Assembly (NCBI GenBank): GCA_038046385.1 | Contig: JBBSWH010000001.1 | Span: 39,382-103,381 of the forward strand | Direction of reading: 5' to 3' | Length of the DNA: 64,000 nucleotides | DNA from: Nanobdellota archaeon | Lineage (GTDB): Archaea; Nanobdellota; Nanobdellia; Woesearchaeales; GW2011-AR4 | In this document: positions 1 to 64,000 of the stretch, piece by piece | Layout: the number at the start of each line of letters is the position of its first letter | Numbering within the stretch: the first letter of the stretch is position 1 | Program-made: the position numbers and the translations under genes | Notes under the pieces: model-generated | What the model saw: the letters and a program-made list of their open reading frames with translations, nothing else | What the model was told of the DNA's origin: nothing | Databases searched by the model: none

Positions 1-967
1 CTGTTACCATCACTTCAATATGCTTCCCTAGTTTTTTGCCTATGACTTCAAACTGTTTTTTTAAGTGGAGTGCTTCTTTTTTTGTTTTTACTTTTGCGCC
101 TTTTCCTGTTGGAATGTCAATCAAAATATGCGTGCTTGAGACAGAATGCTTCTTTGCCATTATTGACGCAAGCAATTGACTCTCTGCATCAATTTCCAAT
201 GGCTTTTCAACGGCTATTATTTTGTCGTCAGCAGGCGCCAAGTTCAAAGAGCCGCCCCAGACAATGCAGCCCTTTACCTTCAGAACTATTTTTTTCATTT
301 TTTCTATCGGGAAAGTTACATTTGCAAGAACTTCCATGGTGTCTGCTGTTCCTGCCGGGCTTGTTATTGAACGGGAGCTTGTTTTTGGTATATAGAAACC
401 CGCCGCTGCAATTATCGGAACAATAACCATTGTCGTTCTGTTGCCAGGAATTCCGCCGATGCAGTGCTTGTCAACTACAGGGTATTTTCCTATTTTCAAA
501 ACCTCTCCGTGCTCCACCATGGATTTTGTAAGAAGTATTGTCTCTTTTGGCGTCATGACATTTGTGTAGCACGCTGCGACAAAATATGTTAGTTCAATGG
601 AGCTTAATTTGTTGTGCACAATATCCCAAACAATCTGGTCTATTTCTTTTTTTGACAGAATTCCTCCGTCTAACTTTTTTCTTATGAACTCTATTGAAAG
701 CGGCTTTTTTGCTATCTTGATTTCAACATGGTCGTTGTTTTTTATCTTTAACGACTTCATAACTTCGTCAAAAAGGCCTACGCAGCCCTGTTTTATCACC
801 TTGCTGTTTTGCGCTATGTCAACAACAACAGTTTCTATTTTATTGCCTTTGATTATTTTTACCCTGTCCATCAAATGCAAATCGAGAAGTTCAGCATCGT
901 GCTTATTGAAGACTGCAACAAGCGTCACTCCGCTTGAAATGTCCATATCTTTTACTTTTAGCTTCAT
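1..967 (-). CDS. AMP phosphorylase (thymidine phosphorylase family), 5' part; 3' end lies beyond the window start
   Basis: Absent from ORF track because it runs off the window. Manual minus-strand translation from ATG at 967 gives MKLKVKDMDISSGVTLVAVFNKHDAELL..., with DKHCIGGIPGNRTT, TSSRSITSPAGTADTME and IDIPTGKGAKV motifs. Confidence 0.8.
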   Translation of the reverse strand, partial: MKLKVKDMDISSGVTLVAVFNKHDAELLDLHLMDRVKIIKGNKIETVVVDIAQNSKVIKQGCVGLFDEVMKSLKIKNNDHVEIKIAKKPLSIEFIRKKLDGGILSKKEIDQIVWDIVHNKLSSIELTYFVAACYTNVMTPKETILLTKSMVEHGEVLKIGKYPVVDKHCIGGIPGNRTTMVIVPIIAAAGFYIPKTSSRSITSPAGTADTMEVLANVTFPIEKMKKIVLKVKGCIVWGGSLNLAPADDKIIAVEKPLEIDAESQLLASIMAKKHSVSSTHILIDIPTGKGAKVKTKKEALHLKKQFEVIGKKLGKHIEVMVT

Positions 968-1007
968 GTTGTAAACTCCCGGATAGGTTATTTATTAATT
1001 CTTTGAT

Positions 1008-1979
1008 TTAGAAATATTCCTTCAATTCTGTTTTTTCATCTTCGTATATCTCGACAAAGGTCATGAGCAGCGAGAGAATCACAGGACCCAACAAAAGACC
1101 GAGGATGCCAAAAAGGTTTAACCCACCAAGCACGCCGATAAGCACGAGGATAGGGTGGACATCTGCTTTTGTGCCTATAATCTTTGGCTTTATTATGTTG
1201 TCAATGCTGCTTATGATTATAATTCCATAAACTAGCAGGAGAACTCCTTTTATTATCGGCGTGTTGTCGTTTTGCAAATATCCAGTAAATATAAGGTTAA
1301 GTGCGGCAGGAAGCCATATAATTGCAGTTCCGAAATAAGGAATCAAGGCAAAGATAATCATGACAAATCCCCACAAGATGGGGGAGTGAACCCCTAGCAA
1401 AAAGAAACCTATTCCGCCAAGAATGCCCTGTATGACTGCAACAAAGATGTTGACGTAAAACACAGCATAGGTTATATTATGAAATCTTTCAAAAACATTC
1501 TGCTTGTGATGGCCTTTTAACGGGAGTATACTCTTTATCCTTTTTGATATTGCTTCCCCGTCCTTGAGAAGATAATAAACAACAAACATCATGACAAAAA
1601 TATTGAGCATTATTGCCGGTATAGACGATATGAACTGCGAGAAGCTGTCAAGTATGAAAACCGTTATTTTTCTTATTGAAGACTGCACGTAATAATCAAG
1701 GTCATTCTGCGGAAGAAAACCTACAACTGTTTTTATGTTTTGGCATGACCATGAATCCTGATCGCTGCACACCACATTGATGAAGTTTGTCCCAAGCTTT
1801 TGCTGGTTTAATGTTTTGTATGTTGCGTAAGCTTCTTTGGATACTAGGCCAAAAACAACTATGAACGGGACGGTAATCAAAAGGACTAACAGGAATGCAA
1901 TAAGACCTGCCGTAATCACTTTATTTTTTATCTGGACCAACATTTTTTGGTATACTGGGTAGGCAAGGTATGCAAGCAT
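1008..1979 (-). CDS. AI-2E family (PerM/UPF0118) transporter
   Basis: 323-aa multi-TM ORF with the C-terminal KPKIIG..HP..VLIGVLGG..LFGILGLLLGP pattern of AI-2E transporters. The frame stays open 44 codons upstream; probable non-ATG start at 2090. Confidence 0.8.
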   Translation of the reverse strand: MLAYLAYPVYQKMLVQIKNKVITAGLIAFLLVLLITVPFIVVFGLVSKEAYATYKTLNQQKLGTNFINVVCSDQDSWSCQNIKTVVGFLPQNDLDYYVQSSIRKITVFILDSFSQFISSIPAIMLNIFVMMFVVYYLLKDGEAISKRIKSILPLKGHHKQNVFERFHNITYAVFYVNIFVAVIQGILGGIGFFLLGVHSPILWGFVMIIFALIPYFGTAIIWLPAALNLIFTGYLQNDNTPIIKGVLLLVYGIIIISSIDNIIKPKIIGTKADVHPILVLIGVLGGLNLFGILGLLLGPVILSLLMTFVEIYEDEKTELKEYF

Positions 1980-2140
1980 TGCCCCGGATGCAAAAGTTGC
2001 AAGGAACGGCTTTGTTATGAAGAATGCAAGCGCAATTATTGCGAGGAATAAAAGCGAGAAAAATATTTTAGGATACAGATTAGACTTGATTGTTTCACCC
2101 TTTTTATTGCTTTAATGGATACAAATTAAGTTTTTAATTC

Positions 2141-2218
2141 TGTTCGCTTCGCTCACAATAGTTAGTGCTCGGGTTTCGCTCGATGCCAGTCGCTCAACCC
2201 TCGCTTATTTATTATAAT
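2141..2218. repeat. GCGAAGC-hairpin intergenic repeat, copy 1
   Basis: gttcgcttcgctcacaata...gggtt-N20-aaccc...ctcgcttatttattataa; alignable by eye to 20464-20540 and 18158-18215. Confidence 0.6.
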
Positions 2219-2239
2219 GCTCAATTAACAAATGATTAA

Positions 2240-2350
2240 TGATAATGAATGGGCCTGACAGATGTGAACCAACCCTTTTGTGAGTTGACGACAAATATCA
2301 TGTGCCATTTTTAATGGCACGACCCGAATATGATAATGAATGGGCCTGAC
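2240..2350. mobile_element. Two-hairpin mini-insertion (71 bp) flanked by a 20-bp direct repeat duplicating the tRNA-Val 3' end
   Basis: tgataatgaatgggcctgac at 2240-2259 and 2331-2350; internal hairpin gtgccat/atggcac; core homologous to 4 other loci. Confidence 0.75.
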
Positions 2351-2454
2351 CAGATTTGAACTGGTGGCCTTCACCGTGTCGAGGTGACGTCATTTGCCGC
2401 CCGCAAACTCAGCAAATGCTTAATTTGCGCGGTACCGGACTAGACCACAGGCCC
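2341..2454 (-). tRNA. tRNA-Val(GAC), tentative, with ~41-nt intron in the D-loop
   Basis: Acceptor GGGCCTG/CAGGCCC+A, T-arm ACCAG-TTCAAAT-CTGGT, anticodon arm TCACC-TCGACAC-GGTGA. D-arm halves GTCTAGTCCGGT and ATGACG are separated by an insert with CCGCGCAAA/TTTGCGGGCGG pairing. Confidence 0.7.
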
Positions 2455-2591
2455 TTAATGAATGAGACCAATGCGGTGTTTTTATACCTTTCTAAGCCCA
2501 GATGAACATTTTTGGGAATATCTGTATAAATAGGTTTCTACATGGAAAGGCTTTTATATTTTGAAATGATTTACTGCAATGGGTGGTTTAA

Positions 2592-3254
2592 ATGAAAACA
2601 AAATTAATTTTTGTTATGATTTTTGTATTAATATTGGCTTCTGCATGCGCAACCCAAGTTCAGGTTACGCAGCCTGCAGAAAAAACTGTTGTAAAGGATC
2701 CTGTTAAGCCTGATGTTTCAGTCCAGCCGGTGTTTCCTGTCCCGAAAAATATACCTTCTGAGATAAGGGAATTGTTTGTCAAGGCTGAGACAAGGGCAGA
2801 AAGCGCCTCTTATCTGTATCAGGGGCCGGAAACAGGAAATGACATTTCCCAGTTTTATGTAAAGGGGGACAAAATAAGGCATATTCCTTCAAGAAATTTA
2901 AAATCGCTGGACAAGCCGGAATCTTTTGACTCAATCTTCATAGACAAGGCTGCAAAAACAGCTAAGTCTTATTGTGTTGATCCTACTTGCAAATACAAGG
3001 GGCTGAAAGCAGAGCTGGATTATGAAGCGTACTATGTTCCAACAATATTTGACTGGGCTGATTTTAATTCTGCAGAGAAGATAACGGAAGAGCAGATTGA
3101 AAGGCGTGCAACGTGGGTTGTAAAGACCGACAAGGGAACTTTGTGGATTGACACTTATTACGGAGTTCCGCTTAAAGTTGACGCTGATGGAGCTATTTAC
3201 AAGTACCAGCAGGTTAATTTCAATGCAGTTAAGGATTCTGACGTGAATCCTTGA
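2592..3254 (+). CDS. Secreted lipoprotein-like protein, unknown function
   Basis: 220-aa ORF; N-terminal signal with lipobox-like LASAC; SD ggtgg upstream. Confidence 0.65.
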   Translation: MKTKLIFVMIFVLILASACATQVQVTQPAEKTVVKDPVKPDVSVQPVFPVPKNIPSEIRELFVKAETRAESASYLYQGPETGNDISQFYVKGDKIRHIPSRNLKSLDKPESFDSIFIDKAAKTAKSYCVDPTCKYKGLKAELDYEAYYVPTIFDWADFNSAEKITEEQIERRATWVVKTDKGTLWIDTYYGVPLKVDADGAIYKYQQVNFNAVKDSDVNP

Positions 3255-3263
3255 TTTTTTTGT

Positions 3264-3671
3264 TTAAATTCGTTTAGTTTTGAAGAGTCTTATGATGTCT
3301 TTCTTAAACGCTAAAATCCAGATAGAAATTGAGTATATGATGAGTTGAGTTATATAAATCAGATAATCCGTGCCATACCCTTTCTGTAAGCCTGACCAGA
3401 GCGTACCACCTATTAAAATGAATAAGCTAAAACTGATATGAAGAATCAAAACACATAGAAGCAAAATAATAGTCAGGCGAGCCCAGTTTTTGAAATGCCA
3501 AAGTCCATAACCGATAATAGCAGGCAAAATCCCCATGAAGAGAGAGATGCTACCTACCGGCGTATCCCCAGAGATAATGATACGTATCCCGTCAAACACA
3601 GCAAGAATTGTTCCGATGAAAGTCAGCACTGATATTATGCGAACGATTTTACGCGCAGTTGATTGTTCCAT
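3264..3671 (-). CDS. Membrane protein, 4 predicted TM
   Basis: 135-aa hydrophobic ORF. Confidence 0.55.
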   Translation of the reverse strand: MEQSTARKIVRIISVLTFIGTILAVFDGIRIIISGDTPVGSISLFMGILPAIIGYGLWHFKNWARLTIILLLCVLILHISFSLFILIGGTLWSGLQKGYGTDYLIYITQLIIYSISIWILAFKKDIIRLFKTKRI

Positions 3672-3752
3672 TGTTTTATAATTAATGCTCTTCTGGCATC
3701 ATGGAATATATAAAGTTTTTGTATTGGCTCAAAAATTTATTTTAAGAAATAA

Positions 3753-4142
3753 TCAAGTAGTAACTTTAGTCTGCTCCACTTTCTTCCACAAAAAGTATGA
3801 TGCAAACATCACTGCAAGGAATATCAGCGGCATAAGTGTTGCAAACATTCCGTCTCCTACAAAGTAGAACGATGCAGATGCTCCGATAATGTCAATGGTG
3901 AATCCTGCATAGGCCCATTCCTTTATTATTTTGAATTTCCACTGAATTATTGCAATTGCTCCTAAGATTTTTGCAACACCTATGATTGTGTTGACATACA
4001 TCGGATAGCCAAGGTGCTTCATTATTTCCACTCCTTGCGGTATCTGCATTATCTCAGATATTCCGGAATAGAGCATGAACAATGCGAACAGTACAGTCAC
4101 AAACCAATAAAGAATTTTGATTATTCTTGGCTTCATTTTCAA
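3753..4142 (-). CDS. DoxX-like membrane protein
   Basis: 129-aa ORF with 4 TM and a DoxX_2-like layout (recognised by eye). Confidence 0.55.
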   Translation of the reverse strand: MKMKPRIIKILYWFVTVLFALFMLYSGISEIMQIPQGVEIMKHLGYPMYVNTIIGVAKILGAIAIIQWKFKIIKEWAYAGFTIDIIGASASFYFVGDGMFATLMPLIFLAVMFASYFLWKKVEQTKVTT

Positions 4143-4195
4143 AAGTTTGATTATGGCGGTATTTATAGATTGCTAAAAAATAAATAGTAGATTCA

Positions 4196-4843
4196 CTATT
4201 TATGCCTTTTTTTCTTAAACTTTATTGTATGTATGTTCCATTGCTTTGAATGACTTTTAATTAATTTGAATTCTTCAAGAAGCGGTCTAATCCTATCCTG
4301 CCTACTTTTTAAAAAAGACTCAATTTTATCGTCGAATTCTTCATCATTATTAGTATTCCATCCAAACTTATATGAAAAATGATGCTTTCTTGCATAATAA
4401 TTTAGCCTATTAAATGTTTCAAATTTAAAATATAACAAAGTTCTACCGTCTTTTAATGTTATCTCTCTAAATTTTTGAGTTGCTAAATCCTTAATTCGTT
4501 TCATCCCAATTTTGTTATTTTCTGGAATATATAAAACTAAAAATGAATTTTCTGGATAATATTTAAAATAGTTAAGCAAAAGCTCTTTGTCTATAATGAA
4601 CTCTCTATCTCTTGAAATTATCAACGATTTTATTTCCACGTAAAAAGTTTGTTCATTAAAGGAATCATACAATTTTAAATCTGGAGAATAAATATCTCTT
4701 GCAGAGATGTTTTCAATAAAGTGTTTCCTATGTTCAACTCCAACAAAATTCACTTCAAAACCCATGTCCTTAAAAAGTTCACAAACTATTTTTTCACCCT
4801 CCTTTCCATATTTATATTCAATTGAATCAGGTATCTCAGTCAT
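4196..4843 (-). CDS. PD-(D/E)xK nuclease-fold protein (restriction endonuclease-like)
   Basis: Start moved to Met41 (MTEIPDSIEYKYG), because the longer ORF overlaps the tRNA. GKEGEKIV..GF.V, SPD and YVEIKS motifs form a D...E-x-K triad. Confidence 0.55.
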   Translation of the reverse strand: MTEIPDSIEYKYGKEGEKIVCELFKDMGFEVNFVGVEHRKHFIENISARDIYSPDLKLYDSFNEQTFYVEIKSLIISRDREFIIDKELLLNYFKYYPENSFLVLYIPENNKIGMKRIKDLATQKFREITLKDGRTLLYFKFETFNRLNYYARKHHFSYKFGWNTNNDEEFDDKIESFLKSRQDRIRPLLEEFKLIKSHSKQWNIHTIKFKKKRHK

Positions 4844-4904
4844 ATTGATAATTAAACTAATTGACTTTTTTAATCTTTTTAATATAGCTAGAAAATAATA
4901 AAAA

Positions 4905-5023
4905 AGCCTCTGATGGGAATTGCACCCACGACCTTTGCCTTTTAGGCTAGCATATGGTACCAAGGCTTCGCGGATTAAAAGAATACTTCCAATCTAACGC
5001 AATGGCTACTATGCTACAGAGGC
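4905..5023 (-). tRNA. Intron-containing tRNA, isotype unresolved
   Basis: Acceptor GCCTCTG/CAGAGGC, T-arm GTGGG-TGCAATT-CCCAT, D-arm GCAT..TTGC. It is 119 nt, so ~45 nt are extra. Candidate anticodon loops read GGA or UGG, but I could not close the anticodon stem by hand. Confidence 0.55.
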
Positions 5024-5087
5024 ATATTAATACAGAAAATTGCCCCATATTTAAATTTAATCAATAAAACAAAAAATAAAAAACCCC

Positions 5088-5405
5088 CTACTTCTTCACA
5101 ACCTTTTCTTCCTTAAGCACTTTCTTTGCTATCCAGAAAACCACAAGCGCGATTATCACAAAATTCAGCAATGCAGCGACAAATGCGCCCCACTTCAGAA
5201 CTACCGGGCCTAAGTTTAGAGTTGCTTCCTGCCATGCTCCTCCGGGTATGAACGGGGTTATCAGCGGCATTATTATATTATCAACAAGCGATTTGACCAA
5301 TGCAGTTATGGCTACGCCCATTATGAATGCGACAGCCAATCCCATCACCTTATACTCTTGCAAAAATTCCTGAAATTCTTTTATCATCTGCATAAAACCA
5401 CCCAT
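5088..5405 (-). CDS. mscL: Large-conductance mechanosensitive channel MscL
   Basis: MIKEFQEFL..GLAVAFIMGVA...IIMPLI..., 2 TM and a basic C-terminus; true start probably Met7. Confidence 0.85.
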   Translation of the reverse strand: MGGFMQMIKEFQEFLQEYKVMGLAVAFIMGVAITALVKSLVDNIIMPLITPFIPGGAWQEATLNLGPVVLKWGAFVAALLNFVIIALVVFWIAKKVLKEEKVVKK

Positions 5406-5483
5406 TTATTAGATTAAATCCAATTAATTTAAATCTTTTTATTGGCAAATATTATATACTTGCATCCCAAATAAAAAAAATAA

Positions 5484-7277
5484 ATGGTATTTTCAGTTCA
5501 GATAGGCTTAATTATATTGTTCTCTTTGGTAGGGAGCCTTCTCGCGTCAAGGTTCAGGCAGCCGACTGTTATAGGGCTGCTTATAGCAGGGGCAATCGTC
5601 GGGCCGCATGCCCTTGGGATTGTGAACGATCCCGAAATTGTCGAAAGCGCAATAGAGCTCGGGGCAATCCTGCTGCTGTTCACCATAGGAATAGAATTCA
5701 GCATAAAAAACATATTGAATCTGGGGGCGAGGGCTGTTTTGATAGGGGCAATAAAAATAAGCATCGTGCTTCTCCTTTCTTATTATGCTGCGCTTTTTAT
5801 GGGAGCGAGCGGCCTAGAGGCGATTTTTTTCGGAATAATCCTTTCAATAACGAGCACAGTCATAGTAATAAAAGTAATGGAGCAGAAAGGGCTTGCAAAA
5901 AAAGAGGAGCTTCCGCTTTTGATAACAATCCTCATCCTCGAGGACATTTTCGGTGTTTTTGCACTTGCATTTATTTCCGGGCTCAATACGCATGCAGACC
6001 TGAATCCGATAGGAATACTTACGAAACTTGCAGTATCCCTTGCCCTGCTGGTATTCACTTATCTTATTTTACAGAGATTAGCGGGGCGCGCTTTCAACTG
6101 GATTGCAAAATACAGCTCCGAAGACACTGCAACATTTACTTCACTGAGCCTTTGCGGAATAATGGCATATGTTGCAACGCTTCTTAGCCTGTCGCCTTCT
6201 GTGGGGGCTTTCCTTGCCGGCAACATAATAGCATCTTTTCCAAATTCAAAATCATTCGAGAAAGCAATACACCCTTTTCTTTTGACATTCACTTCCCTTT
6301 TCTTTTTTTCAGTAGGCACAGCGGTGAACTTTGCTTCAATAATCTTTGAATTTAGGCTCATACTTGTGCTGTTTGCGGTAAGCGTAATTGTGAAATTCAT
6401 CACCATAGGGGCCGGCAGCTACATCTTCACAAATTTCAACGGAAAGCAGGCGGCTTTTAGCGGAATTGCAATGATATCCATCGGGGAATTTTCGCTGCTG
6501 ATAGCAAAAGAGGCTAATGCTGTGGGAAGCAGCATGGATTTTGTCAGCATAACTGCCTCGATAATACTTCTTTCGACAATAACCATGTCTCTGATGATAA
6601 GCAATACCGGCAGCGTATACAGGCTGACAACACGGCTCATTCCAAAAAAGATGAGGGAGAACATGGATATAACTTCAAAATACATAAACAGCATATCTTG
6701 GGCGATGGTAAGGGACAGGGTCAACCTTGGAAAAATAAAATCCGAGTTCTATAAGATACTGAACAACATGACCTTCGTTTTCGTGTTCATAGCCCTGGTG
6801 CTTTTTTTATGGAGATACTTCCATGTTGCAATCAGCAGCCTGCTCAGGAATGACTATGCCACATATTTCACTGTTATTGCCATTGTAGCCATACTCTACA
6901 TACCGGTATCAAGAATAATAAAAAATGCAGCCCATTTAAACAAGGACCTCTTCCGGTTTTTTGTAAAGATATCCCCAAAGGAGCTTCAGTTTGATACAAA
7001 AATTTTCAGGAAGATAAGGATACTCTCCCTTTTGTTCATAGCCATGATAGTGTTTCCCCAGGTATTCCTTTTTTTCAGGATACCTGTCATCTACAATGCG
7101 CTGGTGGTATTAATCTTCTTAATAATAACATTCAATGCCCTGATGGCATCCAATATGATACACGATGTAGTGCACAAGCACGAGAAGGATTTTGGAAAAT
7201 CCGACAAGGGATATGTTGCCATACTGAAGAAAAAGATGAAGAAAGTCGAGAAGGAAAGGATATTCGAAGAGAATTAA
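5484..7277 (+). CDS. Cation:proton antiporter (CPA2/Kef-type Na+/H+ exchanger family) with C-terminal extension
   Basis: 597-aa ORF, about 13 TM, N-terminal ..VIGLLIAGAIVGPHALGIV.. pattern. Confidence 0.8.
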   Translation: MVFSVQIGLIILFSLVGSLLASRFRQPTVIGLLIAGAIVGPHALGIVNDPEIVESAIELGAILLLFTIGIEFSIKNILNLGARAVLIGAIKISIVLLLSYYAALFMGASGLEAIFFGIILSITSTVIVIKVMEQKGLAKKEELPLLITILILEDIFGVFALAFISGLNTHADLNPIGILTKLAVSLALLVFTYLILQRLAGRAFNWIAKYSSEDTATFTSLSLCGIMAYVATLLSLSPSVGAFLAGNIIASFPNSKSFEKAIHPFLLTFTSLFFFSVGTAVNFASIIFEFRLILVLFAVSVIVKFITIGAGSYIFTNFNGKQAAFSGIAMISIGEFSLLIAKEANAVGSSMDFVSITASIILLSTITMSLMISNTGSVYRLTTRLIPKKMRENMDITSKYINSISWAMVRDRVNLGKIKSEFYKILNNMTFVFVFIALVLFLWRYFHVAISSLLRNDYATYFTVIAIVAILYIPVSRIIKNAAHLNKDLFRFFVKISPKELQFDTKIFRKIRILSLLFIAMIVFPQVFLFFRIPVIYNALVVLIFLIITFNALMASNMIHDVVHKHEKDFGKSDKGYVAILKKKMKKVEKERIFEEN

Positions 7278-7292
7278 GGATTTTTCTGGTGG

Positions 7293-7414
7293 AATATAAA
7301 TGCGGGGAACTGATGCGCCCCAACCTTTTCTTATATAAGAAAAGCTTGACCAAAAGAAGTATGCTACGCAGTTGTGAGGTAAACCTCACTAAAGAAAATA
7401 TAATGCGGGGGAAG
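7293..7414. mobile_element. Two-hairpin mini-insertion plus relic 3' end of tRNA-Leu(UAA), the displaced original tRNA flank
   Basis: aatataaatgcgggg (7293-7307) vs aatataatgcgggg (7397-7410). The core 7316-7392 aligns along its length with the reverse complement of 40129-40214. tgcgggggaag (7404-7414) equals the last 11 nt of the tRNA at 16760-16770. Confidence 0.7.
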
Positions 7415-7493
7415 CACATTCCGCCCCTATTAGAATGCGTATCTTAAATTCCCTTTCTTATTTATATATCTTTTCATGTTACGTAGGGTGCTT

Positions 7494-7967
7494 TTAGTAT
7501 TTTTTGAGTATAGAGAGAATTTCTTCAACTTTTCTACTCCTCTCTAAAGAATCATTTTTTTGCTCTGGCAATAGATTTTGAAATATAACAATCATAGAAT
7601 TAGAAAGAATAAGCATATTGGAAAGGATAGTCTCCATTTCTTCAATGGTAGGGATATTTTTACGCATTAAGAAGAACCTCTTTTTATGTAAGTATTTGTA
7701 CTCTATATTCAGATGTGCCCAAATTTTTCTTAAGTTTTTTTGTATATCTATAACTTCTTTAAAAAATTCATTAGATATAACTTCTTTGATAAACATGTTT
7801 GTAAGTATACTTTTCCTAAACATTAGCTCTGTCTGTAACTTATTCAAACTTTCTTTAAATTTATAATATGGCTTAATCATAAACTGGTTAAGAAGCTCTC
7901 CAGTTATGTATACTACCACTCCCCCTATAATTGTTAGTGAAGCCGTTAAAAATTCTGATTCATACAT
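7494..7967 (-). CDS. Hypothetical protein, N-terminal TM plus helical domain
   Basis: 157-aa ORF in the integrated element. Confidence 0.5.
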   Translation of the reverse strand: MYESEFLTASLTIIGGVVVYITGELLNQFMIKPYYKFKESLNKLQTELMFRKSILTNMFIKEVISNEFFKEVIDIQKNLRKIWAHLNIEYKYLHKKRFFLMRKNIPTIEEMETILSNMLILSNSMIVIFQNLLPEQKNDSLERSRKVEEILSILKKY

Positions 7968-8032
7968 ATCTTAAAAAGTTACTAAGATTTATTAATAAGC
8001 TTTCCTCTAATTAGTGTCTTCTTAAGAATTAA

Positions 8033-8941
8033 TTATAGTTTTTTGTGTTCAAGTTGCCTGATACGATTTAAAATTTTTCCAACCTCTCGTGGCCGCATGA
8101 AAGCCATAAACAGTATAAATGGAATTATAATAAAAGTTGCCCACACAACTATGACATAAATCCAAGTATAAATAACTTCGAATATATTGTTAAATTTATC
8201 AACACTCTCAATAGTTACCGACATAACCAACCAGGTCATAATAAAAAATATGTTTGCTATGGTTATTTTATTTAAGAATCTCGAAACTCTTATTTTATGG
8301 TTCAAGTACTTAATATTGTTCCCCATATGCAAGAAGAGGTAAGCTCCCAAATAAAAGATAACTGATAAGCTAAATTTGAAACTAACTTTATCTGCTGAGT
8401 CTGCACCCCCATTTACTCTGAAAAATAGATTAATAACAGTTCCTAAAAATATGGCTAATGTAGTTAGAAATTCTAATTTAGACTTTAAATCCTTGACATC
8501 AACAGAGGCAACAACTCTTAGTACTTGAGTTTGTTGGACAGTGGTTTCTGGTTTTTCTTTTACAAAAAAAGCAACTACACTCAATAATAATCCCATCAAA
8601 ATGAACAAAAGCTCCAATTGTCTGTAGTATTTTACTTTTTCATTCAGATAAATATATTTATTAGTCAAAGGACCCATATTTTCTGCCAGATTTCTCGCTT
8701 TTAGGGCATAATTTGAGCTATTGATTAAGAATTTTGTATCGCTTTTATTCATGTAATAGATTAGAAAATTAAGGTCAGATTCCGAACTCCAAGAATTAAC
8801 AGCATCACGAACGTAATCTCTTGTAGTAACAAATTCTTCTGATGTGCTTTGATAGAAATCTCCAATGAAATGAAAAAATATCGATAAAGTAACAGCTATG
8901 GTAGAAAGTATAATTAAATTATTTTTTGTTAAGCTAACCAT
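8033..8941 (-). CDS. Hypothetical multi-pass membrane protein
   Basis: 302-aa ORF with several TM segments. Confidence 0.55.
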   Translation of the reverse strand: MVSLTKNNLIILSTIAVTLSIFFHFIGDFYQSTSEEFVTTRDYVRDAVNSWSSESDLNFLIYYMNKSDTKFLINSSNYALKARNLAENMGPLTNKYIYLNEKVKYYRQLELLFILMGLLLSVVAFFVKEKPETTVQQTQVLRVVASVDVKDLKSKLEFLTTLAIFLGTVINLFFRVNGGADSADKVSFKFSLSVIFYLGAYLFLHMGNNIKYLNHKIRVSRFLNKITIANIFFIMTWLVMSVTIESVDKFNNIFEVIYTWIYVIVVWATFIIIPFILFMAFMRPREVGKILNRIRQLEHKKL

Positions 8942-9147
8942 GATTTAACCACCTCACCACCCCTTAACTGTAGTAAATAAGGCTTGTTTTATTAATTTAT
9001 CCAAAAAATATATAAGAAAATAAGCACTGGACACCTATACGCAAAGTTTAAATACTTTTAAAATTAGGGTAGTATCAGGGTATTTCGGTATACGAAATAT
9101 CCAATTCAGTCTAAGTGGTGCGGTTTACGTAATCACTTAGACTTTTT

Positions 9148-9945
9148 TTAAAATCTGGGTTCTGGGAAAACTTTTACTTTAACTGATCCATCTATTACTA
9201 CGCTTCCTATTTCTAAAGTGCATATTGGCTTTAATATTTTTAAGTACCCTTCATTATAGCACTGTTTTTTTAAATTTGAACATAGGAAGCAGTAATAGGA
9301 TCTTTGAAAAGCATAGCAAATTAAATCAGCAATTTCATAAAATGATGACTTGGACATCGGTTCAATATTTAAATCTGCTAATATATTTGAAAAATCTTTT
9401 ACATATGTGGTTCCATTCTTCATTACATCTCGATGCACCCTTTTAATATTAGACGCTAATTTAGTTGAGCTATCACATAAATTTACAATCCCTAAAGAGT
9501 TTTTATTATCTCCTCTTCCCTTAATTATTTTTTGAAATTTCTCTAATACGAACTCGTAAGCTAAAAGATAAGGGTTTGCAGGATGTTTGTATTTTTTCCT
9601 TAGGTTATGATTATCAATAACTATAATTATTGGTTCAATAGGCATCTTTGCAATGAACTCATACAGTTTCAACATTATTTCTTTGCCTTGTTGATCGGTT
9701 AGATACCCCTTATACCTATTTCTGTTGTTCCTGGAGATATGATTTAACTCTACAGCATGGGCTGGAGTAGTTTTAAGCTCTTTAGGGAATAGTGACTCTT
9801 TAAATTCTTTGAAAATCCTACTTTGATTAAAATAATCTTCTTCTTTTATAATTAAACCACCTAAAACAAAGAAATCAGATTGCTCTCTTATGTTAGGGTT
9901 ATCAATACGTGAACTTCCCGATTCATCTAAGTATAAGAGATACAT
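9148..9945 (-). CDS. DUF3800-like protein
   Basis: N-terminus MYLLYLDESGS matches the DUF3800 hallmark (hydrophobic-x-DESG); 265 aa. Confidence 0.6.
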   Translation of the reverse strand: MYLLYLDESGSSRIDNPNIREQSDFFVLGGLIIKEEDYFNQSRIFKEFKESLFPKELKTTPAHAVELNHISRNNRNRYKGYLTDQQGKEIMLKLYEFIAKMPIEPIIIVIDNHNLRKKYKHPANPYLLAYEFVLEKFQKIIKGRGDNKNSLGIVNLCDSSTKLASNIKRVHRDVMKNGTTYVKDFSNILADLNIEPMSKSSFYEIADLICYAFQRSYYCFLCSNLKKQCYNEGYLKILKPICTLEIGSVVIDGSVKVKVFPEPRF

Positions 9946-10210
9946 TATATAGGAAATTTTTTTGGTATTTATAAAGAATACTGTGTTACGCCCCTTTAAT
10001 GAAGAGGTATATGCACGCTTATATTTAAAATATTTTATTTTTTAGGTTTAAATATAATAAAAATTAGGAAAAAGTTTTGGTTATAGGATAACGCCTCGGT
10101 TAAATATATTTGAAGGCCAACCATCCTCCGATTGCAAAAGCTATCAGGCCATAAGCAATAAGTCGAAGTATAAACCTTTTATCCATTCTTTTTGGGCTGT
10201 CGAGTTAGTA

Positions 10211-10609
10211 TTATCTATTAATTGAAAAAAAACTCTCACCTTTTTTATAATTTTTTACCCTTGTAAACTTTTTTGAGTTTGGATAAATTTTAGTAAATTG
10301 ACAATCATCTATATTATCTCCCTTAAATGATATAGTTATCTCATCATAACTGCTCGGATATGTCTTAATTGCAAACTTATGAGCTGTTTCAAGATTATCT
10401 AATGCTATATGAAAAAGCCACTCAATAACAGCTTTTCCCCCCCATTTTTCTTTGATATAATCTTCGTAATCTTTAGTATAGGAATGTCGTTCTATTCTAT
10501 GATTGTATTTTAGCCATTTTCGAGGTTCATCTATCCATTGATGAAGTTCTTGAAAAGTCTGTCCAGTTCTACACTCACTTACTTCCATATGAAATTTTAG
10601 AGACGGCAT
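10211..10609 (-). CDS. Hypothetical protein
   Basis: 132-aa ORF, SD ggagg upstream, His-rich N-terminal half (ELHQWIDEP..HRIERH). Confidence 0.5.
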   Translation of the reverse strand: MPSLKFHMEVSECRTGQTFQELHQWIDEPRKWLKYNHRIERHSYTKDYEDYIKEKWGGKAVIEWLFHIALDNLETAHKFAIKTYPSSYDEITISFKGDNIDDCQFTKIYPNSKKFTRVKNYKKGESFFSINR

Positions 10610-10756
10610 CTTTAATCCTCCTAAACATTTAATTTTTTGGGCTGAAAAAGTAAAAATGAAGGGATAGTTTTTCGTTAGAATAACTTACCTTACCTTTTCC
10701 AGCTTTCCAACATAAAACCATTATAAAACATATTATAAAAGCTTTGCGACATAAAA

Positions 10757-11002
10757 TTAAGGATAATCAATACAAGACTCAGTATTTTCATCAGTACATC
10801 TATTAAATCGTCTACATGCTAAAAACCAGCCTTTGAAGAACCCATATTTCTTAAGTGCCAATATTGCATGATTTGAGCATGAAGGATAAAACCTACAAAT
10901 TATGTTTCTTTTTTTATTAAAATTTCTACCAATTTTCCCGTGCCATACTTTCTTTATAAAAAATATTGATATTAAAATCAAGAGATTATTTTTTCTTCTC
11001 AT
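10757..11002 (-). CDS. yidD: YidD-like membrane protein insertion efficiency factor
   Basis: CRFYPSCSNHAILALKKYGFFKGWFLACRRFNRC matches the YidD CRF-P-(T/S)CS...G...R..RC pattern. Confidence 0.65.
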   Translation of the reverse strand: MRRKNNLLILISIFFIKKVWHGKIGRNFNKKRNIICRFYPSCSNHAILALKKYGFFKGWFLACRRFNRCTDENTESCIDYP

Positions 11003-11294
11003 ATATACTCACTTCTTCAGTGTAATTCTGTGAACCACATTCTGGACATCTTCGTAAATTATCAAGTGAATCTTTAGATGCACCTACATTTCTTTGAGCT
11101 TGTAGAGCTGCACCAGAATTACAACAACACGCATTAGACATTTGGTTTAAAGCAGCAACACCTTTAGCACTTTCAATTTCTTTTTCTCTTTCTGATAAAG
11201 AATGCCACACCTTACCACATTCATTACATTTTCGTTTAAACTCTTTTACGTGCTTGTTCTTATCAAAATCCGCTTCCGAAATCTTTTTGCTCAT
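10986..11294 (-). CDS. Zinc-ribbon protein
   Basis: CNECG ... CPECG cysteine pairs; 102 aa. Confidence 0.55.
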   Translation of the reverse strand: MSKKISEADFDKNKHVKEFKRKCNECGKVWHSLSEREKEIESAKGVAALNQMSNACCCNSGAALQAQRNVGASKDSLDNLRRCPECGSQNYTEEVSIYEKKK

Positions 11295-11318
11295 TTTTCT
11301 AAAGATTATTTAAATATT

Positions 11319-11849
11319 TCAACACATACCATTGGTAAAACTTATCAGTTCTTTGGCATCAGCAGTGTATAGATATATATCTTTGCAAGATTTCATTAAT
11401 TCTAACCTGACGACTGGGATACCACCATCACATTCTTTTGTTTTGGATAGGCACTTATAATAGGCTTGATCTTTTGTTAAAACTTTTGGAGCTTTTGAGG
11501 TTTCATTAACCTTTTGCTGTGGCATGAAGTTAGAAATGAGAATCATAGCAGCTATAACTATAATGCCCCACAAAAAGAATTTTTTATAGTTTGGGTTTTT
11601 CTTATCTATTAAATTTGTTTTACTTACGCTAACATTTTTATTAATTTTATGTTCTCTTGACTTAAAATTCAATTTCTCTTTAAAGAACTTTCGTGATGGT
11701 GGAAGTATCACAAGTCCTATTGCGAGTGAGGTAGTTCCAACAATAAAAGATGAATCTGAAAAATTTCCTAAAGAAGCCAAAATAAAGATAATCCCAAAAA
11801 TCCAGCTAAAAACTCCTCCTAAAGTAATTTTTTTAACATCTTCTACCAT
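11319..11849 (-). CDS. Membrane protein
   Basis: 176-aa ORF with 3 TM and a Cys-containing C-terminal domain. Confidence 0.5.
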   Translation of the reverse strand: MVEDVKKITLGGVFSWIFGIIFILASLGNFSDSSFIVGTTSLAIGLVILPPSRKFFKEKLNFKSREHKINKNVSVSKTNLIDKKNPNYKKFFLWGIIVIAAMILISNFMPQQKVNETSKAPKVLTKDQAYYKCLSKTKECDGGIPVVRLELMKSCKDIYLYTADAKELISFTNGMC

Positions 11850-11881
11850 TAACTTACCACCACACTTCTATATCCATTTTT

Positions 11882-12556
11882 CTACGTTGACCTTAAGTTA
11901 ATATTAAATATATCGTTAATCTCACTATTGGAAGCAACAACTATTTTCAAGTCTTCAAGGTTTTCTGGAATATCAAACAAAACAAAACCTCTTTTTTTAA
12001 TGCCTGGGTTTATAGCATCACCAAACCCTGAAAATAAGGTAAAACTCTCTCCATTGTAAGTTCCAGTAGCATCATTATCACTAAGAAACTCCCTTCCTTG
12101 AATATCCTCTAATTTCATTAAAGTATTATCAAACTTAGCTGCCTTTTTAGCTAAATTTTCAACTTCTACTTCTATAATTAAATAAGTGCCGTCGGCTACT
12201 TGCATGCCACTAAACATTCCACCAGAAAAAGATTTTAGTTCTTTATTGCTTAAAAATGTCCACTTAAAATCTCCGGCCACTATTTCATCTTTAAAATTGT
12301 ACGTTACATTTCCAAAGAATTTTTTCTTACAATCTATAATATTGCTTACAATAGTAGATTCATCAGGGCAGACATATTGTATTTTTTCCACAATCTCAGT
12401 TTTAATTTCAACCTTTGGTGGACAAGAATTACAATCAAGCTCTTGGCACTTTGTAGAAGGACAGGCAGTTTCTTTGCATTCTGGACACTGAGGAACTGCT
12501 TGAGTACAAGCAGTAATAAACAACAATCCTATCAACAATAAAGCATAAACTTTCAA
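11882..12556 (-). CDS. Lipoprotein with Cys-rich linker and DUF4352-like beta-sandwich domain
   Basis: Signal plus lipobox FITAC; CPECKETACPSTKCQELDCNSCPP; C-terminal ..GTYLIIEVEVENLAKKA.. pattern. Confidence 0.6.
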   Translation of the reverse strand: MKVYALLLIGLLFITACTQAVPQCPECKETACPSTKCQELDCNSCPPKVEIKTEIVEKIQYVCPDESTIVSNIIDCKKKFFGNVTYNFKDEIVAGDFKWTFLSNKELKSFSGGMFSGMQVADGTYLIIEVEVENLAKKAAKFDNTLMKLEDIQGREFLSDNDATGTYNGESFTLFSGFGDAINPGIKKRGFVLFDIPENLEDLKIVVASNSEINDIFNINLRST

Positions 12557-12618
12557 ATTAAATACCCCCTAATAGATAATTTTTGAAGATGGCTTTAAAT
12601 AATTTTCTATCCTCTTAA

Positions 12619-12663
12619 TATTACGCTGATTATCACGCTTTCTTTTATTCTGATTATTACGCT
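12619..12663. promoter_or_regulatory. Direct-repeat operator candidate upstream of the wHTH gene
   Basis: ctgattatcacgct (12626-12639) and ctgattattacgct (12650-12663), plus attacgct at 12619-12626. Confidence 0.4.
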
Positions 12664-12671
12664 ATAGATAT

Positions 12672-12926
12672 ATGGATGACGAGTTAAAAATATTCTTAGC
12701 AAGAAGCAAGCTTAGAAGTAAGATTTTACAAGAGTTAGAAGAAAAGCCTCAAATAGCTTCTTTTTTGGCAAAAAAGATTAAAAAGCATAGAGAAGTTATA
12801 AGCAGGGTATTTTTGGATTTACAGAGAAAAAAGTTAGCTGTATGCACAAATTCAAAAGATTCAAGCTTTAGGTATTACAAAATAACAGAGCAAGGCAAAA
12901 AGGCACTTAAAGAGTTAAGAGTTTGA
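12672..12926 (+). CDS. Winged-helix transcriptional regulator (ArsR/TrmB-like)
   Basis: 84 aa; ..RSKILQELEEKPQIASFLAKKIKKHREVISRVFLDLQRKKL.. Confidence 0.6.
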   Translation: MDDELKIFLARSKLRSKILQELEEKPQIASFLAKKIKKHREVISRVFLDLQRKKLAVCTNSKDSSFRYYKITEQGKKALKELRV

Positions 12927-13093
12927 ATTTTCAAAATCTGACAAAAATTTCTGACAAGCGGTAGCTTTACCATATAAGAGATAAAAAATTCTACCCCCAC
13001 CCCCTATATGAAGTAATACTACTTCTATATTCTACATCCTATATAAGTCAGCACAGAAGTATTTATATAGTAGGCTTACTTTATTTATGAAAT

Positions 13094-13291
13094 ATGGAAG
13101 AACTAAAAGGAAAGAAAGTTAAGATTGTAACACTCAATTACTTCGAGACTAAGCAGAATGGGTTAATCAAAAGGCAGTACAGGGTTAGTATTGCTCCTAA
13201 GATTATAGAAAGCTTAGAACTGAAGGCTCACGATAAGCTCAAAGTATGGGTTAACAAGGCAAAGAAGCAGATTAGAATGACAAAATTATAA
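13094..13291 (+). CDS. AbrB/SpoVT-like small DNA-binding protein (tentative)
   Basis: 65 aa; RVSIAPKIIESLELKAHDKLKV resembles the AbrB/MazE swapped-hairpin motif. Confidence 0.45.
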   Translation: MEELKGKKVKIVTLNYFETKQNGLIKRQYRVSIAPKIIESLELKAHDKLKVWVNKAKKQIRMTKL

Positions 13292-13334
13292 TCATAAGAC
13301 TGCTGGCATAGACCAGCAGCTTGGAGTAAACAAA

Positions 13335-13496
13335 ATGGCTTGCGACCAATTAGATACTCCACAGGAAGCAGTTCCTGTGGCTATTAAAAACCTTTCTGGA
13401 CAAGAAAAGGTATTCAAAGACCAAAAGGCTCAGGATAGATTTGAGTACCTTGTAAGAACAAGGAATAAGGTTTGGGCAATTGTAAAATTCAAATAG
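13335..13496 (+). CDS. Small hypothetical protein (53 aa)
   Basis: Manual ORF MACDQLDTPQEAVPVAIKNLSGQEK...; below the track cutoff. Confidence 0.3.
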   Translation: MACDQLDTPQEAVPVAIKNLSGQEKVFKDQKAQDRFEYLVRTRNKVWAIVKFK

Positions 13497-13779
13497 AATT
13501 TTTTTTATTTTTCTTTTTATCCGATTCTTTTGTAAAATATGTTAGTAACTGTCCCATCATTGAATTTGGACTTATTCTTAGGGCGAGGCTTTCTAATGGG
13601 TATTTTTGGGCATTTAATGAAGATTTAAACTTTCCAATGTCTGATTTTGGGCCAGAGCTTCTTTCTCTTGAAATTTGAGCAAGCAGTTCTTTCCAATTTG
13701 AAGTTCGTTCTCTCCACTTCCTTCCTTCTGCTGCTATCTCAGGATTACCCTTTGGATTATTCCACCTTTTACCTATCAT
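13489..13779 (-). CDS. Hypothetical protein
   Basis: 96-aa ORF; competes with an antisense 68-aa ORF. Confidence 0.35.
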   Translation of the reverse strand: MIGKRWNNPKGNPEIAAEGRKWRERTSNWKELLAQISRERSSGPKSDIGKFKSSLNAQKYPLESLALRISPNSMMGQLLTYFTKESDKKKNKKNSI

Positions 13780-14057
13780 TTTTTGGTTTTGGAAGATAGT
13801 TCGTTTGGTTATTATCGATAAGTTATGAATATAAGTATTATAATCATTCTTCCTTCTTCAATAGGGCTATTATTTTTCGGTTTAGGGCTTCAAGTTGGTT
13901 AAGTTTATACCTTACCCAATCCTCAAAGTTTAACCCTTCTTCTTTTTCTTCCATTTTATAAATAATATAATTATTATATTATTGAGATGTATACTATGTA
14001 CTACGTACTGAACGTGAGATAGTGTCAAATAACATTGATGTTATGATAATATCCATA

Positions 14058-14462
14058 TTATTGTTCATGTAGTTTTGGTTTAACTTTATTCAATAAATAT
14101 TCAAATTCTTCATCTGAAAGGTCTTTTCCAAAGTTTTCGTAAAACCCTTGTTTTTGACCTTCAAAGAATTTTCTGTCTCTCTCAATAGCCTGTAGAGCGT
14201 TCTTCAAATATGGAATCCAATTTGAGTTAAGTTCTACTTTGATTTCTTCTATGCGACTTCTGCCTTTTAGTTTCTCTAATTCTTCACTCTCTTCTCTCAG
14301 TTCTTGCTGTCTTTTTTCTATTTCCTTATCAGTAAACAAATTGCTATCAATCAGTTTTCTGATATATTGAGATCTGTCCTTGCCAAGAATATTCATTCTG
14401 GCTATCTGCTCTGGTGTTAGCGTTATGCTGACATTAACAAATCTTGAGTGGTATTGTTTCAT
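14058..14462 (-). CDS. Ribbon-helix-helix (CopG-like) protein with coiled-coil tail
   Basis: VSITLTPEQIARMNILGKDRSQYIRKLID RHH pattern. Confidence 0.6.
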   Translation of the reverse strand: MKQYHSRFVNVSITLTPEQIARMNILGKDRSQYIRKLIDSNLFTDKEIEKRQQELREESEELEKLKGRSRIEEIKVELNSNWIPYLKNALQAIERDRKFFEGQKQGFYENFGKDLSDEEFEYLLNKVKPKLHEQ

Positions 14463-14655
14463 TTTTCTCCAGTTTTTTACGAATAAGTGAGCTTAAGTCT
14501 ATGCCGAGTTGTAAAGCCTCATGTTTTAATTGCAGTAACCTATCGGCTTCTAAACGAAAAGCTAAAAATTCTGTCTTCTTTTGGATATGATTGGATTTTT
14601 TCTCAAAGCCAGGGTGATAGTATTGTTTTTGCATAGTTATCACTACGTTATACAT
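14434..14655 (-). CDS. RHH-like small protein
   Basis: LAFRLEADRLLQLKHEALQLGIDLSSLIRKKLE. Confidence 0.5.
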   Translation of the reverse strand: MYNVVITMQKQYYHPGFEKKSNHIQKKTEFLAFRLEADRLLQLKHEALQLGIDLSSLIRKKLEKNETIPLKIC

Positions 14656-14780
14656 ACCTTTTTATTTCAGAATTAGCTACCCTTTATTGCTTAGGTTTGG
14701 AAGCTAATTCCTTACTTAATTCTTGCTCTGCCTCCTCTGTCAAGGAGGCTATTCTTTTAATTATATTATTATAAACTAAG

Positions 14781-14921
14781 TTAGGATTTTTCATTTTCTT
14801 TTACTGCCATTTGAATTAGTTGAAAAACAAGGTTGCTAACTGACCTACCATCTTTTTTTGCTTTATTTTTTATCTTTTCAGCAAGTTCATCTGAAATAAT
14901 AGTTTGGAGTTTTTTACTCAT
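14781..14921 (-). CDS. RHH (CopG-like) small protein, 46 aa
   Basis: Manual ORF MSKKLQTIISDELAEKIKNKAKKDGRSVSNLVFQLIQMAVKENEKS. Confidence 0.45.
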   Translation of the reverse strand: MSKKLQTIISDELAEKIKNKAKKDGRSVSNLVFQLIQMAVKENEKS

Positions 14922-15010
14922 GCTAATCGAAATGAGTATAGTGGATTAATATATAAAGAGTGATTCAATGGCAAGTTATTTGTAACACTTCGCACAAGTG
15001 CTATATTTTT

Positions 15011-15406
15011 CTAACCGGTTAGAAACCGGTTTCCACTTTTTGAAAAGTATGGGAAAGATGGAACGCGAAATCGATTTCGCAAATTGAAGCAATATGGCAA
15101 AAACTCAAATGCCAACCGGTTGGCGAACCTAAAACAATATGGTAGGGTGGGACCTGAGCATTTGACAAACCGGTTTGTCAAATTGCAACCGGTTGCAAAA
15201 TTTGAAGAAATATGGGGATGGGACTGAAAATCGATTTTCAAGATTGAAACAATACGGAATTAGGTTGCTTATAATATCTCTTTTGGTGCCGATTTTCTGG
15301 AAATCGATTTCCACTTCCAAAAATTGTTTTCGCTTTTGTCGAATCGATTCGACAAAACCAAGTAAAAATGTCAAACCGGTTTGCCATTTTGTCAAATCGA
15401 TTTTAC
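15011..15406. repeat. Array of 11 short palindromes (AAAYCGRTTT cores) interleaved with 5 TTGAARNAATATGG motifs
   Basis: Perfect palindromes at 15011-22, 15022-33, 15065-80, 15111-24, 15163-80, 15183-98, 15225-40, 15299-312, 15337-54 and 15372-83; one imperfect at 15391-406. Confidence 0.85.
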
Positions 15407-15428
15407 ATTTACTAAATATCTAAATAAA

Positions 15429-16703
15429 CTAATTCTTTAATTCCTTAATCTCCTTCTGTAGTTCTGAAACTATCTTAAACAACTTTTGTACCTCTGGGAT
15501 CTGCATAAAATTATCATATTTTTGCATTTGATCTTGTATCTTTGTTCTATCTAAGGGCCTCTTGCAGTTGTTGCACGTTTCAGAAGTAAACCCATTTTTT
15601 ACATTACAGAATAAGCAGTCTTTGATTTTTGGCTGCAATTCCTTATATTTTTCATCCTGAACTAATCCTCTTTTTACCAGCTCAATCTTAAAGGATTCAT
15701 CATGCTGGCTTAAATCATAAGTTTTGAGCTGTTTGTTAGACGTCCATCTTGCAGCGTGCTGTATTTCTAAATCACTATCCCCTCTTAATCTCCGGAAAGT
15801 TACTCCATTTCGCTTTAGGGAATAAGCAGTCACGGGCTTTTCTATTCCAAGATATTTACAGGCTGTATGTATCTTGTTGTTGATGTTTTTAGGCTTAAAT
15901 TGTTGCCCAAATTCTCTGTCACTCAAATTGACGAATAGAAAGGCATCTTTATTCTTCTTAAGCGGATGTTGCTCTAACCATTTTATAAGATAAGGATAGC
16001 TATCTATACATTGCAAAAATCCTGTTCCTTCTTTTCCATGCTCAGAAATCCATATCTTAGCATAGTTATCATAAAGCTCGACATCTTTTACTTTTGTGTA
16101 AAGAATTTCTTGTGGTCTTCCTAAACTTTCCAATGACAAAGTTAGATAAAACTGCATCCTTGGATCATTAGAAAAGAAACTAACTACTTTTTCAAACTCT
16201 TCAAACGTAACCTTATCACCCCTCCTTTTTTCTTTGCTTTTGTCAATTTTAGGGCTTAAATGCCTAACGGGATATGGCACAAGTGTATCGTCAATTCTTT
16301 CTCTTTCATCCTTTTCAGGAAAAAGCACCTTCCACATATGCTTTAGGTCTCTTATGAAATCAGATTTGCTCTTTGGAGACTTATAGGAAGTATGCATAAA
16401 AGATACAATGCTGTTGACATCCTCTCTTTCCAAATCCTTTAAGTCCTTGTCAGTTGAATTGCAAATAAGCCTCATACTCATAAGAAGCCGATTTCGCCTA
16501 ACATAGCTAAGATCTTTAGCTTCAAAAACTTTGAATAGCTGCTCGAAATAGACTAAATTATCCTTATTCTTGCAGTAGTACTTACCTCTCTTAGTTACTT
16601 CCTGCCTTTCTTCAGGCTTTACAACAAATTGATCCAGGTTTTTCTTAAATCTCCCGTAAATCCTTTCATTATGGTATATATCGTCTTCTGCCATGGCTAT
16701 CAT
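15429..16703 (-). CDS. Tyrosine recombinase/integrase with C-terminal zinc ribbon
   Basis: 424 aa; HAARWTS...LKTYD (HxxR...Y catalytic box); CLFCN..CNNC; lies directly downstream of the tRNA-Leu 3' end. Confidence 0.8.
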   Translation of the reverse strand: MIAMAEDDIYHNERIYGRFKKNLDQFVVKPEERQEVTKRGKYYCKNKDNLVYFEQLFKVFEAKDLSYVRRNRLLMSMRLICNSTDKDLKDLEREDVNSIVSFMHTSYKSPKSKSDFIRDLKHMWKVLFPEKDERERIDDTLVPYPVRHLSPKIDKSKEKRRGDKVTFEEFEKVVSFFSNDPRMQFYLTLSLESLGRPQEILYTKVKDVELYDNYAKIWISEHGKEGTGFLQCIDSYPYLIKWLEQHPLKKNKDAFLFVNLSDREFGQQFKPKNINNKIHTACKYLGIEKPVTAYSLKRNGVTFRRLRGDSDLEIQHAARWTSNKQLKTYDLSQHDESFKIELVKRGLVQDEKYKELQPKIKDCLFCNVKNGFTSETCNNCKRPLDRTKIQDQMQKYDNFMQIPEVQKLFKIVSELQKEIKELKN

Positions 16704-16759
16704 TCTCCTGCTTCCGACTTATATACTCTTGTTAAACAACGCATTCATTTAGAAAATAG

Positions 16760-16878
16760 GTGCGGGGGAAGGGATTCGAACCCCCGAATCCACTAAGGAA
16801 CAGGATAGCTTATCTCGCTTACAGCGCGAGTGTTCCATCTTAAGTCCTGCGCGTTTGGCCAGGCTTCGCTACCCCCGC
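16760..16878 (-). tRNA. tRNA-Leu(UAA), class II, ~32-nt intron in the anticodon loop
   Basis: GCGGGGG/CCCCCGC+A acceptor, CAGGA-CTTAAGA..[intron]..TCCTG, long variable arm, GGGGG-TTCGAAT-CCCTT. Confidence 0.8.
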
Positions 16879-16976
16879 ATAAAACCAATGATTCAAAGAC
16901 CTTATTTAAATGTTTTCAGAATTATTGAAAATTTTGTGAGTTAATACCTCCTATCTTAGTACGAAATTTTCAATCT

Positions 16977-17030
16977 CGCAGACTTGCCTATTAATTACGA
17001 GGCGCAATTGCTCCGAGTGGCAAGTCTGCG
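16977..17030. terminator. 12-bp perfect inverted repeat abutting a stop codon
   Basis: cgcagacttgcc (16977-16988) / ggcaagtctgcg (17019-17030), 30-nt loop containing gcaattgc; starts 0 nt after the stop of the 17031 gene. Confidence 0.5.
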
Positions 17031-17552
17031 TTACCCGTACTTAAACTTCTGCAGCTTGAAGAATGACTGTATCCTCTTGAACAGCTCGCGCCCCTGCATG
17101 TTAACTACGCCGTCGTACCTGTCAGACCAATAACTGTAGATGAACCTGTCAATCAGCGTCCTAAAGAACCTGAGAACCGGCCTCGATTGCCAGTATGTTC
17201 CGTGCAGATGCGCTGATATGAAGCATTCAACAAGAATGTGAACATCTCCATTATTGATTTTGTACTTTTTTCCGTCTTTTTTGATAATAATCTCTTTAAC
17301 ATTGTCCATCTGCGCCCTTAAAACAACGTCTCCGTGATGATAATCATCAAGATGCGAATGGATTTCTGTAAGCCATTCAATTTTTTTGCCGTCTTTTGTG
17401 ACGTGCTCCATCTTTCTCTTATGCTCTTTCTCAAATCCGTTTTCCTTTGCCCAGTCATCAACTTCCTTGTAGAAATCCTCGGCCGAAAAAGGGCCGTTGT
17501 ACGCCATCCTTAAGTCATAAAGCACTTGTTTTTTTTCTGAGATTAAAATCAC
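17031..17552 (-). CDS. Uncharacterised paralog family protein (member 3 of 3)
   Basis: 173 aa. Shares Y.GP...DF(Y/F)..(V/I)D.W..E.GF.K...GK.IEW...DGKK.K...G.V.I...YW...P.L.F.R.L.D with 17549-18076. Confidence 0.7.
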   Translation of the reverse strand: MILISEKKQVLYDLRMAYNGPFSAEDFYKEVDDWAKENGFEKEHKRKMEHVTKDGKKIEWLTEIHSHLDDYHHGDVVLRAQMDNVKEIIIKKDGKKYKINNGDVHILVECFISAHLHGTYWQSRPVLRFFRTLIDRFIYSYWSDRYDGVVNMQGRELFKRIQSFFKLQKFKYG

Positions 17553-18076
17553 CCTGATGGTTTCGATATTACAGAATAATGCCTGTACATGTTAAGGAAT
17601 TTTTCTATGCTGTCATGAAGATGGTTTATATCGTGCGTCAGTCTCTGCTCAAACCTTTCTGTGTAAGTCTTGAAGAAAACATAGTCAAAAAGTGTCCTTA
17701 TGAAGTGCAAAAACGGTTTTTCATCCCAATAGCTTTCATAGTCAAACTCCATGAAGCCGTCTATCACTATTACTAATCTCCCGTTGTCAACCTTTTTTTT
17801 CTTTCCATTAACCATAGCATCGCTTCTTACAAAATCATATCCAATAACGCGTATCTTGACAATATACCTTATGTAATCTGTTATTTTTTTCCAGGGGGAA
17901 ATCTGCCATTCTATGAACTTGCCGTTTGCAGTGTTCTGCTCAAAATCCTTATCCTGCTTTTTGTCAAACCCACGCTCCCAGAGGAAATGGTCTATTACGC
18001 TGAAGAAATCATTCAGGTCAACTGGCCCGCTGTAATCCAGCTTCTGGTGGTCGACTACTAGCTTTAAGTGTCCCAT
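17549..18076 (-). CDS. Uncharacterised paralog family protein (member 2 of 3)
   Basis: 175 aa; 4-nt overlap with the downstream paralog. Confidence 0.7.
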   Translation of the reverse strand: MGHLKLVVDHQKLDYSGPVDLNDFFSVIDHFLWERGFDKKQDKDFEQNTANGKFIEWQISPWKKITDYIRYIVKIRVIGYDFVRSDAMVNGKKKKVDNGRLVIVIDGFMEFDYESYWDEKPFLHFIRTLFDYVFFKTYTERFEQRLTHDINHLHDSIEKFLNMYRHYSVISKPSG

Positions 18077-18157
18077 TTTTAGTAATTATTTTTTTAAATT
18101 ATCTTTGCTGTTTATTATTATTCAGTGTTTTTTCATTGTTGTTATTTTGATATTTTT

Positions 18158-18215
18158 CCGTTGCTTCGCAACAAACTCTTGGCTCGCCGCATTGCTCGCC
18201 TATTTATTATAATTT
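18158..18215. repeat. GCGAAGC-hairpin intergenic repeat, short copy
   Basis: gttgcttcgcaac (18160-18172) ... ggctcgccgcattgctcgcctatttattataa. Confidence 0.5.
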
Positions 18216-18219
18216 TTTC

Positions 18220-18783
18220 CTAATGCGTTCTTGAAAAGTTTCTGTGCTGGTTGCCTTCTGAAGTCATCTTCAGCCTTTCTTTTATCAAAGCATGCAATTT
18301 TAACACAATGTTATAGTAAAGTTCATCCCACCAGACGCCTTCAAGTTTTTTTCTGATAACATACTTGTTGTAGAAGCTTTTCAGATGGGCAACGAAAGCG
18401 CTTCTTTCCCATACTTTTTCATGATCAGTTGTTATTTTTCCGTGCAGCTGAATCCAAACTCTTCCTTTTGTCATTTTTTTCTTTTTTCCGTTTTTTGTTA
18501 CAATCTCTACATCATGCATATCGAAAGTCTCTATTGTGATATTAACAGACCATTCATAATAATCTTCAACAGCTCTTGTTGCTTCAAACATGTACAAAAT
18601 TTCTGATCCAAAAGGGCCGGGCCTCCTTAATCTTTGCTGCGTCTCGCGAAGCTTGAACTTCTTTTCCCTGAAAAAGTTTGCAATAGACTCATACAGATCC
18701 TGCATATCAAGAATTCCTTTGTATTGGACATAAACAGTAGGCGTTCCGGCTTCTGCATTGTGCACAAAATCCTCTGGCTTCAT
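18220..18783 (-). CDS. Uncharacterised paralog family protein (member 1 of 3, divergent)
   Basis: 187 aa; same central NGKKKKM.KG.V.I and C-terminal helical pattern. Confidence 0.65.
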   Translation of the reverse strand: MKPEDFVHNAEAGTPTVYVQYKGILDMQDLYESIANFFREKKFKLRETQQRLRRPGPFGSEILYMFEATRAVEDYYEWSVNITIETFDMHDVEIVTKNGKKKKMTKGRVWIQLHGKITTDHEKVWERSAFVAHLKSFYNKYVIRKKLEGVWWDELYYNIVLKLHALIKERLKMTSEGNQHRNFSRTH

Positions 18784-18972
18784 GGCAATACCCTGCTGAT
18801 AAAGGTATATAAATATATCGAAATGTACGCATTTCGAAGATTTATATTAGAAAATTTTAATGAATAGCGTACAAAAATTTTCTAAATATAAAGGTTGCGG
18901 AAATCGACTCATATAGAAAAGATTTATATATAAGTAACTGCCTTATAAAAATAAAAATAAGGTGGAAAATTA

Positions 18973-20403
18973 ATGAAAAAACTACTCAAATTCTCGGTTT
19001 TCGCTGCAGTCATGGCAATAATGTCCTGCTTTGTGTTTGCAGCACCATTTGATGCGACAGTAACTCCAATAAAAGACAAGATTGTTGTTGATGAGGTTGC
19101 AGAATTTAACATAACGATAGAGAATAATCTCGACAGGGCGCAGGAATTCACAATAAAAAAAGCCGGATATCCTTTCTGGGACATGTACACGCAGCCGCTT
19201 CAGAACCCAATCACGCTTAAAGTTGCTGCAAACAGCGCAGCGTCAATAAGTGTTTTCGTTGACCCGCTGTACATCACTTCAGTTGATACTTACACTCTTG
19301 ATCCGTCAATAGTCATGGAAAGCACAGGCGAGGAGCAAAAAGTAGCAATCACAGTCGGAATAAAATCCACAGACCCTTTGATAGGTGGGTACATCCCGAC
19401 AGTCTTGGCAAATATAGATATCCCGGAGAAGATAGACCCGAGAGACGAGTTTACAATCAAAGTTCTTCTAAACAACCAAAATTCCTTAGATTATCCTAAT
19501 CTGACCATAAAGGCAGAAAGCAAACTTTTCAAAGATGAGCTTAATTATCTGTTGGGCCCTAAAGAAGACAGAGTGGTTGAGATAAAGAAGAAGCTTGATG
19601 CAATGACTGCCCCTCAGAAAGATGACCTTGTTGTTGCTGTTTTCAGGGGCGACAGGATGATAGTCAGCCCAATTGTGAAAGAATTCGAAATAACGGAGTA
19701 TGTTGTTACAGAGCCGATGACAACGGAAACATCTTTCATGAAAACAAGAAAAGGGATAAGCCTTTACTCAAACAGCCCTGATTATTCCGGAGATGTTAAA
19801 ATAGAAACAACATCTCTGAAGAATTTGTTTACTTCAACAAATCCGAGAGCAAAGTTTGTGAAAGAAAACGGGAAAGAATATCTTGTTTGGAATGTGCATG
19901 TTGATTCGGACAGGAAAGCCTCAGTTTACATGACAGAGAATTACAGGCCGATACCAGTCATAGCAATTGCGGCAATAATTGCAATTGTTCTTTATTTCCT
20001 TTTCAGAAGCCCGATAGTTGTAAGGAAAAGCATAGCCAATGTCGGAATGAGCGAAGGCGGAATTTCTGAAGCAAAGGTTGTTGTAAGGGTGAAGAACAGA
20101 AGCAGCCACCAGATAACTGCAATAGAAGTGATGGACAACGCGCCTCATATAGCGCACGTTGAAAAAGAGCTTTCAATAGGCTCAATGCAGCCTAATGCAA
20201 TTCTTAAGCACCCGAAAGGGGGCATCGTGATAAAATGGAATGTCGAATCTCTTGACACAGGAGAAGAAAGGGTATTGTCTTATAAAATGAAGTCCAGGCT
20301 TGCGATACTCGGAGAATTAAGCCTTCCTGCAGCATCTGCAAGGTGCAAGGTCGGCAATAGGGTAATTATCACGCAGTCCAACAGGGCAAGCACGGGAAAT
20401 TAA
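18973..20403 (+). CDS. Single-pass surface protein with beta-sandwich (CARDB/COG1470-like) domains on both sides of the TM
   Basis: 476 aa; signal peptide; TM PIPVIAIAAIIAIVLYFLF near residue 330; ~120-aa C-terminal domain. Confidence 0.65.
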   Translation: MKKLLKFSVFAAVMAIMSCFVFAAPFDATVTPIKDKIVVDEVAEFNITIENNLDRAQEFTIKKAGYPFWDMYTQPLQNPITLKVAANSAASISVFVDPLYITSVDTYTLDPSIVMESTGEEQKVAITVGIKSTDPLIGGYIPTVLANIDIPEKIDPRDEFTIKVLLNNQNSLDYPNLTIKAESKLFKDELNYLLGPKEDRVVEIKKKLDAMTAPQKDDLVVAVFRGDRMIVSPIVKEFEITEYVVTEPMTTETSFMKTRKGISLYSNSPDYSGDVKIETTSLKNLFTSTNPRAKFVKENGKEYLVWNVHVDSDRKASVYMTENYRPIPVIAIAAIIAIVLYFLFRSPIVVRKSIANVGMSEGGISEAKVVVRVKNRSSHQITAIEVMDNAPHIAHVEKELSIGSMQPNAILKHPKGGIVIKWNVESLDTGEERVLSYKMKSRLAILGELSLPAASARCKVGNRVIITQSNRASTGN

Positions 20404-20463
20404 TTGTTTTATTGATTTAAATTCTTGTTATTCATTGTTTTTAGTTATTGAGTTTTTTACTTT

Positions 20464-20540
20464 TGTTCGGCTTCGCCTCACAATAATTACAGCTCGTTGT
20501 CGCTCCGATTGCCACATCGCGACAACTCGCCTATATATTT
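20464..20540. repeat. GCGAAGC-hairpin intergenic repeat, copy 2
   Basis: gttcggcttcgcctcacaataatta...gttgtcgc (20496-20503)/gcgacaac (20519-20526)...ctcgcctatatattt. Confidence 0.6.
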
Positions 20541-20687
20541 AACAGTACAACAAAAACCTGCATGTCAGAAATCATAAAGTCCATAATAATAGTTTTGATT
20601 TCTGAGCATGATCAAAAACACTTTTAGCACTTATTAGGGTGTTTTTGACATAATCTTTATAAAGCGAATAAAATACTTTTATTTCAT

Positions 20688-20835
20688 CCCCGCGTAGCTT
20701 AACGGCGGAGCGCTCGGCTGTGAGACTTTAAAGTCTGGCTAGAGATGCGCTCTAAGACCTTACGCTATTCTAGCGAGGAATGATAGAGAGCCAGTCGTGC
20801 CCGGGAGGTTGCTGGTTCAACTCCGGCCGCGGGGA
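20688..20835 (+). tRNA. tRNA-His(GUG), tentative, with ~75-nt intron at the canonical 37/38 position
   Basis: CCCCGCG/CGCGGGG+A acceptor, D-arm GCTT..GAGC, CTCGG-CTGTGA[intron]C-CCGGG, GCTGG-TTCAACT-CCGGC; no encoded G-1. Confidence 0.7.
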
Positions 20836-20933
20836 TTTTGGGTTAGCGTCATTGCTAACCCTATATTTTTCTATTAAATACCACTGGACATCTCCGCCTA
20901 AGATATTTAAAGCAAAACATCTTAATTCTCATT

Positions 20934-21557
20934 ATGAAAACAAAAATATTGAAATATGGTTTTAAGAAACTAACAAAAGCTAAATCCAGAATCATTGCAC
21001 ATTTGATAGGAGACGGCTGTGTTTACAAAAGCAATCATGATTATAACATTAAATATGAAGTAAAAGATCAAGAATCTTTAGATTCTTTTGAAGAAGATTT
21101 GATTTCCGTTTATGGCTTAAAATTAACTAAAGGATTTAAAAATTCCGGATTTACTGGCAAGCCCATCCCTTTTATAAGATTAAGATCAAAACTGGCTTAT
21201 GAGGACTTATTGCGCTACGCAACCTATAATTCAAGAGATTGGAAAATTAATTCAATAATTCCCCCTTCATCTAAAACAATAAAAAAAGAATTTCTCAAGG
21301 CATTGTTTGATGACGAAGGAAGTGTAATAATAAAAAGCAAAAATAGCGAAGTCAGGCTCTATTCAATAAATTTGGACGGCTTAACACAAATACAAAAAAT
21401 ACTGCTGGATTTTGGTATTAACACAAAGATAACTCCAGGATACGGCTTGAAAAGGAATGTGTATGCCGTAATAATTAAGGATTTAATGGCATTTAGGAAA
21501 AAGATAGGATTCAATTTAAGGAGAAAACAAGACAAACTTGATACCTTAAAATTCTAA
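20934..21557 (+). CDS. LAGLIDADG homing endonuclease, free-standing
   Basis: IAHLIGDGCV and LKALFDDEGSV double LAGLIDADG motifs; 207 aa. Confidence 0.8.
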   Translation: MKTKILKYGFKKLTKAKSRIIAHLIGDGCVYKSNHDYNIKYEVKDQESLDSFEEDLISVYGLKLTKGFKNSGFTGKPIPFIRLRSKLAYEDLLRYATYNSRDWKINSIIPPSSKTIKKEFLKALFDDEGSVIIKSKNSEVRLYSINLDGLTQIQKILLDFGINTKITPGYGLKRNVYAVIIKDLMAFRKKIGFNLRRKQDKLDTLKF

Positions 21558-21567
21558 AAAACCAAAC

Positions 21568-21575
21568 TTTATATA
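21568..21575 (+). promoter_or_regulatory. Archaeal TATA-box candidate for ppa
   Basis: aaactttatata; the same aaCTTTATATA-type motif recurs upstream of lysK, ftsZ and pop5. Confidence 0.4.
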
Positions 21576-21629
21576 CTAGCTTTCAAAGAAATTCATAATA
21601 AAATTTATTTTTAACAAGAGGTGAATTAA

Positions 21630-22175
21630 ATGGTTAAGCAATGGCACGATATACAGCTGGGAAAAGACATACCGAAAGAAGTAAATGTCCTGATAGAGAT
21701 TCCAAGAGGGTCAAGCACGAAGTATGAAGTTGACCACGAGCATGGGCTTTTGATGCTTGACAGGTTTGTTTATTCTTCAGTCCATTATCCTGGTGATTAC
21801 GGCTTTGTGCCGCAGACGATAAGCGGAGACGGAGATCCTTTGGATATACTGGTTTATTCAGAAGGCATTGTAATCCCGCAGACAATTGCCGCTTTCAGGC
21901 CGATTGGAGTCATGAAGATGATAGACAACGGTGAGAAAGACGATAAAATCATCGGCGTTTATGTAAAGGACCCTATGACGATGCATATCAAAGACCTGAA
22001 AGACCTGCCGGAGCATGCTTTGAAGGAATACAAGGAATTCTTCCAGACTTACAAGGATTTGGAGAACAAGAAAGTGACTGTGACAGGATTCCACGGCAAA
22101 ACCGTTGCTTATGGGCTTATCATGGACAGCATCAAAACTTACGAGAAGAAGTTCAAGAGAAAGCACAGGAAATAA
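21630..22175 (+). CDS. ppa: Inorganic pyrophosphatase (family I)
   Basis: KYEVD..G...DR......YP..YGF.P.T...DGDPLDILV pattern; SD agaggtga. Confidence 0.9.
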   Translation: MVKQWHDIQLGKDIPKEVNVLIEIPRGSSTKYEVDHEHGLLMLDRFVYSSVHYPGDYGFVPQTISGDGDPLDILVYSEGIVIPQTIAAFRPIGVMKMIDNGEKDDKIIGVYVKDPMTMHIKDLKDLPEHALKEYKEFFQTYKDLENKKVTVTGFHGKTVAYGLIMDSIKTYEKKFKRKHRK

Positions 22176-22176
22176 A

Positions 22177-23400
22177 CTATTTTATTTTTTTCTTTTTTGT
22201 TTCTTTTTCATCAAACACCGGAATTCCGTATTCGCCGTCATAGCCCGGCAAAAATGGAATCTTCATGCTTCTGTTGCGCATTATGCTGCCTGCAATCTTT
22301 TCAGTTGTTATCTTATTTATCTCTTTTTCATCAGCATCAAGCAGAATATTAAATTCATTTCCAAAAGCGTTTGTCAGTTTGTAATACTCTTCCCAGACTT
22401 TCTTGGAAGCAACAGGCGCTTTTATTGTGCCTGCTATGACTTCTGACAATGAGATTATATTTCTGAAAGGAACAGCGTTCTTTGGAACGAATCCTTCTTT
22501 TCTATCGGCTAAACTTTCTATTCTTTGCGCTACTCCAACAGTAAGCTTTTTTTTGCAAACTGGGCAGATGTCTTTGAGTTTTATTGATTCTTTTGGGGAC
22601 AGGCAGACTTTGCATGCGCGATGTCCGGTATAGTGGTATTTGCCTTCATGAGGCCACATTTCTATTGTTTCTGTAAATCCCTTTTTCTTTCTAATTGCGC
22701 CAAGCAGTTCATCATATTTCCATTTGATGTTGAATACGTTGCATTCTCTTCCAAGACGCCATGGCCAGAATGAATGAGCATCAGAGCTGCTTACCAAATT
22801 GTATTTATCTAATTTAGAAATGCGCCAGTTCATTGCCGGGTCGCTTGATAAGCCGGTTTCAATTGCATGTATGTGCTTTGCCTGGTCTTTGAAGCAGTCT
22901 TCAACAGAATCAAAGCCGGTTGCTGATCCAAACAAGCCAAACCATGGAGTCCAAACGTGCGCTGGAATTATTTCAATATCTTTGTCAATACTTTTCATCA
23001 TCTCGACAAGCTCAATGCACGAGAATCCGAAAATTGGGCGCCCGTCATAATCTAATCTTCCCTTCTTCAGCAATGCTTTGTTTATCTGCTCAACAACTTC
23101 AAAATTTCTTGCCAGCAAAAGTGAGTGAATACGGCGTCCTTTTCCATCCTGCGTGTACATATTAGAAATTTCGCCTTGCAGAACAAACTTGAAGCCGGAT
23201 TTTGACGTTAAGATTCCGGAACCGTCTTCCTTTAATTCATCTTTCAGCTCAGCAAGCCATTTTGGATGCGTAAAGTCGCCTGTGCCCAAAAGGTTCAGCC
23301 CTTTTAATCGCGCATATTTTTCTAAGTTTGTTAGATTTAAGTGCTTGCTTGTTGCCCTTGAAAATCTCGAATGAATCTGCAGGTCTGCGAATACTTTCAT
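22177..23400 (-). CDS. endoQ: Endonuclease Q (PHP-domain, zinc-finger)
   Basis: ADLQIHSRFSRATS, GTGDFTHP, PAHVWTPW, SSDAHS, LGRE, GKYHYTGHRAC..C...CPVC, GYDGEYG match the EndoQ layout. Confidence 0.8.
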   Translation of the reverse strand: MKVFADLQIHSRFSRATSKHLNLTNLEKYARLKGLNLLGTGDFTHPKWLAELKDELKEDGSGILTSKSGFKFVLQGEISNMYTQDGKGRRIHSLLLARNFEVVEQINKALLKKGRLDYDGRPIFGFSCIELVEMMKSIDKDIEIIPAHVWTPWFGLFGSATGFDSVEDCFKDQAKHIHAIETGLSSDPAMNWRISKLDKYNLVSSSDAHSFWPWRLGRECNVFNIKWKYDELLGAIRKKKGFTETIEMWPHEGKYHYTGHRACKVCLSPKESIKLKDICPVCKKKLTVGVAQRIESLADRKEGFVPKNAVPFRNIISLSEVIAGTIKAPVASKKVWEEYYKLTNAFGNEFNILLDADEKEINKITTEKIAGSIMRNRSMKIPFLPGYDGEYGIPVFDEKETKKKKIK

Positions 23401-23480
23401 ATAAATTGGAACTGAATAACTTTATTTAAAGGTTTCATAGAAGACAAAAGATTTTTATACTACTCAAAAATACTAACAAC

Positions 23481-23957
23481 ATGACAAAACAAGTCGCAAT
23501 TGTTGATGCTGATATAGGTTATGGGGTAATTGACGCAGTTTTGGACTCCACTAATCCCGTTACAACAAGATTTAGACAGGCCGACCAAGCTTTGTCACAA
23601 CTAAGAACGACAAAATATGATCTGATTTTAGCACGTTTAAGAATGGCACCGGGATTGAGTCCAGAACCAGCACTTAATGACCTATGGCGAGGTTCCCAGG
23701 GAGATTATGCCGTAGTATGCGAATATTTTCTAAGCCAGATAAGGGATGAAACATCTGCTAATAAAGAGACACCTATAATTGTAATGGATGTTGTTGCTGC
23801 AGAAGGAGACAGACTATTTCCAAATGCTGCAAGAAGAGTGATTCAAGCAGGCGCAAATGATTATGTTGAAACTAGGAATTTCCCTGAATTAGAAAGATTA
23901 ATAATCAAATATATTGGTGAGGGGCAGAAACCCGAGCTTAGTGATGAGCAATCTTAA
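23481..23957 (+). CDS. Receiver-like (CheY-fold) protein lacking the canonical phospho-acceptor context
   Basis: VAIVDAD..., YDLILARLRM (Ala-Arg where the acceptor Asp is expected), PIIVMD, GANDYV. Confidence 0.45.
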   Translation: MTKQVAIVDADIGYGVIDAVLDSTNPVTTRFRQADQALSQLRTTKYDLILARLRMAPGLSPEPALNDLWRGSQGDYAVVCEYFLSQIRDETSANKETPIIVMDVVAAEGDRLFPNAARRVIQAGANDYVETRNFPELERLIIKYIGEGQKPELSDEQS

Positions 23958-24029
23958 TCAGAGTCTTACTTCCAGTTGCAGTTTCATCTTCCCGCAACTT
24001 TTAAATAGTCCATTCTAAAATAAATATCC

Positions 24030-24620
24030 ATGGCATCAGACATTCTTTCAGAGTTCAATTCTAATGATGTTTCTCACTTTAAGAAAGATGCAATGCAGAT
24101 GGTGAAAGTCGGCATAGAAATTGACAGGTACTACGGGGAAGGCCATCACGACCTTGACGCTTTCATTCCAAAATATGAAAAACTGATACAATTATTTAAC
24201 AAAAAGTACAAAGGCATTGCAATCAAGACAAAAAAGACATCTGACTCTTTCAGGACAAGGCTTTTCGCAAAATCCAAGGACATAAAGGAATTCTTTGCAG
24301 AATCTGCGTCAAAAATACAGGGACTAAGGGCGATAGGAAAAACCGGATTCAATCAGGCAGATTCTTCCAATACAGAAGCGTTTGTTGCTTTGATAGAATC
24401 ATTGGCAGATTTTTTGTTTGTTTCATATGCCGACCCTGACAGGGGCACAAGCACGCTTGCGGTTTTTTACGACAAGAAAGAAAAAATGGCTGAAATCAAT
24501 TATAATCCTGAAGACATGATGAACGAAAACTCTGCATCGTTCAAGGTTTTTGCTTACTATGCACTAAAATCAGGAATTGACAGGAAAATAGATATTCTTG
24601 CAGAAGCATCAACATTTTGA
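24030..24620 (+). CDS. Hypothetical protein
   Basis: 196-aa ORF. Confidence 0.5.
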   Translation: MASDILSEFNSNDVSHFKKDAMQMVKVGIEIDRYYGEGHHDLDAFIPKYEKLIQLFNKKYKGIAIKTKKTSDSFRTRLFAKSKDIKEFFAESASKIQGLRAIGKTGFNQADSSNTEAFVALIESLADFLFVSYADPDRGTSTLAVFYDKKEKMAEINYNPEDMMNENSASFKVFAYYALKSGIDRKIDILAEASTF

Positions 24621-24750
24621 TTTACAAACTTGCTGAAAGAAAAAGAAAGGTCTGAATTCTCAAGAGAGTTTAAGTCTGAGTTTTTGGAATAATCCCTTAT
24701 AAAATGTTGTCCTGCTAATCTGATTCATCCTCTTTGGCGCATTCAAAGCA

Positions 24751-25719
24751 TTACACATCTGAAGAGAAAGGGCTCCAAACCATTACATACTCTTTTGTGA
24801 TTGTTGAGACATCATAATCATTGTACTGGTTTATAAACCTTATTCTGAACTCGTCTGTAATTTTCTTAAGCTCTTCTGACCCACTTACATGGATTTCAGC
24901 CAATACATCGTATTTTCCTAAAAGCTCTATCGCAAAAAGGCATTTATTTGTTGAATTGAAAAACCGGATAATCTCTTTTTTTGCAGAGGAATCTTTTAAT
25001 GAAATGTTTATCTGAAAAAACGTCAAGCCCAATTTATCGAAATTAGGGGAGGTTACATAAGCCAGAATAATATTATCCTTCTCAAGTTTTTTGAGCCTGT
25101 ACTTGACAACTTTATGGTCTATTTTAAGCTTATCTGCAATCTCAATCAGCGGCATTCTGGAATTTTTAGATAATGCCGCAAGTATCTGCTTTTCAATTCC
25201 GTCTAATTCATAATTACCCAGCTTTATAGGGTATACCCAGTCTTTATTTTCTTTGCCTTCATAGAGAAACCTTTGGTTAATCCTGTGGGTTGTCAAAAAT
25301 GTCACTAAATCTTTCTCTTGGATGTACTCCCCATACAATTCCATGAAATTATCCTGAAAATTGATTATATCAACAGAACTTTTTCCCATAACCAAAATGA
25401 AACAATCATAATTCCCTTCAATGCTTGCAAGATAAGCGATATGCTCCTGCCTGCTGACATATTCAAATAATTCCTGCTCTTTTTGCGGCGTTATATTCTT
25501 GAATTTTATGTAGAACTTAACATAGTACCAGCCCAGCTTGGAGGTGTTAAAAACAGTGTAAAAATCCTTGATTACCTTATTTTTAATCAGCCTGTTAATC
25601 CTAAAGTTAACGGTTTCCTTGCTTTTGTTCAGCTTTTTGGCCAGCTGGGATGCAGAGATTCTGGCGTTTAAATCAAGGCTGCACATAATTTTTTTGTCCA
25701 ATAAGTCTAAATTTTCCAT
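24751..25719 (-). CDS. Tandem Lrp/AsnC-family transcriptional regulator (two HTH plus ligand-domain units)
   Basis: LDKKIMCSLDLNARISASQLAKKLNKSKETVNFRINRLIKNKVIK and LDGIEKQILAALSKNSRMPLIEIADKLKIDHKVVKYRLKKLEKDNII. Confidence 0.8.
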   Translation of the reverse strand: MENLDLLDKKIMCSLDLNARISASQLAKKLNKSKETVNFRINRLIKNKVIKDFYTVFNTSKLGWYYVKFYIKFKNITPQKEQELFEYVSRQEHIAYLASIEGNYDCFILVMGKSSVDIINFQDNFMELYGEYIQEKDLVTFLTTHRINQRFLYEGKENKDWVYPIKLGNYELDGIEKQILAALSKNSRMPLIEIADKLKIDHKVVKYRLKKLEKDNIILAYVTSPNFDKLGLTFFQINISLKDSSAKKEIIRFFNSTNKCLFAIELLGKYDVLAEIHVSGSEELKKITDEFRIRFINQYNDYDVSTITKEYVMVWSPFSSDV

Positions 25720-25829
25720 ATTATTACTACTTTTATGATTAATATATAAATATTTCGTATTTTGAGTAAAATTAACATAAAAACTTTAATATATCTAATA
25801 TATGACGATTATTACTACTAAGTGATTAA
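25720..25829. promoter_or_regulatory. Divergent control region bounded by a 22-23 nt direct repeat
   Basis: attattactacttttatgattaa (25720-25742) and attattactactaagtgattaa (25808-25829); each abuts one of the divergent start codons. Confidence 0.45.
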
Positions 25830-26748
25830 CATGCAAAGATACAATTTTGTTTCGGGAATTGAAAGGATAACTCAAGAAGAACTAGCTAGGCTTAGGACTA
25901 GCCCTAAAGGCAGCCATATTGATTTAATCTTGAAAGAATGCCTCTTAGATGCGGAGTATGACCAAGGTAAACTAGATCTGGTGTTATCTTCACAAAATAA
26001 CTTATGGATGATAAATTCTTTCCCAGATATCCATCCTTTCTTTAAAGATTCATGTGAAGGAGATTTGCTAAGAAGTGAATTTTTATTCCTAAGATATTTA
26101 GGAGATGGAGTTTTTGACCAGTCTAAAAGGGCGCAGTATGTTAAGTATCTGGAAGAAAAAGTATTGGGCTCGCTTCCGCAAAAAGTTATTTTTAGATTAT
26201 GCGATTATAACAACCAGGATTTTAATTTTTTAAGAAGTGATTACAGCAGCAGAGGGGCAGCCCGGCTGCTGGAGCAGGGTGAATTATTGGAAACTGATTT
26301 GGAAGTAATTAAATTATTACAAAGAAGCGGCAGAGATGTTAAAGTTTTAGTGCCTTATGTTCTTTTTCCAGAAGAATTTGCCGATGTCAAAAAAAGAGTC
26401 AAGGAAAGTGTTGGAAATGTTAATGTAGGAACAATGCTTGAAGTTCCTGCAAACCTGCTTGAAATTGATAAGTATTCTGAAGCTGATTTTTATGTATTTG
26501 GCCCGGGAGATTTAACAAAAAGCCTATACGGCGGAATCGACAGAAATTCTCCGAACTTCAGCCTAGTCAACAATGGATTAGCAGTGCCCATGGTTAAAGA
26601 TTGTTTGGACACTCTTGAAAGATTGGGACAGCGAAAAACAGTCTACTTAGTTAAAAACCTGATTGGCCGGGATTTTGGAGAGCATAAGAATTTGTGTTTA
26701 GTAAACATGTATTCTCCATCGCAATTAGCAGCGGGTGCAAGAAAATGA
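25822..26748 (+). CDS. Stand-alone PEP-utilising-enzyme-type TIM-barrel domain protein
   Basis: VGTMLEVPANLLEIDKYSEADFYVFGPGDLTKSLYGGIDR resembles the PEP-utilizers_C G.MIE.P......DF.SIGTNDLTQ...DR motif. No phosphohistidine or ATP-grasp domain. Start may be ATG 25831. Confidence 0.5.
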   Translation: MINMQRYNFVSGIERITQEELARLRTSPKGSHIDLILKECLLDAEYDQGKLDLVLSSQNNLWMINSFPDIHPFFKDSCEGDLLRSEFLFLRYLGDGVFDQSKRAQYVKYLEEKVLGSLPQKVIFRLCDYNNQDFNFLRSDYSSRGAARLLEQGELLETDLEVIKLLQRSGRDVKVLVPYVLFPEEFADVKKRVKESVGNVNVGTMLEVPANLLEIDKYSEADFYVFGPGDLTKSLYGGIDRNSPNFSLVNNGLAVPMVKDCLDTLERLGQRKTVYLVKNLIGRDFGEHKNLCLVNMYSPSQLAAGARK

Positions 26749-28049
26749 GCGATACACTTAATCATCATGAATCAATAGAAGAAAGCACATTATCCGATAT
26801 TGCCGCAAATCTTGCCGGAAAAAAACCCATGAAGGAAACAGAAACAAAGTACGGCAATTCGTATTATTATGGGGCTTCTGATGATAAACCGGTTTCATTG
26901 GAGGCAATGCTTCAAACTGTTAAGGGCGCTGAAATTGATGATTTGTATGTCCACATTCCTTTTTGCATAGCTGCATGCAGCTACTGCACCTATCCAAAGA
27001 TGATAGGGCCAAGTGAAGGGCAAGTAGCCAGTTACATCAGAGAATTAAGAAAAGAAATTTCAAAATACAAACAATTATTTGGGTTCTCCGGCTTAAAAAC
27101 AATCCATGTAGGGGGAGGCACTCCTAATTTTCTTAATCTTGAACAGTTAAGCGAAGTTCTGGGAATGATTACTTCTGAGTTTCCAACACGCAATCTAAAG
27201 GAGTTAGCCATTGAGGTTTCACCAGTCGGATTGAATGAAGACAAACTAAGATTAATTTTGAGTTATGGGTTTAACAGGATTAGTATTGGGATACAGACAT
27301 TTGATGACGGAATTAATGAACAAAACGGAAGGAAAGGCCAAAGAGTAGAAGAAGCAATCAGGCTCGTTGGAGTTGCAAAAAAATACTTCCCGAATGTGTC
27401 CATTGATTTGTTGGCAGGGCAGCAAGGCCAGACTGCAGAATCTTCCCATAAAGATGCTGAAAAGGCCCTTAAATTAGGCGTTAATTCGGTTTATCTTTAT
27501 CAGGTAAGGCAGTCTTTTAAGGATGGAGGAATGGAAGAGATTCTGGCGTTAAACGATTTTCTCAATTATTTCAGCTCAAATGGATATGAAATCTTGTCAC
27601 ATAATCATATAATAAAAAAAAGAAATTCAGACGGCTATTGCGAGCAAAGAGGGGGGAGAGCCAGAATGGAGAATTTGCTGGGGATTGGCCCTGGCGCTGT
27701 TTCTGAAATAGAAGGGCATATTTTTAAGAACATTCGCCCTGCTAATTACCTAGCTGAAGGTGCCCAGATAGATGAAGGAAGCATAAAACTTAGAGCAGAT
27801 AGAAACATTAAAGCCATGTTACTGGTAAGATCATTAAGATATTTTACCAAACCGGATGTCAATGGTATGCTGGTTGAAGATTATGTGGCTAAATTCGGAA
27901 GCAGCCCTTATGACGACTTTAAATCAGAGATTGATTTTATGAAAGGGGAAGATCTGATTAAAACAACACCGAAGAAAATAGAGGTTACTTCAAAAGGAAT
28001 CCTGTTTACTCAATGGGTGGATAACTTTTTGACTAAGCACTATAAATAA
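26745..28049 (+). CDS. HemN/HemW-like radical SAM protein
   Basis: YVHIPFCIAACSYCTY (CxxxCxxC), GGGTPNFL; start set at MSDTLNHH (ATGA overlap with the upstream stop). Confidence 0.75.
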   Translation: MSDTLNHHESIEESTLSDIAANLAGKKPMKETETKYGNSYYYGASDDKPVSLEAMLQTVKGAEIDDLYVHIPFCIAACSYCTYPKMIGPSEGQVASYIRELRKEISKYKQLFGFSGLKTIHVGGGTPNFLNLEQLSEVLGMITSEFPTRNLKELAIEVSPVGLNEDKLRLILSYGFNRISIGIQTFDDGINEQNGRKGQRVEEAIRLVGVAKKYFPNVSIDLLAGQQGQTAESSHKDAEKALKLGVNSVYLYQVRQSFKDGGMEEILALNDFLNYFSSNGYEILSHNHIIKKRNSDGYCEQRGGRARMENLLGIGPGAVSEIEGHIFKNIRPANYLAEGAQIDEGSIKLRADRNIKAMLLVRSLRYFTKPDVNGMLVEDYVAKFGSSPYDDFKSEIDFMKGEDLIKTTPKKIEVTSKGILFTQWVDNFLTKHYK

Positions 28050-28071
28050 AATTATTTTTTTAGCTTATTGT

Positions 28072-29418
28072 TTACATCCCTGGAAACTTTCCGCCGAACT
28101 TCTTCATCATCTTACCCATATCGCCTTTATTTCCTTTAAACATCTTAACCATTTTCTTGGATTGGCGGTGCTGTTTTATCAACTCCCTTATTTCTGATGC
28201 CGGCACTGCAGAGCCTTTTGAAATCCTGTCTAATCTTGATGAGTCGATTAAATCAGGCTCTTCCAATTCTTCTTTTGTCATGGAACTCATTGCTATTTTC
28301 CATTTTTTTAATTTGCCTTCCTGCACCTGAAGCATTTCCTTTGGCATCTTTAACTGCGAAAATCCTGGAATCATTTCGACAATCGAGCTTAACGGGCCCA
28401 TCTTGGACATTGCTTCCATCTGCTCGTACATATCAATGAGGTTGAATTCTCCTTTCAGGAATTTCTTTCCGAGGTCTTCTGCGTCCTCTACTTTGATAAC
28501 CTCTTTTGCTTTTTCAAGAAGCGCTTCAAGGTCGCCCATTCCCAGCATTCTTCCGACAAACCCTTCAGGGTTAAACTGCTCAAGGTCTTCTGTTTTTTCA
28601 CCGACTCCGATGAATTTTATTGGAGCGCCTGAAACTGAACATGCTGTAAGAGCTCCGCCGCCTTTTGCAGTGCCGTCCATTTTTGAAACAATAACACCTG
28701 TGATATTGCAGCTTTTGTGGAACTGCTCGGCCTGCTTTTGAGCAGCCTGGCCGATATCAGCAGAAATAACCAACAGCCTTTCATTCGGCTTAATTTCTTT
28801 GTTGACATCTTCTATCTCTTCTATCAAATCTTCTGACAACGCATCACGGCCTGCAGTGTCAATTATCAGAACGTCAAATTCTTTGTATTCTTCTTTGTGC
28901 TTTTTCCAGATTGCTATCGGGTCTTTTGAGCTTTTGTCGTAGAATACCGGAACGCTTGCAGTCTTTCCGACTTGGGCAATCTGTTCCATTGCAGCAGGCC
29001 TGTGGACGTCTAATCCTACAAGAGCGACCTTGTGGCCTCTCTTTGTGTAAAACCTTGCCAGTTTTCCTGCTGTTGTCGTCTTTCCGGAACCGAACAAGCC
29101 TACCAGCATAATCTTGAACGGCTTTTCTGTCAATTCTATCTTATGCTGCTCTTTTCCGAGAAAATTAACCAATTCTCCATAGACAATGTTGACAATATGC
29201 TCTCTTTTTGTCAGGCCTGCAGGAGCTTCTTCTTCCAATGCCTTTTTCTTTATCTTTTCTGTTAAATCAAAGACTAGTTTTACGTTAACATCGGACTGCA
29301 ATAATGCCCTTTGGATGTCTTTTATCAGCTCGTTGATTAATTTTTCATCAACAAAAAGGGATTTTGCTATCTTCTGCAAAGTGTTCTTTAATGAATCGCT
29401 TAATTTATCCAGTACCAT
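28072..29418 (-). CDS. srp54: Signal recognition particle protein SRP54
   Basis: GLFGSGKTTTAGKLA, DTAGR, Met-rich C-terminal M domain. Confidence 0.9.
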   Translation of the reverse strand: MVLDKLSDSLKNTLQKIAKSLFVDEKLINELIKDIQRALLQSDVNVKLVFDLTEKIKKKALEEEAPAGLTKREHIVNIVYGELVNFLGKEQHKIELTEKPFKIMLVGLFGSGKTTTAGKLARFYTKRGHKVALVGLDVHRPAAMEQIAQVGKTASVPVFYDKSSKDPIAIWKKHKEEYKEFDVLIIDTAGRDALSEDLIEEIEDVNKEIKPNERLLVISADIGQAAQKQAEQFHKSCNITGVIVSKMDGTAKGGGALTACSVSGAPIKFIGVGEKTEDLEQFNPEGFVGRMLGMGDLEALLEKAKEVIKVEDAEDLGKKFLKGEFNLIDMYEQMEAMSKMGPLSSIVEMIPGFSQLKMPKEMLQVQEGKLKKWKIAMSSMTKEELEEPDLIDSSRLDRISKGSAVPASEIRELIKQHRQSKKMVKMFKGNKGDMGKMMKKFGGKFPGM

Positions 29419-29470
29419 TACTTCATGAGATAGAATTATTGTATAAAAAGGTTTGGTAAACCTTTATCAG

Positions 29471-29800
29471 TTATTTTCTTTTCATTGCTTTTCTTCTTTT
29501 CAGGAGTTTTTTCTGTTTTGCATTCATTTTGGCTCTTTTTTCATAAAGACGCTCATTAAATTCCTTATAACTAGGATCAATACTTTTTATTTTCTTAAAG
29601 TCCCTAAACCAATCTCTAAATCCGTCCCTATAATCAACCCAATCATCATAAAAATCATTGATGAAGAAATCATATTTTATTATACCTTTTCTCGGTATTG
29701 TGGAATCTGGCGTGACATATCCACTTTTTCTTCTATCTTTTCTGCTTACCATCGGACTGCCTCCGAACACCTTGGCTTTGATTACTTGATTGGCAAACAA
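29471..29800 (-). CDS. Hypothetical basic protein
   Basis: 109-aa ORF with a Lys/Arg-rich tail. Confidence 0.45.
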   Translation of the reverse strand: MFANQVIKAKVFGGSPMVSRKDRRKSGYVTPDSTIPRKGIIKYDFFINDFYDDWVDYRDGFRDWFRDFKKIKSIDPSYKEFNERLYEKRAKMNAKQKKLLKRRKAMKRK

Positions 29801-29898
29801 AGCCTATGCCATTTTATGGCATTTGTGTTCCTATGGCATTCCGATATTCATAACCGACTGAGTCATTTTTTTAACCTTAAACCAATAATTCTCATTTT

Positions 29899-30264
29899 TT
29901 ACATTGGAATTATTTTTATTCCTTCTTTATCCTTGGTTAACGTTCCATGCTTTCCGGCAGAAATGTTGTACTCGTTTGCAATATCGCTTGGGATTCTAAC
30001 TGCAATGCTGTTTCCCCATTTTGAGAAAGTTATATCTTTTGCATGCCTTAATTTTCTGTATTTTCCCGCTAAAACTTTCAGCTGCTTCATATCCATCAGT
30101 TCTTCTCCGCATTCTAAGCACCTATAGGCCTCAAAATCCAATCCATCCTGTTCCATAACATCTTTTTTCTTTTCCATTTTTCCTTTCTGGCATACCGGAC
30201 ACACTAAAAAATCACCTTGTGATTTTTTGTGCATTAAAAATCTTTTAGATTTTTCCTGTTTCAT
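29899..30264 (-). CDS. Antitoxin-like protein: zinc ribbon plus AbrB/MazE domain
   Basis: CPVCQKG...CLECGEE, then WGNSIAVRIPSDIANEYNISAGK. Confidence 0.6.
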   Translation of the reverse strand: MKQEKSKRFLMHKKSQGDFLVCPVCQKGKMEKKKDVMEQDGLDFEAYRCLECGEELMDMKQLKVLAGKYRKLRHAKDITFSKWGNSIAVRIPSDIANEYNISAGKHGTLTKDKEGIKIIPM

Positions 30265-30265
30265 T

Positions 30266-30508
30266 TCAGTTACCTCGTTCTATTGTTTTAATAATAATAC
30301 AATGGCCCAAATCCTCTCCAACACATATTATTGAGCCTTCTCTGCCTCTTTTGATGAATTTTATTCCGTGCTTTCCAAATCTTTTTGATTTGCCTGTCTG
30401 CAATGCATCATAAACTTGGTCTGGAAAAGCAATCTCTCTTTCTCTTGCCCTTTTAACTGCATGGACTTTGATGACAATCAGCTTGCCTTGAAAGTAAATG
30501 CTTTCCAT
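30266..30508 (-). CDS. DUF4258-like toxin candidate
   Basis: 80 aa; HAVKRAREREI pattern; 1-nt gap to the downstream antitoxin-like gene. Confidence 0.45.
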   Translation of the reverse strand: MESIYFQGKLIVIKVHAVKRAREREIAFPDQVYDALQTGKSKRFGKHGIKFIKRGREGSIICVGEDLGHCIIIKTIERGN

Positions 30509-30677
30509 TATGTAGATACTTAGATATACATGTATATAAAGATTGCGGTTTTTATTATGGTTAATTGGTATTGATAGTTTACCCTATCACCACCCTCTAA
30601 CAACAACAAAACCTTATATATGGACATCTATAGTAATGTCAATATTATAGAAATAATACTATACAAGGGGTTAATTA

Positions 30678-31484
30678 ATGAAGGTTGATATTCCTAAGAA
30701 ACAGCATCCAAACCTGGAGCGCTATTACAAGGAAGACTTGGACATTGCGTACAGGTTCGCAAATGAAATCTACATGGAGTTAGGGGCTTTCATAAGGGCT
30801 GTTGTAATTTTCGGCTCAACTGCGAGAAGAACCAAAGGGCCTTCTGGCGATATTGACATTCTGGTTGTTATTGACGATTTAATGATGAGCATGACGCCTG
30901 ACGTTGTCGAGGCATACAGGCTGATTGTGCAAAGATCTATTGTAAAGACATCAACAAAGCTGCACATAACAACAATGCGCTTTACAGCTTTCTGGGAATA
31001 CATGAGAAATGGCGATCCAGTTGCAATCAACCTTTTGAGAGACGGAGTTGCCTTGATTGATTCAGGCTTTTTTGACCCGATGCAGGTTCTTCTGAAAAGA
31101 GGCAAGATTAGGCCTACGCAGGAAAGCATCTGGACATACTATTCAAGAGCGCCAAATACACTTTACAATTCAAGATGGCATGTATCACAGGCTGTTCTGG
31201 ATTTGTATTGGGCTGTTATTGATTCAGCGCATGCTGCATTGATGAAAGTTGGAGAGATACCTCCGACGCCGGAGCACGTTGCGGATTTACTGGACCAGAA
31301 GCTTGTAAAGAGAAAAATGCTTGAGCACAAATATGTAATAATAATGAAGAATTTCTACAGATTAATGAAGATGATAACCCACAGGGAAATAACCGAAGTC
31401 AAGGGAGAAGAGTATGACCGGTATTTTAAAATTGCAGAGGATTTTGTCAAAAGAATGAGAAAGATTATCGAGCACGGGAAATAA
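30678..31484 (+). CDS. Nucleotidyltransferase (pol-beta superfamily) with helical HEPN-like C-terminal half
   Basis: VVIFGSTARRT...SGDIDILVVID. Confidence 0.65.
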   Translation: MKVDIPKKQHPNLERYYKEDLDIAYRFANEIYMELGAFIRAVVIFGSTARRTKGPSGDIDILVVIDDLMMSMTPDVVEAYRLIVQRSIVKTSTKLHITTMRFTAFWEYMRNGDPVAINLLRDGVALIDSGFFDPMQVLLKRGKIRPTQESIWTYYSRAPNTLYNSRWHVSQAVLDLYWAVIDSAHAALMKVGEIPPTPEHVADLLDQKLVKRKMLEHKYVIIMKNFYRLMKMITHREITEVKGEEYDRYFKIAEDFVKRMRKIIEHGK

Positions 31485-31498
31485 GCATTTTTTGATGA

Positions 31499-31687
31499 TT
31501 ATCTCCAAAATTTTATTTTTTTCTTTGCCTTCTTAAACTGTTTTACCATTTTCTTTTTCTCAAATCCAAGAAGCAAAAGCCCTGCAAAAATCAAAAGAAC
31601 TCCTTGGAGTATCGGAAGGAAAAGCCCTACTACTCCCAATATTATAAGGCACACTCCAAGTATTTTTTTTAAAGTTTTAAGCCACAT
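31499..31687 (-). CDS. Small 2-TM membrane protein
   Basis: 62-aa ORF adjoining the sppA stop. Confidence 0.45.
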   Translation of the reverse strand: MWLKTLKKILGVCLIILGVVGLFLPILQGVLLIFAGLLLLGFEKKKMVKQFKKAKKKIKFWR

Positions 31688-32622
31688 TATGTGTTCACTC
31701 TTATTGAAGAAACTGTTTTTCTGTCAAGAACAGCGCTTCCGATTCCTTTGCCGACAAAAAAAGACTGCTTGCTCATTGCGCTGCTGATTAAATCAAAGAA
31801 TCCCTTTTCATTTTCATACTCAACAAGCTCTGCAGTTATTCCTTCTTTATTTTCTATGTATGCAATAACTTCATCTTTTCCGCCAAGCTCGTCAACCAAG
31901 CCAAGCGTTTTTGCCTGCGCGCCTGTGAAAAACAACCCGTTTGCTATTTTGTCAACATCTTTTTTGCTCATGTGCCTGTTCTTTGCGACTTCAGATGCAA
32001 AATAATCCTTCATTTCGTCAAGGCTCTGCTGGAATAGCACTCTTTCTTCAGGAGTCATTTCCTTGAATGGGCTTCCCATATCTTTGTATTTTCCTGCAAT
32101 CAGCCTTTCGTATGTTATATTATACCTATCCAAAAATCCTGAAAATTCAAGATATGACGCAATCACTCCAATCGAACCGGTTATTGAAACCCTGTTGGCA
32201 ACAACATAATCAGATGACGATGCAATCCAGTATCCTCCAGATGCGCCCACTTCCCTTATCCATGCAACTGTTGTCTTGTTTGTCTTCTTTACAGCGTTAG
32301 CAATTTCTTCAGATGCAACTGCTGATCCGCCCGGGCTATTTATTTCCAATATTATCGCTTTTATGTTGTTGTTTTTTGCAGCTTTTTCAATCAGCTCAAC
32401 AGTGTCTGTTGATGAAACAACGTCTTCAAAGAAAATACTGTCAGAGTCAGCCATTATAACCCCTTTGATTGGGATGACTGCTACATTTCCTTCAAGAGAT
32501 TCAAAATCAGAATTTGAGAAAACAGATGCAAAAATTACAATGAAAAATCCAAGTATTGTAAGCCCGATAAGAATAAATATCGAGTATGCCCAGCTGAAAT
32601 TTTCTGTTGGCTTGTTCATCAT
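31687..32622 (-). CDS. sppA: Signal peptide peptidase SppA (36K type)
   Basis: INSPGGSAVASEEI, ASGGYWIASSSD, ITGSIGV, GKYKD. Confidence 0.85.
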   Translation of the reverse strand: MMNKPTENFSWAYSIFILIGLTILGFFIVIFASVFSNSDFESLEGNVAVIPIKGVIMADSDSIFFEDVVSSTDTVELIEKAAKNNNIKAIILEINSPGGSAVASEEIANAVKKTNKTTVAWIREVGASGGYWIASSSDYVVANRVSITGSIGVIASYLEFSGFLDRYNITYERLIAGKYKDMGSPFKEMTPEERVLFQQSLDEMKDYFASEVAKNRHMSKKDVDKIANGLFFTGAQAKTLGLVDELGGKDEVIAYIENKEGITAELVEYENEKGFFDLISSAMSKQSFFVGKGIGSAVLDRKTVSSIRVNT

Positions 32623-32813
32623 TCATCCCCCTTCTTAAAAGCCTGGAATATATCTTTGCGCCCCTGCTTTAGATTGTCAAGTATCTGGTCTTTTGCCATT
32701 TCCAAAAACCCAATGACTTCCTGCGGGCTAACATTCTGTGTTTTCATGGAAGTCTGTATGTTATTCCCGGCTATTTCTACTTTTAATAAAAAGTTTTTTT
32801 CAGGTTCTGCCAT
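32619..32813 (-). CDS. Hypothetical small protein
   Basis: 64-aa ORF overlapping the sppA start by 4 nt. Confidence 0.45.
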   Translation of the reverse strand: MAEPEKNFLLKVEIAGNNIQTSMKTQNVSPQEVIGFLEMAKDQILDNLKQGRKDIFQAFKKGDE

Positions 32814-33317
32814 TTATATCACCGTATAAGACTGTTTTTCCACAACCCTTGTCTTGCCAATAATTTCAGTAAGGCGCTGGTTTGATTTTGTAAAAAGCAT
32901 AACCAAAGGATCGGCTATGACCAACACATCAAAAGGAAAAATTGGAATAAACGCTGCGTTTCTTAAAGCCATCTGCCATCTCTTTTGAGGATTTAAATCG
33001 CTTACAACATACAGGTTCATTATTTTTTTCCCAATTGTCTGGCCCATCCTGTTTTCCAGCTTGTAGAAATAAAGGAAAGTAAGAAGCGACATTCCGAAAT
33101 AAATTGCTGCAATCTGGCCAGTTTGCTCTGTGCCGGCAAGCAATTTGTATGTATCAATAAAAGAGCCGTTTTGCGGAATCATTCCTCCTATGAATTTTCG
33201 GAATGGGATAAAAACAACAAGCACGATGATCAGCATGTCAATAAGGAATGCTACAATCCTTTTCCATATCAAGGCAGGGCTTATGAACTCGTCCTTTGGA
33301 AGGTTAATCTTCTTCAT
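32814..33317 (-). CDS. RDD-family membrane protein
   Basis: 167 aa; W.R..A.LID... N-terminus, 3 TM. Confidence 0.6.
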   Translation of the reverse strand: MKKINLPKDEFISPALIWKRIVAFLIDMLIIVLVVFIPFRKFIGGMIPQNGSFIDTYKLLAGTEQTGQIAAIYFGMSLLTFLYFYKLENRMGQTIGKKIMNLYVVSDLNPQKRWQMALRNAAFIPIFPFDVLVIADPLVMLFTKSNQRLTEIIGKTRVVEKQSYTVI

Positions 33318-33421
33318 ACTTATGGGTAATATTGGCTCTTTTTAAATGTATTTTTATCCATTAAACAAACAAAATCCCCTCATAGAAAGGTATATAAAGC
33401 AACCTCGGTTCAAAAGGTTAA

Positions 33422-33766
33422 ATGAGCAAGAAGAAAGAAGAGCAGGAAAAGCAGGAACATCTTCAGCATGAAATTTCTAGAATAATGACTCCAAGAGGCA
33501 ACCAGACTTATGCGGTTGTTGAGCAAAGGCTTGGCGGATCAAGAATGAGGGCAAGATGCCTTGACGGAAAAACAAGAATCTGCAGGATTCCCGGAAGGCT
33601 GACCAGAAAATTGTGGGTAAGGGAAAGGGACATTGTCATTATCGAGCCATGGGAATATTCAGGGGACGCGAAAGGAGACGTAATCTACAAGTACACTCCG
33701 ACGCAGCTTTCATTCATGAAGAAGAAAGGGTATCTGAAGCAGCTTGATGATTTTGAAGAATTCTGA
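33422..33766 (+). CDS. eif1a: Translation initiation factor aIF-1A
   Basis: RLGGSRMRARCLDGKTRICRIPGRLTRKLWVRERDIVIIEPW. Confidence 0.9.
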   Translation: MSKKKEEQEKQEHLQHEISRIMTPRGNQTYAVVEQRLGGSRMRARCLDGKTRICRIPGRLTRKLWVRERDIVIIEPWEYSGDAKGDVIYKYTPTQLSFMKKKGYLKQLDDFEEF

Positions 33767-33815
33767 TTGTTATTACTTTATCATAGAAATATTTATATAG
33801 CGACGTGCAAATTCT

Positions 33816-34409
33816 TTGAATATGGAAAAGCGCATTGAGAGTTTACTTCTGATGAATGTTCTTCTGACTTTTTCTATGATTGGGTTTATTTTTGTTGTTT
33901 TTGGCCTTACGCAGTTTGCATTTGCTTTTGAGCTTCTGGTACTGCTCGTTTTCATTTCATTATTTTCATTTGGAATGTACAATGCATACCATGGAAGAAG
34001 GGCAGGGTGGGTTCTGATTGCTGCAATGCTGCTTACAGTGATAGCGGACGTTATTTTCATTGCAGGAGCGTCTTCAACTCTTAGAATCAGCCATGTATCT
34101 ACTTTGTTTTTTTCAGTGCTTGCATTGGCTATTGCGCTGATTAATCTGAATGGGAACCATGTTAAAGAAGAAAAAATAGAGCATGTTTCTGGCCCGTACT
34201 ACAGCAAGTCAAGCGCTAAAGCAGAGAAAACAGAGCATGCAAAGAAAACATTCGAACCGGGAAAATACGTTGCTTCGAAGAAAGCGAACAAGTACCACAC
34301 AGCAAAATGCGACTGGGCTCTTCGAATAAGCAAAGAAAACAGAATATGGTTCGACACCAAAGAAGACGCTGAACTGAAAGGATATGTTAGAGATAAGTGC
34401 GTTGAGTAA
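33816..34409 (+). CDS. Membrane protein with C-terminal Ada-like Cys/His metal-binding motif
   Basis: 4 TM, then KYHTAKCDWALRISKENRIWFDTKEDAELKGYVRDKC. Confidence 0.55.
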   Translation: MNMEKRIESLLLMNVLLTFSMIGFIFVVFGLTQFAFAFELLVLLVFISLFSFGMYNAYHGRRAGWVLIAAMLLTVIADVIFIAGASSTLRISHVSTLFFSVLALAIALINLNGNHVKEEKIEHVSGPYYSKSSAKAEKTEHAKKTFEPGKYVASKKANKYHTAKCDWALRISKENRIWFDTKEDAELKGYVRDKCVE

Positions 34410-34447
34410 GAATTCTAAATTAAAATATTAAGAGAAAATTAAAAAAT

Positions 34448-34837
34448 TTATCCTGTAAATAGCCTTAAAACAGAAGCATATTTGCCCATTGTTGCTTCAA
34501 TTATCTCTTTTAATTGTTTTTTTGCTGCTTCGTCTTTTGGATCAGCGTGGATTGCTAATGTTGCTTTGCTGAATACACTCCCGGGTGGCGTATACCTTGC
34601 GCTGCCACTAACCTCACTATGTACATAACCCATTGAAAGTATGTTCCCTTTAGTTTTTGCAGGTATTCCCTTTCCAATAAGTGCCGATTCCAAATCCCCT
34701 AAAACCTTATGACCATCAAAATCTCTGCTAAGAAAACTTTTTGGCTGATATACCATACTTATTTCATATTGGTTAGGTACTCTTTCTTTAGATGATTTTT
34801 TTCCAAATGACATAGCTTTTTGGAAACTTTTCCTCAT
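34448..34837 (-). CDS. Hypothetical protein
   Basis: 129-aa ORF. Confidence 0.5.
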   Translation of the reverse strand: MRKSFQKAMSFGKKSSKERVPNQYEISMVYQPKSFLSRDFDGHKVLGDLESALIGKGIPAKTKGNILSMGYVHSEVSGSARYTPPGSVFSKATLAIHADPKDEAAKKQLKEIIEATMGKYASVLRLFTG

Positions 34838-34898
34838 ATTTAAACCTTTCGTTTAGTCACTACTTTAGAATAAGAAAACTATTTCTTCCAGAGCAGGA

Positions 34899-35120
34899 TT
34901 ACTTTAATTTGCGATAAATCCAAATTACCGATTCAGATAAAAAAATAGCAACAAATCCGCCCAATGCGCCTATTGCCAGTGAAAACAGCACTAGAGACAA
35001 AAAAGGAGGAGGCGGATCTACAATGGAGGAATATGACTGACCAATAGCCAATGAAATCAGAAACATTATGCCGCCGCTCCAAAAGAAAATTTTTTTTATA
35101 TAATTAGGATTTTTGTCCAT
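34899..35120 (-). CDS. Small 2-TM membrane protein
   Basis: 73-aa ORF. Confidence 0.45.
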   Translation of the reverse strand: MDKNPNYIKKIFFWSGGIMFLISLAIGQSYSSIVDPPPPFLSLVLFSLAIGALGGFVAIFLSESVIWIYRKLK

Positions 35121-35211
35121 AACTATACCCTGCTTTTTTAGATATATAAATCTTTGTGAGGAAACGTAATAAAAACTATAGCTTTTAGCTTGTGTTGATT
35201 AACCTACTGCA

Positions 35212-35655
35212 TTACTTTTTCCAGAGCAGAATAACAAGAAGCACAACACTTACGCTTATAGCGCTGTCTGCAACATTGAATACCGGCCAGATTCTGAAAT
35301 CAAGAAAATCCGTAACGTGCCCCAAAAACAGCCGGTCAATCAAGTTTCCAACTGCGCCGCCAAGAAGAAGGCCGACTGCAAACTGCATTGGCTTTTCATC
35401 GTTTTTTATCTTTTTGACGGAATAGACAATGCCGAAAATCACTGCAAAAAAGATTATTATGAAAACAGCGTTCATTCCCTGAAACAAGCTGAACGCAGAG
35501 CCGGTGTTTGTTACATAAGTTATGTGGAAAATGTTTTTTATGACTGGAAGCGATTCATTAAGGCTGAAGTTTTTTCTTATAATCCATTTGGTTAACTGAT
35601 CAAGAAACACAACAATAGCTGCAACAGAAAAAACAAATATATTTTTTTTATTCAT
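35212..35655 (-). CDS. lspA: Lipoprotein signal peptidase (signal peptidase II)
   Basis: DQLTKW, NTGSAFS, GGAVGNLIDRLFLGHVTDFLDF..WPVFNVADS. Confidence 0.85.
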   Translation of the reverse strand: MNKKNIFVFSVAAIVVFLDQLTKWIIRKNFSLNESLPVIKNIFHITYVTNTGSAFSLFQGMNAVFIIIFFAVIFGIVYSVKKIKNDEKPMQFAVGLLLGGAVGNLIDRLFLGHVTDFLDFRIWPVFNVADSAISVSVVLLVILLWKK

Positions 35656-35708
35656 TAAACCAAAATTAAGAACTTATGTATAAAAATGTTTTTAATCAAA
35701 AGAACTCG

Positions 35709-35816
35709 TTTTGCCATCGTTCGCATGTAATGTTTTAGATTATTACAAAAATTCCTCATGGAACCTCCTTTTTGTTAAAATATTTTATAGAAAATGCTCA
35801 CAATTTGATGGCAAAA
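35709..35816. repeat. Clamped intergenic element, copy A (10-bp terminal inverted repeat)
   Basis: ttttgccatc...gatggcaaaa; subterminal gttcgcatgtaatg and aaaatgctcacaatt; right end abuts the stop codon of the 35817 gene. Confidence 0.75.
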
Positions 35817-36212
35817 TCAATAATACCTTCTTCTTCTGCCGGAGTCTTCCTGTTCTCCCCTTGCAATTCCTTCAAGGTTCACAAGCCTTTGGTTGATTGC
35901 ATCAAGGGAAGCCTTGACAGCGTCAAGCTTGCTTGATATCACTTCAAGATTTTTTGAGTTTATGTAATTGTCATTGCTTGGCATTGAAGGCTGGAAAGAC
36001 GGCTGCGATGGGAAATTCTGCGAAGGCTGGAATGAAGGATACTTCTGAAAAGGCTGCTGTGTCTGCGGCATTTCAAGCCCCATTCCCAGGTCAGGAGAAG
36101 GCCCTTGGCTGTTCATGTCCAATCCCAAATCCTTGTCAAGCCCGAGGTCTTTGCCTATGTCAGAGAAATCATCTTTTTTCTTCCAAAATGCAAGCTTGCT
36201 GAAAACGCCCAT
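35817..36212 (-). CDS. Hypothetical protein: amphipathic N-terminus, P/Q/S-rich linker, C-terminal coiled coil
   Basis: MGVFSKLAFWKKK...; QPSFQPS repeats; ..LDAVKASLDAINQRLVNLE.. Confidence 0.55.
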   Translation of the reverse strand: MGVFSKLAFWKKKDDFSDIGKDLGLDKDLGLDMNSQGPSPDLGMGLEMPQTQQPFQKYPSFQPSQNFPSQPSFQPSMPSNDNYINSKNLEVISSKLDAVKASLDAINQRLVNLEGIARGEQEDSGRRRRYY

Positions 36213-36267
36213 CTATACACCTCTTTTTTAAACTTTATTGACTGAAGCAATATATAAACATTGTGGA

Positions 36268-36426
36268 TTATATTCCTCTAATGAACAGGTAAAGCAGCGC
36301 AAGCGCCAAGGCGACGAAGCTGACAAAAAGTATTGTGTGGAAGAATTTCTTGAACATTTCGTGCAGTATAAACATAAGGACAAGGTACCCGAGCACAACT
36401 CCAACAACAATTGAGATTATATCCAT
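36268..36426 (-). CDS. Small 2-TM membrane protein (52 aa)
   Basis: Manual ORF MDIISIVVGVVLGYLVLMFILHEMFKKFFHTILFVSFVALALALLYLFIRGI. Confidence 0.4.
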   Translation of the reverse strand: MDIISIVVGVVLGYLVLMFILHEMFKKFFHTILFVSFVALALALLYLFIRGI

Positions 36427-36526
36427 TTTGCCTCTGAGTATTCGAAGAGGTTTGTTGGACTATGTCCAATTTTAACTCTTTTTTAATTAATTAAGGTACA
36501 CTTGAAGAACTGATTAAATAACTTTT

Positions 36527-37558
36527 CTATTCTTTCTTATCATTTGCAGGTTTTGATACTGCCCAGTCTATGCTCTCAAGCGGCGTTTCATATCTTTCTC
36601 TTTCAAGAGCAAGCTTATGCCCGACTTCCTGCACAAGCGACCAAAGCATTATCTCCTGCTCTGCCTTGTTTAACTTTCTTAATTTGTGCTTTGCATCTAC
36701 GCTCTCATCGCGCACAGCCACATTTGACAGCATAGACCTGTAAAATTCAATCATTAAATCTGTAGGCATGGCAAAAGGAGACATAATCCTTGAAGTTTCG
36801 TTTCCTGGCTGAATCATAAATTTGAAGTATGCGGCTATTTCCGGTGCAAATAAATAAATTGCTTTTGCTCCCCCCATCTGCCTTTCTCCAAACCCAAATG
36901 CCCAGTCACTTGCAGGGATGCTTATTGTCGTGTTAAATCCGTTGGCTATTGCGTAATTGTTCACGCTGTCTGGGTTTGTGGCAACAGATCGCATCTGGAA
37001 TCTGTAATCTTTGACCTTTTTTGTTCTGGAAGGGACACTGACAGAAACTATCGAGCCGGATTCAGAAGCAGCATTACCGCTGTAAATTTTCCCTATCTTT
37101 ATATCCTCTCCTGTTTGCATTCCATAAGACACTAGCCTCATCGCTTCGCACAGCTCAACAAGCCTTACGACTCTTTGCCTTCTATCCTCATTTCCAGCAA
37201 ATGGCGCAAAAGCGTAGCCTGAATTGTACGGGTGATACACTTCTGAAAAAGCAGCTTCTCTTGCAAGAGCAGGAGTCATTGCGTTCTCAACAGCGTCTTC
37301 AAGAGAATCAGGAGATTTTACTTCTATTGGCTGGGCGTTCATAAGGAACCTTTTAGAGTCCCTAAAAGAATCAGGAAGAATTTTGCTGTTAAGCACAATG
37401 CATTCTCCTTCGTCAAGGCTTAATACTCTTCCAGCAACCCCCCTGTTTGTTTCAACATAAACAGGAGCGCTTCCTTTTAAAATTCCTGCAACACTCGGAT
37501 CCTTAAAATAATTTTTTTTAGCGCTGCCCATTTTTAGAAGTCTTTGCCCCGTACACAT
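36527..37558 (-). CDS. Hypothetical protein (343 aa; start possibly Met10 at 37531)
   Basis: Long ORF with no recognisable motif; overlaps the upstream gene end. Confidence 0.6.
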   Translation of the reverse strand: MCTGQRLLKMGSAKKNYFKDPSVAGILKGSAPVYVETNRGVAGRVLSLDEGECIVLNSKILPDSFRDSKRFLMNAQPIEVKSPDSLEDAVENAMTPALAREAAFSEVYHPYNSGYAFAPFAGNEDRRQRVVRLVELCEAMRLVSYGMQTGEDIKIGKIYSGNAASESGSIVSVSVPSRTKKVKDYRFQMRSVATNPDSVNNYAIANGFNTTISIPASDWAFGFGERQMGGAKAIYLFAPEIAAYFKFMIQPGNETSRIMSPFAMPTDLMIEFYRSMLSNVAVRDESVDAKHKLRKLNKAEQEIMLWSLVQEVGHKLALERERYETPLESIDWAVSKPANDKKE

Positions 37559-38297
37559 TTAAAAATATAGTCCTTATCCTTCCGATATAATTATTTACTG
37601 CCCTAAGATACCTTAATTCAATGTTTTCGCCTATTCCCACCTTCACATTGTCTTTTATCCTGCTGGAATTAAGTGAAATTGCCCATAATAGATCGTATAT
37701 TTCTCTTGGCTCCACTTTTGAAAGCCTTTCCCTTAAAGGCACTATTGGGTTGTCTTTTCTTCTCACAAGCCCAAGGTAATAACTTTTGGAAGTTGTTTCT
37801 TCAATCATATTTGCAACAACTTCCACAGGTCGGCCCTCTGAAAGCTTTGCATAGCGCTCTGTTTCTTTTTTTCTGTGAGTTGATTTGTAGTTATGGCTTG
37901 CTATGTAAAGCGCAAGAATCTCTGATGGCTTAAGCGCAAGAAGAACACTGTGCGGAATGCCTCCTATGTTTTTTGGATGACCCGTCATGTCCACTTCCAT
38001 TTCAGTAACTCCTGCATAGAGCCTTTTAAGGTTCCCATAGCCGCCGTAATGAGATTCAAAACTGGAGCCATCTTCCCTAAAACTGACTTTTGCGCGGAAA
38101 GATTTCAATATCTCCCCGTCTATTCCGTAGCTTCCAAATTTTGAAACAGCAGGAACAACACCAGCAACTTTTTTTTCAAGAGAATCACTTGTTGGTTTCG
38201 CATCTGCATCTTCTGCCAATAAACTCAATTGAGCCTTGCTGTTGAGAGTTCTAACTCCTTTATGTCCTGCTAATCTTCTATGAATTACCCTTGCCAC
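37518..38297 (-). CDS. Hypothetical protein (259 aa)
   Basis: Long ORF with no recognisable motif. Confidence 0.6.
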   Translation of the reverse strand: MARVIHRRLAGHKGVRTLNSKAQLSLLAEDADAKPTSDSLEKKVAGVVPAVSKFGSYGIDGEILKSFRAKVSFREDGSSFESHYGGYGNLKRLYAGVTEMEVDMTGHPKNIGGIPHSVLLALKPSEILALYIASHNYKSTHRKKETERYAKLSEGRPVEVVANMIEETTSKSYYLGLVRRKDNPIVPLRERLSKVEPREIYDLLWAISLNSSRIKDNVKVGIGENIELRYLRAVNNYIGRIRTIFLNVYGAKTSKNGQR

Positions 38298-38429
38298 AAC
38301 GCTTTATTTACAGAATCTCTTTATAAACTTTTCTCATTTTACAACTAAGAAGTAACAAAATTATAATTCCTAATAAATTTTATAGATTGATAGGTTCAAT
38401 CATCTACCTAAATAAAAAAACCGAAGAAC

Positions 38430-38810
38430 TTAAGCAATCAAAACAGCGTTAACAATTCCATCCTGGCCCGGCCTTGATGTGATCTTTGCCTTTCCAAGCT
38501 CTGTGTCAATAACAGATCCCTTTGTCATTATATTCCTTCTTATGAAGTGCCTGTTAGCCGGATTGTCGGTGATTGTCTTTATTTTAACTTGTTTGTATGA
38601 TTTTGTCTTTGGATTGTAAAGGTTTGCAGTGTCTGTGCTAAGCAATCTTAATTTTCTGTTGTCGCCCATTACTCTGATAGTCTGGACTCTTGCCTTGCCA
38701 AGCTTTGTGAACGACGGCTCACGCCCAAGCTCATATTGTTTTTTCTTCCTAAAATCCTTATACCTTGCGCCTGTCTGTTTTCTCTTCGGTCTTGCTTGTG
38801 ATAATGCCAT
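38430..38810 (-). CDS. rps8e: 30S ribosomal protein S8e
   Basis: MALSQARPKRKQTGARYK...; start moved to Met20 of the track ORF. Confidence 0.85.
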   Translation of the reverse strand: MALSQARPKRKQTGARYKDFRKKKQYELGREPSFTKLGKARVQTIRVMGDNRKLRLLSTDTANLYNPKTKSYKQVKIKTITDNPANRHFIRRNIMTKGSVIDTELGKAKITSRPGQDGIVNAVLIA

Positions 38811-38905
38811 AACTTTTGGAAATTTTCTTGATTTATAAGGGTTTCTGTTTAAATACTGATTAGACAACAGATAATCTTTTATTCAAGGAAAGGTATGCTA
38901 ATTGG

Positions 38906-39325
38906 ATGCAGCCGTTTGAAATAATAATTTTTGGAATGCTTTTGTTGGTGGTTTTGTATATTGGATATTTAATCGGAAAATTTGTTGCAAAAAGCAAAAT
39001 ACCGGAGATCAGAGAAACTGCGATAAAGCATTCGAGAGCAGTTCTTGCAGGCCAGTTCAGCGAGCAGATGTCGCCTTACCTTCCCGGATTCGGGCACAAG
39101 CCGACAGAGGCAAGATTCATCGGCAAGCCGATTGATTTCATAGTCTTCAAGGGGATGGACGAGAAGAAAATTGAAGACGTAATCTTTGTTGAAGTCAAGA
39201 GCGGACAAAACAAACTTTCAGAAGTGCAGAAAAGCCTGAAATCAGCAATTGAACAGAAAAAAGTCTCGTGGCACGAATATAAAGTGCCGGAAAATGTTAC
39301 GAACAGCGATGGGAAACATTTATAA
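38906..39325 (+). CDS. Holliday-junction-resolvase-related endonuclease-like protein with N-terminal TM
   Basis: ..ARFIGKPIDFIVFKG....IFVEVKSG...LSEVQKSL.. (D...E-V-K). Confidence 0.55.
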   Translation: MQPFEIIIFGMLLLVVLYIGYLIGKFVAKSKIPEIRETAIKHSRAVLAGQFSEQMSPYLPGFGHKPTEARFIGKPIDFIVFKGMDEKKIEDVIFVEVKSGQNKLSEVQKSLKSAIEQKKVSWHEYKVPENVTNSDGKHL

Positions 39326-39352
39326 ACAATACCAGTTTTCATTTTCAATAAA

Positions 39353-39643
39353 ATGATGGAACAAGCAAGACCGTTGGACGCATTGAACAAGGCAAGGGAC
39401 AAGAGAGTAATCCTTGAGCTGAAGAACAACAAGCAGTACATCGGGAAATTAAAGTCATTTGACATTCACGTTAACGTTGTGATTGAAGATGTTGAAGAGT
39501 ACGAAATAAAATTCAAAAAAATATCTAAAAAAATCGATGAAAACACAACTGAAGAGTTTACAACAACAGAAACATTGCTAAGGAGAAAGCTTGGCTCAGT
39601 TTTTATAAGGGGAGACACAATAACAGTTATTTCAACAGAATAA
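39353..39643 (+). CDS. Sm-like archaeal protein (SmAP) with internal insertion
   Basis: PLDALNKARDKRVILELKNNKQYIGKLKSFDIHVNVVIEDVEE ... LGSVFIRGDTITVIS. Confidence 0.8.
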   Translation: MMEQARPLDALNKARDKRVILELKNNKQYIGKLKSFDIHVNVVIEDVEEYEIKFKKISKKIDENTTEEFTTTETLLRRKLGSVFIRGDTITVISTE

Positions 39644-39659
39644 AATTTCTAGGTGCTTA

Positions 39660-39771
39660 AATGAAAGGAACGCATTCAACTTTTTGCAAAAAACTTGACC
39701 AAAAGCATGAAAGTGCTATATTTGCTTCGCAAAATAGCACGAGAGGGCTACAATGAAAGGAACGCATTCAA
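39660..39771. mobile_element. Two-hairpin mini-insertion flanked by a 20-bp direct repeat duplicating the rpl37e start
   Basis: aatgaaaggaacgcattcaa at 39660-39679 and 39752-39771; the 72-bp insert has hairpins ctttttgcaaaaag and gtgctat..tttgcttcgcaaa..atagcac. Confidence 0.8.
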
Positions 39772-39932
39772 TGGGGAAGAAGTCCGGCAGCAAGAACATG
39801 ATATACTGCAGGCGCTGCGGGAAAAGAACTTTCAACCTTGGGGCAAAATGGAGATGCGCTTCATGCGGATTCGGCATGAGCAAGAAGCTTCGCGGTTACA
39901 AATGGCAGAAGAAGCCAAAGAAGATTTCTTAG
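39753..39932 (+). CDS. rpl37e: 50S ribosomal protein L37e
   Basis: Manual frame MKGTHSMGKKSGSKNMIYCRRCGKRTFNLGAKWRCASCGFGMSKKLRGYKWQKKPKKIS (C4 zinc ribbon); the track ORF 39695-39955 is out of frame. Confidence 0.85.
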   Translation: MKGTHSMGKKSGSKNMIYCRRCGKRTFNLGAKWRCASCGFGMSKKLRGYKWQKKPKKIS

Positions 39933-39986
39933 AAAGTTTTCAGCAACCTTTTTAAAGCAAGTTTATATCTTATTTTTTACATTCAT

Positions 39987-40118
39987 GCGGAGGTGCCGGA
40001 GTGGCCAAACGGGATAGGCTTAGGCGAGGCATCTTTTTGGTGTAAAGAGCCGAAAGGCAATGACTTTGAGACACCTATTAGCTTAGTGCTTACGCAGGTT
40101 CGAATCCTGTCCTCCGCA
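39987..40118 (+). tRNA. tRNA-Leu(UAG), class II, ~45-nt anticodon-loop intron
   Basis: GCGGAGG/CCTCCGC+A, ATAGG-CTTAGG[intron]A-CCTAT, long variable arm, GCAGG-TTCGAAT-CCTGT. Confidence 0.75.
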
Positions 40119-40231
40119 TTCATTTTCATTAGTGGATTCACAATCCACGACTGCGTAGCATGGTTTCTTTGGTCAAGCTTTCTTTTTATAAAGAAAGGTT
40201 GGTGGGAACCCTTACTCCGCATTCATTTTCA
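40112..40231. mobile_element. Two-hairpin mini-insertion flanked by a 17-bp direct repeat duplicating the tRNA-Leu(UAG) 3' end
   Basis: ctccgcattcattttca at 40112-40128 and 40215-40231; hairpins gtggatt/aatccac and ctttctttttataaagaaag. Confidence 0.75.
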
Positions 40232-40294
40232 AATGCATAAATTTTATAAATAACCATATTTTCACAAACAAAATATGGAGAAGGGTGCAACAAA

Positions 40295-40513
40295 ATGGCA
40301 AGAGAAAAAGTAAAAAAACTAAGCGTAAAGAAAGAGAGATATCTTAAATTCAGGAAGGAAAAGCCTCCGATGACCTTCACAGTGCCTGATCTTACAGAAC
40401 AGCAGGTTGCAGAAAGAAGGGTAGATGAGCAGCACATCGGACAGTTTTGGAAAGGCTACAGAAGGCCGCCTGAAAGGTTCGTAAGCGAAAGAAAAGCAAA
40501 AAGCAAGCGATAA
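40295..40513 (+). CDS. Hypothetical basic protein
   Basis: 72-aa ORF. Confidence 0.45.
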   Translation: MAREKVKKLSVKKERYLKFRKEKPPMTFTVPDLTEQQVAERRVDEQHIGQFWKGYRRPPERFVSERKAKSKR

Positions 40514-40750
40514 ACCTCATTTTTCTGTTATTTTTTTCTATTCCAGTATACTGATAACTATACCAATAATACAAAACTTTTTAAATCATTTTTGATTTTA
40601 AAATCATACGTGGGGGTGTTTATACTTGCAGTTCTCTAACAGTGAGAAGGAAGACTTCATAACTTTAGAGAACGGAATATTCACCCATAAGCAGATAGAA
40701 AGAAAGGGAAACATAGTTTATATGCGAATGAAGAAGAGGGTGCTTAAAAA

Positions 40751-40918
40751 ATGAGCGAGAAAAACAAAAAAATTCTGCTGTTTATTGCCGTCGTTATAAT
40801 TGTTGCAGTTCTGATTAATTTTGTTTTTAGGGTTTTGAGCAGCCTTTCATGGATTGTGATAATAATTGCAGCAGCCATAGTATATATGAACTGGTCCAAA
40901 ATAAAGAAAATGTTTTAG
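40751..40918 (+). CDS. Small 2-TM membrane protein (55 aa), paralog 1
   Basis: Manual ORF MSEKNKKILLFIAVVIIVAVLINF...WIVIIIAAAIVYMNWSKIKKMF. Confidence 0.45.
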   Translation: MSEKNKKILLFIAVVIIVAVLINFVFRVLSSLSWIVIIIAAAIVYMNWSKIKKMF

Positions 40919-40920
40919 AT

Positions 40921-41088
40921 ATGGGCAACAAAAATTTCCTCAAATTCTTTGTTTTTTTTATTATTGCAGTTTTGATTTTAAATCTTATTTTATTTGCTAT
41001 GAAAAAAGTCAATGAGCTTTTGTTCTGGGTGATTATTATAATTGCAGCAGTGTTTGCATATAAGATACTGCCTAAGATGAGAAATTAA
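40921..41088 (+). CDS. Small 2-TM membrane protein (55 aa), paralog 2
   Basis: MGNKNFLKFFVFFIIAVLILNL...WVIIIIAAVFAYKILPKMRN; same architecture as the 40751 gene. Confidence 0.45.
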   Translation: MGNKNFLKFFVFFIIAVLILNLILFAMKKVNELLFWVIIIIAAVFAYKILPKMRN

Positions 41089-41163
41089 TACTTAAATAAA
41101 AAAATGTCAGAAATCAAAAGATTTCTGAGCATGCTCGTAAATCTTTTGATTTACGACAGGCAA

Positions 41164-41310
41164 TTAAGCCTTTCCAAGAATCCTGAAAACCTTTGTGCTG
41201 CATACACCGCATGTGCCTTTCATTGCCTTCATGCCGTTCTTCATTATGACTTCTTTTCCTTCTTTGATTTCGACTTCTTTCCTGCACTTCATGCATCTTC
41301 CTCTTGCCAT
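41164..41310 (-). CDS. Small zinc-ribbon protein (DUF5679-like), 48 aa
   Basis: Manual ORF MARGRCMKCRKEVEIKEGKEVIMKNGMKAMKGTCGVCSTKVFRILGKA; SD gaggtga. Confidence 0.55.
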   Translation of the reverse strand: MARGRCMKCRKEVEIKEGKEVIMKNGMKAMKGTCGVCSTKVFRILGKA

Positions 41311-41435
41311 TTGATTCACCTCGAGTTCTAATATAATATAGGATTTTAAGCCTATGAGTAAATCATATAAGATGTTATATATAAAGATTTGGGTTTTTTA
41401 CTCATAAACTGCCCTAGTTTGCTACTATTAAGAAA

Positions 41436-41649
41436 TTATTCTACAATCTCAAGAGTGGGGGTTGCCATCGGTTCGCATGTAATGCTTAGGCGATAAAGCG
41501 TCCGTTCCCCGTAAGGGACTCAACTTGAGCATAGCTCAAGTGAGCAATTGAAGCTTTGCTTCAATTCGCTTCCCCCTTGTCCGCTAGCTGTAGATTTAAA
41601 AAAAGCTCACAAATTGATGGCAACCACAAATCACTCTACAATCTCAAGA
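41436..41649. mobile_element. Clamped intergenic element, copy B (166 bp), with duplication of the HAD gene 3' end
   Basis: TIR ggttgccatc (41460-69)/gatggcaacc (41616-25). Perfect 15-bp repeat tctacaatctcaaga at 41440-54 and 41635-49. Confidence 0.75.
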
Positions 41650-42302
41650 AGCTCTTTGATGTCATTTATCTCATAGTCTGCGCTTGAGCCGGATGCAGAA
41701 GGATTTCCGTATTTTGCGAAGCAAGTTGACATTCCCAATGACTTTGCGCCTTTTATATCCCGCTCTGGCCTGTCTCCAACCATTAAGCACTCGTGCGGCT
41801 TTACATTCAGCTTTTTGAAGGCGACCTTAAACGGCTTTGTGCTTGGCTTGAACTCTTTCGTATCATCAAACGTAACAACGACATCAAATATATGGTTTAT
41901 TTTCATGGCAACAAGTCTTATCCATGCCTTTAATCGCGGAGCGTCAGATACAATAGCCAGTTTTATGCCTTTTCTTTTCATTTCAAAAAGGACCTTGCTT
42001 ACATTCGGATACGGCTCAAGGAATCCACTTCTTACTCTCCTGTAGGCCACGATGCCGCTTGCAAGTATTTCATAGTTTATTTCCTTTGTAACCTTCTTCA
42101 GAAACTTCTGGAATATGGTTTTTTCTTCCATTCCGTATTCATTATACAAGTCGAAAAGAATCTTCATGCCTTTTTCCTTGTCCATATCCAATCCTGCGCC
42201 TATCATCGCAGTCATTGCCGCATCGCAGCTCATTTTCTTCATTGTCATGAAGTCTATCAAGGTGTTGTCAAGATCGAAGATAATTGCTTTTATCATAATC
42301 AA
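41631..42302 (-). CDS. HAD-superfamily hydrolase
   Basis: IIFDLDNTL motif I, SDAP.., VGDRPERDI. Confidence 0.8.
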   Translation of the reverse strand: MIMIKAIIFDLDNTLIDFMTMKKMSCDAAMTAMIGAGLDMDKEKGMKILFDLYNEYGMEEKTIFQKFLKKVTKEINYEILASGIVAYRRVRSGFLEPYPNVSKVLFEMKRKGIKLAIVSDAPRLKAWIRLVAMKINHIFDVVVTFDDTKEFKPSTKPFKVAFKKLNVKPHECLMVGDRPERDIKGAKSLGMSTCFAKYGNPSASGSSADYEINDIKELLEIVE

Positions 42303-42350
42303 AAGAAAAACAGAATAAGTTTAAAATTGTTTTGATGAAAAAAGAAAAAA

Positions 42351-42785
42351 TTAGCTAAGGTTACCTTTCCCTTTCTTTGGCTTAACTCTCGGGTTTACTC
42401 CCACTGCCATTTCGGTTAGCCATTCCACTATTCTTCTTAGCTGCTTGCTATGCGGATGAATACCATCATTGCTTAATTTTGCGCTTACATATCCGGTTAC
42501 ATCCCCGTTTATATGTGCTGGACCCAAATAAGTATGTCTTCCGTCTGCTCGTGTAACAACAACCCTATCTTTTTCTCTTTGAATATTGGATATATTTTGA
42601 TTATAGCTAACTATAGAAGATGCAGCGTCGCTTATTTCATGATTCCTTGCTTGAGGAATATCTCTTGGCGCACCAGCAACTGCAAATTCAAGTCCATGAG
42701 TAGGGTTGAACATAATCTGCGCCCCTGCTTTAGTCTCTCTGTATAACTTACTAACATAGTCTATAACCTGATTTGCATAACTCAT
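42351..42785 (-). CDS. Hypothetical protein
   Basis: 144-aa ORF; Lys/Ile-poor composition compared with its neighbours. Confidence 0.5.
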   Translation of the reverse strand: MSYANQVIDYVSKLYRETKAGAQIMFNPTHGLEFAVAGAPRDIPQARNHEISDAASSIVSYNQNISNIQREKDRVVVTRADGRHTYLGPAHINGDVTGYVSAKLSNDGIHPHSKQLRRIVEWLTEMAVGVNPRVKPKKGKGNLS

Positions 42786-42911
42786 ATTAAAATACCCTCC
42801 AAATTTTTATAAACGGAATAAACCTTTATTTATAAACTTTGTTTTTATCATTACATAATAGATAAACCAATATCAGCAAACTTTAAAAACAAACTATTCT
42901 TTTGAAACGCT

Positions 42912-43982
42912 ATGGAAACGCTTGAATCACTGAAATGGCTCAAGGACAGAAATCTGTATGACCTTTCTTACAGTGTATCTACATCCCTGAAAAAAGTCTT
43001 TACGCCGTGTTTAGGGGTAAAGGACGAAAAAATGCTGATAGTCGGAGACATAGGCTATGAAAACAGAAACGTTGCGGCTGTGATGTCCGGAGCTTATTAC
43101 CTTGCGGCGCAGCAGATGAAGCTAGATGCCAAATTAATATTCCAAAGCGTAAAATCGAGGGGAGATGTTTCTGACGATGATGTTGTGCAGGGACTTTCAG
43201 AATTAAAAGCAGGCAATATCGTTATCCTTAACATGTCAGACAAGCTTGGAAACATTCAGGAGCTTGGAAAAAGTTTCAGGAGATGGATTGCAAAAAAGAA
43301 CCATCGCTTCATATCGGCAATGAGCCTTGGAGATTTGGCAACAAGCAACATTGAACTGATAACAAAAGCGATTGATGTTAATTACAGGCCGCTGCAGGTT
43401 CAGCATGAGGAAATAAGGAAAAAGATGGATGCTGCAAAAGAGATTCATATAACAACACCTGCAGGAACGGATTTGCATTACAACAAAGAGGGAATAAAAG
43501 CACTAAAAGCAGACGGGAATTACACAATGCCCGGCACCGGAGGAAACCTGCCGGCAGGAGAGGTATACTCGCCGCCAAACGGCAAGAAGATTGAAGGCAA
43601 GGTTGTAATTGACGGAAGCTCAAGAACGCATGAGCACACGCTATTGATAAGAAAGCCGATTGAGCTTACAATCAAAGAGGGAAATATTGTTGACATCAAG
43701 GGCGGGGAAGAGGCAAAACAGCTTGAGAATACGCTGAAGTGGGCTGCATCAGTTGCAAAAAACCCCGGCAATGTAAGAAGAGTATGCGAGCTCGGAATCG
43801 GATTAAACCCAAATGCGTCAATCATAGGCGCGATGATAATTGATGACAAGACGCTCGGAACAGCACATATAGGAATCGGCTCAAATTACTGGTTTGGCGG
43901 AAATATATATGCAATAATCCACCTAGACCAGGTTTTTAAGAATCCCACTATTTATTTAGACGGAGCAAAGCTAAAAATCTGA
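42912..43982 (+). CDS. Aminopeptidase, M29 (AmpS/PepS-like) family
   Basis: GTDL......GNLPAGEVY..P......G.VVIDGS, LGTAHIGIGSNY. Confidence 0.75.
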   Translation: METLESLKWLKDRNLYDLSYSVSTSLKKVFTPCLGVKDEKMLIVGDIGYENRNVAAVMSGAYYLAAQQMKLDAKLIFQSVKSRGDVSDDDVVQGLSELKAGNIVILNMSDKLGNIQELGKSFRRWIAKKNHRFISAMSLGDLATSNIELITKAIDVNYRPLQVQHEEIRKKMDAAKEIHITTPAGTDLHYNKEGIKALKADGNYTMPGTGGNLPAGEVYSPPNGKKIEGKVVIDGSSRTHEHTLLIRKPIELTIKEGNIVDIKGGEEAKQLENTLKWAASVAKNPGNVRRVCELGIGLNPNASIIGAMIIDDKTLGTAHIGIGSNYWFGGNIYAIIHLDQVFKNPTIYLDGAKLKI

Positions 43983-43989
43983 TAGTATG

Positions 43990-44110
43990 GCATAGCATCC
44001 TAAGGTCAAAATTCAATTCAGAACATAATCAACTGCGTTCAGGGGGACGCCCCCTACGGGGCATGAACGATACTTAAAGTAACACATTAAGAATTTTGAA
44101 GATGCTATGC
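43990..44110. repeat. Clamped intergenic element, copy E
   Basis: gcatagcatc/gatgctatgc termini; inner stem cgttca (44036-41)/tgaacg (44064-69) around a C/G-run core. Confidence 0.65.
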
Positions 44111-44315
44111 ATTGTTTTCTTCCTTAACTATCATCCATTTTGGCAGGTCAACATTCGGATATTTCTTGTCAGAGCCTTCAAAATACGTTCCTTTTTCTTT
44201 TTCCATGCAATTCATTGAGCATAGTAAATATATAAAGATTGTTTAGTAAGATAGAGTGACTACACACGGCAGAATCAGGAAAGTATTAAAAGAGGATACT
44301 TAATGTTATACTGAA

Positions 44316-44660
44316 ATGGGATACAAACAAGCTATACTCGTAAGAGACGATTTGAAGCTTCCAAAAGGAAAGATGGCTGCACAAGTGTCACATGCTTCTG
44401 TAGATGCTACTTTGAAATCTGACAAAAAGATGGTTGATTTGTGGAAAAAAGAAGGCATGAAGAAAGTTATCCTTAAAGTGAATGAAGAAAAAGAGCTTTT
44501 CAAATATAAACAGATTGCAGAAGATGCAGGAATAAAAACAGCTCTGATAACGGATGCAGGACATACTGTTGTTGAGCCTGGAACAATTACTTGCCTTGCA
44601 ATAGGCCCTGATGAAGAAAAAAAAATAAATGAAATCAGCGGAAAATTAAAGCTGATGTGA
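44316..44660 (+). CDS. pth2: Peptidyl-tRNA hydrolase, archaeal type (Pth2)
   Basis: KQAILVRDDLKLPKGKMAAQVSHAS... Confidence 0.85.
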   Translation: MGYKQAILVRDDLKLPKGKMAAQVSHASVDATLKSDKKMVDLWKKEGMKKVILKVNEEKELFKYKQIAEDAGIKTALITDAGHTVVEPGTITCLAIGPDEEKKINEISGKLKLM

Positions 44661-44717
44661 AAATATCAATTCTAAGAGACAATTTCTTGCTTTGTTGACA
44701 TATCCGGTATTGATTAG

Positions 44718-45068
44718 CTACTGTTGTCTTTTTAGGTAGCGTATCACTTCATCATCACTCAATTGGCTGCCGGAACTTCTTCCTCTTGTAAAATGCCCTG
44801 AAGCATATTCCTGGCCAAGACTATAAAATAGTCCAGCCTTTCTGTCAATTTCATGTGCAGAATCTAATGCTCCCAATACAAACTCCCAATACCCTTTAGA
44901 ACTTACAATGTGAGGCTCAAGCTGATCCCTTATACCCCTAACCAAATCAGCAACAACCTTTGCCTTATGAGCTGTTTGGGGTGTGTGCACTAATTCACTA
45001 ATGAATGTTGTTCCATCCATTATAAGATAATCTTTTGATACTTTTGTGTCTATTGTTGGATTTGTCAT
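44718..45068 (-). CDS. Hypothetical protein (MTNPT N-terminus)
   Basis: 116-aa ORF; SD aaaggtga. Confidence 0.55.
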   Translation of the reverse strand: MTNPTIDTKVSKDYLIMDGTTFISELVHTPQTAHKAKVVADLVRGIRDQLEPHIVSSKGYWEFVLGALDSAHEIDRKAGLFYSLGQEYASGHFTRGRSSGSQLSDDEVIRYLKRQQ

Positions 45069-45086
45069 TTTTTCACCTTTGAATAT

Positions 45087-45389
45087 TTAAGATACTAATG
45101 TTGGCTGTTTGTCATACCTTATGCTTATGCAGGCTGCCCCACCTTGTTCAAGCAATTCTACTAAGGCAAGGTGGTGGTCTAACACGCTTTTAGGATCTTG
45201 TGGGTTTAAACCCTCAAACAAATGAGCATGTTGTGGGGAAATTGAGTAAGAACGAACCAAATATTTGCTGCCTACAGGAACTGTAAGCTCAACTACTTTT
45301 GAATGATTTCCCTGCGGCAATTTGGATGTTAAACCTACTGTGCTTCCGCTATTCATTGCTGCTTGATCGATGCTTGTTGGGTTTGTCAT
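45087..45389 (-). CDS. Hypothetical protein (MTNPT N-terminus)
   Basis: 100-aa ORF; SD gaggtga; the first 17 nt nearly match the 45068 gene start. Confidence 0.55.
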   Translation of the reverse strand: MTNPTSIDQAAMNSGSTVGLTSKLPQGNHSKVVELTVPVGSKYLVRSYSISPQHAHLFEGLNPQDPKSVLDHHLALVELLEQGGAACISIRYDKQPTLVS

Positions 45390-45434
45390 ATTAAATCACC
45401 TCTTCTGGTTTGTGTAATTTTTAACCTTTTTAAA

Positions 45435-45746
45435 TCAAGATATGTGGACATTTTTGTTCGTTTCAAGATAATTTATTGCGAATACCGATCCGTCTACAAT
45501 TCCGTTTAAAAAATCAGGGCTTTGATTCTGAAGTAGTACTCTTGGACGAGTTCTTCTGGATAAAATCACTGCGTAAACTCCTTCCATAACTCCTGCTTGG
45601 TAATCTTCAGATATCTCTTGATTTTGACCCCTAATATTTGCCAGTGCCTGAAGTGATATTTCCTTAGCAATGTCTTCGCTGTCTAACCTTCCTTCCAAAG
45701 GTATTCTTGCTGTTAGCTGAGTCGTTAGTTGAGTCGTTGGTTGCAC
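45435..45746 (-). CDS. Hypothetical protein (GTG start)
   Basis: 103-aa ORF; SD gaggtgg. Confidence 0.5.
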   Translation of the reverse strand: MQPTTQLTTQLTARIPLEGRLDSEDIAKEISLQALANIRGQNQEISEDYQAGVMEGVYAVILSRRTRPRVLLQNQSPDFLNGIVDGSVFAINYLETNKNVHIS

Positions 45747-45865
45747 GCTACCACCTCGTTTTCCTGTAAACTATAGTTATGTTTATTATAATTTATATAA
45801 TTTATATATAAAATACGCGACAAAATTGGTAAGATTTATAAGAATCTGGCAAATCCTATGATAAA

Positions 45866-46513
45866 ATGACAAATTTAACCCATGAAGTGTGGAATTATCT
45901 GGATTCTGAGCCAAGCATAAAGAAAGAGCTGAGCAGAGGCATAGTCAACATTATGGCGTTGGCGAAGTATATTATAGACACAAAGAATTTGGAAAAATCG
46001 CCTGATGCAGTTATAAGCGCAATAAGGAGATATGTTCTTGAAGAAAGGCATGCGCCGAAATTCCACAATGTTGAGGATATAATAAAAAATTCAAGAATTT
46101 CAACAAAAAATAAAATTGCCCTGATTGCAATAAAGCGCGATTCAACAGTTCTTGATGTCCTTCCAAATGTTTTTCCCCTGATAGAACTTTCGAGAGGAGA
46201 GGTCATGAGGTTATCGGAAGGAAAAGAATCATTAAAACTTCTTGTTGATGAAAAAAATCTGCAGAAAATTGCTGATGTTTTTCCAAAGAATAAAATAATA
46301 GGGATTACAAGAAACTTAAGCGAGTTAAGCATAAATCTTGGACCAGGCTCGATAGAGGCAGTTGGAGTTCTTGCAACAATAATGAATGAGCTTGCTGTTA
46401 ATAATATCAGCATTGTTGAAGTGATTGGATGCCTGCCGGAGTTCATGCTTTTCTTCGATTCAAAAGACATTCTGAAGGCGCATGAAATTCTGATGAAGTT
46501 ATCTGGAATCTGA
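45866..46513 (+). CDS. ACT-domain-containing protein (COG2150-like regulator of amino-acid metabolism), paralog 1
   Basis: 215 aa; C-terminal ..GVLATIMNELAVNNISIVEVIGC.PEFMLFFDSKD..KAHEILMKL. Confidence 0.55.
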   Translation: MTNLTHEVWNYLDSEPSIKKELSRGIVNIMALAKYIIDTKNLEKSPDAVISAIRRYVLEERHAPKFHNVEDIIKNSRISTKNKIALIAIKRDSTVLDVLPNVFPLIELSRGEVMRLSEGKESLKLLVDEKNLQKIADVFPKNKIIGITRNLSELSINLGPGSIEAVGVLATIMNELAVNNISIVEVIGCLPEFMLFFDSKDILKAHEILMKLSGI

Positions 46514-46514
46514 T

Positions 46515-46769
46515 TTAACCGTACCTTAATTTCAGAATTAATACTGAAACAACCATTGCAAACGTTATAGAACTCATAACCACTAAAGATAAGCTTTCTT
46601 TAAGAAAACCGTAACCGATCCAGAGCACTTGGCCAAAAATATTAATCAGCAGCCACGACAATGAAATATCTTGCGTTGATTTTGTTCTCCATGATTTTAT
46701 CAGCTGCGGCAAAGAAGAAATGGCAACCAATATACCGGCACAAAATCCCAGTAACTCTATTGACAACAT
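46515..46769 (-). CDS. PQ-loop/SemiSWEET-like small transporter
   Basis: SSLPQLIKSWRTKSTQDISL; 3 TM; start moved to Met22. Confidence 0.6.
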   Translation of the reverse strand: MLSIELLGFCAGILVAISSLPQLIKSWRTKSTQDISLSWLLINIFGQVLWIGYGFLKESLSLVVMSSITFAMVVSVLILKLRYG

Positions 46770-46850
46770 AGATTTTATAAAATTTGATAATTTAAATAAT
46801 TTACCATTAGCAGTTACCTTTTTAAATAACACTTTTTACCTAGACACTAT

Positions 46851-46938
46851 GGGCCCATAGCTCAGCCTGCTTAGAGCACAAGACTCTTAAGAATTTGGAG
46901 TTATCTTGGGGTCAGGGGTTGAAATCCCCTTGGGCCCA
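46851..46938 (+). tRNA. tRNA-Lys(CUU) with ~13-nt anticodon-loop intron
   Basis: GGGCCCA/TGGGCCC+A, GCTC..GAGC, CAAGA-CTCTTAA[intron]-TCTTG, AGGGG-TTGAAAT-CCCCT. Confidence 0.75.
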
Positions 46939-47035
46939 CTTATTTTTCTATCCGTGCAATAAAATTGCACTTGATTCCGCACTCAACTGACGGAACAGTT
47001 GGTTCGACATCCCCTTGGGCCCACTTTATTTTTCT
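46924..47035. mobile_element. Two-hairpin mini-insertion flanked by a ~26-bp direct repeat duplicating the tRNA-Lys 3' end
   Basis: atccccttgggcccactt(t)atttttct at 46924-46949 and 47009-47035; hairpins gtgcaat/attgcac and caactg/cagttg. Confidence 0.8.
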
Positions 47036-47472
47036 GAACTTCGATTTTTGTTCATTCTAAATAAGAATACTCCAGCAACAATAGTAGCAAATATTGAAGT
47101 AATCATAGTAGATAGATTGCTACCAATCCCATTAGTTGGTAGCCAAGCTGGTAAATAAAATACTAATAATCCGGCAAGAACAACTAACAAAATTATTCCG
47201 ACTACCTTCATACCTTTTTTAATCTTATTTTGATGTTCTTGATACCATGATGATAGTCTTAATGCAACATCATTTCCCACATAACCACTTAATCTTATAA
47301 AATAGAATCCAGATATAAAATAAGAAAGCACAAACATAAACAACAAAATTACAACAGAGATTGCACCAAAATTTTTATTGGTTAAAAGAAAATAAAGAGT
47401 AATCCACATAAGCAACCAGAAAGTACAATTTTGAATTGTTTTTACTCTTTTTATCAGTTCTGATTGTTCCAT
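47026..47472 (-). CDS. Membrane protein (4 TM)
   Basis: 148-aa ORF; its stop codon lies inside the distal direct repeat. Confidence 0.55.
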   Translation of the reverse strand: MEQSELIKRVKTIQNCTFWLLMWITLYFLLTNKNFGAISVVILLFMFVLSYFISGFYFIRLSGYVGNDVALRLSSWYQEHQNKIKKGMKVVGIILLVVLAGLLVFYLPAWLPTNGIGSNLSTMITSIFATIVAGVFLFRMNKNRSSEK

Positions 47473-47506
47473 TCTTCTTAATAATTTGATAATGGATATT
47501 TAAACT

Positions 47507-48160
47507 TTACTCCCCAACCATTTCCTGCAGCACTTCATAAGCCTTCATCGAATCCTTCTTGCTCAGGATGAAAGTCAGTTCTGTCATTGTTGAAACAATC
47601 TCGTAAATGTTTATGTTGTCCCATGCTAATTTTCGTACAGCATTAAAGATTACGCCAGGAGTATGCGTGAAATCGTCTGCAGTGAACACTATAGACAACG
47701 AAACCAAATCGTTTTCCTTGTTGATTATTTTTCCTGAAAGAAACTTGGCAAGCTTATCCATATATTTTTGATTGATAATAATGCTGACTTCGTTGTTTCC
47801 CAGTATAATATTCAGCGTATCCCCCCTTTCAAAATTTACAAGAGTATGGACCGTTCTCAGCTTTGCAAGCAGATTCGGAGTTTTTACAAAAGTCAAATCG
47901 CACAAATTTGTTTTTAACAGCAATTCGCCGGTGTAGTCAAACTTCTTTGAATGCTTTCTTTGCTCAGATATTTCTTCAGAATGCCTTCTCAATGCCATCA
48001 CTATGGCTGCATGGTTGATTTTTTTTCCAAGCTCTTTTTCTATCTTCGGGCTTATCTCTTCTGCAAAATTACCGATGCTTATAAGATTCCTTCCAAGCGC
48101 TTCCTCAACAAAAGGCTGATCCGATACAATTTTCTTTACTATGTGGCTTACTGTTACCAT
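47507..48160 (-). CDS. ACT-domain-containing protein, paralog 2
   Basis: 217 aa; co-linear with the 45866 protein (..GVIFNAVRKLAWDNINIYEIVSTMTELTFILSKKD..KAYEVLQEM). Confidence 0.55.
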   Translation of the reverse strand: MVTVSHIVKKIVSDQPFVEEALGRNLISIGNFAEEISPKIEKELGKKINHAAIVMALRRHSEEISEQRKHSKKFDYTGELLLKTNLCDLTFVKTPNLLAKLRTVHTLVNFERGDTLNIILGNNEVSIIINQKYMDKLAKFLSGKIINKENDLVSLSIVFTADDFTHTPGVIFNAVRKLAWDNINIYEIVSTMTELTFILSKKDSMKAYEVLQEMVGE

Positions 48161-48353
48161 TTTTACCCCCTTAGATTGTTATTATAATAACATTAAGTTA
48201 ATATAATAAATATATATACTTTTCGGTTATGGAATCAATCAACAGCCAACAGCATAGAAATCACAATTGCATAGAACTATTTACGTGGGAATTAAACAAC
48301 GATTCTGACTTAATGTCGGACTTTCAGGATAAATAATTTTGGTGGTTTATAAA

Positions 48354-48719
48354 ATGACAGGCACAACATCACAAACACTGGCAGATCCAGCATCAGATTT
48401 TTCGAGCTTGGATGCGCAAGTCGAAACTATTGTGCACTCGCAAAGAAGGAAACCGAACGGGCAACTTGCAGCTGAGTTAAATGCTGCTTTTATTGAACAT
48501 GGGTTTTTGACCGCGACACATCAAAACGGACAAAGAACTGCTTTGATAGGGGTCAACTCATTCAGACATGCGAAAGTTCAGGCTGTCCTGGATCCGGCAA
48601 GCACAATTTATGCAAGATATAACGGAAAACCATACGGGCTAGATGAGCCGATTCTTTGGGAAACGCCCACTGAGGGGACCGTGGCATGGAAAGCATACAA
48701 CATGAAAATGGTATTTTAG
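48354..48719 (+). CDS. Hypothetical protein
   Basis: Start set at ATG 48354, 8 nt after SD ggtgg; 121 aa; Lys-poor composition. Confidence 0.5.
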   Translation: MTGTTSQTLADPASDFSSLDAQVETIVHSQRRKPNGQLAAELNAAFIEHGFLTATHQNGQRTALIGVNSFRHAKVQAVLDPASTIYARYNGKPYGLDEPILWETPTEGTVAWKAYNMKMVF

Positions 48720-48821
48720 GCTGCCAATAAAACTTTTAACATTTTATTTTTTAAACATATTTTACCAAAAAATTATTTTTCTCCTAAAAATCAAAAACAT
48801 TTTTTTATTTTTTCCGTAATC

Positions 48822-48829
48822 TTTATATA
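48822..48829 (+). promoter_or_regulatory. TATA-box candidate for lysK (near-leaderless spacing)
   Basis: ctttatata ends 22 nt before ATG 48852. Confidence 0.4.
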
Positions 48830-48851
48830 GCATTAAAAGTTATTATTCTTA

Positions 48852-50486
48852 ATGCATAATCACAATAATAACGACAAGAACTTTGATGAGCTGTTTTGGG
48901 CAGACCAAATTGCAAAACAGATAACATCAAGGGAAAAATTTCATTACACCGACGATAAAGTCCCTAAATTTGACACTTACACAGTAAAAACTTCTGCATC
49001 ATTGTCTGGCGTTTTGCACATCGGAAGATTAAGCGATACAATAAGAAGCGAATCGGTTGTGATTGCGCTGAAAGATGCTGGCATAAAAACAAAATTTATT
49101 TGGGTTGCAGAAAACATGGACCCTCTGAGAAAAATTCCGAAGGGTGTTCCTGCAAATTTTGAAAAATACCTCGGAATGCCGGTAACAGACATTCCTGACC
49201 CTGATGGATGCCACGCATCTTATGCTGATCATCACATGGAAGAATATTTCAAGGTTGTAGATGAATTTGTTTTAACTGACATGGAAAAATTTTCCATGAG
49301 AGAAGAATACAAAAAAGGGAATTTTACTTCTTACATCAAAAAAATAATGGAAAAAATAGAGGATGTGCGCGAAATACAGAACAGGTACCGGACAAATCCG
49401 CTTAAAACAAACTGGAGCCCGTGGACGCCAATCTGCGACAACTGCGGAAAGATTGTAACGACGCACGTTACCGGAATCGAAAGCGGAATTGTAAAATATG
49501 AATGCACAGATTATGAATTTGAGACGACAACTGCAAAGGGATGCGGCCACAAGGGAGAAAATGACCCATTAAAAGGAAACGGAAAATTATTGTGGAAATC
49601 TGAGTGGGCTGCGCAGTGGGCGAGATGGAAAGTTGTTTCTGAAGGCGCAGGGAAGGAGTACCAGGTGCCAAACAGCGCATGGTGGATTAACGGAGAGATT
49701 ACAGAAAAAGTTTTGAACTACCCTATGCCTGAGCCGATATTTTACGAGCACATCACAATCGACAACCAGAAAATGTCTGCTTCTGTCGGAAATGTAGTCT
49801 ATCCAAAAGACTGGCTCGAAGTTGCATCTCCTGAACTATTAAGATTGTTTTACAATAAAAGATTAATGACGACAAGAAGCTTTTCATGGAAAGATTTGCC
49901 TAATCTTTATGATGAGTACGACAAAATAGCGGAAATCTGCCTTGGAAAAAATATTCTCGAGAACAAGAAAGAAGAAGCACATTACAAAAGGCTTTTTGAA
50001 GTAAGCTGCGGAAAAGATGCAAAGAAATCGATCGACATGAGCTTCTCGCATGCTGCAGTTATTGCGCAGACATTCCCTGACGAGGAAGACATGATTAAGG
50101 GCCTTGAAAAAACAGGCCATTACAATAAGGATGACCATGACAGGATTTTTGAAAGGTTCCACAAAGTGAAAATATGGCTTAAAAAGCACGCTCCTGAAGA
50201 TGTCAAGTTTGAGGTGCAGAAGCACGTTTCAAAAGACATAATAATTACGGAAAGCGAAAAAAAATTACTGCATGAGATATCCGCGCTGCTCAAGGAAAAT
50301 GACTACAATGAACAGACTCTTTTTGAGGAGTTTTATACTGTCTCTACCAGGCACAAAATAAAACCTCAGGATTTTTTCAAGTCGGCTTACAAGGTTTTGC
50401 TTAACAAGGAACGAGGCCCAAAACTTGCGCCTTTCGTTCTTGCGCTTGGAAAAGAAAAAGTTGCTAAACTGTTTGAAAGCGCTTAA
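48852..50486 (+). CDS. lysK: Lysyl-tRNA synthetase, class I
   Basis: SGVLHIGRL (HIGH-like), QKMSASVGN (KMSKS-like); 544 aa. Confidence 0.85.
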   Translation: MHNHNNNDKNFDELFWADQIAKQITSREKFHYTDDKVPKFDTYTVKTSASLSGVLHIGRLSDTIRSESVVIALKDAGIKTKFIWVAENMDPLRKIPKGVPANFEKYLGMPVTDIPDPDGCHASYADHHMEEYFKVVDEFVLTDMEKFSMREEYKKGNFTSYIKKIMEKIEDVREIQNRYRTNPLKTNWSPWTPICDNCGKIVTTHVTGIESGIVKYECTDYEFETTTAKGCGHKGENDPLKGNGKLLWKSEWAAQWARWKVVSEGAGKEYQVPNSAWWINGEITEKVLNYPMPEPIFYEHITIDNQKMSASVGNVVYPKDWLEVASPELLRLFYNKRLMTTRSFSWKDLPNLYDEYDKIAEICLGKNILENKKEEAHYKRLFEVSCGKDAKKSIDMSFSHAAVIAQTFPDEEDMIKGLEKTGHYNKDDHDRIFERFHKVKIWLKKHAPEDVKFEVQKHVSKDIIITESEKKLLHEISALLKENDYNEQTLFEEFYTVSTRHKIKPQDFFKSAYKVLLNKERGPKLAPFVLALGKEKVAKLFESA

Positions 50487-50524
50487 GGGAAAAGTTTTTT
50501 AAACAAAGGAAACTAACTCATTCT

Positions 50525-51622
50525 ATGGAAAAAAAAGTATTAGACAAGCTTTCTCCAGAACTCAGGAAACTTATCATTCTTAGTAATGATAAATCTACCG
50601 GAACTTTGAGCGACAACATAAAAAAAGCAAGCTTCCCAGTTTCTGCATTTGCGCAAAGAACTTTGAATCACACTAACGGAGGTTCAACTTTGCAGGCAGC
50701 TTTGTGGCTGAAAAATCATTTGAAAAACGGGGGCAAAATAGTAGTCACTTTAGCCGGTGCTTTAAGCTCATTTCAAATCGGCGTTATGCTTGCAGAACTT
50801 ATTAGGCAAGACAAGGTTCATCTGGTTTCGGCAACAGGAGCAAACCACGAAGAATCATACTACAGATATGTTGCCCATTCACATTATGCAAACATTCCAA
50901 ATTACACTGAACTAACGCCAAATCAGGAAGCAGAATTAAGAGACGCTGGTTTAAGAAGAATCACAGACACATTTTTGCCAGAAGACGAAAGTGTAAGGAT
51001 AATGGAGCCGCATTTGCTGAAGATGTGGAAAGATGCATCTAAAAAAGGAGAAAGGTACTTTCCGCATGAATATTTCAGAAGGCTGTTCAAGGAAAAACTG
51101 ATAAAGCCGGATAAGCTGGCAAACCCAAATGACTGCTGGGCATACGCAGCGTTTGAAAAAAACATCCCGATCATTGTGCCTGGATTTGAAGATTCCACAA
51201 TGGGCAATATTTTTTCAAGTTACACTTACAGCGGCAAAAACAAAAAGAAAGGGGATACTGTTGTAGACCAAAATGTCATGAAATCAGGATTGGAATATTT
51301 TCATTTGATGTATGACTGGTATATGCAGGAAAGCAAAAACTCCCCGATTGCATTTTTGCAGCTTGGCGGGGGAATTGCAGCAGATTTCCCGATATGTGTT
51401 GTTCCGTCATTAAAACATGATTTAAGGCTTCCAAAAGTGCGTGACTGGGCTGGATTTATTGAAATTGGATCGTCTCCAATGTCATACGGCTCATATTCCG
51501 GAGCAGGCGGAAAAGAGAAGATTACCTGGGACAAATTGTCCACACAGAGCTATTATAACATAATCCAGAGCGATGTGACTGTCGCTTTTCCGTGGATAGC
51601 TGCAATACTTCTTGATTTGTAG
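50525..51622 (+). CDS. dys: Deoxyhypusine synthase family protein
   Basis: VTLAGALSS......L.....V..LVSTGANHEE, LQLGGGIAADF. Confidence 0.65.
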   Translation: MEKKVLDKLSPELRKLIILSNDKSTGTLSDNIKKASFPVSAFAQRTLNHTNGGSTLQAALWLKNHLKNGGKIVVTLAGALSSFQIGVMLAELIRQDKVHLVSATGANHEESYYRYVAHSHYANIPNYTELTPNQEAELRDAGLRRITDTFLPEDESVRIMEPHLLKMWKDASKKGERYFPHEYFRRLFKEKLIKPDKLANPNDCWAYAAFEKNIPIIVPGFEDSTMGNIFSSYTYSGKNKKKGDTVVDQNVMKSGLEYFHLMYDWYMQESKNSPIAFLQLGGGIAADFPICVVPSLKHDLRLPKVRDWAGFIEIGSSPMSYGSYSGAGGKEKITWDKLSTQSYYNIIQSDVTVAFPWIAAILLDL

Positions 51623-51649
51623 AATTCTAATATTATTTTGAAAAAACGA

Positions 51650-51812
51650 GTTTTGCCGTCAATACGTGAGCATTTTCTATTAAAACATTCAACAAAAAGG
51701 AAATTGTCCTAAAAATCTGTGGATTTTTGGGAACCTAAAAATGCCTAGCATTTTTTTGTCAATGGGAATTTTTGTAATATACTAGAACATTTAATGCGAA
51801 CGACGGCAAAAC
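51650..51812. repeat. Clamped intergenic element, copy C (inverted relative to copy A)
   Basis: gttttgccgtc/gacggcaaaac termini; the reverse complement aligns with copy A (ttttgccgtcgttcgcattaaatg..., ...aaaatgctcacgtattgacggcaaaa). Confidence 0.75.
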
Positions 51813-51865
51813 TAACCACTTATTAAATCAATAAATTAATAAACCATTTTTGTTTCTGCACAGGT

Positions 51866-52222
51866 ATGCGCGGGTACAAGGTTCTAAACGGCAAGATAGT
51901 CATAGGATTAGAGGAAAAAGTCAGAGTACACCATTCTTTAGGAAACAAGACTGTGACTGCAAAGATAGACACGGGCGCTACAAAAAGCTCTATTGATACA
52001 AACCTTGCAGCTGAACTCAAGTTAGGCCCAGTTATAAAATCAAAACTCATTAAATCAGCGCACGGCTCAAAATTAAGGCCGATAATTGAAGCTACAATCG
52101 AGATGGCCGGCCAAAAGATAAAGTCAGAGTTTACTTTAGCTGATCGTGCGCATATGAAATATCGCATTCTTATCGGACAGAATATCCTAAAGGAAGGATT
52201 TTTGATTGACCCCTCACAATGA
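51866..52222 (+). CDS. RimK-associated retropepsin-like protease (DUF785/Zn_protease family)
   Basis: AKIDTGATKSSID...LADRAHMKYRILIGQNIL...FLIDP. Confidence 0.7.
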   Translation: MRGYKVLNGKIVIGLEEKVRVHHSLGNKTVTAKIDTGATKSSIDTNLAAELKLGPVIKSKLIKSAHGSKLRPIIEATIEMAGQKIKSEFTLADRAHMKYRILIGQNILKEGFLIDPSQ

Positions 52223-52325
52223 AAGCAATAATAAAAGTTGACATGATTTGTGCTCTCGAAGAGAGTACATTTTTGATGAAACTTTTTCGTAAAAAGTTTC
52301 CCGGTGTCAACGGACGGAACCGCTG

Positions 52326-53399
52326 ATGAAAGCAGCAGTAATGTCCTTGGGAAGCAAAAGCTCGATGTGGATAATCGAGGCAATGAAAAAATATTTTGAT
52401 TCTGTTGCGAACATTGATTTAAGGGATGTTGAAGTCAATCTTGGCTCAGGAAAGTTAAAGGCGCTTTATGAAGGCAAGGAAATTCCGCAGTACAGCTGCA
52501 TTTATGCAAGAGGCTCCTTTAGATATGCTCCGCTTTTAAGAGCCGTGACTAGAACGCTTTACAGAAATTCTTATATGCCGATAATGCCGGAAACATTCAC
52601 AATAGGCCATGACAAAATGCTTACTCATCTTGCGCTGCAGCATTTTAACATTCCGATGCCTGCTACGTATCTTGCATCCTCGACTAGAGCTGCGAAAAAA
52701 ATACTCAATGAGATGAATTATCCTGTTGTTTTGAAATTCCCTCATGGAACTCAGGGAAAGGGAGTAATGTTTGCAGAGAGCTATGCTGCAGCATCATCAA
52801 TGCTTGACGCTTTGTTTGTGCTAAAACAGCCCTTCTTGATACAGGAATATATTGAAACCGGCGGAGTTGATGTAAGAGCTCTTGTTGTGGGCAATGAAGT
52901 TGTTGCTTCCATGAAAAGAAAAGCAATAAGGGGGGAAATGAGGGCAAATATTCATGCAGGCGGAACCGGAGAATCTGTCAATCTTGACCAAAGAACAAAA
53001 AGAATTGCAATTGACACAGCAGCATCAATCGGAGCAGATATCTGCGCTGTGGATATCCTTGAAAGCGCTAAAGGGCCTTTGGTAATTGAAGCAAACCTAT
53101 CACCCGGACTGCAGGGCGTGACGAAAGCAACAGGGATAGATGTTGCCGACAAAATCGCAAAGTTTTTGTTTGAGAAATCCGAGATATTCTCTGCGCGCGA
53201 CAGGGATGAAGCCACAACTAAAATATTTGAAGACCTTGGGTTAAGCAACGAAATGGCGCAGCAGATAATTACCAACATGGATTTTAGGGGGAACAGAATT
53301 CTTTTGCCAAAGATTGTGACTGACATTTCCAAATTCACAGAAAGCGATGAAGTTGTCTTGAAAGTCGAGAAAGGGAAGTTTGTAGTTGAGAAGATTTGA
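52326..53399 (+). CDS. rimK: RimK-family ATP-grasp alpha-L-glutamate ligase with C-terminal extension
   Basis: VVLKFPHGTQGKGV, IQEYIE, DVRALVVG, ANIHAGG, CAVDILES..GPLVIEANLSPGLQG. Confidence 0.8.
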   Translation: MKAAVMSLGSKSSMWIIEAMKKYFDSVANIDLRDVEVNLGSGKLKALYEGKEIPQYSCIYARGSFRYAPLLRAVTRTLYRNSYMPIMPETFTIGHDKMLTHLALQHFNIPMPATYLASSTRAAKKILNEMNYPVVLKFPHGTQGKGVMFAESYAAASSMLDALFVLKQPFLIQEYIETGGVDVRALVVGNEVVASMKRKAIRGEMRANIHAGGTGESVNLDQRTKRIAIDTAASIGADICAVDILESAKGPLVIEANLSPGLQGVTKATGIDVADKIAKFLFEKSEIFSARDRDEATTKIFEDLGLSNEMAQQIITNMDFRGNRILLPKIVTDISKFTESDEVVLKVEKGKFVVEKI

Positions 53400-53403
53400 G
53401 AAA

Positions 53404-53739
53404 TCACTTGCTAATTTTTAGATTATTTCTATATTCTACAACTTGAGTATATATCTGTGAGTAAACTAATGTCATTAAAACTACCATTCCAATAAAACAA
53501 ACAAGTCCCCAATAAATTAAGTTTATACTATTATTTTTAATACCAAAAAATGAGAATAACATTGCAGATATACCTAATACTATTATAGCAAAAATAAAAA
53601 AAGCGAACTTATAGGATTGAGATGGAGAAACATCTCCACTTTCTATAGAGAATGGAAATAATGTAAATGATATACTAATAAATAATATTGTACCATTAAA
53701 AACAATCTCCCCTAGAGTTGCGTTTTTATTATCTACCAT
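53404..53739 (-). CDS. Membrane protein (3-4 TM)
   Basis: 111-aa ORF. Confidence 0.5.
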   Translation of the reverse strand: MVDNKNATLGEIVFNGTILFISISFTLFPFSIESGDVSPSQSYKFAFFIFAIIVLGISAMLFSFFGIKNNSINLIYWGLVCFIGMVVLMTLVYSQIYTQVVEYRNNLKISK

Positions 53740-54154
53740 CGAATCTCACATACTTTATTAGTTTAGTCTCTTTTGTAGGTTCTACAAGTTTACCATTATG
53801 GTACAATATAGTTTGAGCAATGTATCTTCCTTCTAAATCAGACCCGGAAACAAAATCCGATTGTCCAGAATCTAAATTAAACAAATAACCGTATAGGACA
53901 ACCTGCCTATTCTCATCTAAAATTGTGATATTAAGATTATAATCCCCTATATCATTTCTTTTTGAAAATAACTCTACATATGGTTTTTTGTCAGTTATAG
54001 TAAAAACGCTAGCAACTTTTGCTGAATCCCCTTCTCCAGATATCACTAAAGATAAAGTAGTACTATTTTTTACTGGAATGACTAACAGGGATGTTACAAC
54101 TAACAAGAATATAGCTAAAAAAATAAATTGTGATTGACCTTTTTTATTTAGCAT
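53729..54154 (-). CDS. Secreted or membrane-anchored hypothetical protein
   Basis: 141-aa ORF with N-terminal TM/signal. Confidence 0.5.
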   Translation of the reverse strand: MLNKKGQSQFIFLAIFLLVVTSLLVIPVKNSTTLSLVISGEGDSAKVASVFTITDKKPYVELFSKRNDIGDYNLNITILDENRQVVLYGYLFNLDSGQSDFVSGSDLEGRYIAQTILYHNGKLVEPTKETKLIKYVRFDGR

Positions 54155-54241
54155 CTCCGTCTCATAATCAAGATTATATTTAAACTTTCCTCTTCTTTTC
54201 AGTTACCTTTATAAATAAATTCTTAGTTAATTTCTTCTGAA

Positions 54242-55762
54242 ATGGACGAAAAGACAACAAGGAAGAGCATGAAGTATTCTGTCTATGACGGAGCTTCGTT
54301 TGCGGTGATGGAAGGCGCGACTTCTTCATTCATGACACCGTTTGCAGTTGCGTTGAACGCTTCTTTGAATTTAATAGCTGCAATGTCGTACATTCCGCAG
54401 CTGGCGGGCGCTTTTATGCAGCTGTTTGCTGCCAGAATAGTTGAAATTGTAAGAGACAGAAAGAAAATACTAGTTTACAGTTCTTTCATCCATGCATTAT
54501 TGTGGATTCCAATGCTTCTGATACCATATGCAACTCCTAATCAGAAATATTTGATTATAGTTTACATGGCTTTGCAGACAGTTGTTTCCAATTTAATGAA
54601 TCCTGTTGGAAACTCTTTCCTCGGAGATATTGTGCCAGTAAATGAACGGGGAAGATTTTTTGGGTTAAGGAACAAAGTAGTTGGATTGAGCACTTTCATT
54701 TCAGCAATAATTGCAGGATTAATCCTGAATCATTTTTCCCCTAAAAACCCAATAATTGGATTTACAATATTGTTTTCAGTTGCATTTGTTGCAAGAGCAT
54801 TATCAGGAGTTTTTAAGTTTGGAATGACAAGCCCAGAAACACAGTTTGCACATGAAGACAAATTTTCTCTTAAAGATTTTGTAAAAAGAATGAACAAGAC
54901 CAATTACGGGCATTTTGTAATCTATATGATGTTTTTCAAGTTTGCTGTAAACATAGCGTCTCCTTTTTTTGCAGTCTACATGCTGAAAGACCTTGGATTT
55001 ACTTATATCCAATTTACAATAGTCACTGCTGTTGAACTTATGGCCAGCTTTCTCACAATGGGAATGTGGGGAAAGATGATAGATGAAAAGGGAACAAAAT
55101 CTGTGTTGTATATCACTGGAATTTTAACTCCAATAGTTCCTTTTTTTTGGCTGTTTTCTGGTAACTTCTATTATATCATATTGATAGAGCTGTTTTCTGG
55201 AGTTGCATGGGCTGGCTTTAATTTAAGCACGTCAAATTTTATATTTGATGCAGTAAGGCCGGAAAACAGGGTGCGATGCATTACATATTTCAAGTTCTTT
55301 GAAGGCATTGCCTTATTCGCCGGAGCTGCTTTAGGCGGATTTCTAATAAGCCACATCCCGCATTGGATATTTTTGTCAAGCATACCTTTTGTTTTCCTCA
55401 TATCAGGAATTTTAAGGATAATCCCTGCAGTTACCATGATGCCGACACTGCACGAAGCACGCCTGATTGAACTGGACATCGGAGATTCTTTTTTCAAAAG
55501 ATTCGTCAGGGTAAAGCCAAGCGAAGGAATTGTGTTTGAGGTCATTGGAAGGTACAACAAGAATTATGTTCCTGAAAAGAAAAAAATGCAAACAAAACCT
55601 GTTGAAAAGAAACCGGAGAAAAAACCGGTTGATTACAATAAGAAACTTTTGAAGTTCATAGACAAGAGTATAACACCCAAAAGAGAAAAGCACGACCTTA
55701 CAAATGTACATGACATAGAACAGATTACAGAAGATATTGAGAAAGGGAAGCTGAAGAAATAA
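54242..55762 (+). CDS. MFS transporter with Lys/Glu-rich C-terminal tail
   Basis: 506 aa, about 12 TM, GRFFGLRN loop motif. Confidence 0.75.
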   Translation: MDEKTTRKSMKYSVYDGASFAVMEGATSSFMTPFAVALNASLNLIAAMSYIPQLAGAFMQLFAARIVEIVRDRKKILVYSSFIHALLWIPMLLIPYATPNQKYLIIVYMALQTVVSNLMNPVGNSFLGDIVPVNERGRFFGLRNKVVGLSTFISAIIAGLILNHFSPKNPIIGFTILFSVAFVARALSGVFKFGMTSPETQFAHEDKFSLKDFVKRMNKTNYGHFVIYMMFFKFAVNIASPFFAVYMLKDLGFTYIQFTIVTAVELMASFLTMGMWGKMIDEKGTKSVLYITGILTPIVPFFWLFSGNFYYIILIELFSGVAWAGFNLSTSNFIFDAVRPENRVRCITYFKFFEGIALFAGAALGGFLISHIPHWIFLSSIPFVFLISGILRIIPAVTMMPTLHEARLIELDIGDSFFKRFVRVKPSEGIVFEVIGRYNKNYVPEKKKMQTKPVEKKPEKKPVDYNKKLLKFIDKSITPKREKHDLTNVHDIEQITEDIEKGKLKK

Positions 55763-55773
55763 CTTCTTCGCTT

Positions 55774-55892
55774 AAGGTTAGCATCGGCTCAGGTTATCTG
55801 TTTTCTTATAATAGTTGACATCCCCGTAAGGGACTTCCCCCTGTCAACTTATCTGAGTTAATGAAATACCTTCGCAAATTGATGCTAACCTT
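55774..55892. repeat. Clamped intergenic element, copy D (12-bp terminal inverted repeat)
   Basis: aaggttagcatc/gatgctaacctt; inner stem gttgaca (55814-20)/tgtcaac (55842-48) around tccccgtaagggacttccccc. Confidence 0.75.
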
Positions 55893-55936
55893 CATAAAAT
55901 CTTTTCAGACCAAAAAGTATTTATTGTCCCTTTCAA

Positions 55937-56284
55937 ATGGATACTGTTATGGGAGTATCACCATTATACACATGCACACGCTGCAAACGTGAATTTAATT
56001 TTGACCATATCAAGTACGATGAAGAAAAGAAGCTGATATGCGTTGAGTGCCTTGAGAAGCAGCAGAAGATAATGAAGAAGAAAATTGCTTCTGAAAGGCC
56101 TGATGATAATGCGCCGGTCAATTATATATGTATGACATGTAGGTTTAAGTTCGTTGTTAAGAAAGGCTCTCCAAAAGCGCTGAAGTGCCCGTACTGCAGC
56201 AAGACAAAGCTGATGATTGTAAAGAAATACAAGGACGAGAACGATTTAATCAATGATGCGATGAACCCAAGGTTTGATTATTGA
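55937..56284 (+). CDS. Double zinc-ribbon protein
   Basis: CTRC...CVEC and CMTC...CPYC. Confidence 0.55.
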   Translation: MDTVMGVSPLYTCTRCKREFNFDHIKYDEEKKLICVECLEKQQKIMKKKIASERPDDNAPVNYICMTCRFKFVVKKGSPKALKCPYCSKTKLMIVKKYKDENDLINDAMNPRFDY

Positions 56285-56292
56285 AAGATTAA

Positions 56293-56736
56293 TCACTTCC
56301 AAGTTCCTTTTCCGTCTTCATTAATAACTTTCTTAAGTCTGCTAAACCCACGATGTATCATATCCACAAGGGTTTCTGAAGAGGCACCAATCGGCTTTGT
56401 CTTAATTGAAGCGAAGAAATTACCAGTTGCTTTTGGGTCAATTGGAATTCCTGAATCAGCTCTTACTATTGTTCCGTTGACAGTTATCCCTTCACCTGGT
56501 TGTACTCTGGCAAGTCCTCCTTGAGGGTATATGTTATAGCGATGTACTAAAACCCCTTCCTCTTTAATTGTGTCTATATATTGCGGGCAGTCTGGATAAT
56601 TTTCCATTATTACATCTAAAACCCTTTTGCCGGAACCAGAATATCTTCTAACCAGAGTCAACTGCGCATCATCGAGCCATAATCCTGGCGGAAGTGTTAC
56701 ATCTCCTATTTGAGTTGGATATCCTGGCGGACTCAT
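56293..56736 (-). CDS. Hypothetical protein
   Basis: 147-aa ORF; Pro/Gly-rich, Lys-poor N-terminal half. Confidence 0.5.
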   Translation of the reverse strand: MSPPGYPTQIGDVTLPPGLWLDDAQLTLVRRYSGSGKRVLDVIMENYPDCPQYIDTIKEEGVLVHRYNIYPQGGLARVQPGEGITVNGTIVRADSGIPIDPKATGNFFASIKTKPIGASSETLVDMIHRGFSRLKKVINEDGKGTWK

Positions 56737-56960
56737 AGTGGCTAGTATACTTAGGCTTTATTTAAATCTTTCTATTTTTTATCACTCTCTAATGGTACTA
56801 AATAGATTACTGATAAACAACTTTGCCCCATTTTAATTTTTCTATATTAAAAATTGAAAAATTTTTAATCCCGAAAATTTAGAAATTAAATTTTCGATAT
56901 GGAAAATAATTAACTTTTTACTTATATGTGCTTCCTATACCAGTATACAAATTAGTAACA

Positions 56961-56968
56961 TTTATATA
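56961..56968 (+). promoter_or_regulatory. TATA-box candidate for ftsZ
   Basis: aacatttatatac; SD tgaggtga at 57036-57043. Confidence 0.35.
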
Positions 56969-57051
56969 CTAGTTACTATAAAGCATTAGTTGGTTTTTGA
57001 TATTTTGAATATAAAAATAGCTAAAAAAATCTAAGTTTGAGGTGAATTAGA

Positions 57052-58131
57052 ATGGGAATGGATTTTGTAATCGAGAGCGCACTTAAGCAGGGAGTGCAAC
57101 AGCATGAGGACTTGCAGATAGGTCATGCTAACATCAAAGTTATTGGCTGCGGTGGCGGCGGAAGCAACATGGTCAGCTGGCTTTATAAAAAAGGAGTCAG
57201 AGGAGCAGAAATTATTGCTTGCAACACAGACAAGCAGCACCTCGAAATCACAGAAGCTGACAAAAGATTCCTAATCGGAAGAGAGCTTACAAGAGGGCTT
57301 GGATGCGGCGGATTCCCAGACAAGGGAGCCAAGGCAGCACAGGAGACAATCTCAGAGATTAAAGAAGTTTTAAAAGGATCTGATATGGTTTTCGTATGTG
57401 CAGGAATGGGCGGAGGAACAGGAACAGGATCAGCTCCAGTTGTTGCGCAGGTTGCAAAGGATGCAGGAGCAATTGTAATCGGAACAGTCACAATGCCATT
57501 CAAGATTGAAAGGGCAAGAATCGACAAAGCCGAATTCGGACTTCAGCAGCTAAGGCAGAACAGCGACACTGTTATCGTAATTGATAACAACAGGCTGGTA
57601 AACATTGCTGGAAACTTGCCAGTTCAACAGGCATTTGCTGTAGCAAACGAGTTAATCTCAACAATGATCAGGGGAATTGTAGAAACAATCGCAGTCCCAT
57701 CACTGGTTAACTTGGATTATGCTGACGTTAAAGCAATAATGCAGGACGGCGGAGTCGCAGCAATCGGTGTTGGTGTCTCAGACACAACAAACAGAGTAGA
57801 GGAAGCTGTCAAAGGAGCTTTATCAAACCCACTATTGGAGATAAGCTACAAGGGAGCAACCGGTGCTTTGATTCACATCGAAGGCGGACCAGACATGACA
57901 CTTGATGAAGTCAACAGAGTTGGAGAGCTTGTAACAGAATCGCTTGACACAGATGCAAACGTTATCTGGGGAGCAAGGGTTTCGGAAGCAATGAAAGGCA
58001 AGGTGGCTGTCATGACAATTATCACCGGCGTTAACTCACCGTGGATACTTGGAAAGTCAGACAAGAAAACAAGAAACGTTGAAGCCAGAAAGATTTCAGA
58101 CGAGCTTGGAATTGACTACTTCACAGATTAA
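57052..58131 (+). CDS. ftsZ: Cell division protein FtsZ
   Basis: [27 protein letters not shown] tubulin signature. Confidence 0.9.
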
Positions 58132-58191
58132 ATCTGTGAATTTTTATTTTATTTTTTAATTTTAATTATTATTTAATGGAAGGTGATAACT

Positions 58192-58944
58192 ATGTCAGTA
58201 GATGAAAATCAGATTGTAAAGAAAATGGTTGCAGATATTGCGGACAAGAACGAAAAGTTCATGTCAAAATCAAATGATCTTGAAAATTTTAAAAGAATCG
58301 TGCCGGTTCTTCTTGAGAAGGGAATAGACAATGTTAACCTTTCAATGTTTGATGATGTTACACGCTCAAAACTATTAAATGCGCTTGGAGAAGAGTACAT
58401 CAGAAGAGGAAACATGAATGACTCTGTCAAGGCTTTTATTCTTGCAGGAAATCGTGCAAGGCTTGTTGAAGTTGGAGAGCATTATGAAGAAGTTGGTTTG
58501 TTCGGGAATGCAATCGACACATACAGGCTTGCTGATGACATCGGAAAACTGCTTATAATCGGAAAGAAATGCCTTGAAAACGGCCACTTTGCAGATGCAA
58601 TCAAAGCATTCAGGCTTTGCAACGATGTTGAAAACCTGACGAAGGTTGGCGACGAGTGCTTCCAGAAGGGAAAATGGGATTATGCAATTGAAATATTCAA
58701 CGCAATCAACAGCACCGCTAAATTAATCGATATAGGGGACAAATGCCTAAAAGAAAGGCAGATTGGATATGCTTCAAAGGCATACGAGCTTTCGCACGAC
58801 AAGGACAAATTGAGTGCGCTTGGAGATGTCTGCCTAAGGGAAGGGCTATTGGCAACTGCGCTGAAATCATATCAGATTGCAGGCAATGAGATGATGGTCA
58901 CCTTCATAAGGGAGAACTTCGGCAACAAGCTGTCGAATTTTTAA
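58192..58944 (+). CDS. Helical-repeat protein (six ~29-residue repeats) downstream of ftsZ
   Basis: Repeat L..(V/I)G(D/E).C(L/F)..G....A(I/L).(A/S)(F/Y)........; start set at ATG 58192 after SD aaggtga. Confidence 0.6.
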   Translation: MSVDENQIVKKMVADIADKNEKFMSKSNDLENFKRIVPVLLEKGIDNVNLSMFDDVTRSKLLNALGEEYIRRGNMNDSVKAFILAGNRARLVEVGEHYEEVGLFGNAIDTYRLADDIGKLLIIGKKCLENGHFADAIKAFRLCNDVENLTKVGDECFQKGKWDYAIEIFNAINSTAKLIDIGDKCLKERQIGYASKAYELSHDKDKLSALGDVCLREGLLATALKSYQIAGNEMMVTFIRENFGNKLSNF

Positions 58945-59005
58945 TATTTTTTTAAATTTTATTCATTCAACGATAGAGTAAGGAATATACGAAGAGGTCA
59001 TAAAC

Positions 59006-59419
59006 ATGGAAACCGATGCATTCAGCCAGAAAAGAATGGAATTAATGATTGACATGGCTACCAAGAAGCTCCAGCAGGAGATTAATTCTTTGAAAGAGCA
59101 CATTGGGTCGTTGAACAGCGAAATGGGCTCATTGAAAAGTCAGGTTTCAAGAATTCAGTTCCAGCCTCAAAAAGCACAAGTTCAAAGGCAGGAAGTTTCA
59201 CAGGAAGCGCCATCACAGGAAGATTATGAACAGCAACAGCCAAGCCAGGAAAAAAGAGAAACAAAAATTGTAGACTGCAGGCCCCATGGTGAAAGAACAG
59301 AATCTTTCCAGGGCGGATCTGCAAAAAATTCAGCAGAGCCGATAAGGCCGAGGTTCGGAGACTATCAATCCAAGGATGTCAGCATAGAGAAATTCTTTTA
59401 CTTTGGGAATAAGAGATAA
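59006..59419 (+). CDS. Coiled-coil plus Gln-rich hypothetical protein
   Basis: 137-aa ORF; LQQEINSLKEHIGSLNSEMGSLKSQV. Confidence 0.5.
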   Translation: METDAFSQKRMELMIDMATKKLQQEINSLKEHIGSLNSEMGSLKSQVSRIQFQPQKAQVQRQEVSQEAPSQEDYEQQQPSQEKRETKIVDCRPHGERTESFQGGSAKNSAEPIRPRFGDYQSKDVSIEKFFYFGNKR

Positions 59420-59476
59420 AATTTTTATTTTTTAGTGTTTTTATTTAGATTAAATCTCTATTTACTATTCTCATTT

Positions 59477-59758
59477 TTAATCCACCATAAACAATTTATT
59501 GTCAGTCACGTCAAAATAGCCCAGTCTTGCGCCTGCATCGAGAAAAGCATGAGCGTAGCATACTGCTCCGTAAGCATTCACAATGTCACCTTTCTTCTCA
59601 AAATGCTTCGCATCATCATAATAGCATTTAGATAAATTAAGAAGGTCTTCTGCAGCTTTCTTTTCTGCTGCGTTTAATGTGCCTTTTATCTTGGCTTTTT
59701 CCATTGCCTCTGCTGTCAGCTTAAAGTACTTTGAAAGCTTAGATTTCAATTCTTCCAT
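59477..59758 (-). CDS. DUF357-family protein
   Basis: ..CYYDDAKHFEKKGDIVNAYGAVCYAHAFLDAGARLG.. Confidence 0.65.
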   Translation of the reverse strand: MEELKSKLSKYFKLTAEAMEKAKIKGTLNAAEKKAAEDLLNLSKCYYDDAKHFEKKGDIVNAYGAVCYAHAFLDAGARLGYFDVTDNKLFMVD

Positions 59759-59836
59759 AGCCTATGGGTAAGCCTATCTCATTTAAAAAGATAATGAAAA
59801 AAAAGAATAATAAATTAAAAAAATAAAAGAAAAAGC

Positions 59837-60613
59837 TTACTTTAGATAAGCCCTTAATTCCTTTGCCTTCTCAATTCCAATGTCAAGCATCTTGCTGATT
59901 TCATCCTGTGTAAGAGGCTGATCTCCGCCTTTCTGCAGTGCGCAAAGCGTTCCGTCTTCCATGGAAGAAACAGTCAGTCTTGCGTCAATGACCTTCTCTT
60001 CTTCAGTGTCTGGATCAACAATGAAATTGTTGCCTATCTTGATAACGGTTACTGCAATCGGTACCTTTTCAAGCTGCATCTGCTTGTCGGTCTTTTTCTT
60101 GTAATCTACCTTTTCCCCATTGTAAGCAGGGAACTTTGTATTTTTCAAGGCCGCAATTGCTCCTAAGGACGCAGCATCAAATAAATTACCTGCATCGTTT
60201 ATTGGGCAGATATCTATAATGACCATCCATATACTTTTGCCTTTTTCTATGCACAGCTTCTTGAAATCAAGGGCTTTACTCTCTCTGATTCCACGGTCAA
60301 CAACTCTTGCGAGTTCTATTGCTTTTATTCCAGGGGGACCAAGCTCATAGTCTGGGCTCGACATAGGCAGCAATTCTGCTCCTACTATAATAGTGCCTTC
60401 ATCTGGCGAGTCAGGGTATGGCTCTCCAATCTCTAATTTGACACCGACCATAATCTCTGTTTCTCCAATTTTGACTCTTGCAGAGCCTTCGGCTGTCTTT
60501 ATGACTCCGTACTCTACTGAAATAGGGCCTCTGTATTCTGTTGGCTTTCTTCCGTCAAGCCTTGTCTGATTATTCAGCAAGGTTACAATGTGGGTTCTTA
60601 ATTCTTTGAACAT
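59837..60613 (-). CDS. rrp42: Exosome complex component Rrp42
   Basis: RLDGRKPTEYR..., RNase PH fold; position in the superoperon. Confidence 0.85.
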   Translation of the reverse strand: MFKELRTHIVTLLNNQTRLDGRKPTEYRGPISVEYGVIKTAEGSARVKIGETEIMVGVKLEIGEPYPDSPDEGTIIVGAELLPMSSPDYELGPPGIKAIELARVVDRGIRESKALDFKKLCIEKGKSIWMVIIDICPINDAGNLFDAASLGAIAALKNTKFPAYNGEKVDYKKKTDKQMQLEKVPIAVTVIKIGNNFIVDPDTEEEKVIDARLTVSSMEDGTLCALQKGGDQPLTQDEISKMLDIGIEKAKELRAYLK

Positions 60614-60615
60614 TT

Positions 60616-61323
60616 TTACTCAACCTCGTGATATTTTTCCTTAAGCGCCTTTTTTTGCACTTCATAAATTTCCATGCAGGCCTTCTTTGCCATCTCAAGC
60701 GCTTCTGTCAATTGTTCTTTGCTTACTTCTCCGTCCATCTGCAGCAAGGTTATCTTGCCAGAGCCGGTCATCATTGCAACTGGTATGTCAGCCACTGGGC
60801 CATCTGGATAGCTTTCTTCAGAGTAATCAAGGTCAACAACCATTTTGTCATCGACTCTTCCTACAGATACTGCTGAAACAAGGTCTCTCATATCGAGGCC
60901 TGCATCGGCTAATGCCATTGATGCTGCGCAAATTCCTGCGCATCTTGAGCCTGCTTCTGTTTCCGGCAGTTCAATAAAAACATCAACCACGGAGTTTGGA
61001 TAATCTTCTAAGTTAAGAACCGGCAATAGTGCTTTTTCTGTAACTAATGAGATTTCTTTTGACCTTCTTGATCCTCCTGGCCTTACTCTCTCGCCTGAGC
61101 TTGAGAATGGCATCATGTTGTAATTGCATCTTAAGATTCCAGTCTGCGGATCCTGCATGAATTTTGGGTGCAGATTTCTTGGACCGTACACTGCTGCGTA
61201 AGCCATTGTGTTCCCTATCCTGAACATTGCAGAGCCGTCTGCTCTTTTGATGACTCCTACTTTTGCTTCAATAGGCCTTGTTTCGTCAAAGCCCCTGTTG
61301 TCTATTCTTTGTTTGTAACTCAT
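60616..61323 (-). CDS. rrp41: Exosome complex exonuclease Rrp41
   Basis: R.DNRGFDETRPI...DGSA.F..GNT. Confidence 0.85.
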   Translation of the reverse strand: MSYKQRIDNRGFDETRPIEAKVGVIKRADGSAMFRIGNTMAYAAVYGPRNLHPKFMQDPQTGILRCNYNMMPFSSSGERVRPGGSRRSKEISLVTEKALLPVLNLEDYPNSVVDVFIELPETEAGSRCAGICAASMALADAGLDMRDLVSAVSVGRVDDKMVVDLDYSEESYPDGPVADIPVAMMTGSGKITLLQMDGEVSKEQLTEALEMAKKACMEIYEVQKKALKEKYHEVE

Positions 61324-61324
61324 T

Positions 61325-62017
61325 TTAATTCACCTGTTGACTAGTCTCAAGGAAAGCCTTTATTTTTTCAGTTAATCCACTGAGATGGCTTTCTTTCTCT
61401 ATCTTTCTTATTGCGTTGATTGCCCTCATCTCATTGACAGGGGATCCTTCAATCCACACAAGACCGTTCTGGCCGACTGTGATGTTGCACTGTGTTGCTT
61501 CTTTTATCATCATGACCATTGAGCCCTGCTTGCCGATTATTCTCGGAACCTTGTGCGTGCTGACTTCAATTATCCTTCCGCCCTTCAATTTTCTCAATCC
61601 GGGGCCTTTCATTGTAACGTCTATAAGCTTCTGGCTTGTGACATTTGCAATCTTGCAGACAATATGCTCCCCAAGGTCGTAATACTGCGTAAGGTTTGCG
61701 CCTCTTGCAATAAAATCTGAAGTTGCGTCCTTCATTGACAGCATTGCAGAGTATGCGGAGTTTGTGTCTATTCTCCATCCATTGAATCCAACGTCAATCA
61801 CTTTGCATATAATGGTGTCTCCTATCTTTGGCATGTACCTTCCTGACATCGGGATCAATTTTATTGTCCTTCCATCCAGCATAACAAGGCCTAACCTGCC
61901 TGCCATTATGCTATCTCCTTCCCTGTATGTTCCCATACCTGGGAGTATATCCATTCCTGTTCCAAGAATTTCTCCCGGAACTGCTATATCTTTTTCATTA
62001 ACTGTTATTCCTGACAT
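61325..62017 (-). CDS. rrp4: Exosome complex RNA-binding protein Rrp4 (S1 plus KH)
   Basis: PGE.LG..., S1-like GDTIICKVIDV, KH GKQGSMVMMIKE. Confidence 0.85.
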   Translation of the reverse strand: MSGITVNEKDIAVPGEILGTGMDILPGMGTYREGDSIMAGRLGLVMLDGRTIKLIPMSGRYMPKIGDTIICKVIDVGFNGWRIDTNSAYSAMLSMKDATSDFIARGANLTQYYDLGEHIVCKIANVTSQKLIDVTMKGPGLRKLKGGRIIEVSTHKVPRIIGKQGSMVMMIKEATQCNITVGQNGLVWIEGSPVNEMRAINAIRKIEKESHLSGLTEKIKAFLETSQQVN

Positions 62018-62050
62018 TTTTTGTCCTCCTATTTTATTTTTTAATTTTAT

Positions 62051-62752
62051 TTATTTCGTCTTCAAAACTTTGCTTTCAAGATTGCCGTGGCATATCTTGT
62101 TTAATTTGTCGTAAAAGTCATTTTCAAGTCCGCCAGGGATTTCGACAACTGCAGTCCAGTTTCCGTTATCCTGCCACGCTTCCCTTAAGATTGTGGCAAA
62201 CTGCTTTATTGTGGCATAGCATTTTGGCGCGTATTCCGGCGTTATTTTGATTGCAATCTCTTTTATTTCAAACTTTATCGGAAGAACAACTCTTAATTTC
62301 TTCAAAGCTTCCTGCACTTGCTCCTGAACTGGCTTGAATTCATCAACATGTATCTTTGCTTCTTCAAAAGCGTTTTCTATTCTTTGCGCAGGATGCGGCA
62401 AATGGGTTTTTGGATCAACACCGTTTGTGTGGATTATGGTTATCATCTGCTTTCTTTTTTCTTTTCTTAATCCATCACGATATTCTTGCGTTAACTGTAT
62501 TTCTCCGTTTTGTATGATGATCTTTGCAACTTCCTCTGCGTCGCTTGTACCAAAAAGCTGCTTCATAGCAGTCTCAGAAGCTTCCAACCCTTTTCTTGCG
62601 TCAGAAAATATCCTTGAGGCAGCAAGCACATCGTGAACACTGATGCTTTTGCCTTCCCTTAATGCAAGAGCGCCCTGGCAGTCTACAAGTATTTCAAACT
62701 CGTGCCCATCTTTCTTTAATTTTGCTATGACTGCATGATCAACTGAAACCAT
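62051..62752 (-). CDS. SBDS-family ribosome maturation protein (Sdo1)
   Basis: 233 aa; conserved position between rrp4 and psmA. Confidence 0.8.
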   Translation of the reverse strand: MVSVDHAVIAKLKKDGHEFEILVDCQGALALREGKSISVHDVLAASRIFSDARKGLEASETAMKQLFGTSDAEEVAKIIIQNGEIQLTQEYRDGLRKEKRKQMITIIHTNGVDPKTHLPHPAQRIENAFEEAKIHVDEFKPVQEQVQEALKKLRVVLPIKFEIKEIAIKITPEYAPKCYATIKQFATILREAWQDNGNWTAVVEIPGGLENDFYDKLNKICHGNLESKVLKTK

Positions 62753-62756
62753 AAAC

Positions 62757-63509
62757 TCACTTCTTCACCAATTTTTTATCATCTTTCAATTCAGATGAAA
62801 TCTTTTCAAGCTTCTGTTTTGGAACTCTTTTGAATTTCTTTTCTGCTATTGTAATATAGGCTGCATCAACCCTTTCAACATTGTAGTTTTCACCCAAAAC
62901 CCTTTTCAGGGCTTTTAAGCAAAGCTTCAATCCGTTTTCAATTGTGATGTCTTGCTTGTATTCGCTGTGTAAAATTTCCTCAACTTCAATCTCCCCTTCT
63001 CCGATTGCAGTTGCCCTGTACTGGAAATAAATTCCGATAGGGTCTGTCTCGAACAATTTTGGAGTGTTGTCGTCAATCCCAGCTATCAACACAGAAACTC
63101 CGAATGGCCTTAACCCGCCGCTTTGTGTGCATACCTGCTTTAAATCGCAAATATCCTTTACAATTGACGATGTGTCAATTTCTGAATCATAAGTTACCCT
63201 GTTCTGTTGTGCTTTTAACTGGGCTCTGTCAATAAGGACGCGTGCATCGCTTAAAATACCTGATGCTGAAGCTCCAATATGATCGTCAATTTGCCATATC
63301 TTTTCTACGCTTTCAGGAACAACTAGGGTGTCAACTACTCTTTTGTCTGCAACCAGCAAGACTCCATCAGAGCATACAACTCCTATTGCAGTTGATCCCT
63401 GTCTCACTGTTTTTTTAGCGTATTCTACCTGTAGTAATCTTCCGTCTGGGCTGAACATGGTTATTGCCCTGTCATATCCCATCAACTGGTGTGGCATTGG
63501 TTGCTGCAT
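62757..63509 (-). CDS. psmA: Proteasome subunit alpha
   Basis: GYDRAITMFSPDGRLLQVEYA. Confidence 0.9.
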   Translation of the reverse strand: MQQPMPHQLMGYDRAITMFSPDGRLLQVEYAKKTVRQGSTAIGVVCSDGVLLVADKRVVDTLVVPESVEKIWQIDDHIGASASGILSDARVLIDRAQLKAQQNRVTYDSEIDTSSIVKDICDLKQVCTQSGGLRPFGVSVLIAGIDDNTPKLFETDPIGIYFQYRATAIGEGEIEVEEILHSEYKQDITIENGLKLCLKALKRVLGENYNVERVDAAYITIAEKKFKRVPKQKLEKISSELKDDKKLVKK

Positions 63510-63512
63510 TTT

Positions 63513-63887
63513 TTATTCATCCTCCGATTTTTTTAGATAGTTATTTTCTGCTTTTCTTAATATTCCTGAAACGCCAAGGCTTCTTATTATTACTTCCTTG
63601 TCGCCTATTCTGTCTGCAAACACGAATGATGCCTTGACAGCATCAACTTGTTTGTGATTGACTTTTAAGATGCCTCTTTGTTTTTCAGCATCCCACTTAT
63701 TTGCCAATGGCATTATGCCGGCGTCTGCCATGCTGAACATGCCGAGGCAATTGTGCGCTGCCCTCATTATTTCTTTTGAGACAGGCTCAAAGTCTGCTAT
63801 TTTGCCTTTTGAGATGACTTCGAAAGCGATGTAACGCTTCTTTTTCCTTAAACTTGGCAAAATAGGCTTTATCTTCGTTTTTACCAT
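63513..63887 (-). CDS. RNase P protein component Pop5 (Rpp14)
   Basis: LRKKKRYIAFEV...; first gene of the superoperon. Confidence 0.75.
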   Translation of the reverse strand: MVKTKIKPILPSLRKKKRYIAFEVISKGKIADFEPVSKEIMRAAHNCLGMFSMADAGIMPLANKWDAEKQRGILKVNHKQVDAVKASFVFADRIGDKEVIIRSLGVSGILRKAENNYLKKSEDE

Positions 63888-64000
63888 CCCAAATACGAGA
63901 AGAAATCATTATTGATTAACTCCGTTCTCTTCTCCCTGTTAATGTTAGAAATAGGCTAATACTATATAAAGTTTTGCTAAATTAAATTGATATTACTAAC

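Follow-up and report, generated by a model that had tools for sequence, protein, structure and literature searches.

The gene encoding the ribosomal protein L37e (rpl37e) in this Woesearchaeota (DPANN) archaeon carries on its first six codons what is probably a small non-coding mobile insert, whose Shine-Dalgarno (SD) motif and upstream open reading frame (uORF) would both serve L37e and whose mobility would be of the integrase type. In the window, by which we mean the whole 64-kb stretch of DNA that was analysed (GC content 37%), the 20-mer AATGAAAGGAACGCATTCAA is present in exactly two copies, and two matches were obtained in none of 100 shuffled sequences. An earlier note, made from the letters of this DNA, had described a 20-nt direct repeat flanking a 72-nt insert and a 31-codon uORF whose stop overlaps the start of an intact L37e gene as ATGA; the former is an exact match in the sequence and the latter is borne out by the ORF coordinates. 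The comparison of species shows that this insert, hereafter insert B, has been gained or lost at the level of the DNA. No further copy of its 72 nt was found in the 64-kb window by BLAST.

The gene directly upstream encodes an Sm/LSm protein and probably shares one transcript with rpl37e. This protein has 96 aa in the window compared with 75 aa in relatives, owing to an additional 63 nt in frame. The first copy of the repeat is continuous with the native upstream sequence known from the sister species, and the uORF that now starts in it reads MKGTHSTFCKKLDQKHESAIFASQNSTRGLQ. The coordinates of these features, and of the related elements discussed below, are collected in Table 1.

Table 1. Features of the Sm-rpl37e junction, of the five repeat-flanked inserts (copies A to E) and of the integrase element, in positions of the window
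Feature	Position	Strand	Remarks
Copy A	2239-2350	-	70-nt insert; exact 21-nt repeats 2239-59/2330-50; 3' end of an unannotated tRNA; hairpin 2302-2320
Copy E	7293-7413	-	87-nt insert (7396-7310); imperfect repeats (tRNA-Leu(TAA) 3' end + trailer); adjoins attR of the integrase element
Integrated element, ~9.4 kb	7404-16770	-	attL, tRNA-Leu(TAA) 3' end; attR, displaced copy of that end
Tyrosine integrase gene	15429-16703	 	PF00589; immediately after tRNA-Leu(TAA)
Sm/LSm gene	39353-39643	+	96 aa; directly 5' of the rpl37e locus; ORF list, PF01423
Native SD-like AGGTG	39651-39655	+	5 nt 5' of the displaced original ATG; typical SD context for the genome
Repeat copy 1	39660-39679	+	Displaced native start, ATG + 5 codons (MKGTHS), now the uORF start
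Copy B (both repeats)	39660-79/39752-71	+	20-nt repeats at the L37e start
uORF	39661-39756	+	31 codons; TGA 39754-56 overlaps the L37e ATG at 39753 (ATGA)
Insert B	39680-39751	+	72 nt; C/E subfamily of mini-inserts, inverted relative to copies C and E
Palindrome TTTTTGCAAAAA + T5 tract	39681-39692	+	Counterpart of the AT-rich second hairpin in copies C and E
12-bp hairpin GTGCTAT-A-TTTGC/TTC/GCAAA-ATAGCAC	39713-39740	+	Nearly invariant in orthologs
SD-like GAGG of insert B	39743-39746	+	6 nt 5' of the L37e ATG
Repeat copy 2	39752-39771	+	Functional start region of rpl37e
rpl37e, intact	39753-39932	+	59 aa; ORF list, PF01907
Copy C	40112-40231	+	86-nt insert; exact 17-nt repeats 40112-28/40215-31; tRNA-Leu(TAG) 3' end + trailer; hairpin 40132-40148
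Copy D	46916-47032	+	After the tRNA-Lys(CTT) 3' end; repeats 46916-47/47001-32, 18 nt exact within 32 nt at 84%; hairpin 46954-46970

The arrangement can be explained if the insert either duplicated about 20 nt of its target or carried its own copy of those ~20 nt. The downstream copy is still a complete gene, preceded by an insert that terminates with a 12-bp hairpin followed by an SD-like motif able to serve the L37e ATG, while the displaced native SD and ATG open a uORF running through the insert and closing on the L37e start codon (ATGA). Two routes to L37e are predicted: direct initiation at the SD of the insert, and a second one in which ribosomes coming from the old site would melt the hairpin, terminate at ATGA and reinitiate on L37e. 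From sequence comparison we infer translation of the uORF, a share for coupling in L37e expression and the mechanism of mobility. The arrangement would persist because the essential gene stays expressed.

The sister species (contigs L002-L007, with 85-95% identity to the window in conserved genes) encodes an L37e protein which is 100% identical to that of the window, and its locus reads ...TAGGCGCTTAAAATGAAAGGAACTCACTCGATGGGG without the insert. The junction in this species is TAA-AATTTCTAGGCGCTTAA-AATGAAAGGAACTCACTCGATGGGG, with nothing between. This empty site bears out the prediction that deleting 92 nt, one repeat plus the insert, restores the arrangement of the relatives. The comparison of Sm-rpl37e intergenic regions that had been proposed along with it was extended to other relatives, most of which are without the insert and have a usual Sm-L37e gap of 11-45 nt. 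The sequence of the empty-site junction is GGTGCTTAAATGAAAGGAACGCATTCAATGGGG, and GGGCTAC-AATGAAAGGAACGCATTCAA-CTTTTTGC would be the junction specific to an excised circle or a tandem copy.

When GTDB genomes and metagenomes were scanned, the same insert was found at the same position of rpl37e in five more Woesearchaeota species (L031/L097, L096, L033/L098, L043 and L019). The carriers are scattered on a neighbour-joining tree built from S8e, Hjc, Sm and L37e (424 aligned columns), each of them beside a non-carrier (window/L004, L043/L045 and L019/L021). Three carriers have perfect flanking repeats, namely the window (20/20), L031 (21/21) and L096 (19/19), and in each of these both copies carry the same species-specific synonymous variants; the repeats are imperfect in L033 (2 mismatches), L019 (2) and L043 (4). 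In L045, which is ~97% identical to L043, the site is empty and its sequence agrees with the upstream copy of L043, whereas the L043 copy joined to the gene body differs from this empty site at 4-5 synonymous sites. A non-native downstream copy of this kind is the pattern to be expected if the insert brought its own version of the gene start, by att-type recombination or recombination with foreign DNA, and it is a pattern that one would not expect from local duplication followed by decay. Together with the scattered carriers it suggests that insert B was acquired horizontally or recurrently.

Between species insert B is 73-97% identical, against ~48% for synonymous third positions in the L37e gene beside it (small counts). 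This conservation might reflect a recent horizontal spread instead of function.

The spacing from ATG to ATG in the six species is 92, 92, 92, 98, 149 and 134 nt, in every case 2 mod 3, and the uORF (31, 31, 31, 31, 50 and 45 codons, respectively) is open throughout. The indels of +6, +57 and +42 nt all preserve the frame and the 35 added codons contain no in-frame stop; the chance that the frame is kept and the extra codons are open, taken jointly, is ~0.003, which is a rough estimate from only three indel events. Every length change presumably kept the frame because a frame overrunning the L37e start would occlude it. The uORF and rpl37e are co-directional, and stop and start overlap as ATGA (39753-56 in the window) in five of the six species, the uORF of L033 ending 2 nt 5' of the L37e ATG. 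Termination-reinitiation coupling at ATGA is established in archaea (PMC6728339, PMC10666635). The L37e locus resembles those coupled pairs in its co-directional ORFs, the 4-nt overlap, the good upstream SD and the retention of the overlap or a 2-nt gap in relatives. It differs from them in that the upstream partner is no gene but a frame of 31-50 codons deriving from a mobile insert, with an unconserved peptide, and in that the coupling is predicted.

SD-like 4-mers are present 5' of 34% of the window ORFs compared with 6.7% of random positions, and the usual form in the window is (G)AGGTG, then 5-7 nt, then ATG. An SD-like motif follows the hairpin of the insert, being GAGG in the window and GAGGTGG, AAGGTGG or GAGGTTG in four species; L033 has none there and shows no recognisable SD at either start. 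Of the six species, it is the window that combines the strongest SD at the first start with the weakest at the second. The SD of the L37e ATG had been called weak, which is right in so far as GAGG is weaker than AGGTG; however, the start is not SD-poor, with GAGG 6 nt upstream and the longer motifs in the orthologs. Likewise, the idea that L37e depends on termination-reinitiation gains comparative support from the 2 mod 3 spacing and the open uORF, but "depends" is too strong because the insert brings an SD-like motif in five of the six species. Coupling is plausible but not the sole way in which L37e could be initiated, and it could be dispensable given the insert's own SD.

An insert that is a neutral scar, with L37e translated solely from the SD of the insert and an incidental uORF without function, would account for part of these data, and we regard it as unlikely though deserving of consideration. 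Five of the six species have the insert-borne motif 5-7 nt 5' of the L37e ATG, as such a scar would need, but the first start has the stronger SD (AGGTG vs GAGG) and ribosomes should therefore load there. The variable sites of the uORF are spread evenly over codon positions 1, 2 and 3 (5/7/4), which rules out selection at the level of the peptide and would suit an incidental frame. The TGA in the +1 frame is moreover automatic from ATGAAA, and the three 92-nt orthologs are so similar that their open frames are not independent observations. The three indels are independent of each other, nevertheless, and a frame without function would hardly be expected to survive all of them with 35 extra codons open, nor the insert to be conserved far above the synonymous sites.

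The hairpin is kept in all six species and two of its pairs show compensatory changes in the consensus fold; L019 has a shortened version, GTGCCAT...ATGGCAC. When the whole region was folded as RNA the result was no better than for shuffled sequence (z = -0.41), the hairpin alone being supported. This near invariance could indicate that the insert has been domesticated as a regulatory leader, in which the hairpin would be a putative binding site (for instance of L37e itself) and would tune L37e synthesis together with the uORF. Such a leader is improbable in our judgement. The position of the hairpin directly 5' of the SD, with a weak 3-bp extension into the SD in the consensus fold, and the conservation of the insert well above the synonymous sites are what regulation would predict, but the same type of hairpin is found in family members beside tRNA genes, where this role is inapplicable, and an identical 29-nt hairpin occurs in another context in L099. 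Moreover most related species do without the insert, and no Rfam family was matched: the Rfam 15 covariance models gave nothing meaningful for 39600-40300, 2150-2520 and 7250-7520 (E up to 5).

Introns with a bulge-helix-bulge (BHB) motif are known in tRNAs and in some cbf5 mRNAs. As the tRNA genes of this host are rich in introns, and as excision anywhere equivalent in the repeat restores the ancestral mRNA exactly, the 92 nt could be imagined to be spliced from the mRNA in this manner, leaving a single start. A scanner for the canonical hBHBh' geometry was applied to all 92-nt excisions with p = 39650 to 39685. It placed each of the window's four real tRNA introns exactly as annotated (scores 11, 12, 7 and 9), while the best score in the L37e insert was 6, with pairing possible at only 2 of the 4 central-helix positions. 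The high score at site D is explained by the GGGCCC in its repeat, which is self-complementary. The removal of the insert from the RNA, which the earlier note had offered as one way out for the gene, finds no BHB motif at any 92-nt excision and is very improbable; the folding of the region, no better than that of shuffles, and the downstream copy, already a complete gene, also speak against it, and in L043, L019 and L033 the repeats have decayed and yet the uORF is open.

Two other devices were looked for. Programmed bypassing of the kind known as gene 60/byp-like is not indicated, with no stop after the sixth codon, a frame open for 25 codons more and a last repeat codon that is unlike between the copies in L043 and L033 (TCA vs TCT). 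An internal promoter is not indicated by a conserved TATA box, the TATATTT of the window hairpin being TACATTT or TGCATTT in the orthologs.

Although the window derives from a metagenome-assembled genome, an assembly or scaffolding artefact, which had been named as the finding that would undo the duplication, is barely conceivable because the same block is found in independent assemblies (identical in at least nine contigs from differing samples and assemblers, among them the NCBI MAG GCA_964360275.1, ENA Hainich assemblies and Logan assemblies ERR3858127-9, SRR32696696 and SRR32696700) and homologous insert-bearing alleles are present in five further species.

Returning to the mobile insert, a direct-repeat search found five short-range repeat-flanked inserts in the 64-kb window (copies A to E), with a spacing from start to start of 85-104 nt. 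Each of them has a GTG...CAC hairpin, and the four such hairpins of the window with a stem of at least 7 bp all lie inside inserts. Copies C and E share 82% identity (57 nt, E = 1e-9), and B aligns to both of them as its reverse complement through the hairpin, TGCGTAC/G, CTTTTGGTCAAG and the AT-rich palindrome. This alignment and the shared hairpin place B in a family of mini-insertions, as had been suspected, with B in inverted orientation with respect to rpl37e. Copies A and D are alike, and a further match, on opposite strands, links A to the L019 version of B (E = 0.006). Searched against 1.2 Mb of Woesearchaeota DNA, an nhmmer model of C, E and B recovered only these copies and the B orthologs. 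The sister species has none of the five inserts, its site being cleanly empty in each case, and an ortholog of copy D is present in L021. B also proved to be the sole protein-gene target of the family in the window, a tRNA 3' end or a tRNA-derived att copy being the site of each of the other four.

Two candidate sources of the inserts were rejected. Copies C and E look like tRNA-Leu by eye (TGCGTAG, TTTGGTCAAG), but global alignment of the insert body against shuffles gave p = 0.07-0.15. As to a viral origin, the scans of IMG/VR gave a single chance match, within the coding sequence of a GC-rich, unrelated contig (L104).

An integrated element of ~9.4 kb with a tyrosine integrase gene is present in the same window, at the tRNA-Leu(TAA) gene. 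The tRNA 3' end CTTCCCCCGCA recurs at 7414-7404, which is the displaced att copy, and the interior consists mostly of ORFans. In the sister species the ~9.4-kb element is absent and the tRNA abuts the gene of a Na/H exchanger directly; the contig with this exchanger was reached through P0121, which is in the same protein cluster as the exchanger ortholog. Copy E lies in tandem with the integrase element and is flanked by the displaced att copy and by a third one, and in L082 two inserts are found in tandem at a tRNA-Leu. In L030 and L036, tRNA-Leu(TAG), which is where copy C is located in the window, is directly followed by a homologous integrase (71% and 52% identity). Copies C and E therefore occupy tRNA-Leu sites used by this integrase family, and no integrase is linked to the L37e, tRNA-Lys or site-A targets.

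Recombination of att sites by an integrase would fit the mobility of the inserts better than a transposase, because inverted repeats are absent, the insert ends are degenerate copies of the target, the L043 copy is non-native, the occupied sites are scattered and the absence of inserts is precise. Concerning the first point, terminal inverted repeats were looked for and not found: of 18 terminal positions, nine elements had 3-6 that matched and copy C had 10. Concerning the second, beyond the exact repeat the end of the insert is a degenerate copy of the sequence adjacent to the target, giving T-arm-like ends. Copies A-E all have direct repeats which copy the end of the target gene, together with an empty site in relatives, as is the rule for att-flanked elements.

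The repeats of A, B and C measure 17-21 nt and include the host-specific trailer, compared with an 11-nt core in the neighbouring integrase element, and look more like a target-site duplication than like such an att core. In a simple att model one integrase would need to serve five distinct targets. The 10-mer TGAATGCGTT is common to the antisense of the L37e repeat and to the arm of the integrase element beside attL; a second independent exact copy is expected ~0.1 times by chance and the 10-mer is not retained in the orthologs, and it serves as a lead only. Copies C, E and B were also considered as deletion derivatives of the 9.4-kb element and rejected, their local alignments to its ends not being significant (p = 0.06-0.9).

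Integrative elements that target gene ends carry the replacement for what they displace, as with the tRNA 3' ends in attP or the e14/phage 21-type integration into icd. The inserts resemble them in having repeats that cover the end of the target gene, an intact gene, a degenerate adjacent copy, a non-native copy in L043 and scattered occupancy. They differ in being non-coding and only 53-125 nt long, in that the repeats include the host trailer and in that B targets the 5' end of a protein gene. CIMEs are att-flanked elements of several kilobases that are devoid of an integrase and lie in tandem with autonomous integrative elements. Copy E, in tandem with the 9.4-kb integrase element and with a common att copy, the tandem inserts of L082, and the placing of copies C and E at tRNA-Leu sites of this integrase family are comparable to these; CIMEs, however, reach kilobases in length, and neither C nor E is significantly similar to the integrase element at its ends (p = 0.06-0.19).

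MITEs, or miniature inverted-repeat transposable elements, are similar to the inserts in being small, non-coding, multi-copy and structured and in having empty sites in relatives. The inserts are however without inverted terminal repeats, have long and variable duplications and prefer the ends of RNA genes. The short target-site duplication of fixed length that characterises MITEs and DDE-type transposition was not found, the exact repeats being 21, 20, 17, 18 and 16 nt with degenerate extensions.

Casposons and mini-casposons are inserted by Cas1, with duplications of 14-35 bp that overlap the tRNA 3' end by the T-loop, tRNA-Leu targets and tandem arrays (PMC5137440, PMC4779613). A target duplication over the tRNA 3' end with the T-loop segment upstream, as described for casposons (PMC5137440), was found in copies A, C and D and in inserts of L021, L073 and L082. 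The likeness thus extends to the duplications at tRNA 3' ends beside the T-loop, the tRNA-Leu targets, the tandem arrays and the length of the duplications. It ends at the terminal inverted repeats, which the inserts do not have, and at the repeat length, which varies from 16 to 21 nt within one genome. No cas1 gene was found among the window ORFs that were scanned or that had precomputed annotation.

The L37e case combines known kinds, namely the insertion of a mobile element with target duplication and an ATGA-coupled uORF. More tentatively, the inserts may represent a class of integrative mini-elements of Woesearchaeota that has not been described before. These would be non-coding, hairpin-bearing elements of ~55-125 bp, found at gene ends (tRNA 3' ends, a small-RNA gene and the 5' end of rpl37e), that spare the genes by duplicating or replacing 16-21 nt, are lost precisely, move between species and are possibly mobilised in trans by the tyrosine integrase of tRNA-Leu; the rpl37e copy would have been shaped or retained to supply an SD and a uORF. 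Through the spurious ORFs and duplicated tRNA ends that they create, such inserts mislead programs for gene calling and tRNA detection.

An essential and universal ribosomal protein gene can tolerate a mobile insert right on its start codon. The gene would be kept working by the duplication of the target, by the SD supplied with the insert and by the uORF closing on the real start, and the arrangement recurs in several DPANN species. It exposes a family of tiny structured inserts at gene ends, which are cleanly present or absent between sister species and are conserved above the neighbouring synonymous sites. If they are mobilised by an integrase, they would be the smallest integrative elements known to us and would provide a means of tracing gene flow among uncultured DPANN archaea.

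Intervening sequences are a regular feature of the tRNA genes of the window. ARAGORN in its default mode reported 0 tRNAs over the whole window, and with introns allowed it reported four, of which four carry introns (13-76 nt). Rfam missed the tRNA-Leu(TAG) and added one tRNA beyond these four (4905-5023, minus strand), which is probably intron-bearing too because it is 119 nt long. A further, unannotated tRNA gene was missed by ARAGORN; it probably contains at least one non-canonical intron, and its ortholog in the sister species, the relative with an identical L37e protein, has a still longer intervening sequence. In the sister species, a LAGLIDADG ORF is located at a different place, adjoining the Na/H exchanger gene.

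Coordinates of tRNA genes, mobile-element features and repeats (L-handles are contigs of other assemblies)
Feature	Position	Strand	Remarks
Unannotated tRNA gene, GGGCCTG...GTCAGGCCCA	about 2341-2460	minus	Rfam 25.9 bits only
Integrated element, ~9.4 kb	7404-16770	minus	tyrosine integrase present; CTTCCCCCGCA copies as boundaries
Tyrosine integrase gene of this element	15429-16703
tRNA-Leu(TAA)	16759-16878		~9.4 kb element directly after
tRNA-His	20687-20836		76-nt intron
LAGLIDADG-domain ORF (PF14528)	20934-21557		~100 nt downstream of tRNA-His
TGAATGCGTT in both L37e repeat copies	39669-39678 / 39761-39770	minus
tRNA-Lys(CTT) loci	window 46851-46939; L021 14444-14520; L102 13643-13732
Hairpin-rich repeat, TTTTACGCGCCCGTAAAACAG... 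/ GTGCGGTACTTTGTACCGCAC	L044 6830-6990; L067 4560-4720 and 9450-9640

The interior of the integrase element consists mostly of ORFans, and the sister species lacks the element altogether. The 10-mer TGAATGCGTT occurs both in the element arm adjoining attL, its boundary on the tRNA-Leu(TAA) side (16738-16747, minus strand), and on the antisense strand of the 20-nt repeat that flanks the insert at the rpl37e start. A second independent copy is expected about 0.1 times by chance, and the 10-mer is not kept in the orthologs of the L37e insert. The match may be a coincidence or a clue to a pseudo-att site.

In L082 (12837-13052) the tRNA-Leu(TAG) 3' end TTACTCGCCACATT is present in three copies, at 12837, 12946 and 13039, which makes two tandem mini-inserts at a single site. 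A 29-nt hairpin identical to that of the L37e insert lies in a different context in L099 (465-640), flanked by two imperfect copies of ATGATGAGGTTATTCGACCGCAA; it stands at the 5' end of an apparent C/D-box sRNA gene. After this, at 763-825, comes a C/D sRNA of canonical appearance, in which C, D', C' and D boxes can be recognised. A different hairpin-rich repeat is recurrent in other Woesearchaeota, and in L044 and the second L067 copy it is placed just upstream of the Sm gene.

At 96 aa, the Sm/LSm protein of the window (gene 39353-39643) is longer than its counterparts in the relatives that were compared (the sister species, L031, L033 and L043), which have 74-75 aa. The extra length comes from 63 nt of in-frame, low-complexity sequence added in a loop, within 39500-39565 (EEYEIKFKKISKKIDENTTEEFTTTETLLRRKLG in the window versus EERMNGEVTRKLG in the relatives), with no repeat flanking it and no likeness to the insert family.

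The G19:C56 tertiary pair of tRNA is near-universal. The tRNA-Lys(CTT) of the window has GCCTGCTTA as D-loop and TTGAAAT as T-loop, and judging from these loops the pair has apparently been exchanged for C19:G56. The sister-species gene is canonical, with GG in the D-loop and TTCGAAT as T-loop; the variant loops are also found in L021, from a distant species.

What the first reader, a model, noticed from the sequence alone, without database searches (positions are those of the whole stretch)
41436..41649. Clamped element B duplicates the last five codons and stop codon of the HAD hydrolase gene
The 166-bp element (TIR ggttgccatc/gatggcaacc) is flanked by a perfect 15-bp repeat, tctacaatctcaaga (41440-54 and 41635-49). 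Extending each copy, both read on the minus strand as Leu-Glu-Ile-Val-Glu-stop (CTT GAG ATT GTA GAA TAA on the left; CTT GAG ATT GTA GAG TGA on the right, the end in use). The insertion event therefore preserved a complete C-terminus. Casposons are known to give ~14-15 bp TSDs, carry TIRs and target 3' ends of tRNA or aEF-2 genes, so a non-autonomous casposon-like derivative is one testable idea. An att-type recombination is another. B is also chimeric: it has A/C-type subterminal sequences but the D/E-type CCCCGTAAGGG core, plus two extra perfect hairpins (cttgagc-ata-gctcaag; aattgaagc-ttt-gcttcaatt).
Basis: partly seen in the sequence, partly recalled or inferred. Interest (0 to 1): 0.62.

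Follow-up and report, generated by a model that had tools for sequence, protein, structure and literature searches.

The report
Hairpin insert duplicating a gene's end
A 166-base gene-less hairpin element landed on the last codons of a hydrolase gene in a tiny groundwater archaeon and copied about 22 bases of its target, so the gene kept an intact end; it is a real transposon scar with an unusually long duplication, not a casposon.

Summary
A 166-bp element closed by GGTTGCCATC/GATGGCAACC lies between two direct copies of the HAD hydrolase gene's last five codons plus stop. The repeat is 15 bp perfect and 20/22 when extended. About 17 related Woesearchaeota species have the empty site: one C-terminus, then the DUF5679 promoter. 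Only the window's species and its sister species (L001; HAD 87.7% nt identity) carry the element and the duplication, so it is a target duplication of about 21-24 bp.

B is the ~117-nt core unit of a widespread DPANN hairpin MITE family. Full-length copies add 15-bp outer inverted repeats (GGCTCTG...AAAT, IS5/IS903-like) and make 9-bp duplications (six examples). B lacks those arms and the 9-bp duplication, so its insertion was atypical.

In the sister species the interior lies in the opposite orientation between identical clamp arms and lacks a 50-nt two-hairpin module. This points to a later hairpin inversion and a module gain or loss.

The casposon idea is not supported. The att idea is unlikely but not excluded. 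B is not chimeric.

The same genome holds unrelated ORF-less mini-inserts with 17-21-bp duplications. Two of them are absent from L001, so a shared long-duplication pathway remains possible.

The parts
41628..41649 (-). Gene-proximal copy of the duplicated target. It holds the last five codons (CTT GAG ATT GVA GAG), the TGA stop (41631-41633) and 3 nt of trailer of the HAD gene. This is the end in use.
   Evidence: The C-terminus ...KELLEIVE is the norm in 74 of 120 homologues.
41433..41454 (-). Distal relic copy of the same 22 nt, ending GAA TAA (41436-41438). It is contiguous with the native spacer and the DUF5679 promoter. It is not attached to any ORF.
   Evidence: Alignment to empty sites.
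41460..41625 (+). Element B: the clamp-bounded hairpin unit (166 bp, made of a ~116-nt unit plus a 50-nt module). + is the family orientation, so the unit is antisense to HAD here.
   Evidence: No Rfam family matches.
41460..41469 (+). Left clamp arm, GGTTGCCATC.
   Evidence: All 10 clamp pairs covary across 15 copies.
41616..41625 (+). Right clamp arm, GATGGCAACC.
41507..41517 (+). Invariant family core CCCCGTAAGGG. The conserved TTCCCCC that follows it in other copies is displaced here to 41570-41576.
41520..41569 (+). 50-nt two-hairpin module (hairpins at 41524-41540 and 41546-41566). It is absent from the orthologous copy in the sister species. It is present, nearly identical, in other family copies in the same metagenomes.
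41631..42296 (-). HAD-type hydrolase gene (221 aa, TIGR02253-like).
41164..41310 (-). Downstream DUF5679 zinc-ribbon gene. Its conserved TATA region lies at about 41374-41386, some 45 nt beyond the relic copy.
35709..35816 (+). Family copy A (clamp TTTTGCCATC/GATGGCAAAA). It abuts the TGA stop of ORF 35817-36212. The site is empty in 4 relatives.
43990..44110 (-). Family copy E (clamp GCATAGCATC/GATGCTATGC). It is orthologous and in the same orientation in L001 (83.5% identity). The site is empty in 11 relatives. An approximately 8-9-bp duplication flanks the clamp directly.
51651..51811 (-). Family copy C (clamp TTTTGCCGTC/GACGGCAAAA). It differs from A by a compensatory change in the clamp and has a different central module.
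55776..55890 (+). Family copy D (clamp GGTTAGCATC/GATGCTAACC), with a linker and decayed outer arms on both sides.

Best explanation
What B is. Element B is a copy of the ~117-nt clamp-bounded core unit of a hairpin-shaped, ORF-less mobile element family of DPANN archaea. Full-length members of the family carry this unit inside 15-bp outer inverted repeats of the IS5/IS903 type (GGCTCTG...AAAT) and make 9-bp target duplications.

The insertion. In the common ancestor of the window's species and its sister species, a unit without the outer arms was inserted into the last five codons of the HAD hydrolase gene. The two joints to the target lay about 21-24 nt apart. Gap filling therefore duplicated TCTTGAGATTGTAGAGTGATT(CTA).

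Fate of the two copies. The copy attached to the gene still supplies Leu-Glu-Ile-Val-Glu-stop and changes only synonymously. The other copy is a dead relic in front of the DUF5679 promoter.

Later changes. The interior flipped between the two identical 10-bp clamp arms in one lineage (a hairpin inversion). A 50-nt two-hairpin module was also gained or lost.

Shown versus inferred.
- Shown: the insertion, the target origin of the repeat, its age, the family membership, the lack of outer arms and of a 9-bp duplication, and the opposite orientation.
- Inferred: the enzyme. I take it to be the family's DDE transposase using the GG-initial clamp as pseudo-ends in an aberrant wide-stagger event.
- Inferred: why this event survived. 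A normal 9-bp duplication at this position would have destroyed the conserved C-terminus.
For: - Empty site. About 17 related species have the HAD stop followed directly by TT(C/A)TAAACCYCAAAGTAGCAAAT and the DUF5679 promoter. A metagenome contig in run X9 is also empty.
- Filled site in only two species. The window and L001 form a sister pair inside a well-supported 5-member clade (support 100/99), with HAD 87.7% nt identity. The three other members of that clade lack the element.
- Both filled loci have the distal copy contiguous with native downstream DNA.
- Family architecture. The clamp-to-clamp unit is 111-121 nt in 15 copies, with an invariant CCCCGTAAGGGAC..TCCCCC core. All 10 clamp pairs are kept through double changes.
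- Full-length copies. L050, L053, L065, L082, L103 and L127 have outer inverted repeats and 9-bp duplications. IS5/IS903-group elements have IRs of 15-27 bp and a DR of 9 bp (PMC3281130).
- B and its L001 orthologue have neither the outer arms nor a 9-bp repeat.
- Inversion. The interiors align at 93.1% only in opposite orientation relative to HAD. The few bases just outside the clamps did not flip (proximal junction ATTTGT versus ATTTTA).
- Both orientations are confirmed by independent assemblies: L171-L173 and contigs in X1, X4 and X6.
- Precedents. ISH2 of Halobacterium normally makes 10-11-bp duplications but has one of 55 bp that duplicates 18 codons (PMC7002104). Hairpin loops invert recurrently in chloroplast DNA (PMC6005162).
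Against: - None was found among the 10 largest window ORFs.
- Use of the clamp as pseudo-ends is conjecture.
- B's interior is more conserved between the two species (93%) than copy E (83.5%) or third codon positions (70%). A single old insertion explains this only with purifying selection or conversion from other copies.
- The two repeat copies pair crosswise between species. The window has GAGTGA proximal and GAATAA distal; L001 has GAATAA proximal and GAGTGA distal. A single origin then requires parallel G-to-A changes.
- Only one orthologous pair shows an inversion.
- The same genome has other insert families with 17-21-bp duplications, so a different, dedicated enzyme may be responsible.
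Confidence: 0.55

Rival explanations
1. B was inserted by the same, still unidentified, long-duplication machinery that made the genome's other ORF-less mini-inserts, which carry 17-21-bp duplications at tRNA 3' ends and at the rpl37e start. This could be a casposase-like or other ruler-type integrase that accepts hairpin DNA. Under this reading the hairpin unit was just an unusual cargo.
For: - Five short-range perfect repeats of at least 15 bp flank ORF-less inserts in this window.
- Two of these inserts (rpl37e, 20 bp; tRNA-Leu, 17 bp) have empty sites in L001. Such insertions are therefore recent and are true target duplications.
- Casposon duplications range from 14 to 35 nt, and casposons target tRNA 3' ends and one protein-gene 3' end (PMC4779613).
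- IS1202-family elements make 15-17-bp or 27-28-bp duplications (bioRxiv 10.1101/2022.12.17.520857).
Against: - B shares no sequence or termini with the mini-insert families.
- The duplication lengths vary (15, 17, 20, 21, about 22, 26 nt) even within one mini-insert family. That is not what a ruler enzyme gives. Casposon TSD length is constant among related casposons (PMC4779613).
- No Cas1 or such transposase was seen. None could be searched for genome-wide.
Confidence: 0.15
2. There were two independent acquisitions at the same site, guided by homology or an att site. A small mobile form of the unit carrying a copy of the HAD 3' end recombined with the chromosomal HAD end separately in the two lineages. 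On this reading the two repeat copies were never identical.
For: - The repeat types pair crosswise between the species: GAGTGA and GAATAA swap positions.
- The GAATAA type is the native end in a 90% relative without the element (L170).
- B is more alike between the species (93%) than neutral sites are (70%).
- A tyrosine integrase is present in the window.
- A mini-insert sits in tandem next to the integrase element's att end at about 7316-7420.
Against: - The junction bases outside the clamps are alike by position, not by element end.
- The repeat starts at the same target base in both species.
- The orientation differs, which a directional att reaction does not give without an extra inversion.
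- There is no imperfect arm-type extension next to the distal copy, unlike at the tRNA mini-inserts.
- Parallel G-to-A changes are plausible in a 37% GC genome.
Confidence: 0.12
3. No transposase was involved. During replication or break repair at the HAD 3' end, the nascent strand switched to another family copy, copied its stable hairpin core, and returned about 22 nt upstream on the original template. This would leave a templated insertion flanked by a duplication.
For: - Only the hairpin core was copied, without the transposase-binding outer arms.
- The junction in L001 (GGCAACC-C-TCTT) is compatible with microhomology between the family's 2-3-nt right linker (CT/TCT) and the target TCTTGAG.
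- B's core region is nearly identical to other copies in the same metagenomes, which suggests exchange between copies.
Against: - The microhomologies are 2-3 nt and could be chance.
- Copies A and E, also arm-less, show roughly 9-bp duplications, which look transposase-made.
- No direct precedent is known to me in archaea.
Confidence: 0.13
4. The repeat is a local tandem duplication of the gene end that predates the element and is unrelated to it. The element later landed between the two copies.
For: None specific. It cannot be formally excluded with only two filled genomes.
Against: None of about 17 element-free relatives has a duplicated end. The repeat copies abut the clamps within 0-6 nt on both sides in both species.
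Confidence: 0.03

Closest known systems
MITEs derived from IS5-family, IS903-group insertion sequences
   Same: Full-length family members are ORF-less and about 150-165 bp long. They have ~15-bp terminal inverted repeats starting with GGC and 9-bp target duplications. IS903-group elements have IRs of 15-27 bp and a DR of 9 bp (PMC3281130).
   Different: B has no such termini and a duplication of about 21-24 bp. The family interior is a uniform, strongly covarying 117-nt hairpin with an invariant loop, which ordinary MITEs lack. The partner transposase was not identified here.
ISH2 of Halobacterium salinarum (non-autonomous archaeal element with variable target duplications)
   Same: It is an archaeal ORF-less element whose usual duplication is short (10-11 bp), but one copy has a 55-bp duplication that repeats 18 codons of the target gene (PMC7002104). 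This is the same kind of rare long duplication of coding sequence.
   Different: The sequence, host and size (521 bp) are unrelated. That ISH2 copy disrupts its gene, whereas B preserved the gene end.
Casposons and their tRNA- or gene-3'-end-targeted integration
   Same: They make long target duplications (14-35 nt) by staggered integration. Their targets are at 3' ends of tRNA genes or of a protein gene, and tandem arrays share one duplication (PMC4779613).
   Different: Casposons are large, encode Cas1 and PolB, and have a duplication length that is constant among related copies. B's relatives make 9-bp duplications. No Cas1 is known here.
IS1202 family (DDE elements with 15-17-bp or 27-28-bp duplications)
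   Same: It shows that DDE-type insertion can give duplications of the length seen at B and at the mini-inserts (bioRxiv 10.1101/2022.12.17.520857).
   Different: These are bacterial 1.5-kb elements with 24-26-bp IRs. There is no sequence relation, and the duplication length is fixed per subgroup.
Hairpin-associated small inversions in chloroplast non-coding DNA
   Same: A loop flanked by a short inverted repeat flips in place, recurrently, between close relatives (PMC6005162, citing Kelchner and Wendel 1996). This matches the flip of B's interior between its 10-bp clamp arms.
   Different: The genome is of a different kind. The loops there are usually much shorter than 100-146 nt.

Membership tests
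Casposon-derived non-autonomous element | A Cas1-family casposase encoded in the same genome (or in the element) | not testable with these tools
B has no ORF. The 10 largest window ORFs gave no Cas1.
Casposon-derived non-autonomous element | Target duplication of one constant length among related copies (14-15 nt in the best-studied cases) | tested here: not met
   B has about 21-24 nt. Six full-length relatives have 9 nt. Copies A and E have about 9 nt. The literature rule is from PMC4779613.
Casposon-derived non-autonomous element | Terminal inverted repeats shared with an autonomous casposon | not tested
   No casposon of this lineage was available for comparison. The family's outer repeats look IS903-like instead (PMC3281130).
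Casposon-derived non-autonomous element | Integration at the 3' end of a tRNA gene or of the aEF-2 gene | tested here: not met
   The target is the 3' end of a HAD hydrolase gene. This is only analogous.
att-type integrative element (tyrosine-integrase site-specific recombination) | An integrase able to act on it | tested here: inconclusive
   There is one tyrosine integrase at 15432-16703 (PF00589, E = 4e-7). It belongs to another element 25 kb away, and no link to B was found.
att-type integrative element (tyrosine-integrase site-specific recombination) | Fixed orientation of the element relative to the att core | tested here: not met
   The orientation is opposite in the window and in L001/L171-L173 while the repeats keep their direction.
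att-type integrative element (tyrosine-integrase site-specific recombination) | The flanking repeat is element-borne, so the two copies can differ from the start | tested here: inconclusive
   The GAGTGA and GAATAA types pair crosswise between the species. Parallel G-to-A change explains it equally well.
IS5/IS903-type hairpin MITE family of DPANN archaea | Conserved ~117-nt clamp-bounded unit with the CCCCGTAAGGGAC..TCCCCC core and covarying stems | tested here: met
   B and its L001 orthologue align with 13 other copies. All 10 clamp pairs show double changes.
IS5/IS903-type hairpin MITE family of DPANN archaea | ~15-bp outer terminal inverted repeats starting with GGC | tested here: not met
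   These are present in L050, L053, L065, L082, L103, L127 and L145. They are absent at B in both species.
IS5/IS903-type hairpin MITE family of DPANN archaea | 9-bp target duplication | tested here: not met
   There is no 9-bp repeat next to B's clamps. A repeat of about 21-24 bp is found instead.
IS5/IS903-type hairpin MITE family of DPANN archaea | A partner DDE transposase in the genome | not testable with these tools
No IS was found in 1.3 Mb of fetched loci.

The most novel reading that the evidence does not exclude
The ~117-nt clamp-bounded hairpin is itself the mobile or functional module, independent of the IS903-like arms. It would spread as a folded single-stranded (DNA or RNA) hairpin by a pathway that gives target duplications of variable length (9 to about 24 nt). 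It would preferentially survive on gene ends, can flip in place, and can swap its central module. This pathway may be the same one that creates the 17-21-bp-duplication mini-inserts at tRNA ends in this genome. That would be a new kind of archaeal mobile element rather than a degenerate MITE.
Probability: 0.15. Interest if true: 0.7.

Novelty: new variant of a known kind. Interest (0 to 1): 0.4.

Why it matters
- **Gene density.** The case shows, with before-and-after sequences, how a very gene-dense DPANN genome tolerates insertions. Only events that straddle a gene boundary and duplicate enough target to rebuild that boundary survive. A 22-bp duplication rescued a conserved C-terminus that a 9-bp one would have destroyed.
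- **Annotation.** It explains pseudo-stop and relic codons downstream of genes. It also explains why some neighbouring genes now end inside mobile hairpins (copies D and E).
- **Mobility and function of the unit.** The arm-less unit, its high conservation between species and its flip raise a question about the hairpin core. It may have a life of its own, either mobile or functional (for example a terminator or insulator between HAD and DUF5679).
- **Scope.** The finding refines the picture of an undescribed but widespread MITE family. It does not open a new category.

Tried and rejected
- **Known RNA families.** Rfam gave nothing at gathering thresholds. A relaxed scan of 41300-41800 also gave nothing at the element; its single hit lies outside it in the DUF5679 upstream spacer.
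- **tRNA search.** ARAGORN found no tRNA, although the window's tRNAs carry introns.
- **BHB splice motif.** The clamp is an uninterrupted 10-bp helix. The outer GAGUG/CACUC pairing leaves a 6x2 internal loop, not two 3-nt bulges (reading). I rejected this idea.
- **Repeat as converted outer arms.** I compared the repeat with the outer-arm consensus and found no similarity. Rejected.
- **Metagenome scan.** Only 12 of 120 loci were true family members.
- **Family copies in relatives.** A regex search of about 25 related species' loci (±10 kb around HAD) found none.
- **Autonomous element.** I searched all fetched loci for a long element with GGC... ends. The only candidate, in L089, was two adjacent hairpin copies.
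- **Closer relatives.** P0002 and P0004 (92% and 89% relatives) gave gene calls but no DNA.
- **L171.** The apparent extra DNA at tRNA-Leu is a scaffold gap of Ns.
- **Sequencing runs.** Only DNA contig runs were on offer, so I obtained no RNA evidence and no read-level test of flip heterogeneity.
- **Promoter and terminator scan.** The bacterial-type scan was uninformative for an archaeon.

Full report
**Observation**

- The clamp arms GGTTGCCATC (41460-41469) and GATGGCAACC (41616-41625) bound a 166-bp element.
- A perfect 15-bp direct repeat, TCTACAATCTCAAGA, lies at 41440-41454 and 41635-41649.
- The repeat extends to 22 nt with two mismatches, at 41433-41454 and 41628-41649.
- On the minus strand both copies read Leu-Glu-Ile-Val-Glu-stop. 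The right copy (GAG TGA) ends the 221-aa HAD ORF. The left copy (GAA TAA) is attached to nothing.
- In shuffled windows, repeats of at least 13 bp within 400 bp number 0-3. The window has seven, five of them at least 15 bp.
- The element folds far better than shuffles on either strand (z = -5.7 and -4.8).
- It matches no Rfam family.

**It is an insertion with a target duplication**

The HAD protein has thousands of close homologues in Woesearchaeota/Nanoarchaeota, and ...KELLEIVE is the usual C-terminus.
- In about 17 related species with the same neighbour, the HAD stop is followed directly by TT(C/A)TAAACCYCAAAGTAGCAAAT... and the TATA region of a DUF5679 gene. There is one C-terminus and no element.
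- A contig in run X9 gives another empty site.
- Only the window and one other species have the element. That species is represented by L001 and by three further independent assemblies, L171-L173, whose HAD-DUF5679 spacer is identical.
- In both filled species the distal repeat copy runs on into the native spacer.
- In the HAD tree, the window and L001 are sisters inside a well-supported five-member clade (support 100/99). The other three members lack the element and have other neighbours.
- HAD is 87.7% identical in DNA between the two species, and 70% at third codon positions. The insertion is therefore old.
- Comparing filled and empty sites puts the duplicated target at TCTTGAGATTGTAGAGTGATT, possibly extended by CTA. 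That is 21-24 nt.

**What the element is**

The window holds four more clamp-bounded elements: 35709-35816, 43990-44110 (minus strand), 51651-51811 (minus strand) and 55776-55890. A metagenome scan, once chance hits were filtered out, gave twelve further members.
- In 15 copies the clamp-to-clamp unit is 111-121 nt long.
- The core CCCCGTAAGGGAC..TCCCCC is invariant.
- All ten clamp pairs are kept through changes on both sides.
- Full-length copies carry the unit inside a further ~15-bp inverted repeat (GGCTCTGTCCYAAAT, GGCTCTGGTGAAAAT, GGCTCTGTAGAAAGT and similar). A 12-13-nt left linker and a 2-3-nt right linker connect the two.
- Full-length copies are flanked by 9-bp duplications: CTTGATTAG, CAAAACTAA, CTACTAACA, TACTTATA(C/A), GTTTAT(T/C)TT and CTTCAAAAG.
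- Ends starting with GGC, IRs of 15-27 bp and 9-bp duplications are the signature of the IS903 group of the IS5 family (PMC3281130).
- Earlier notes of this scan reached the same family assignment independently. I verified the termini and the duplication length, but not the transposase.

Arms of the B type together with the CCCCGTAAGGG core are the family standard (L053, L082, L127). Other copies in the same metagenomes carry the two-hairpin module almost letter for letter.

**What is unusual about B**

B and its orthologue have no outer repeats, no linkers and no 9-bp repeat. The long repeat begins 0-6 nt from the clamps.

Copies A and E are also arm-less. Their sites are empty in relatives: 4 relatives for A and 11 for E. 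Both show only about 8-9-bp, decayed, duplications next to the clamp.

So arm-less units do insert, and B alone has a long duplication.

At this position a 9-bp duplication would have replaced the conserved C-terminus. That is what happened at two other copies:
- Copy D's decayed outer arm now encodes the last codons and stop of the MFS gene.
- The small protein next to copy E now stops inside the clamp.

A wide-stagger event is therefore the kind that selection would let through. Halobacterium ISH2 gives a precedent. It normally makes 10-11-bp duplications, but one copy has a 55-bp duplication that repeats 18 codons (PMC7002104).

**The flip**

Relative to HAD, the interior of the element is inverted between the two species.
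- The interiors align at 93.1% (8 mismatches in 116) only when one is reverse-complemented.
- The window copy has an extra 50 nt at 41520-41569.
- The bases just outside the clamps resemble each other by position (TGATTTGT| versus TAAATTTTA|), not by element end. The inversion is therefore confined to the segment between the identical 10-bp arms.
- Both forms are backed by several assemblies.
- Hairpin-associated inversions of this kind are well known in chloroplast DNA (PMC6005162).

**Open points**

- B is more alike between the species than copy E (83.5%) or than neutral sites.
- The repeat types pair crosswise. GAGTGA is proximal in the window and distal in L001; GAATAA is the reverse. GAATAA is also the native end in the 90% relative L170.
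- Parallel G-to-A changes, together with constraint on the element or conversion from other copies, can explain both points. So can two homology-guided acquisitions. I rate the second explanation lower.

**Context: other long duplications**

The window has four other ORF-less inserts of 59-86 nt with perfect flanking repeats of 17-21 bp. They lie at the 3' ends of tRNA-Val, tRNA-Leu and tRNA-Lys and at the rpl37e start.
- L001 has the empty site for two of them, so these are recent true target duplications.
- They form their own sequence families, unrelated to B.
- One copy sits in tandem at the att end of an element with a tyrosine integrase.
- Their duplication lengths vary within a family. 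This argues against a ruler enzyme such as a casposase, whose duplication length is constant among related casposons (PMC4779613).
- Whether B used the same pathway cannot be decided here.

**Limits**

I could not test for Cas1, a DDE transposase or further integrases.
- I obtained no RNA data and no raw reads for this stretch.

**Verdict**

The casposon reading is not supported, and the att reading is unlikely. B is an arm-less core unit of an IS903-like hairpin MITE family with an atypically long target duplication. It is older than the split of two sister species and has since flipped in place.

Noticed in passing
window 55745-55910: Copy D keeps a linker (CTTCTTCGCTTAA) and decayed outer arms. 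Its left arm (GGGAAGCTGAAGAAATAA) now encodes the last codons and the stop of the MFS transporter gene 54242-55762. The gene therefore ends inside the mobile element.
   Followed up: partly
window 43980-44140; L001 2700-2860: Copy E sits between the convergent stops of the M29 peptidase gene and a 28+-aa small protein. The small protein now ends ...KEENNA* with its TAG inside the clamp. In relatives with the empty site it ends ...EEE* 1-8 nt from the peptidase stop. The flanks suggest an 8-9-bp duplication (ATTGTTTG/ATTATTCT).
   Followed up: partly
window 39660-39771 and 40112-40231; L001 5420-6360: The 72-nt insert at the rpl37e start (20-bp repeat) and the 86-nt insert behind tRNA-Leu(UAG) (17-bp repeat) are both absent from the sister species L001. 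L001 has exactly one copy of each repeat. These are clean before-and-after pairs for long target duplications.
   Followed up: yes
window 7316-7420: A Leu-type mini-insert lies directly beside the distal att-like end (CCCCCGCATTATATT) of the tyrosine-integrase element at 7404-16770. It is followed by a second CCCCGCATTTATATT. This is a tandem arrangement sharing one repeat, as seen for tandem casposons or integrative elements.
   Followed up: partly
window 2239-2350, 46916-47035, 40190-40231: At the tRNA-associated mini-inserts, the bases just upstream of the distal repeat imitate the tRNA T-arm (for example GTTCACATCT versus the native GTTCAAATCT). The similarity therefore extends, imperfectly, beyond the perfect repeat.
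   Followed up: no
L012 4960-5090, L020 3440-3520, window 41104-41160: Another small palindromic element family (ATGTCAAAAAT...GAGCATG...ATTTTCGACAT) is inserted in the HAD-DUF5679 spacer of two relatives. A look-alike lies just downstream of the DUF5679 gene in the window.
   Followed up: no
L011, L016, L018, L042, L012 (about 100 nt downstream of the HAD stop): Several relatives carry 35-70-nt GC-rich hairpin inserts immediately before the Shine-Dalgarno sequence GAGGTG of the DUF5679 gene. Each has an approximately 8-nt repeat of TTTGAGG/ATCGAGG.
   Followed up: no
window 42303-42911 versus L001 3920-4000: The window has about 530 extra bases with a 144-aa ORF (42351-42785) between the divergent M29 peptidase and HAD genes. 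L001 has only 81 nt there.
   Followed up: no
L089 3290-3370 and 4740-4935: Two hairpin-family copies follow the stops of two adjacent paralogous genes, with outer repeats TGCAATGGC.../...GCCATTGCA. This is another case of landing right behind stop codons.
   Followed up: no
window 35709-35816 versus 51651-51811: Copies A and C share arms and a clamp that differs by one compensatory pair (CATC/GATG versus CGTC/GACG). Their central modules are entirely different and neither has the CCCCGTAAGGG core. The centre of the unit behaves like an exchangeable cassette.
   Followed up: partly
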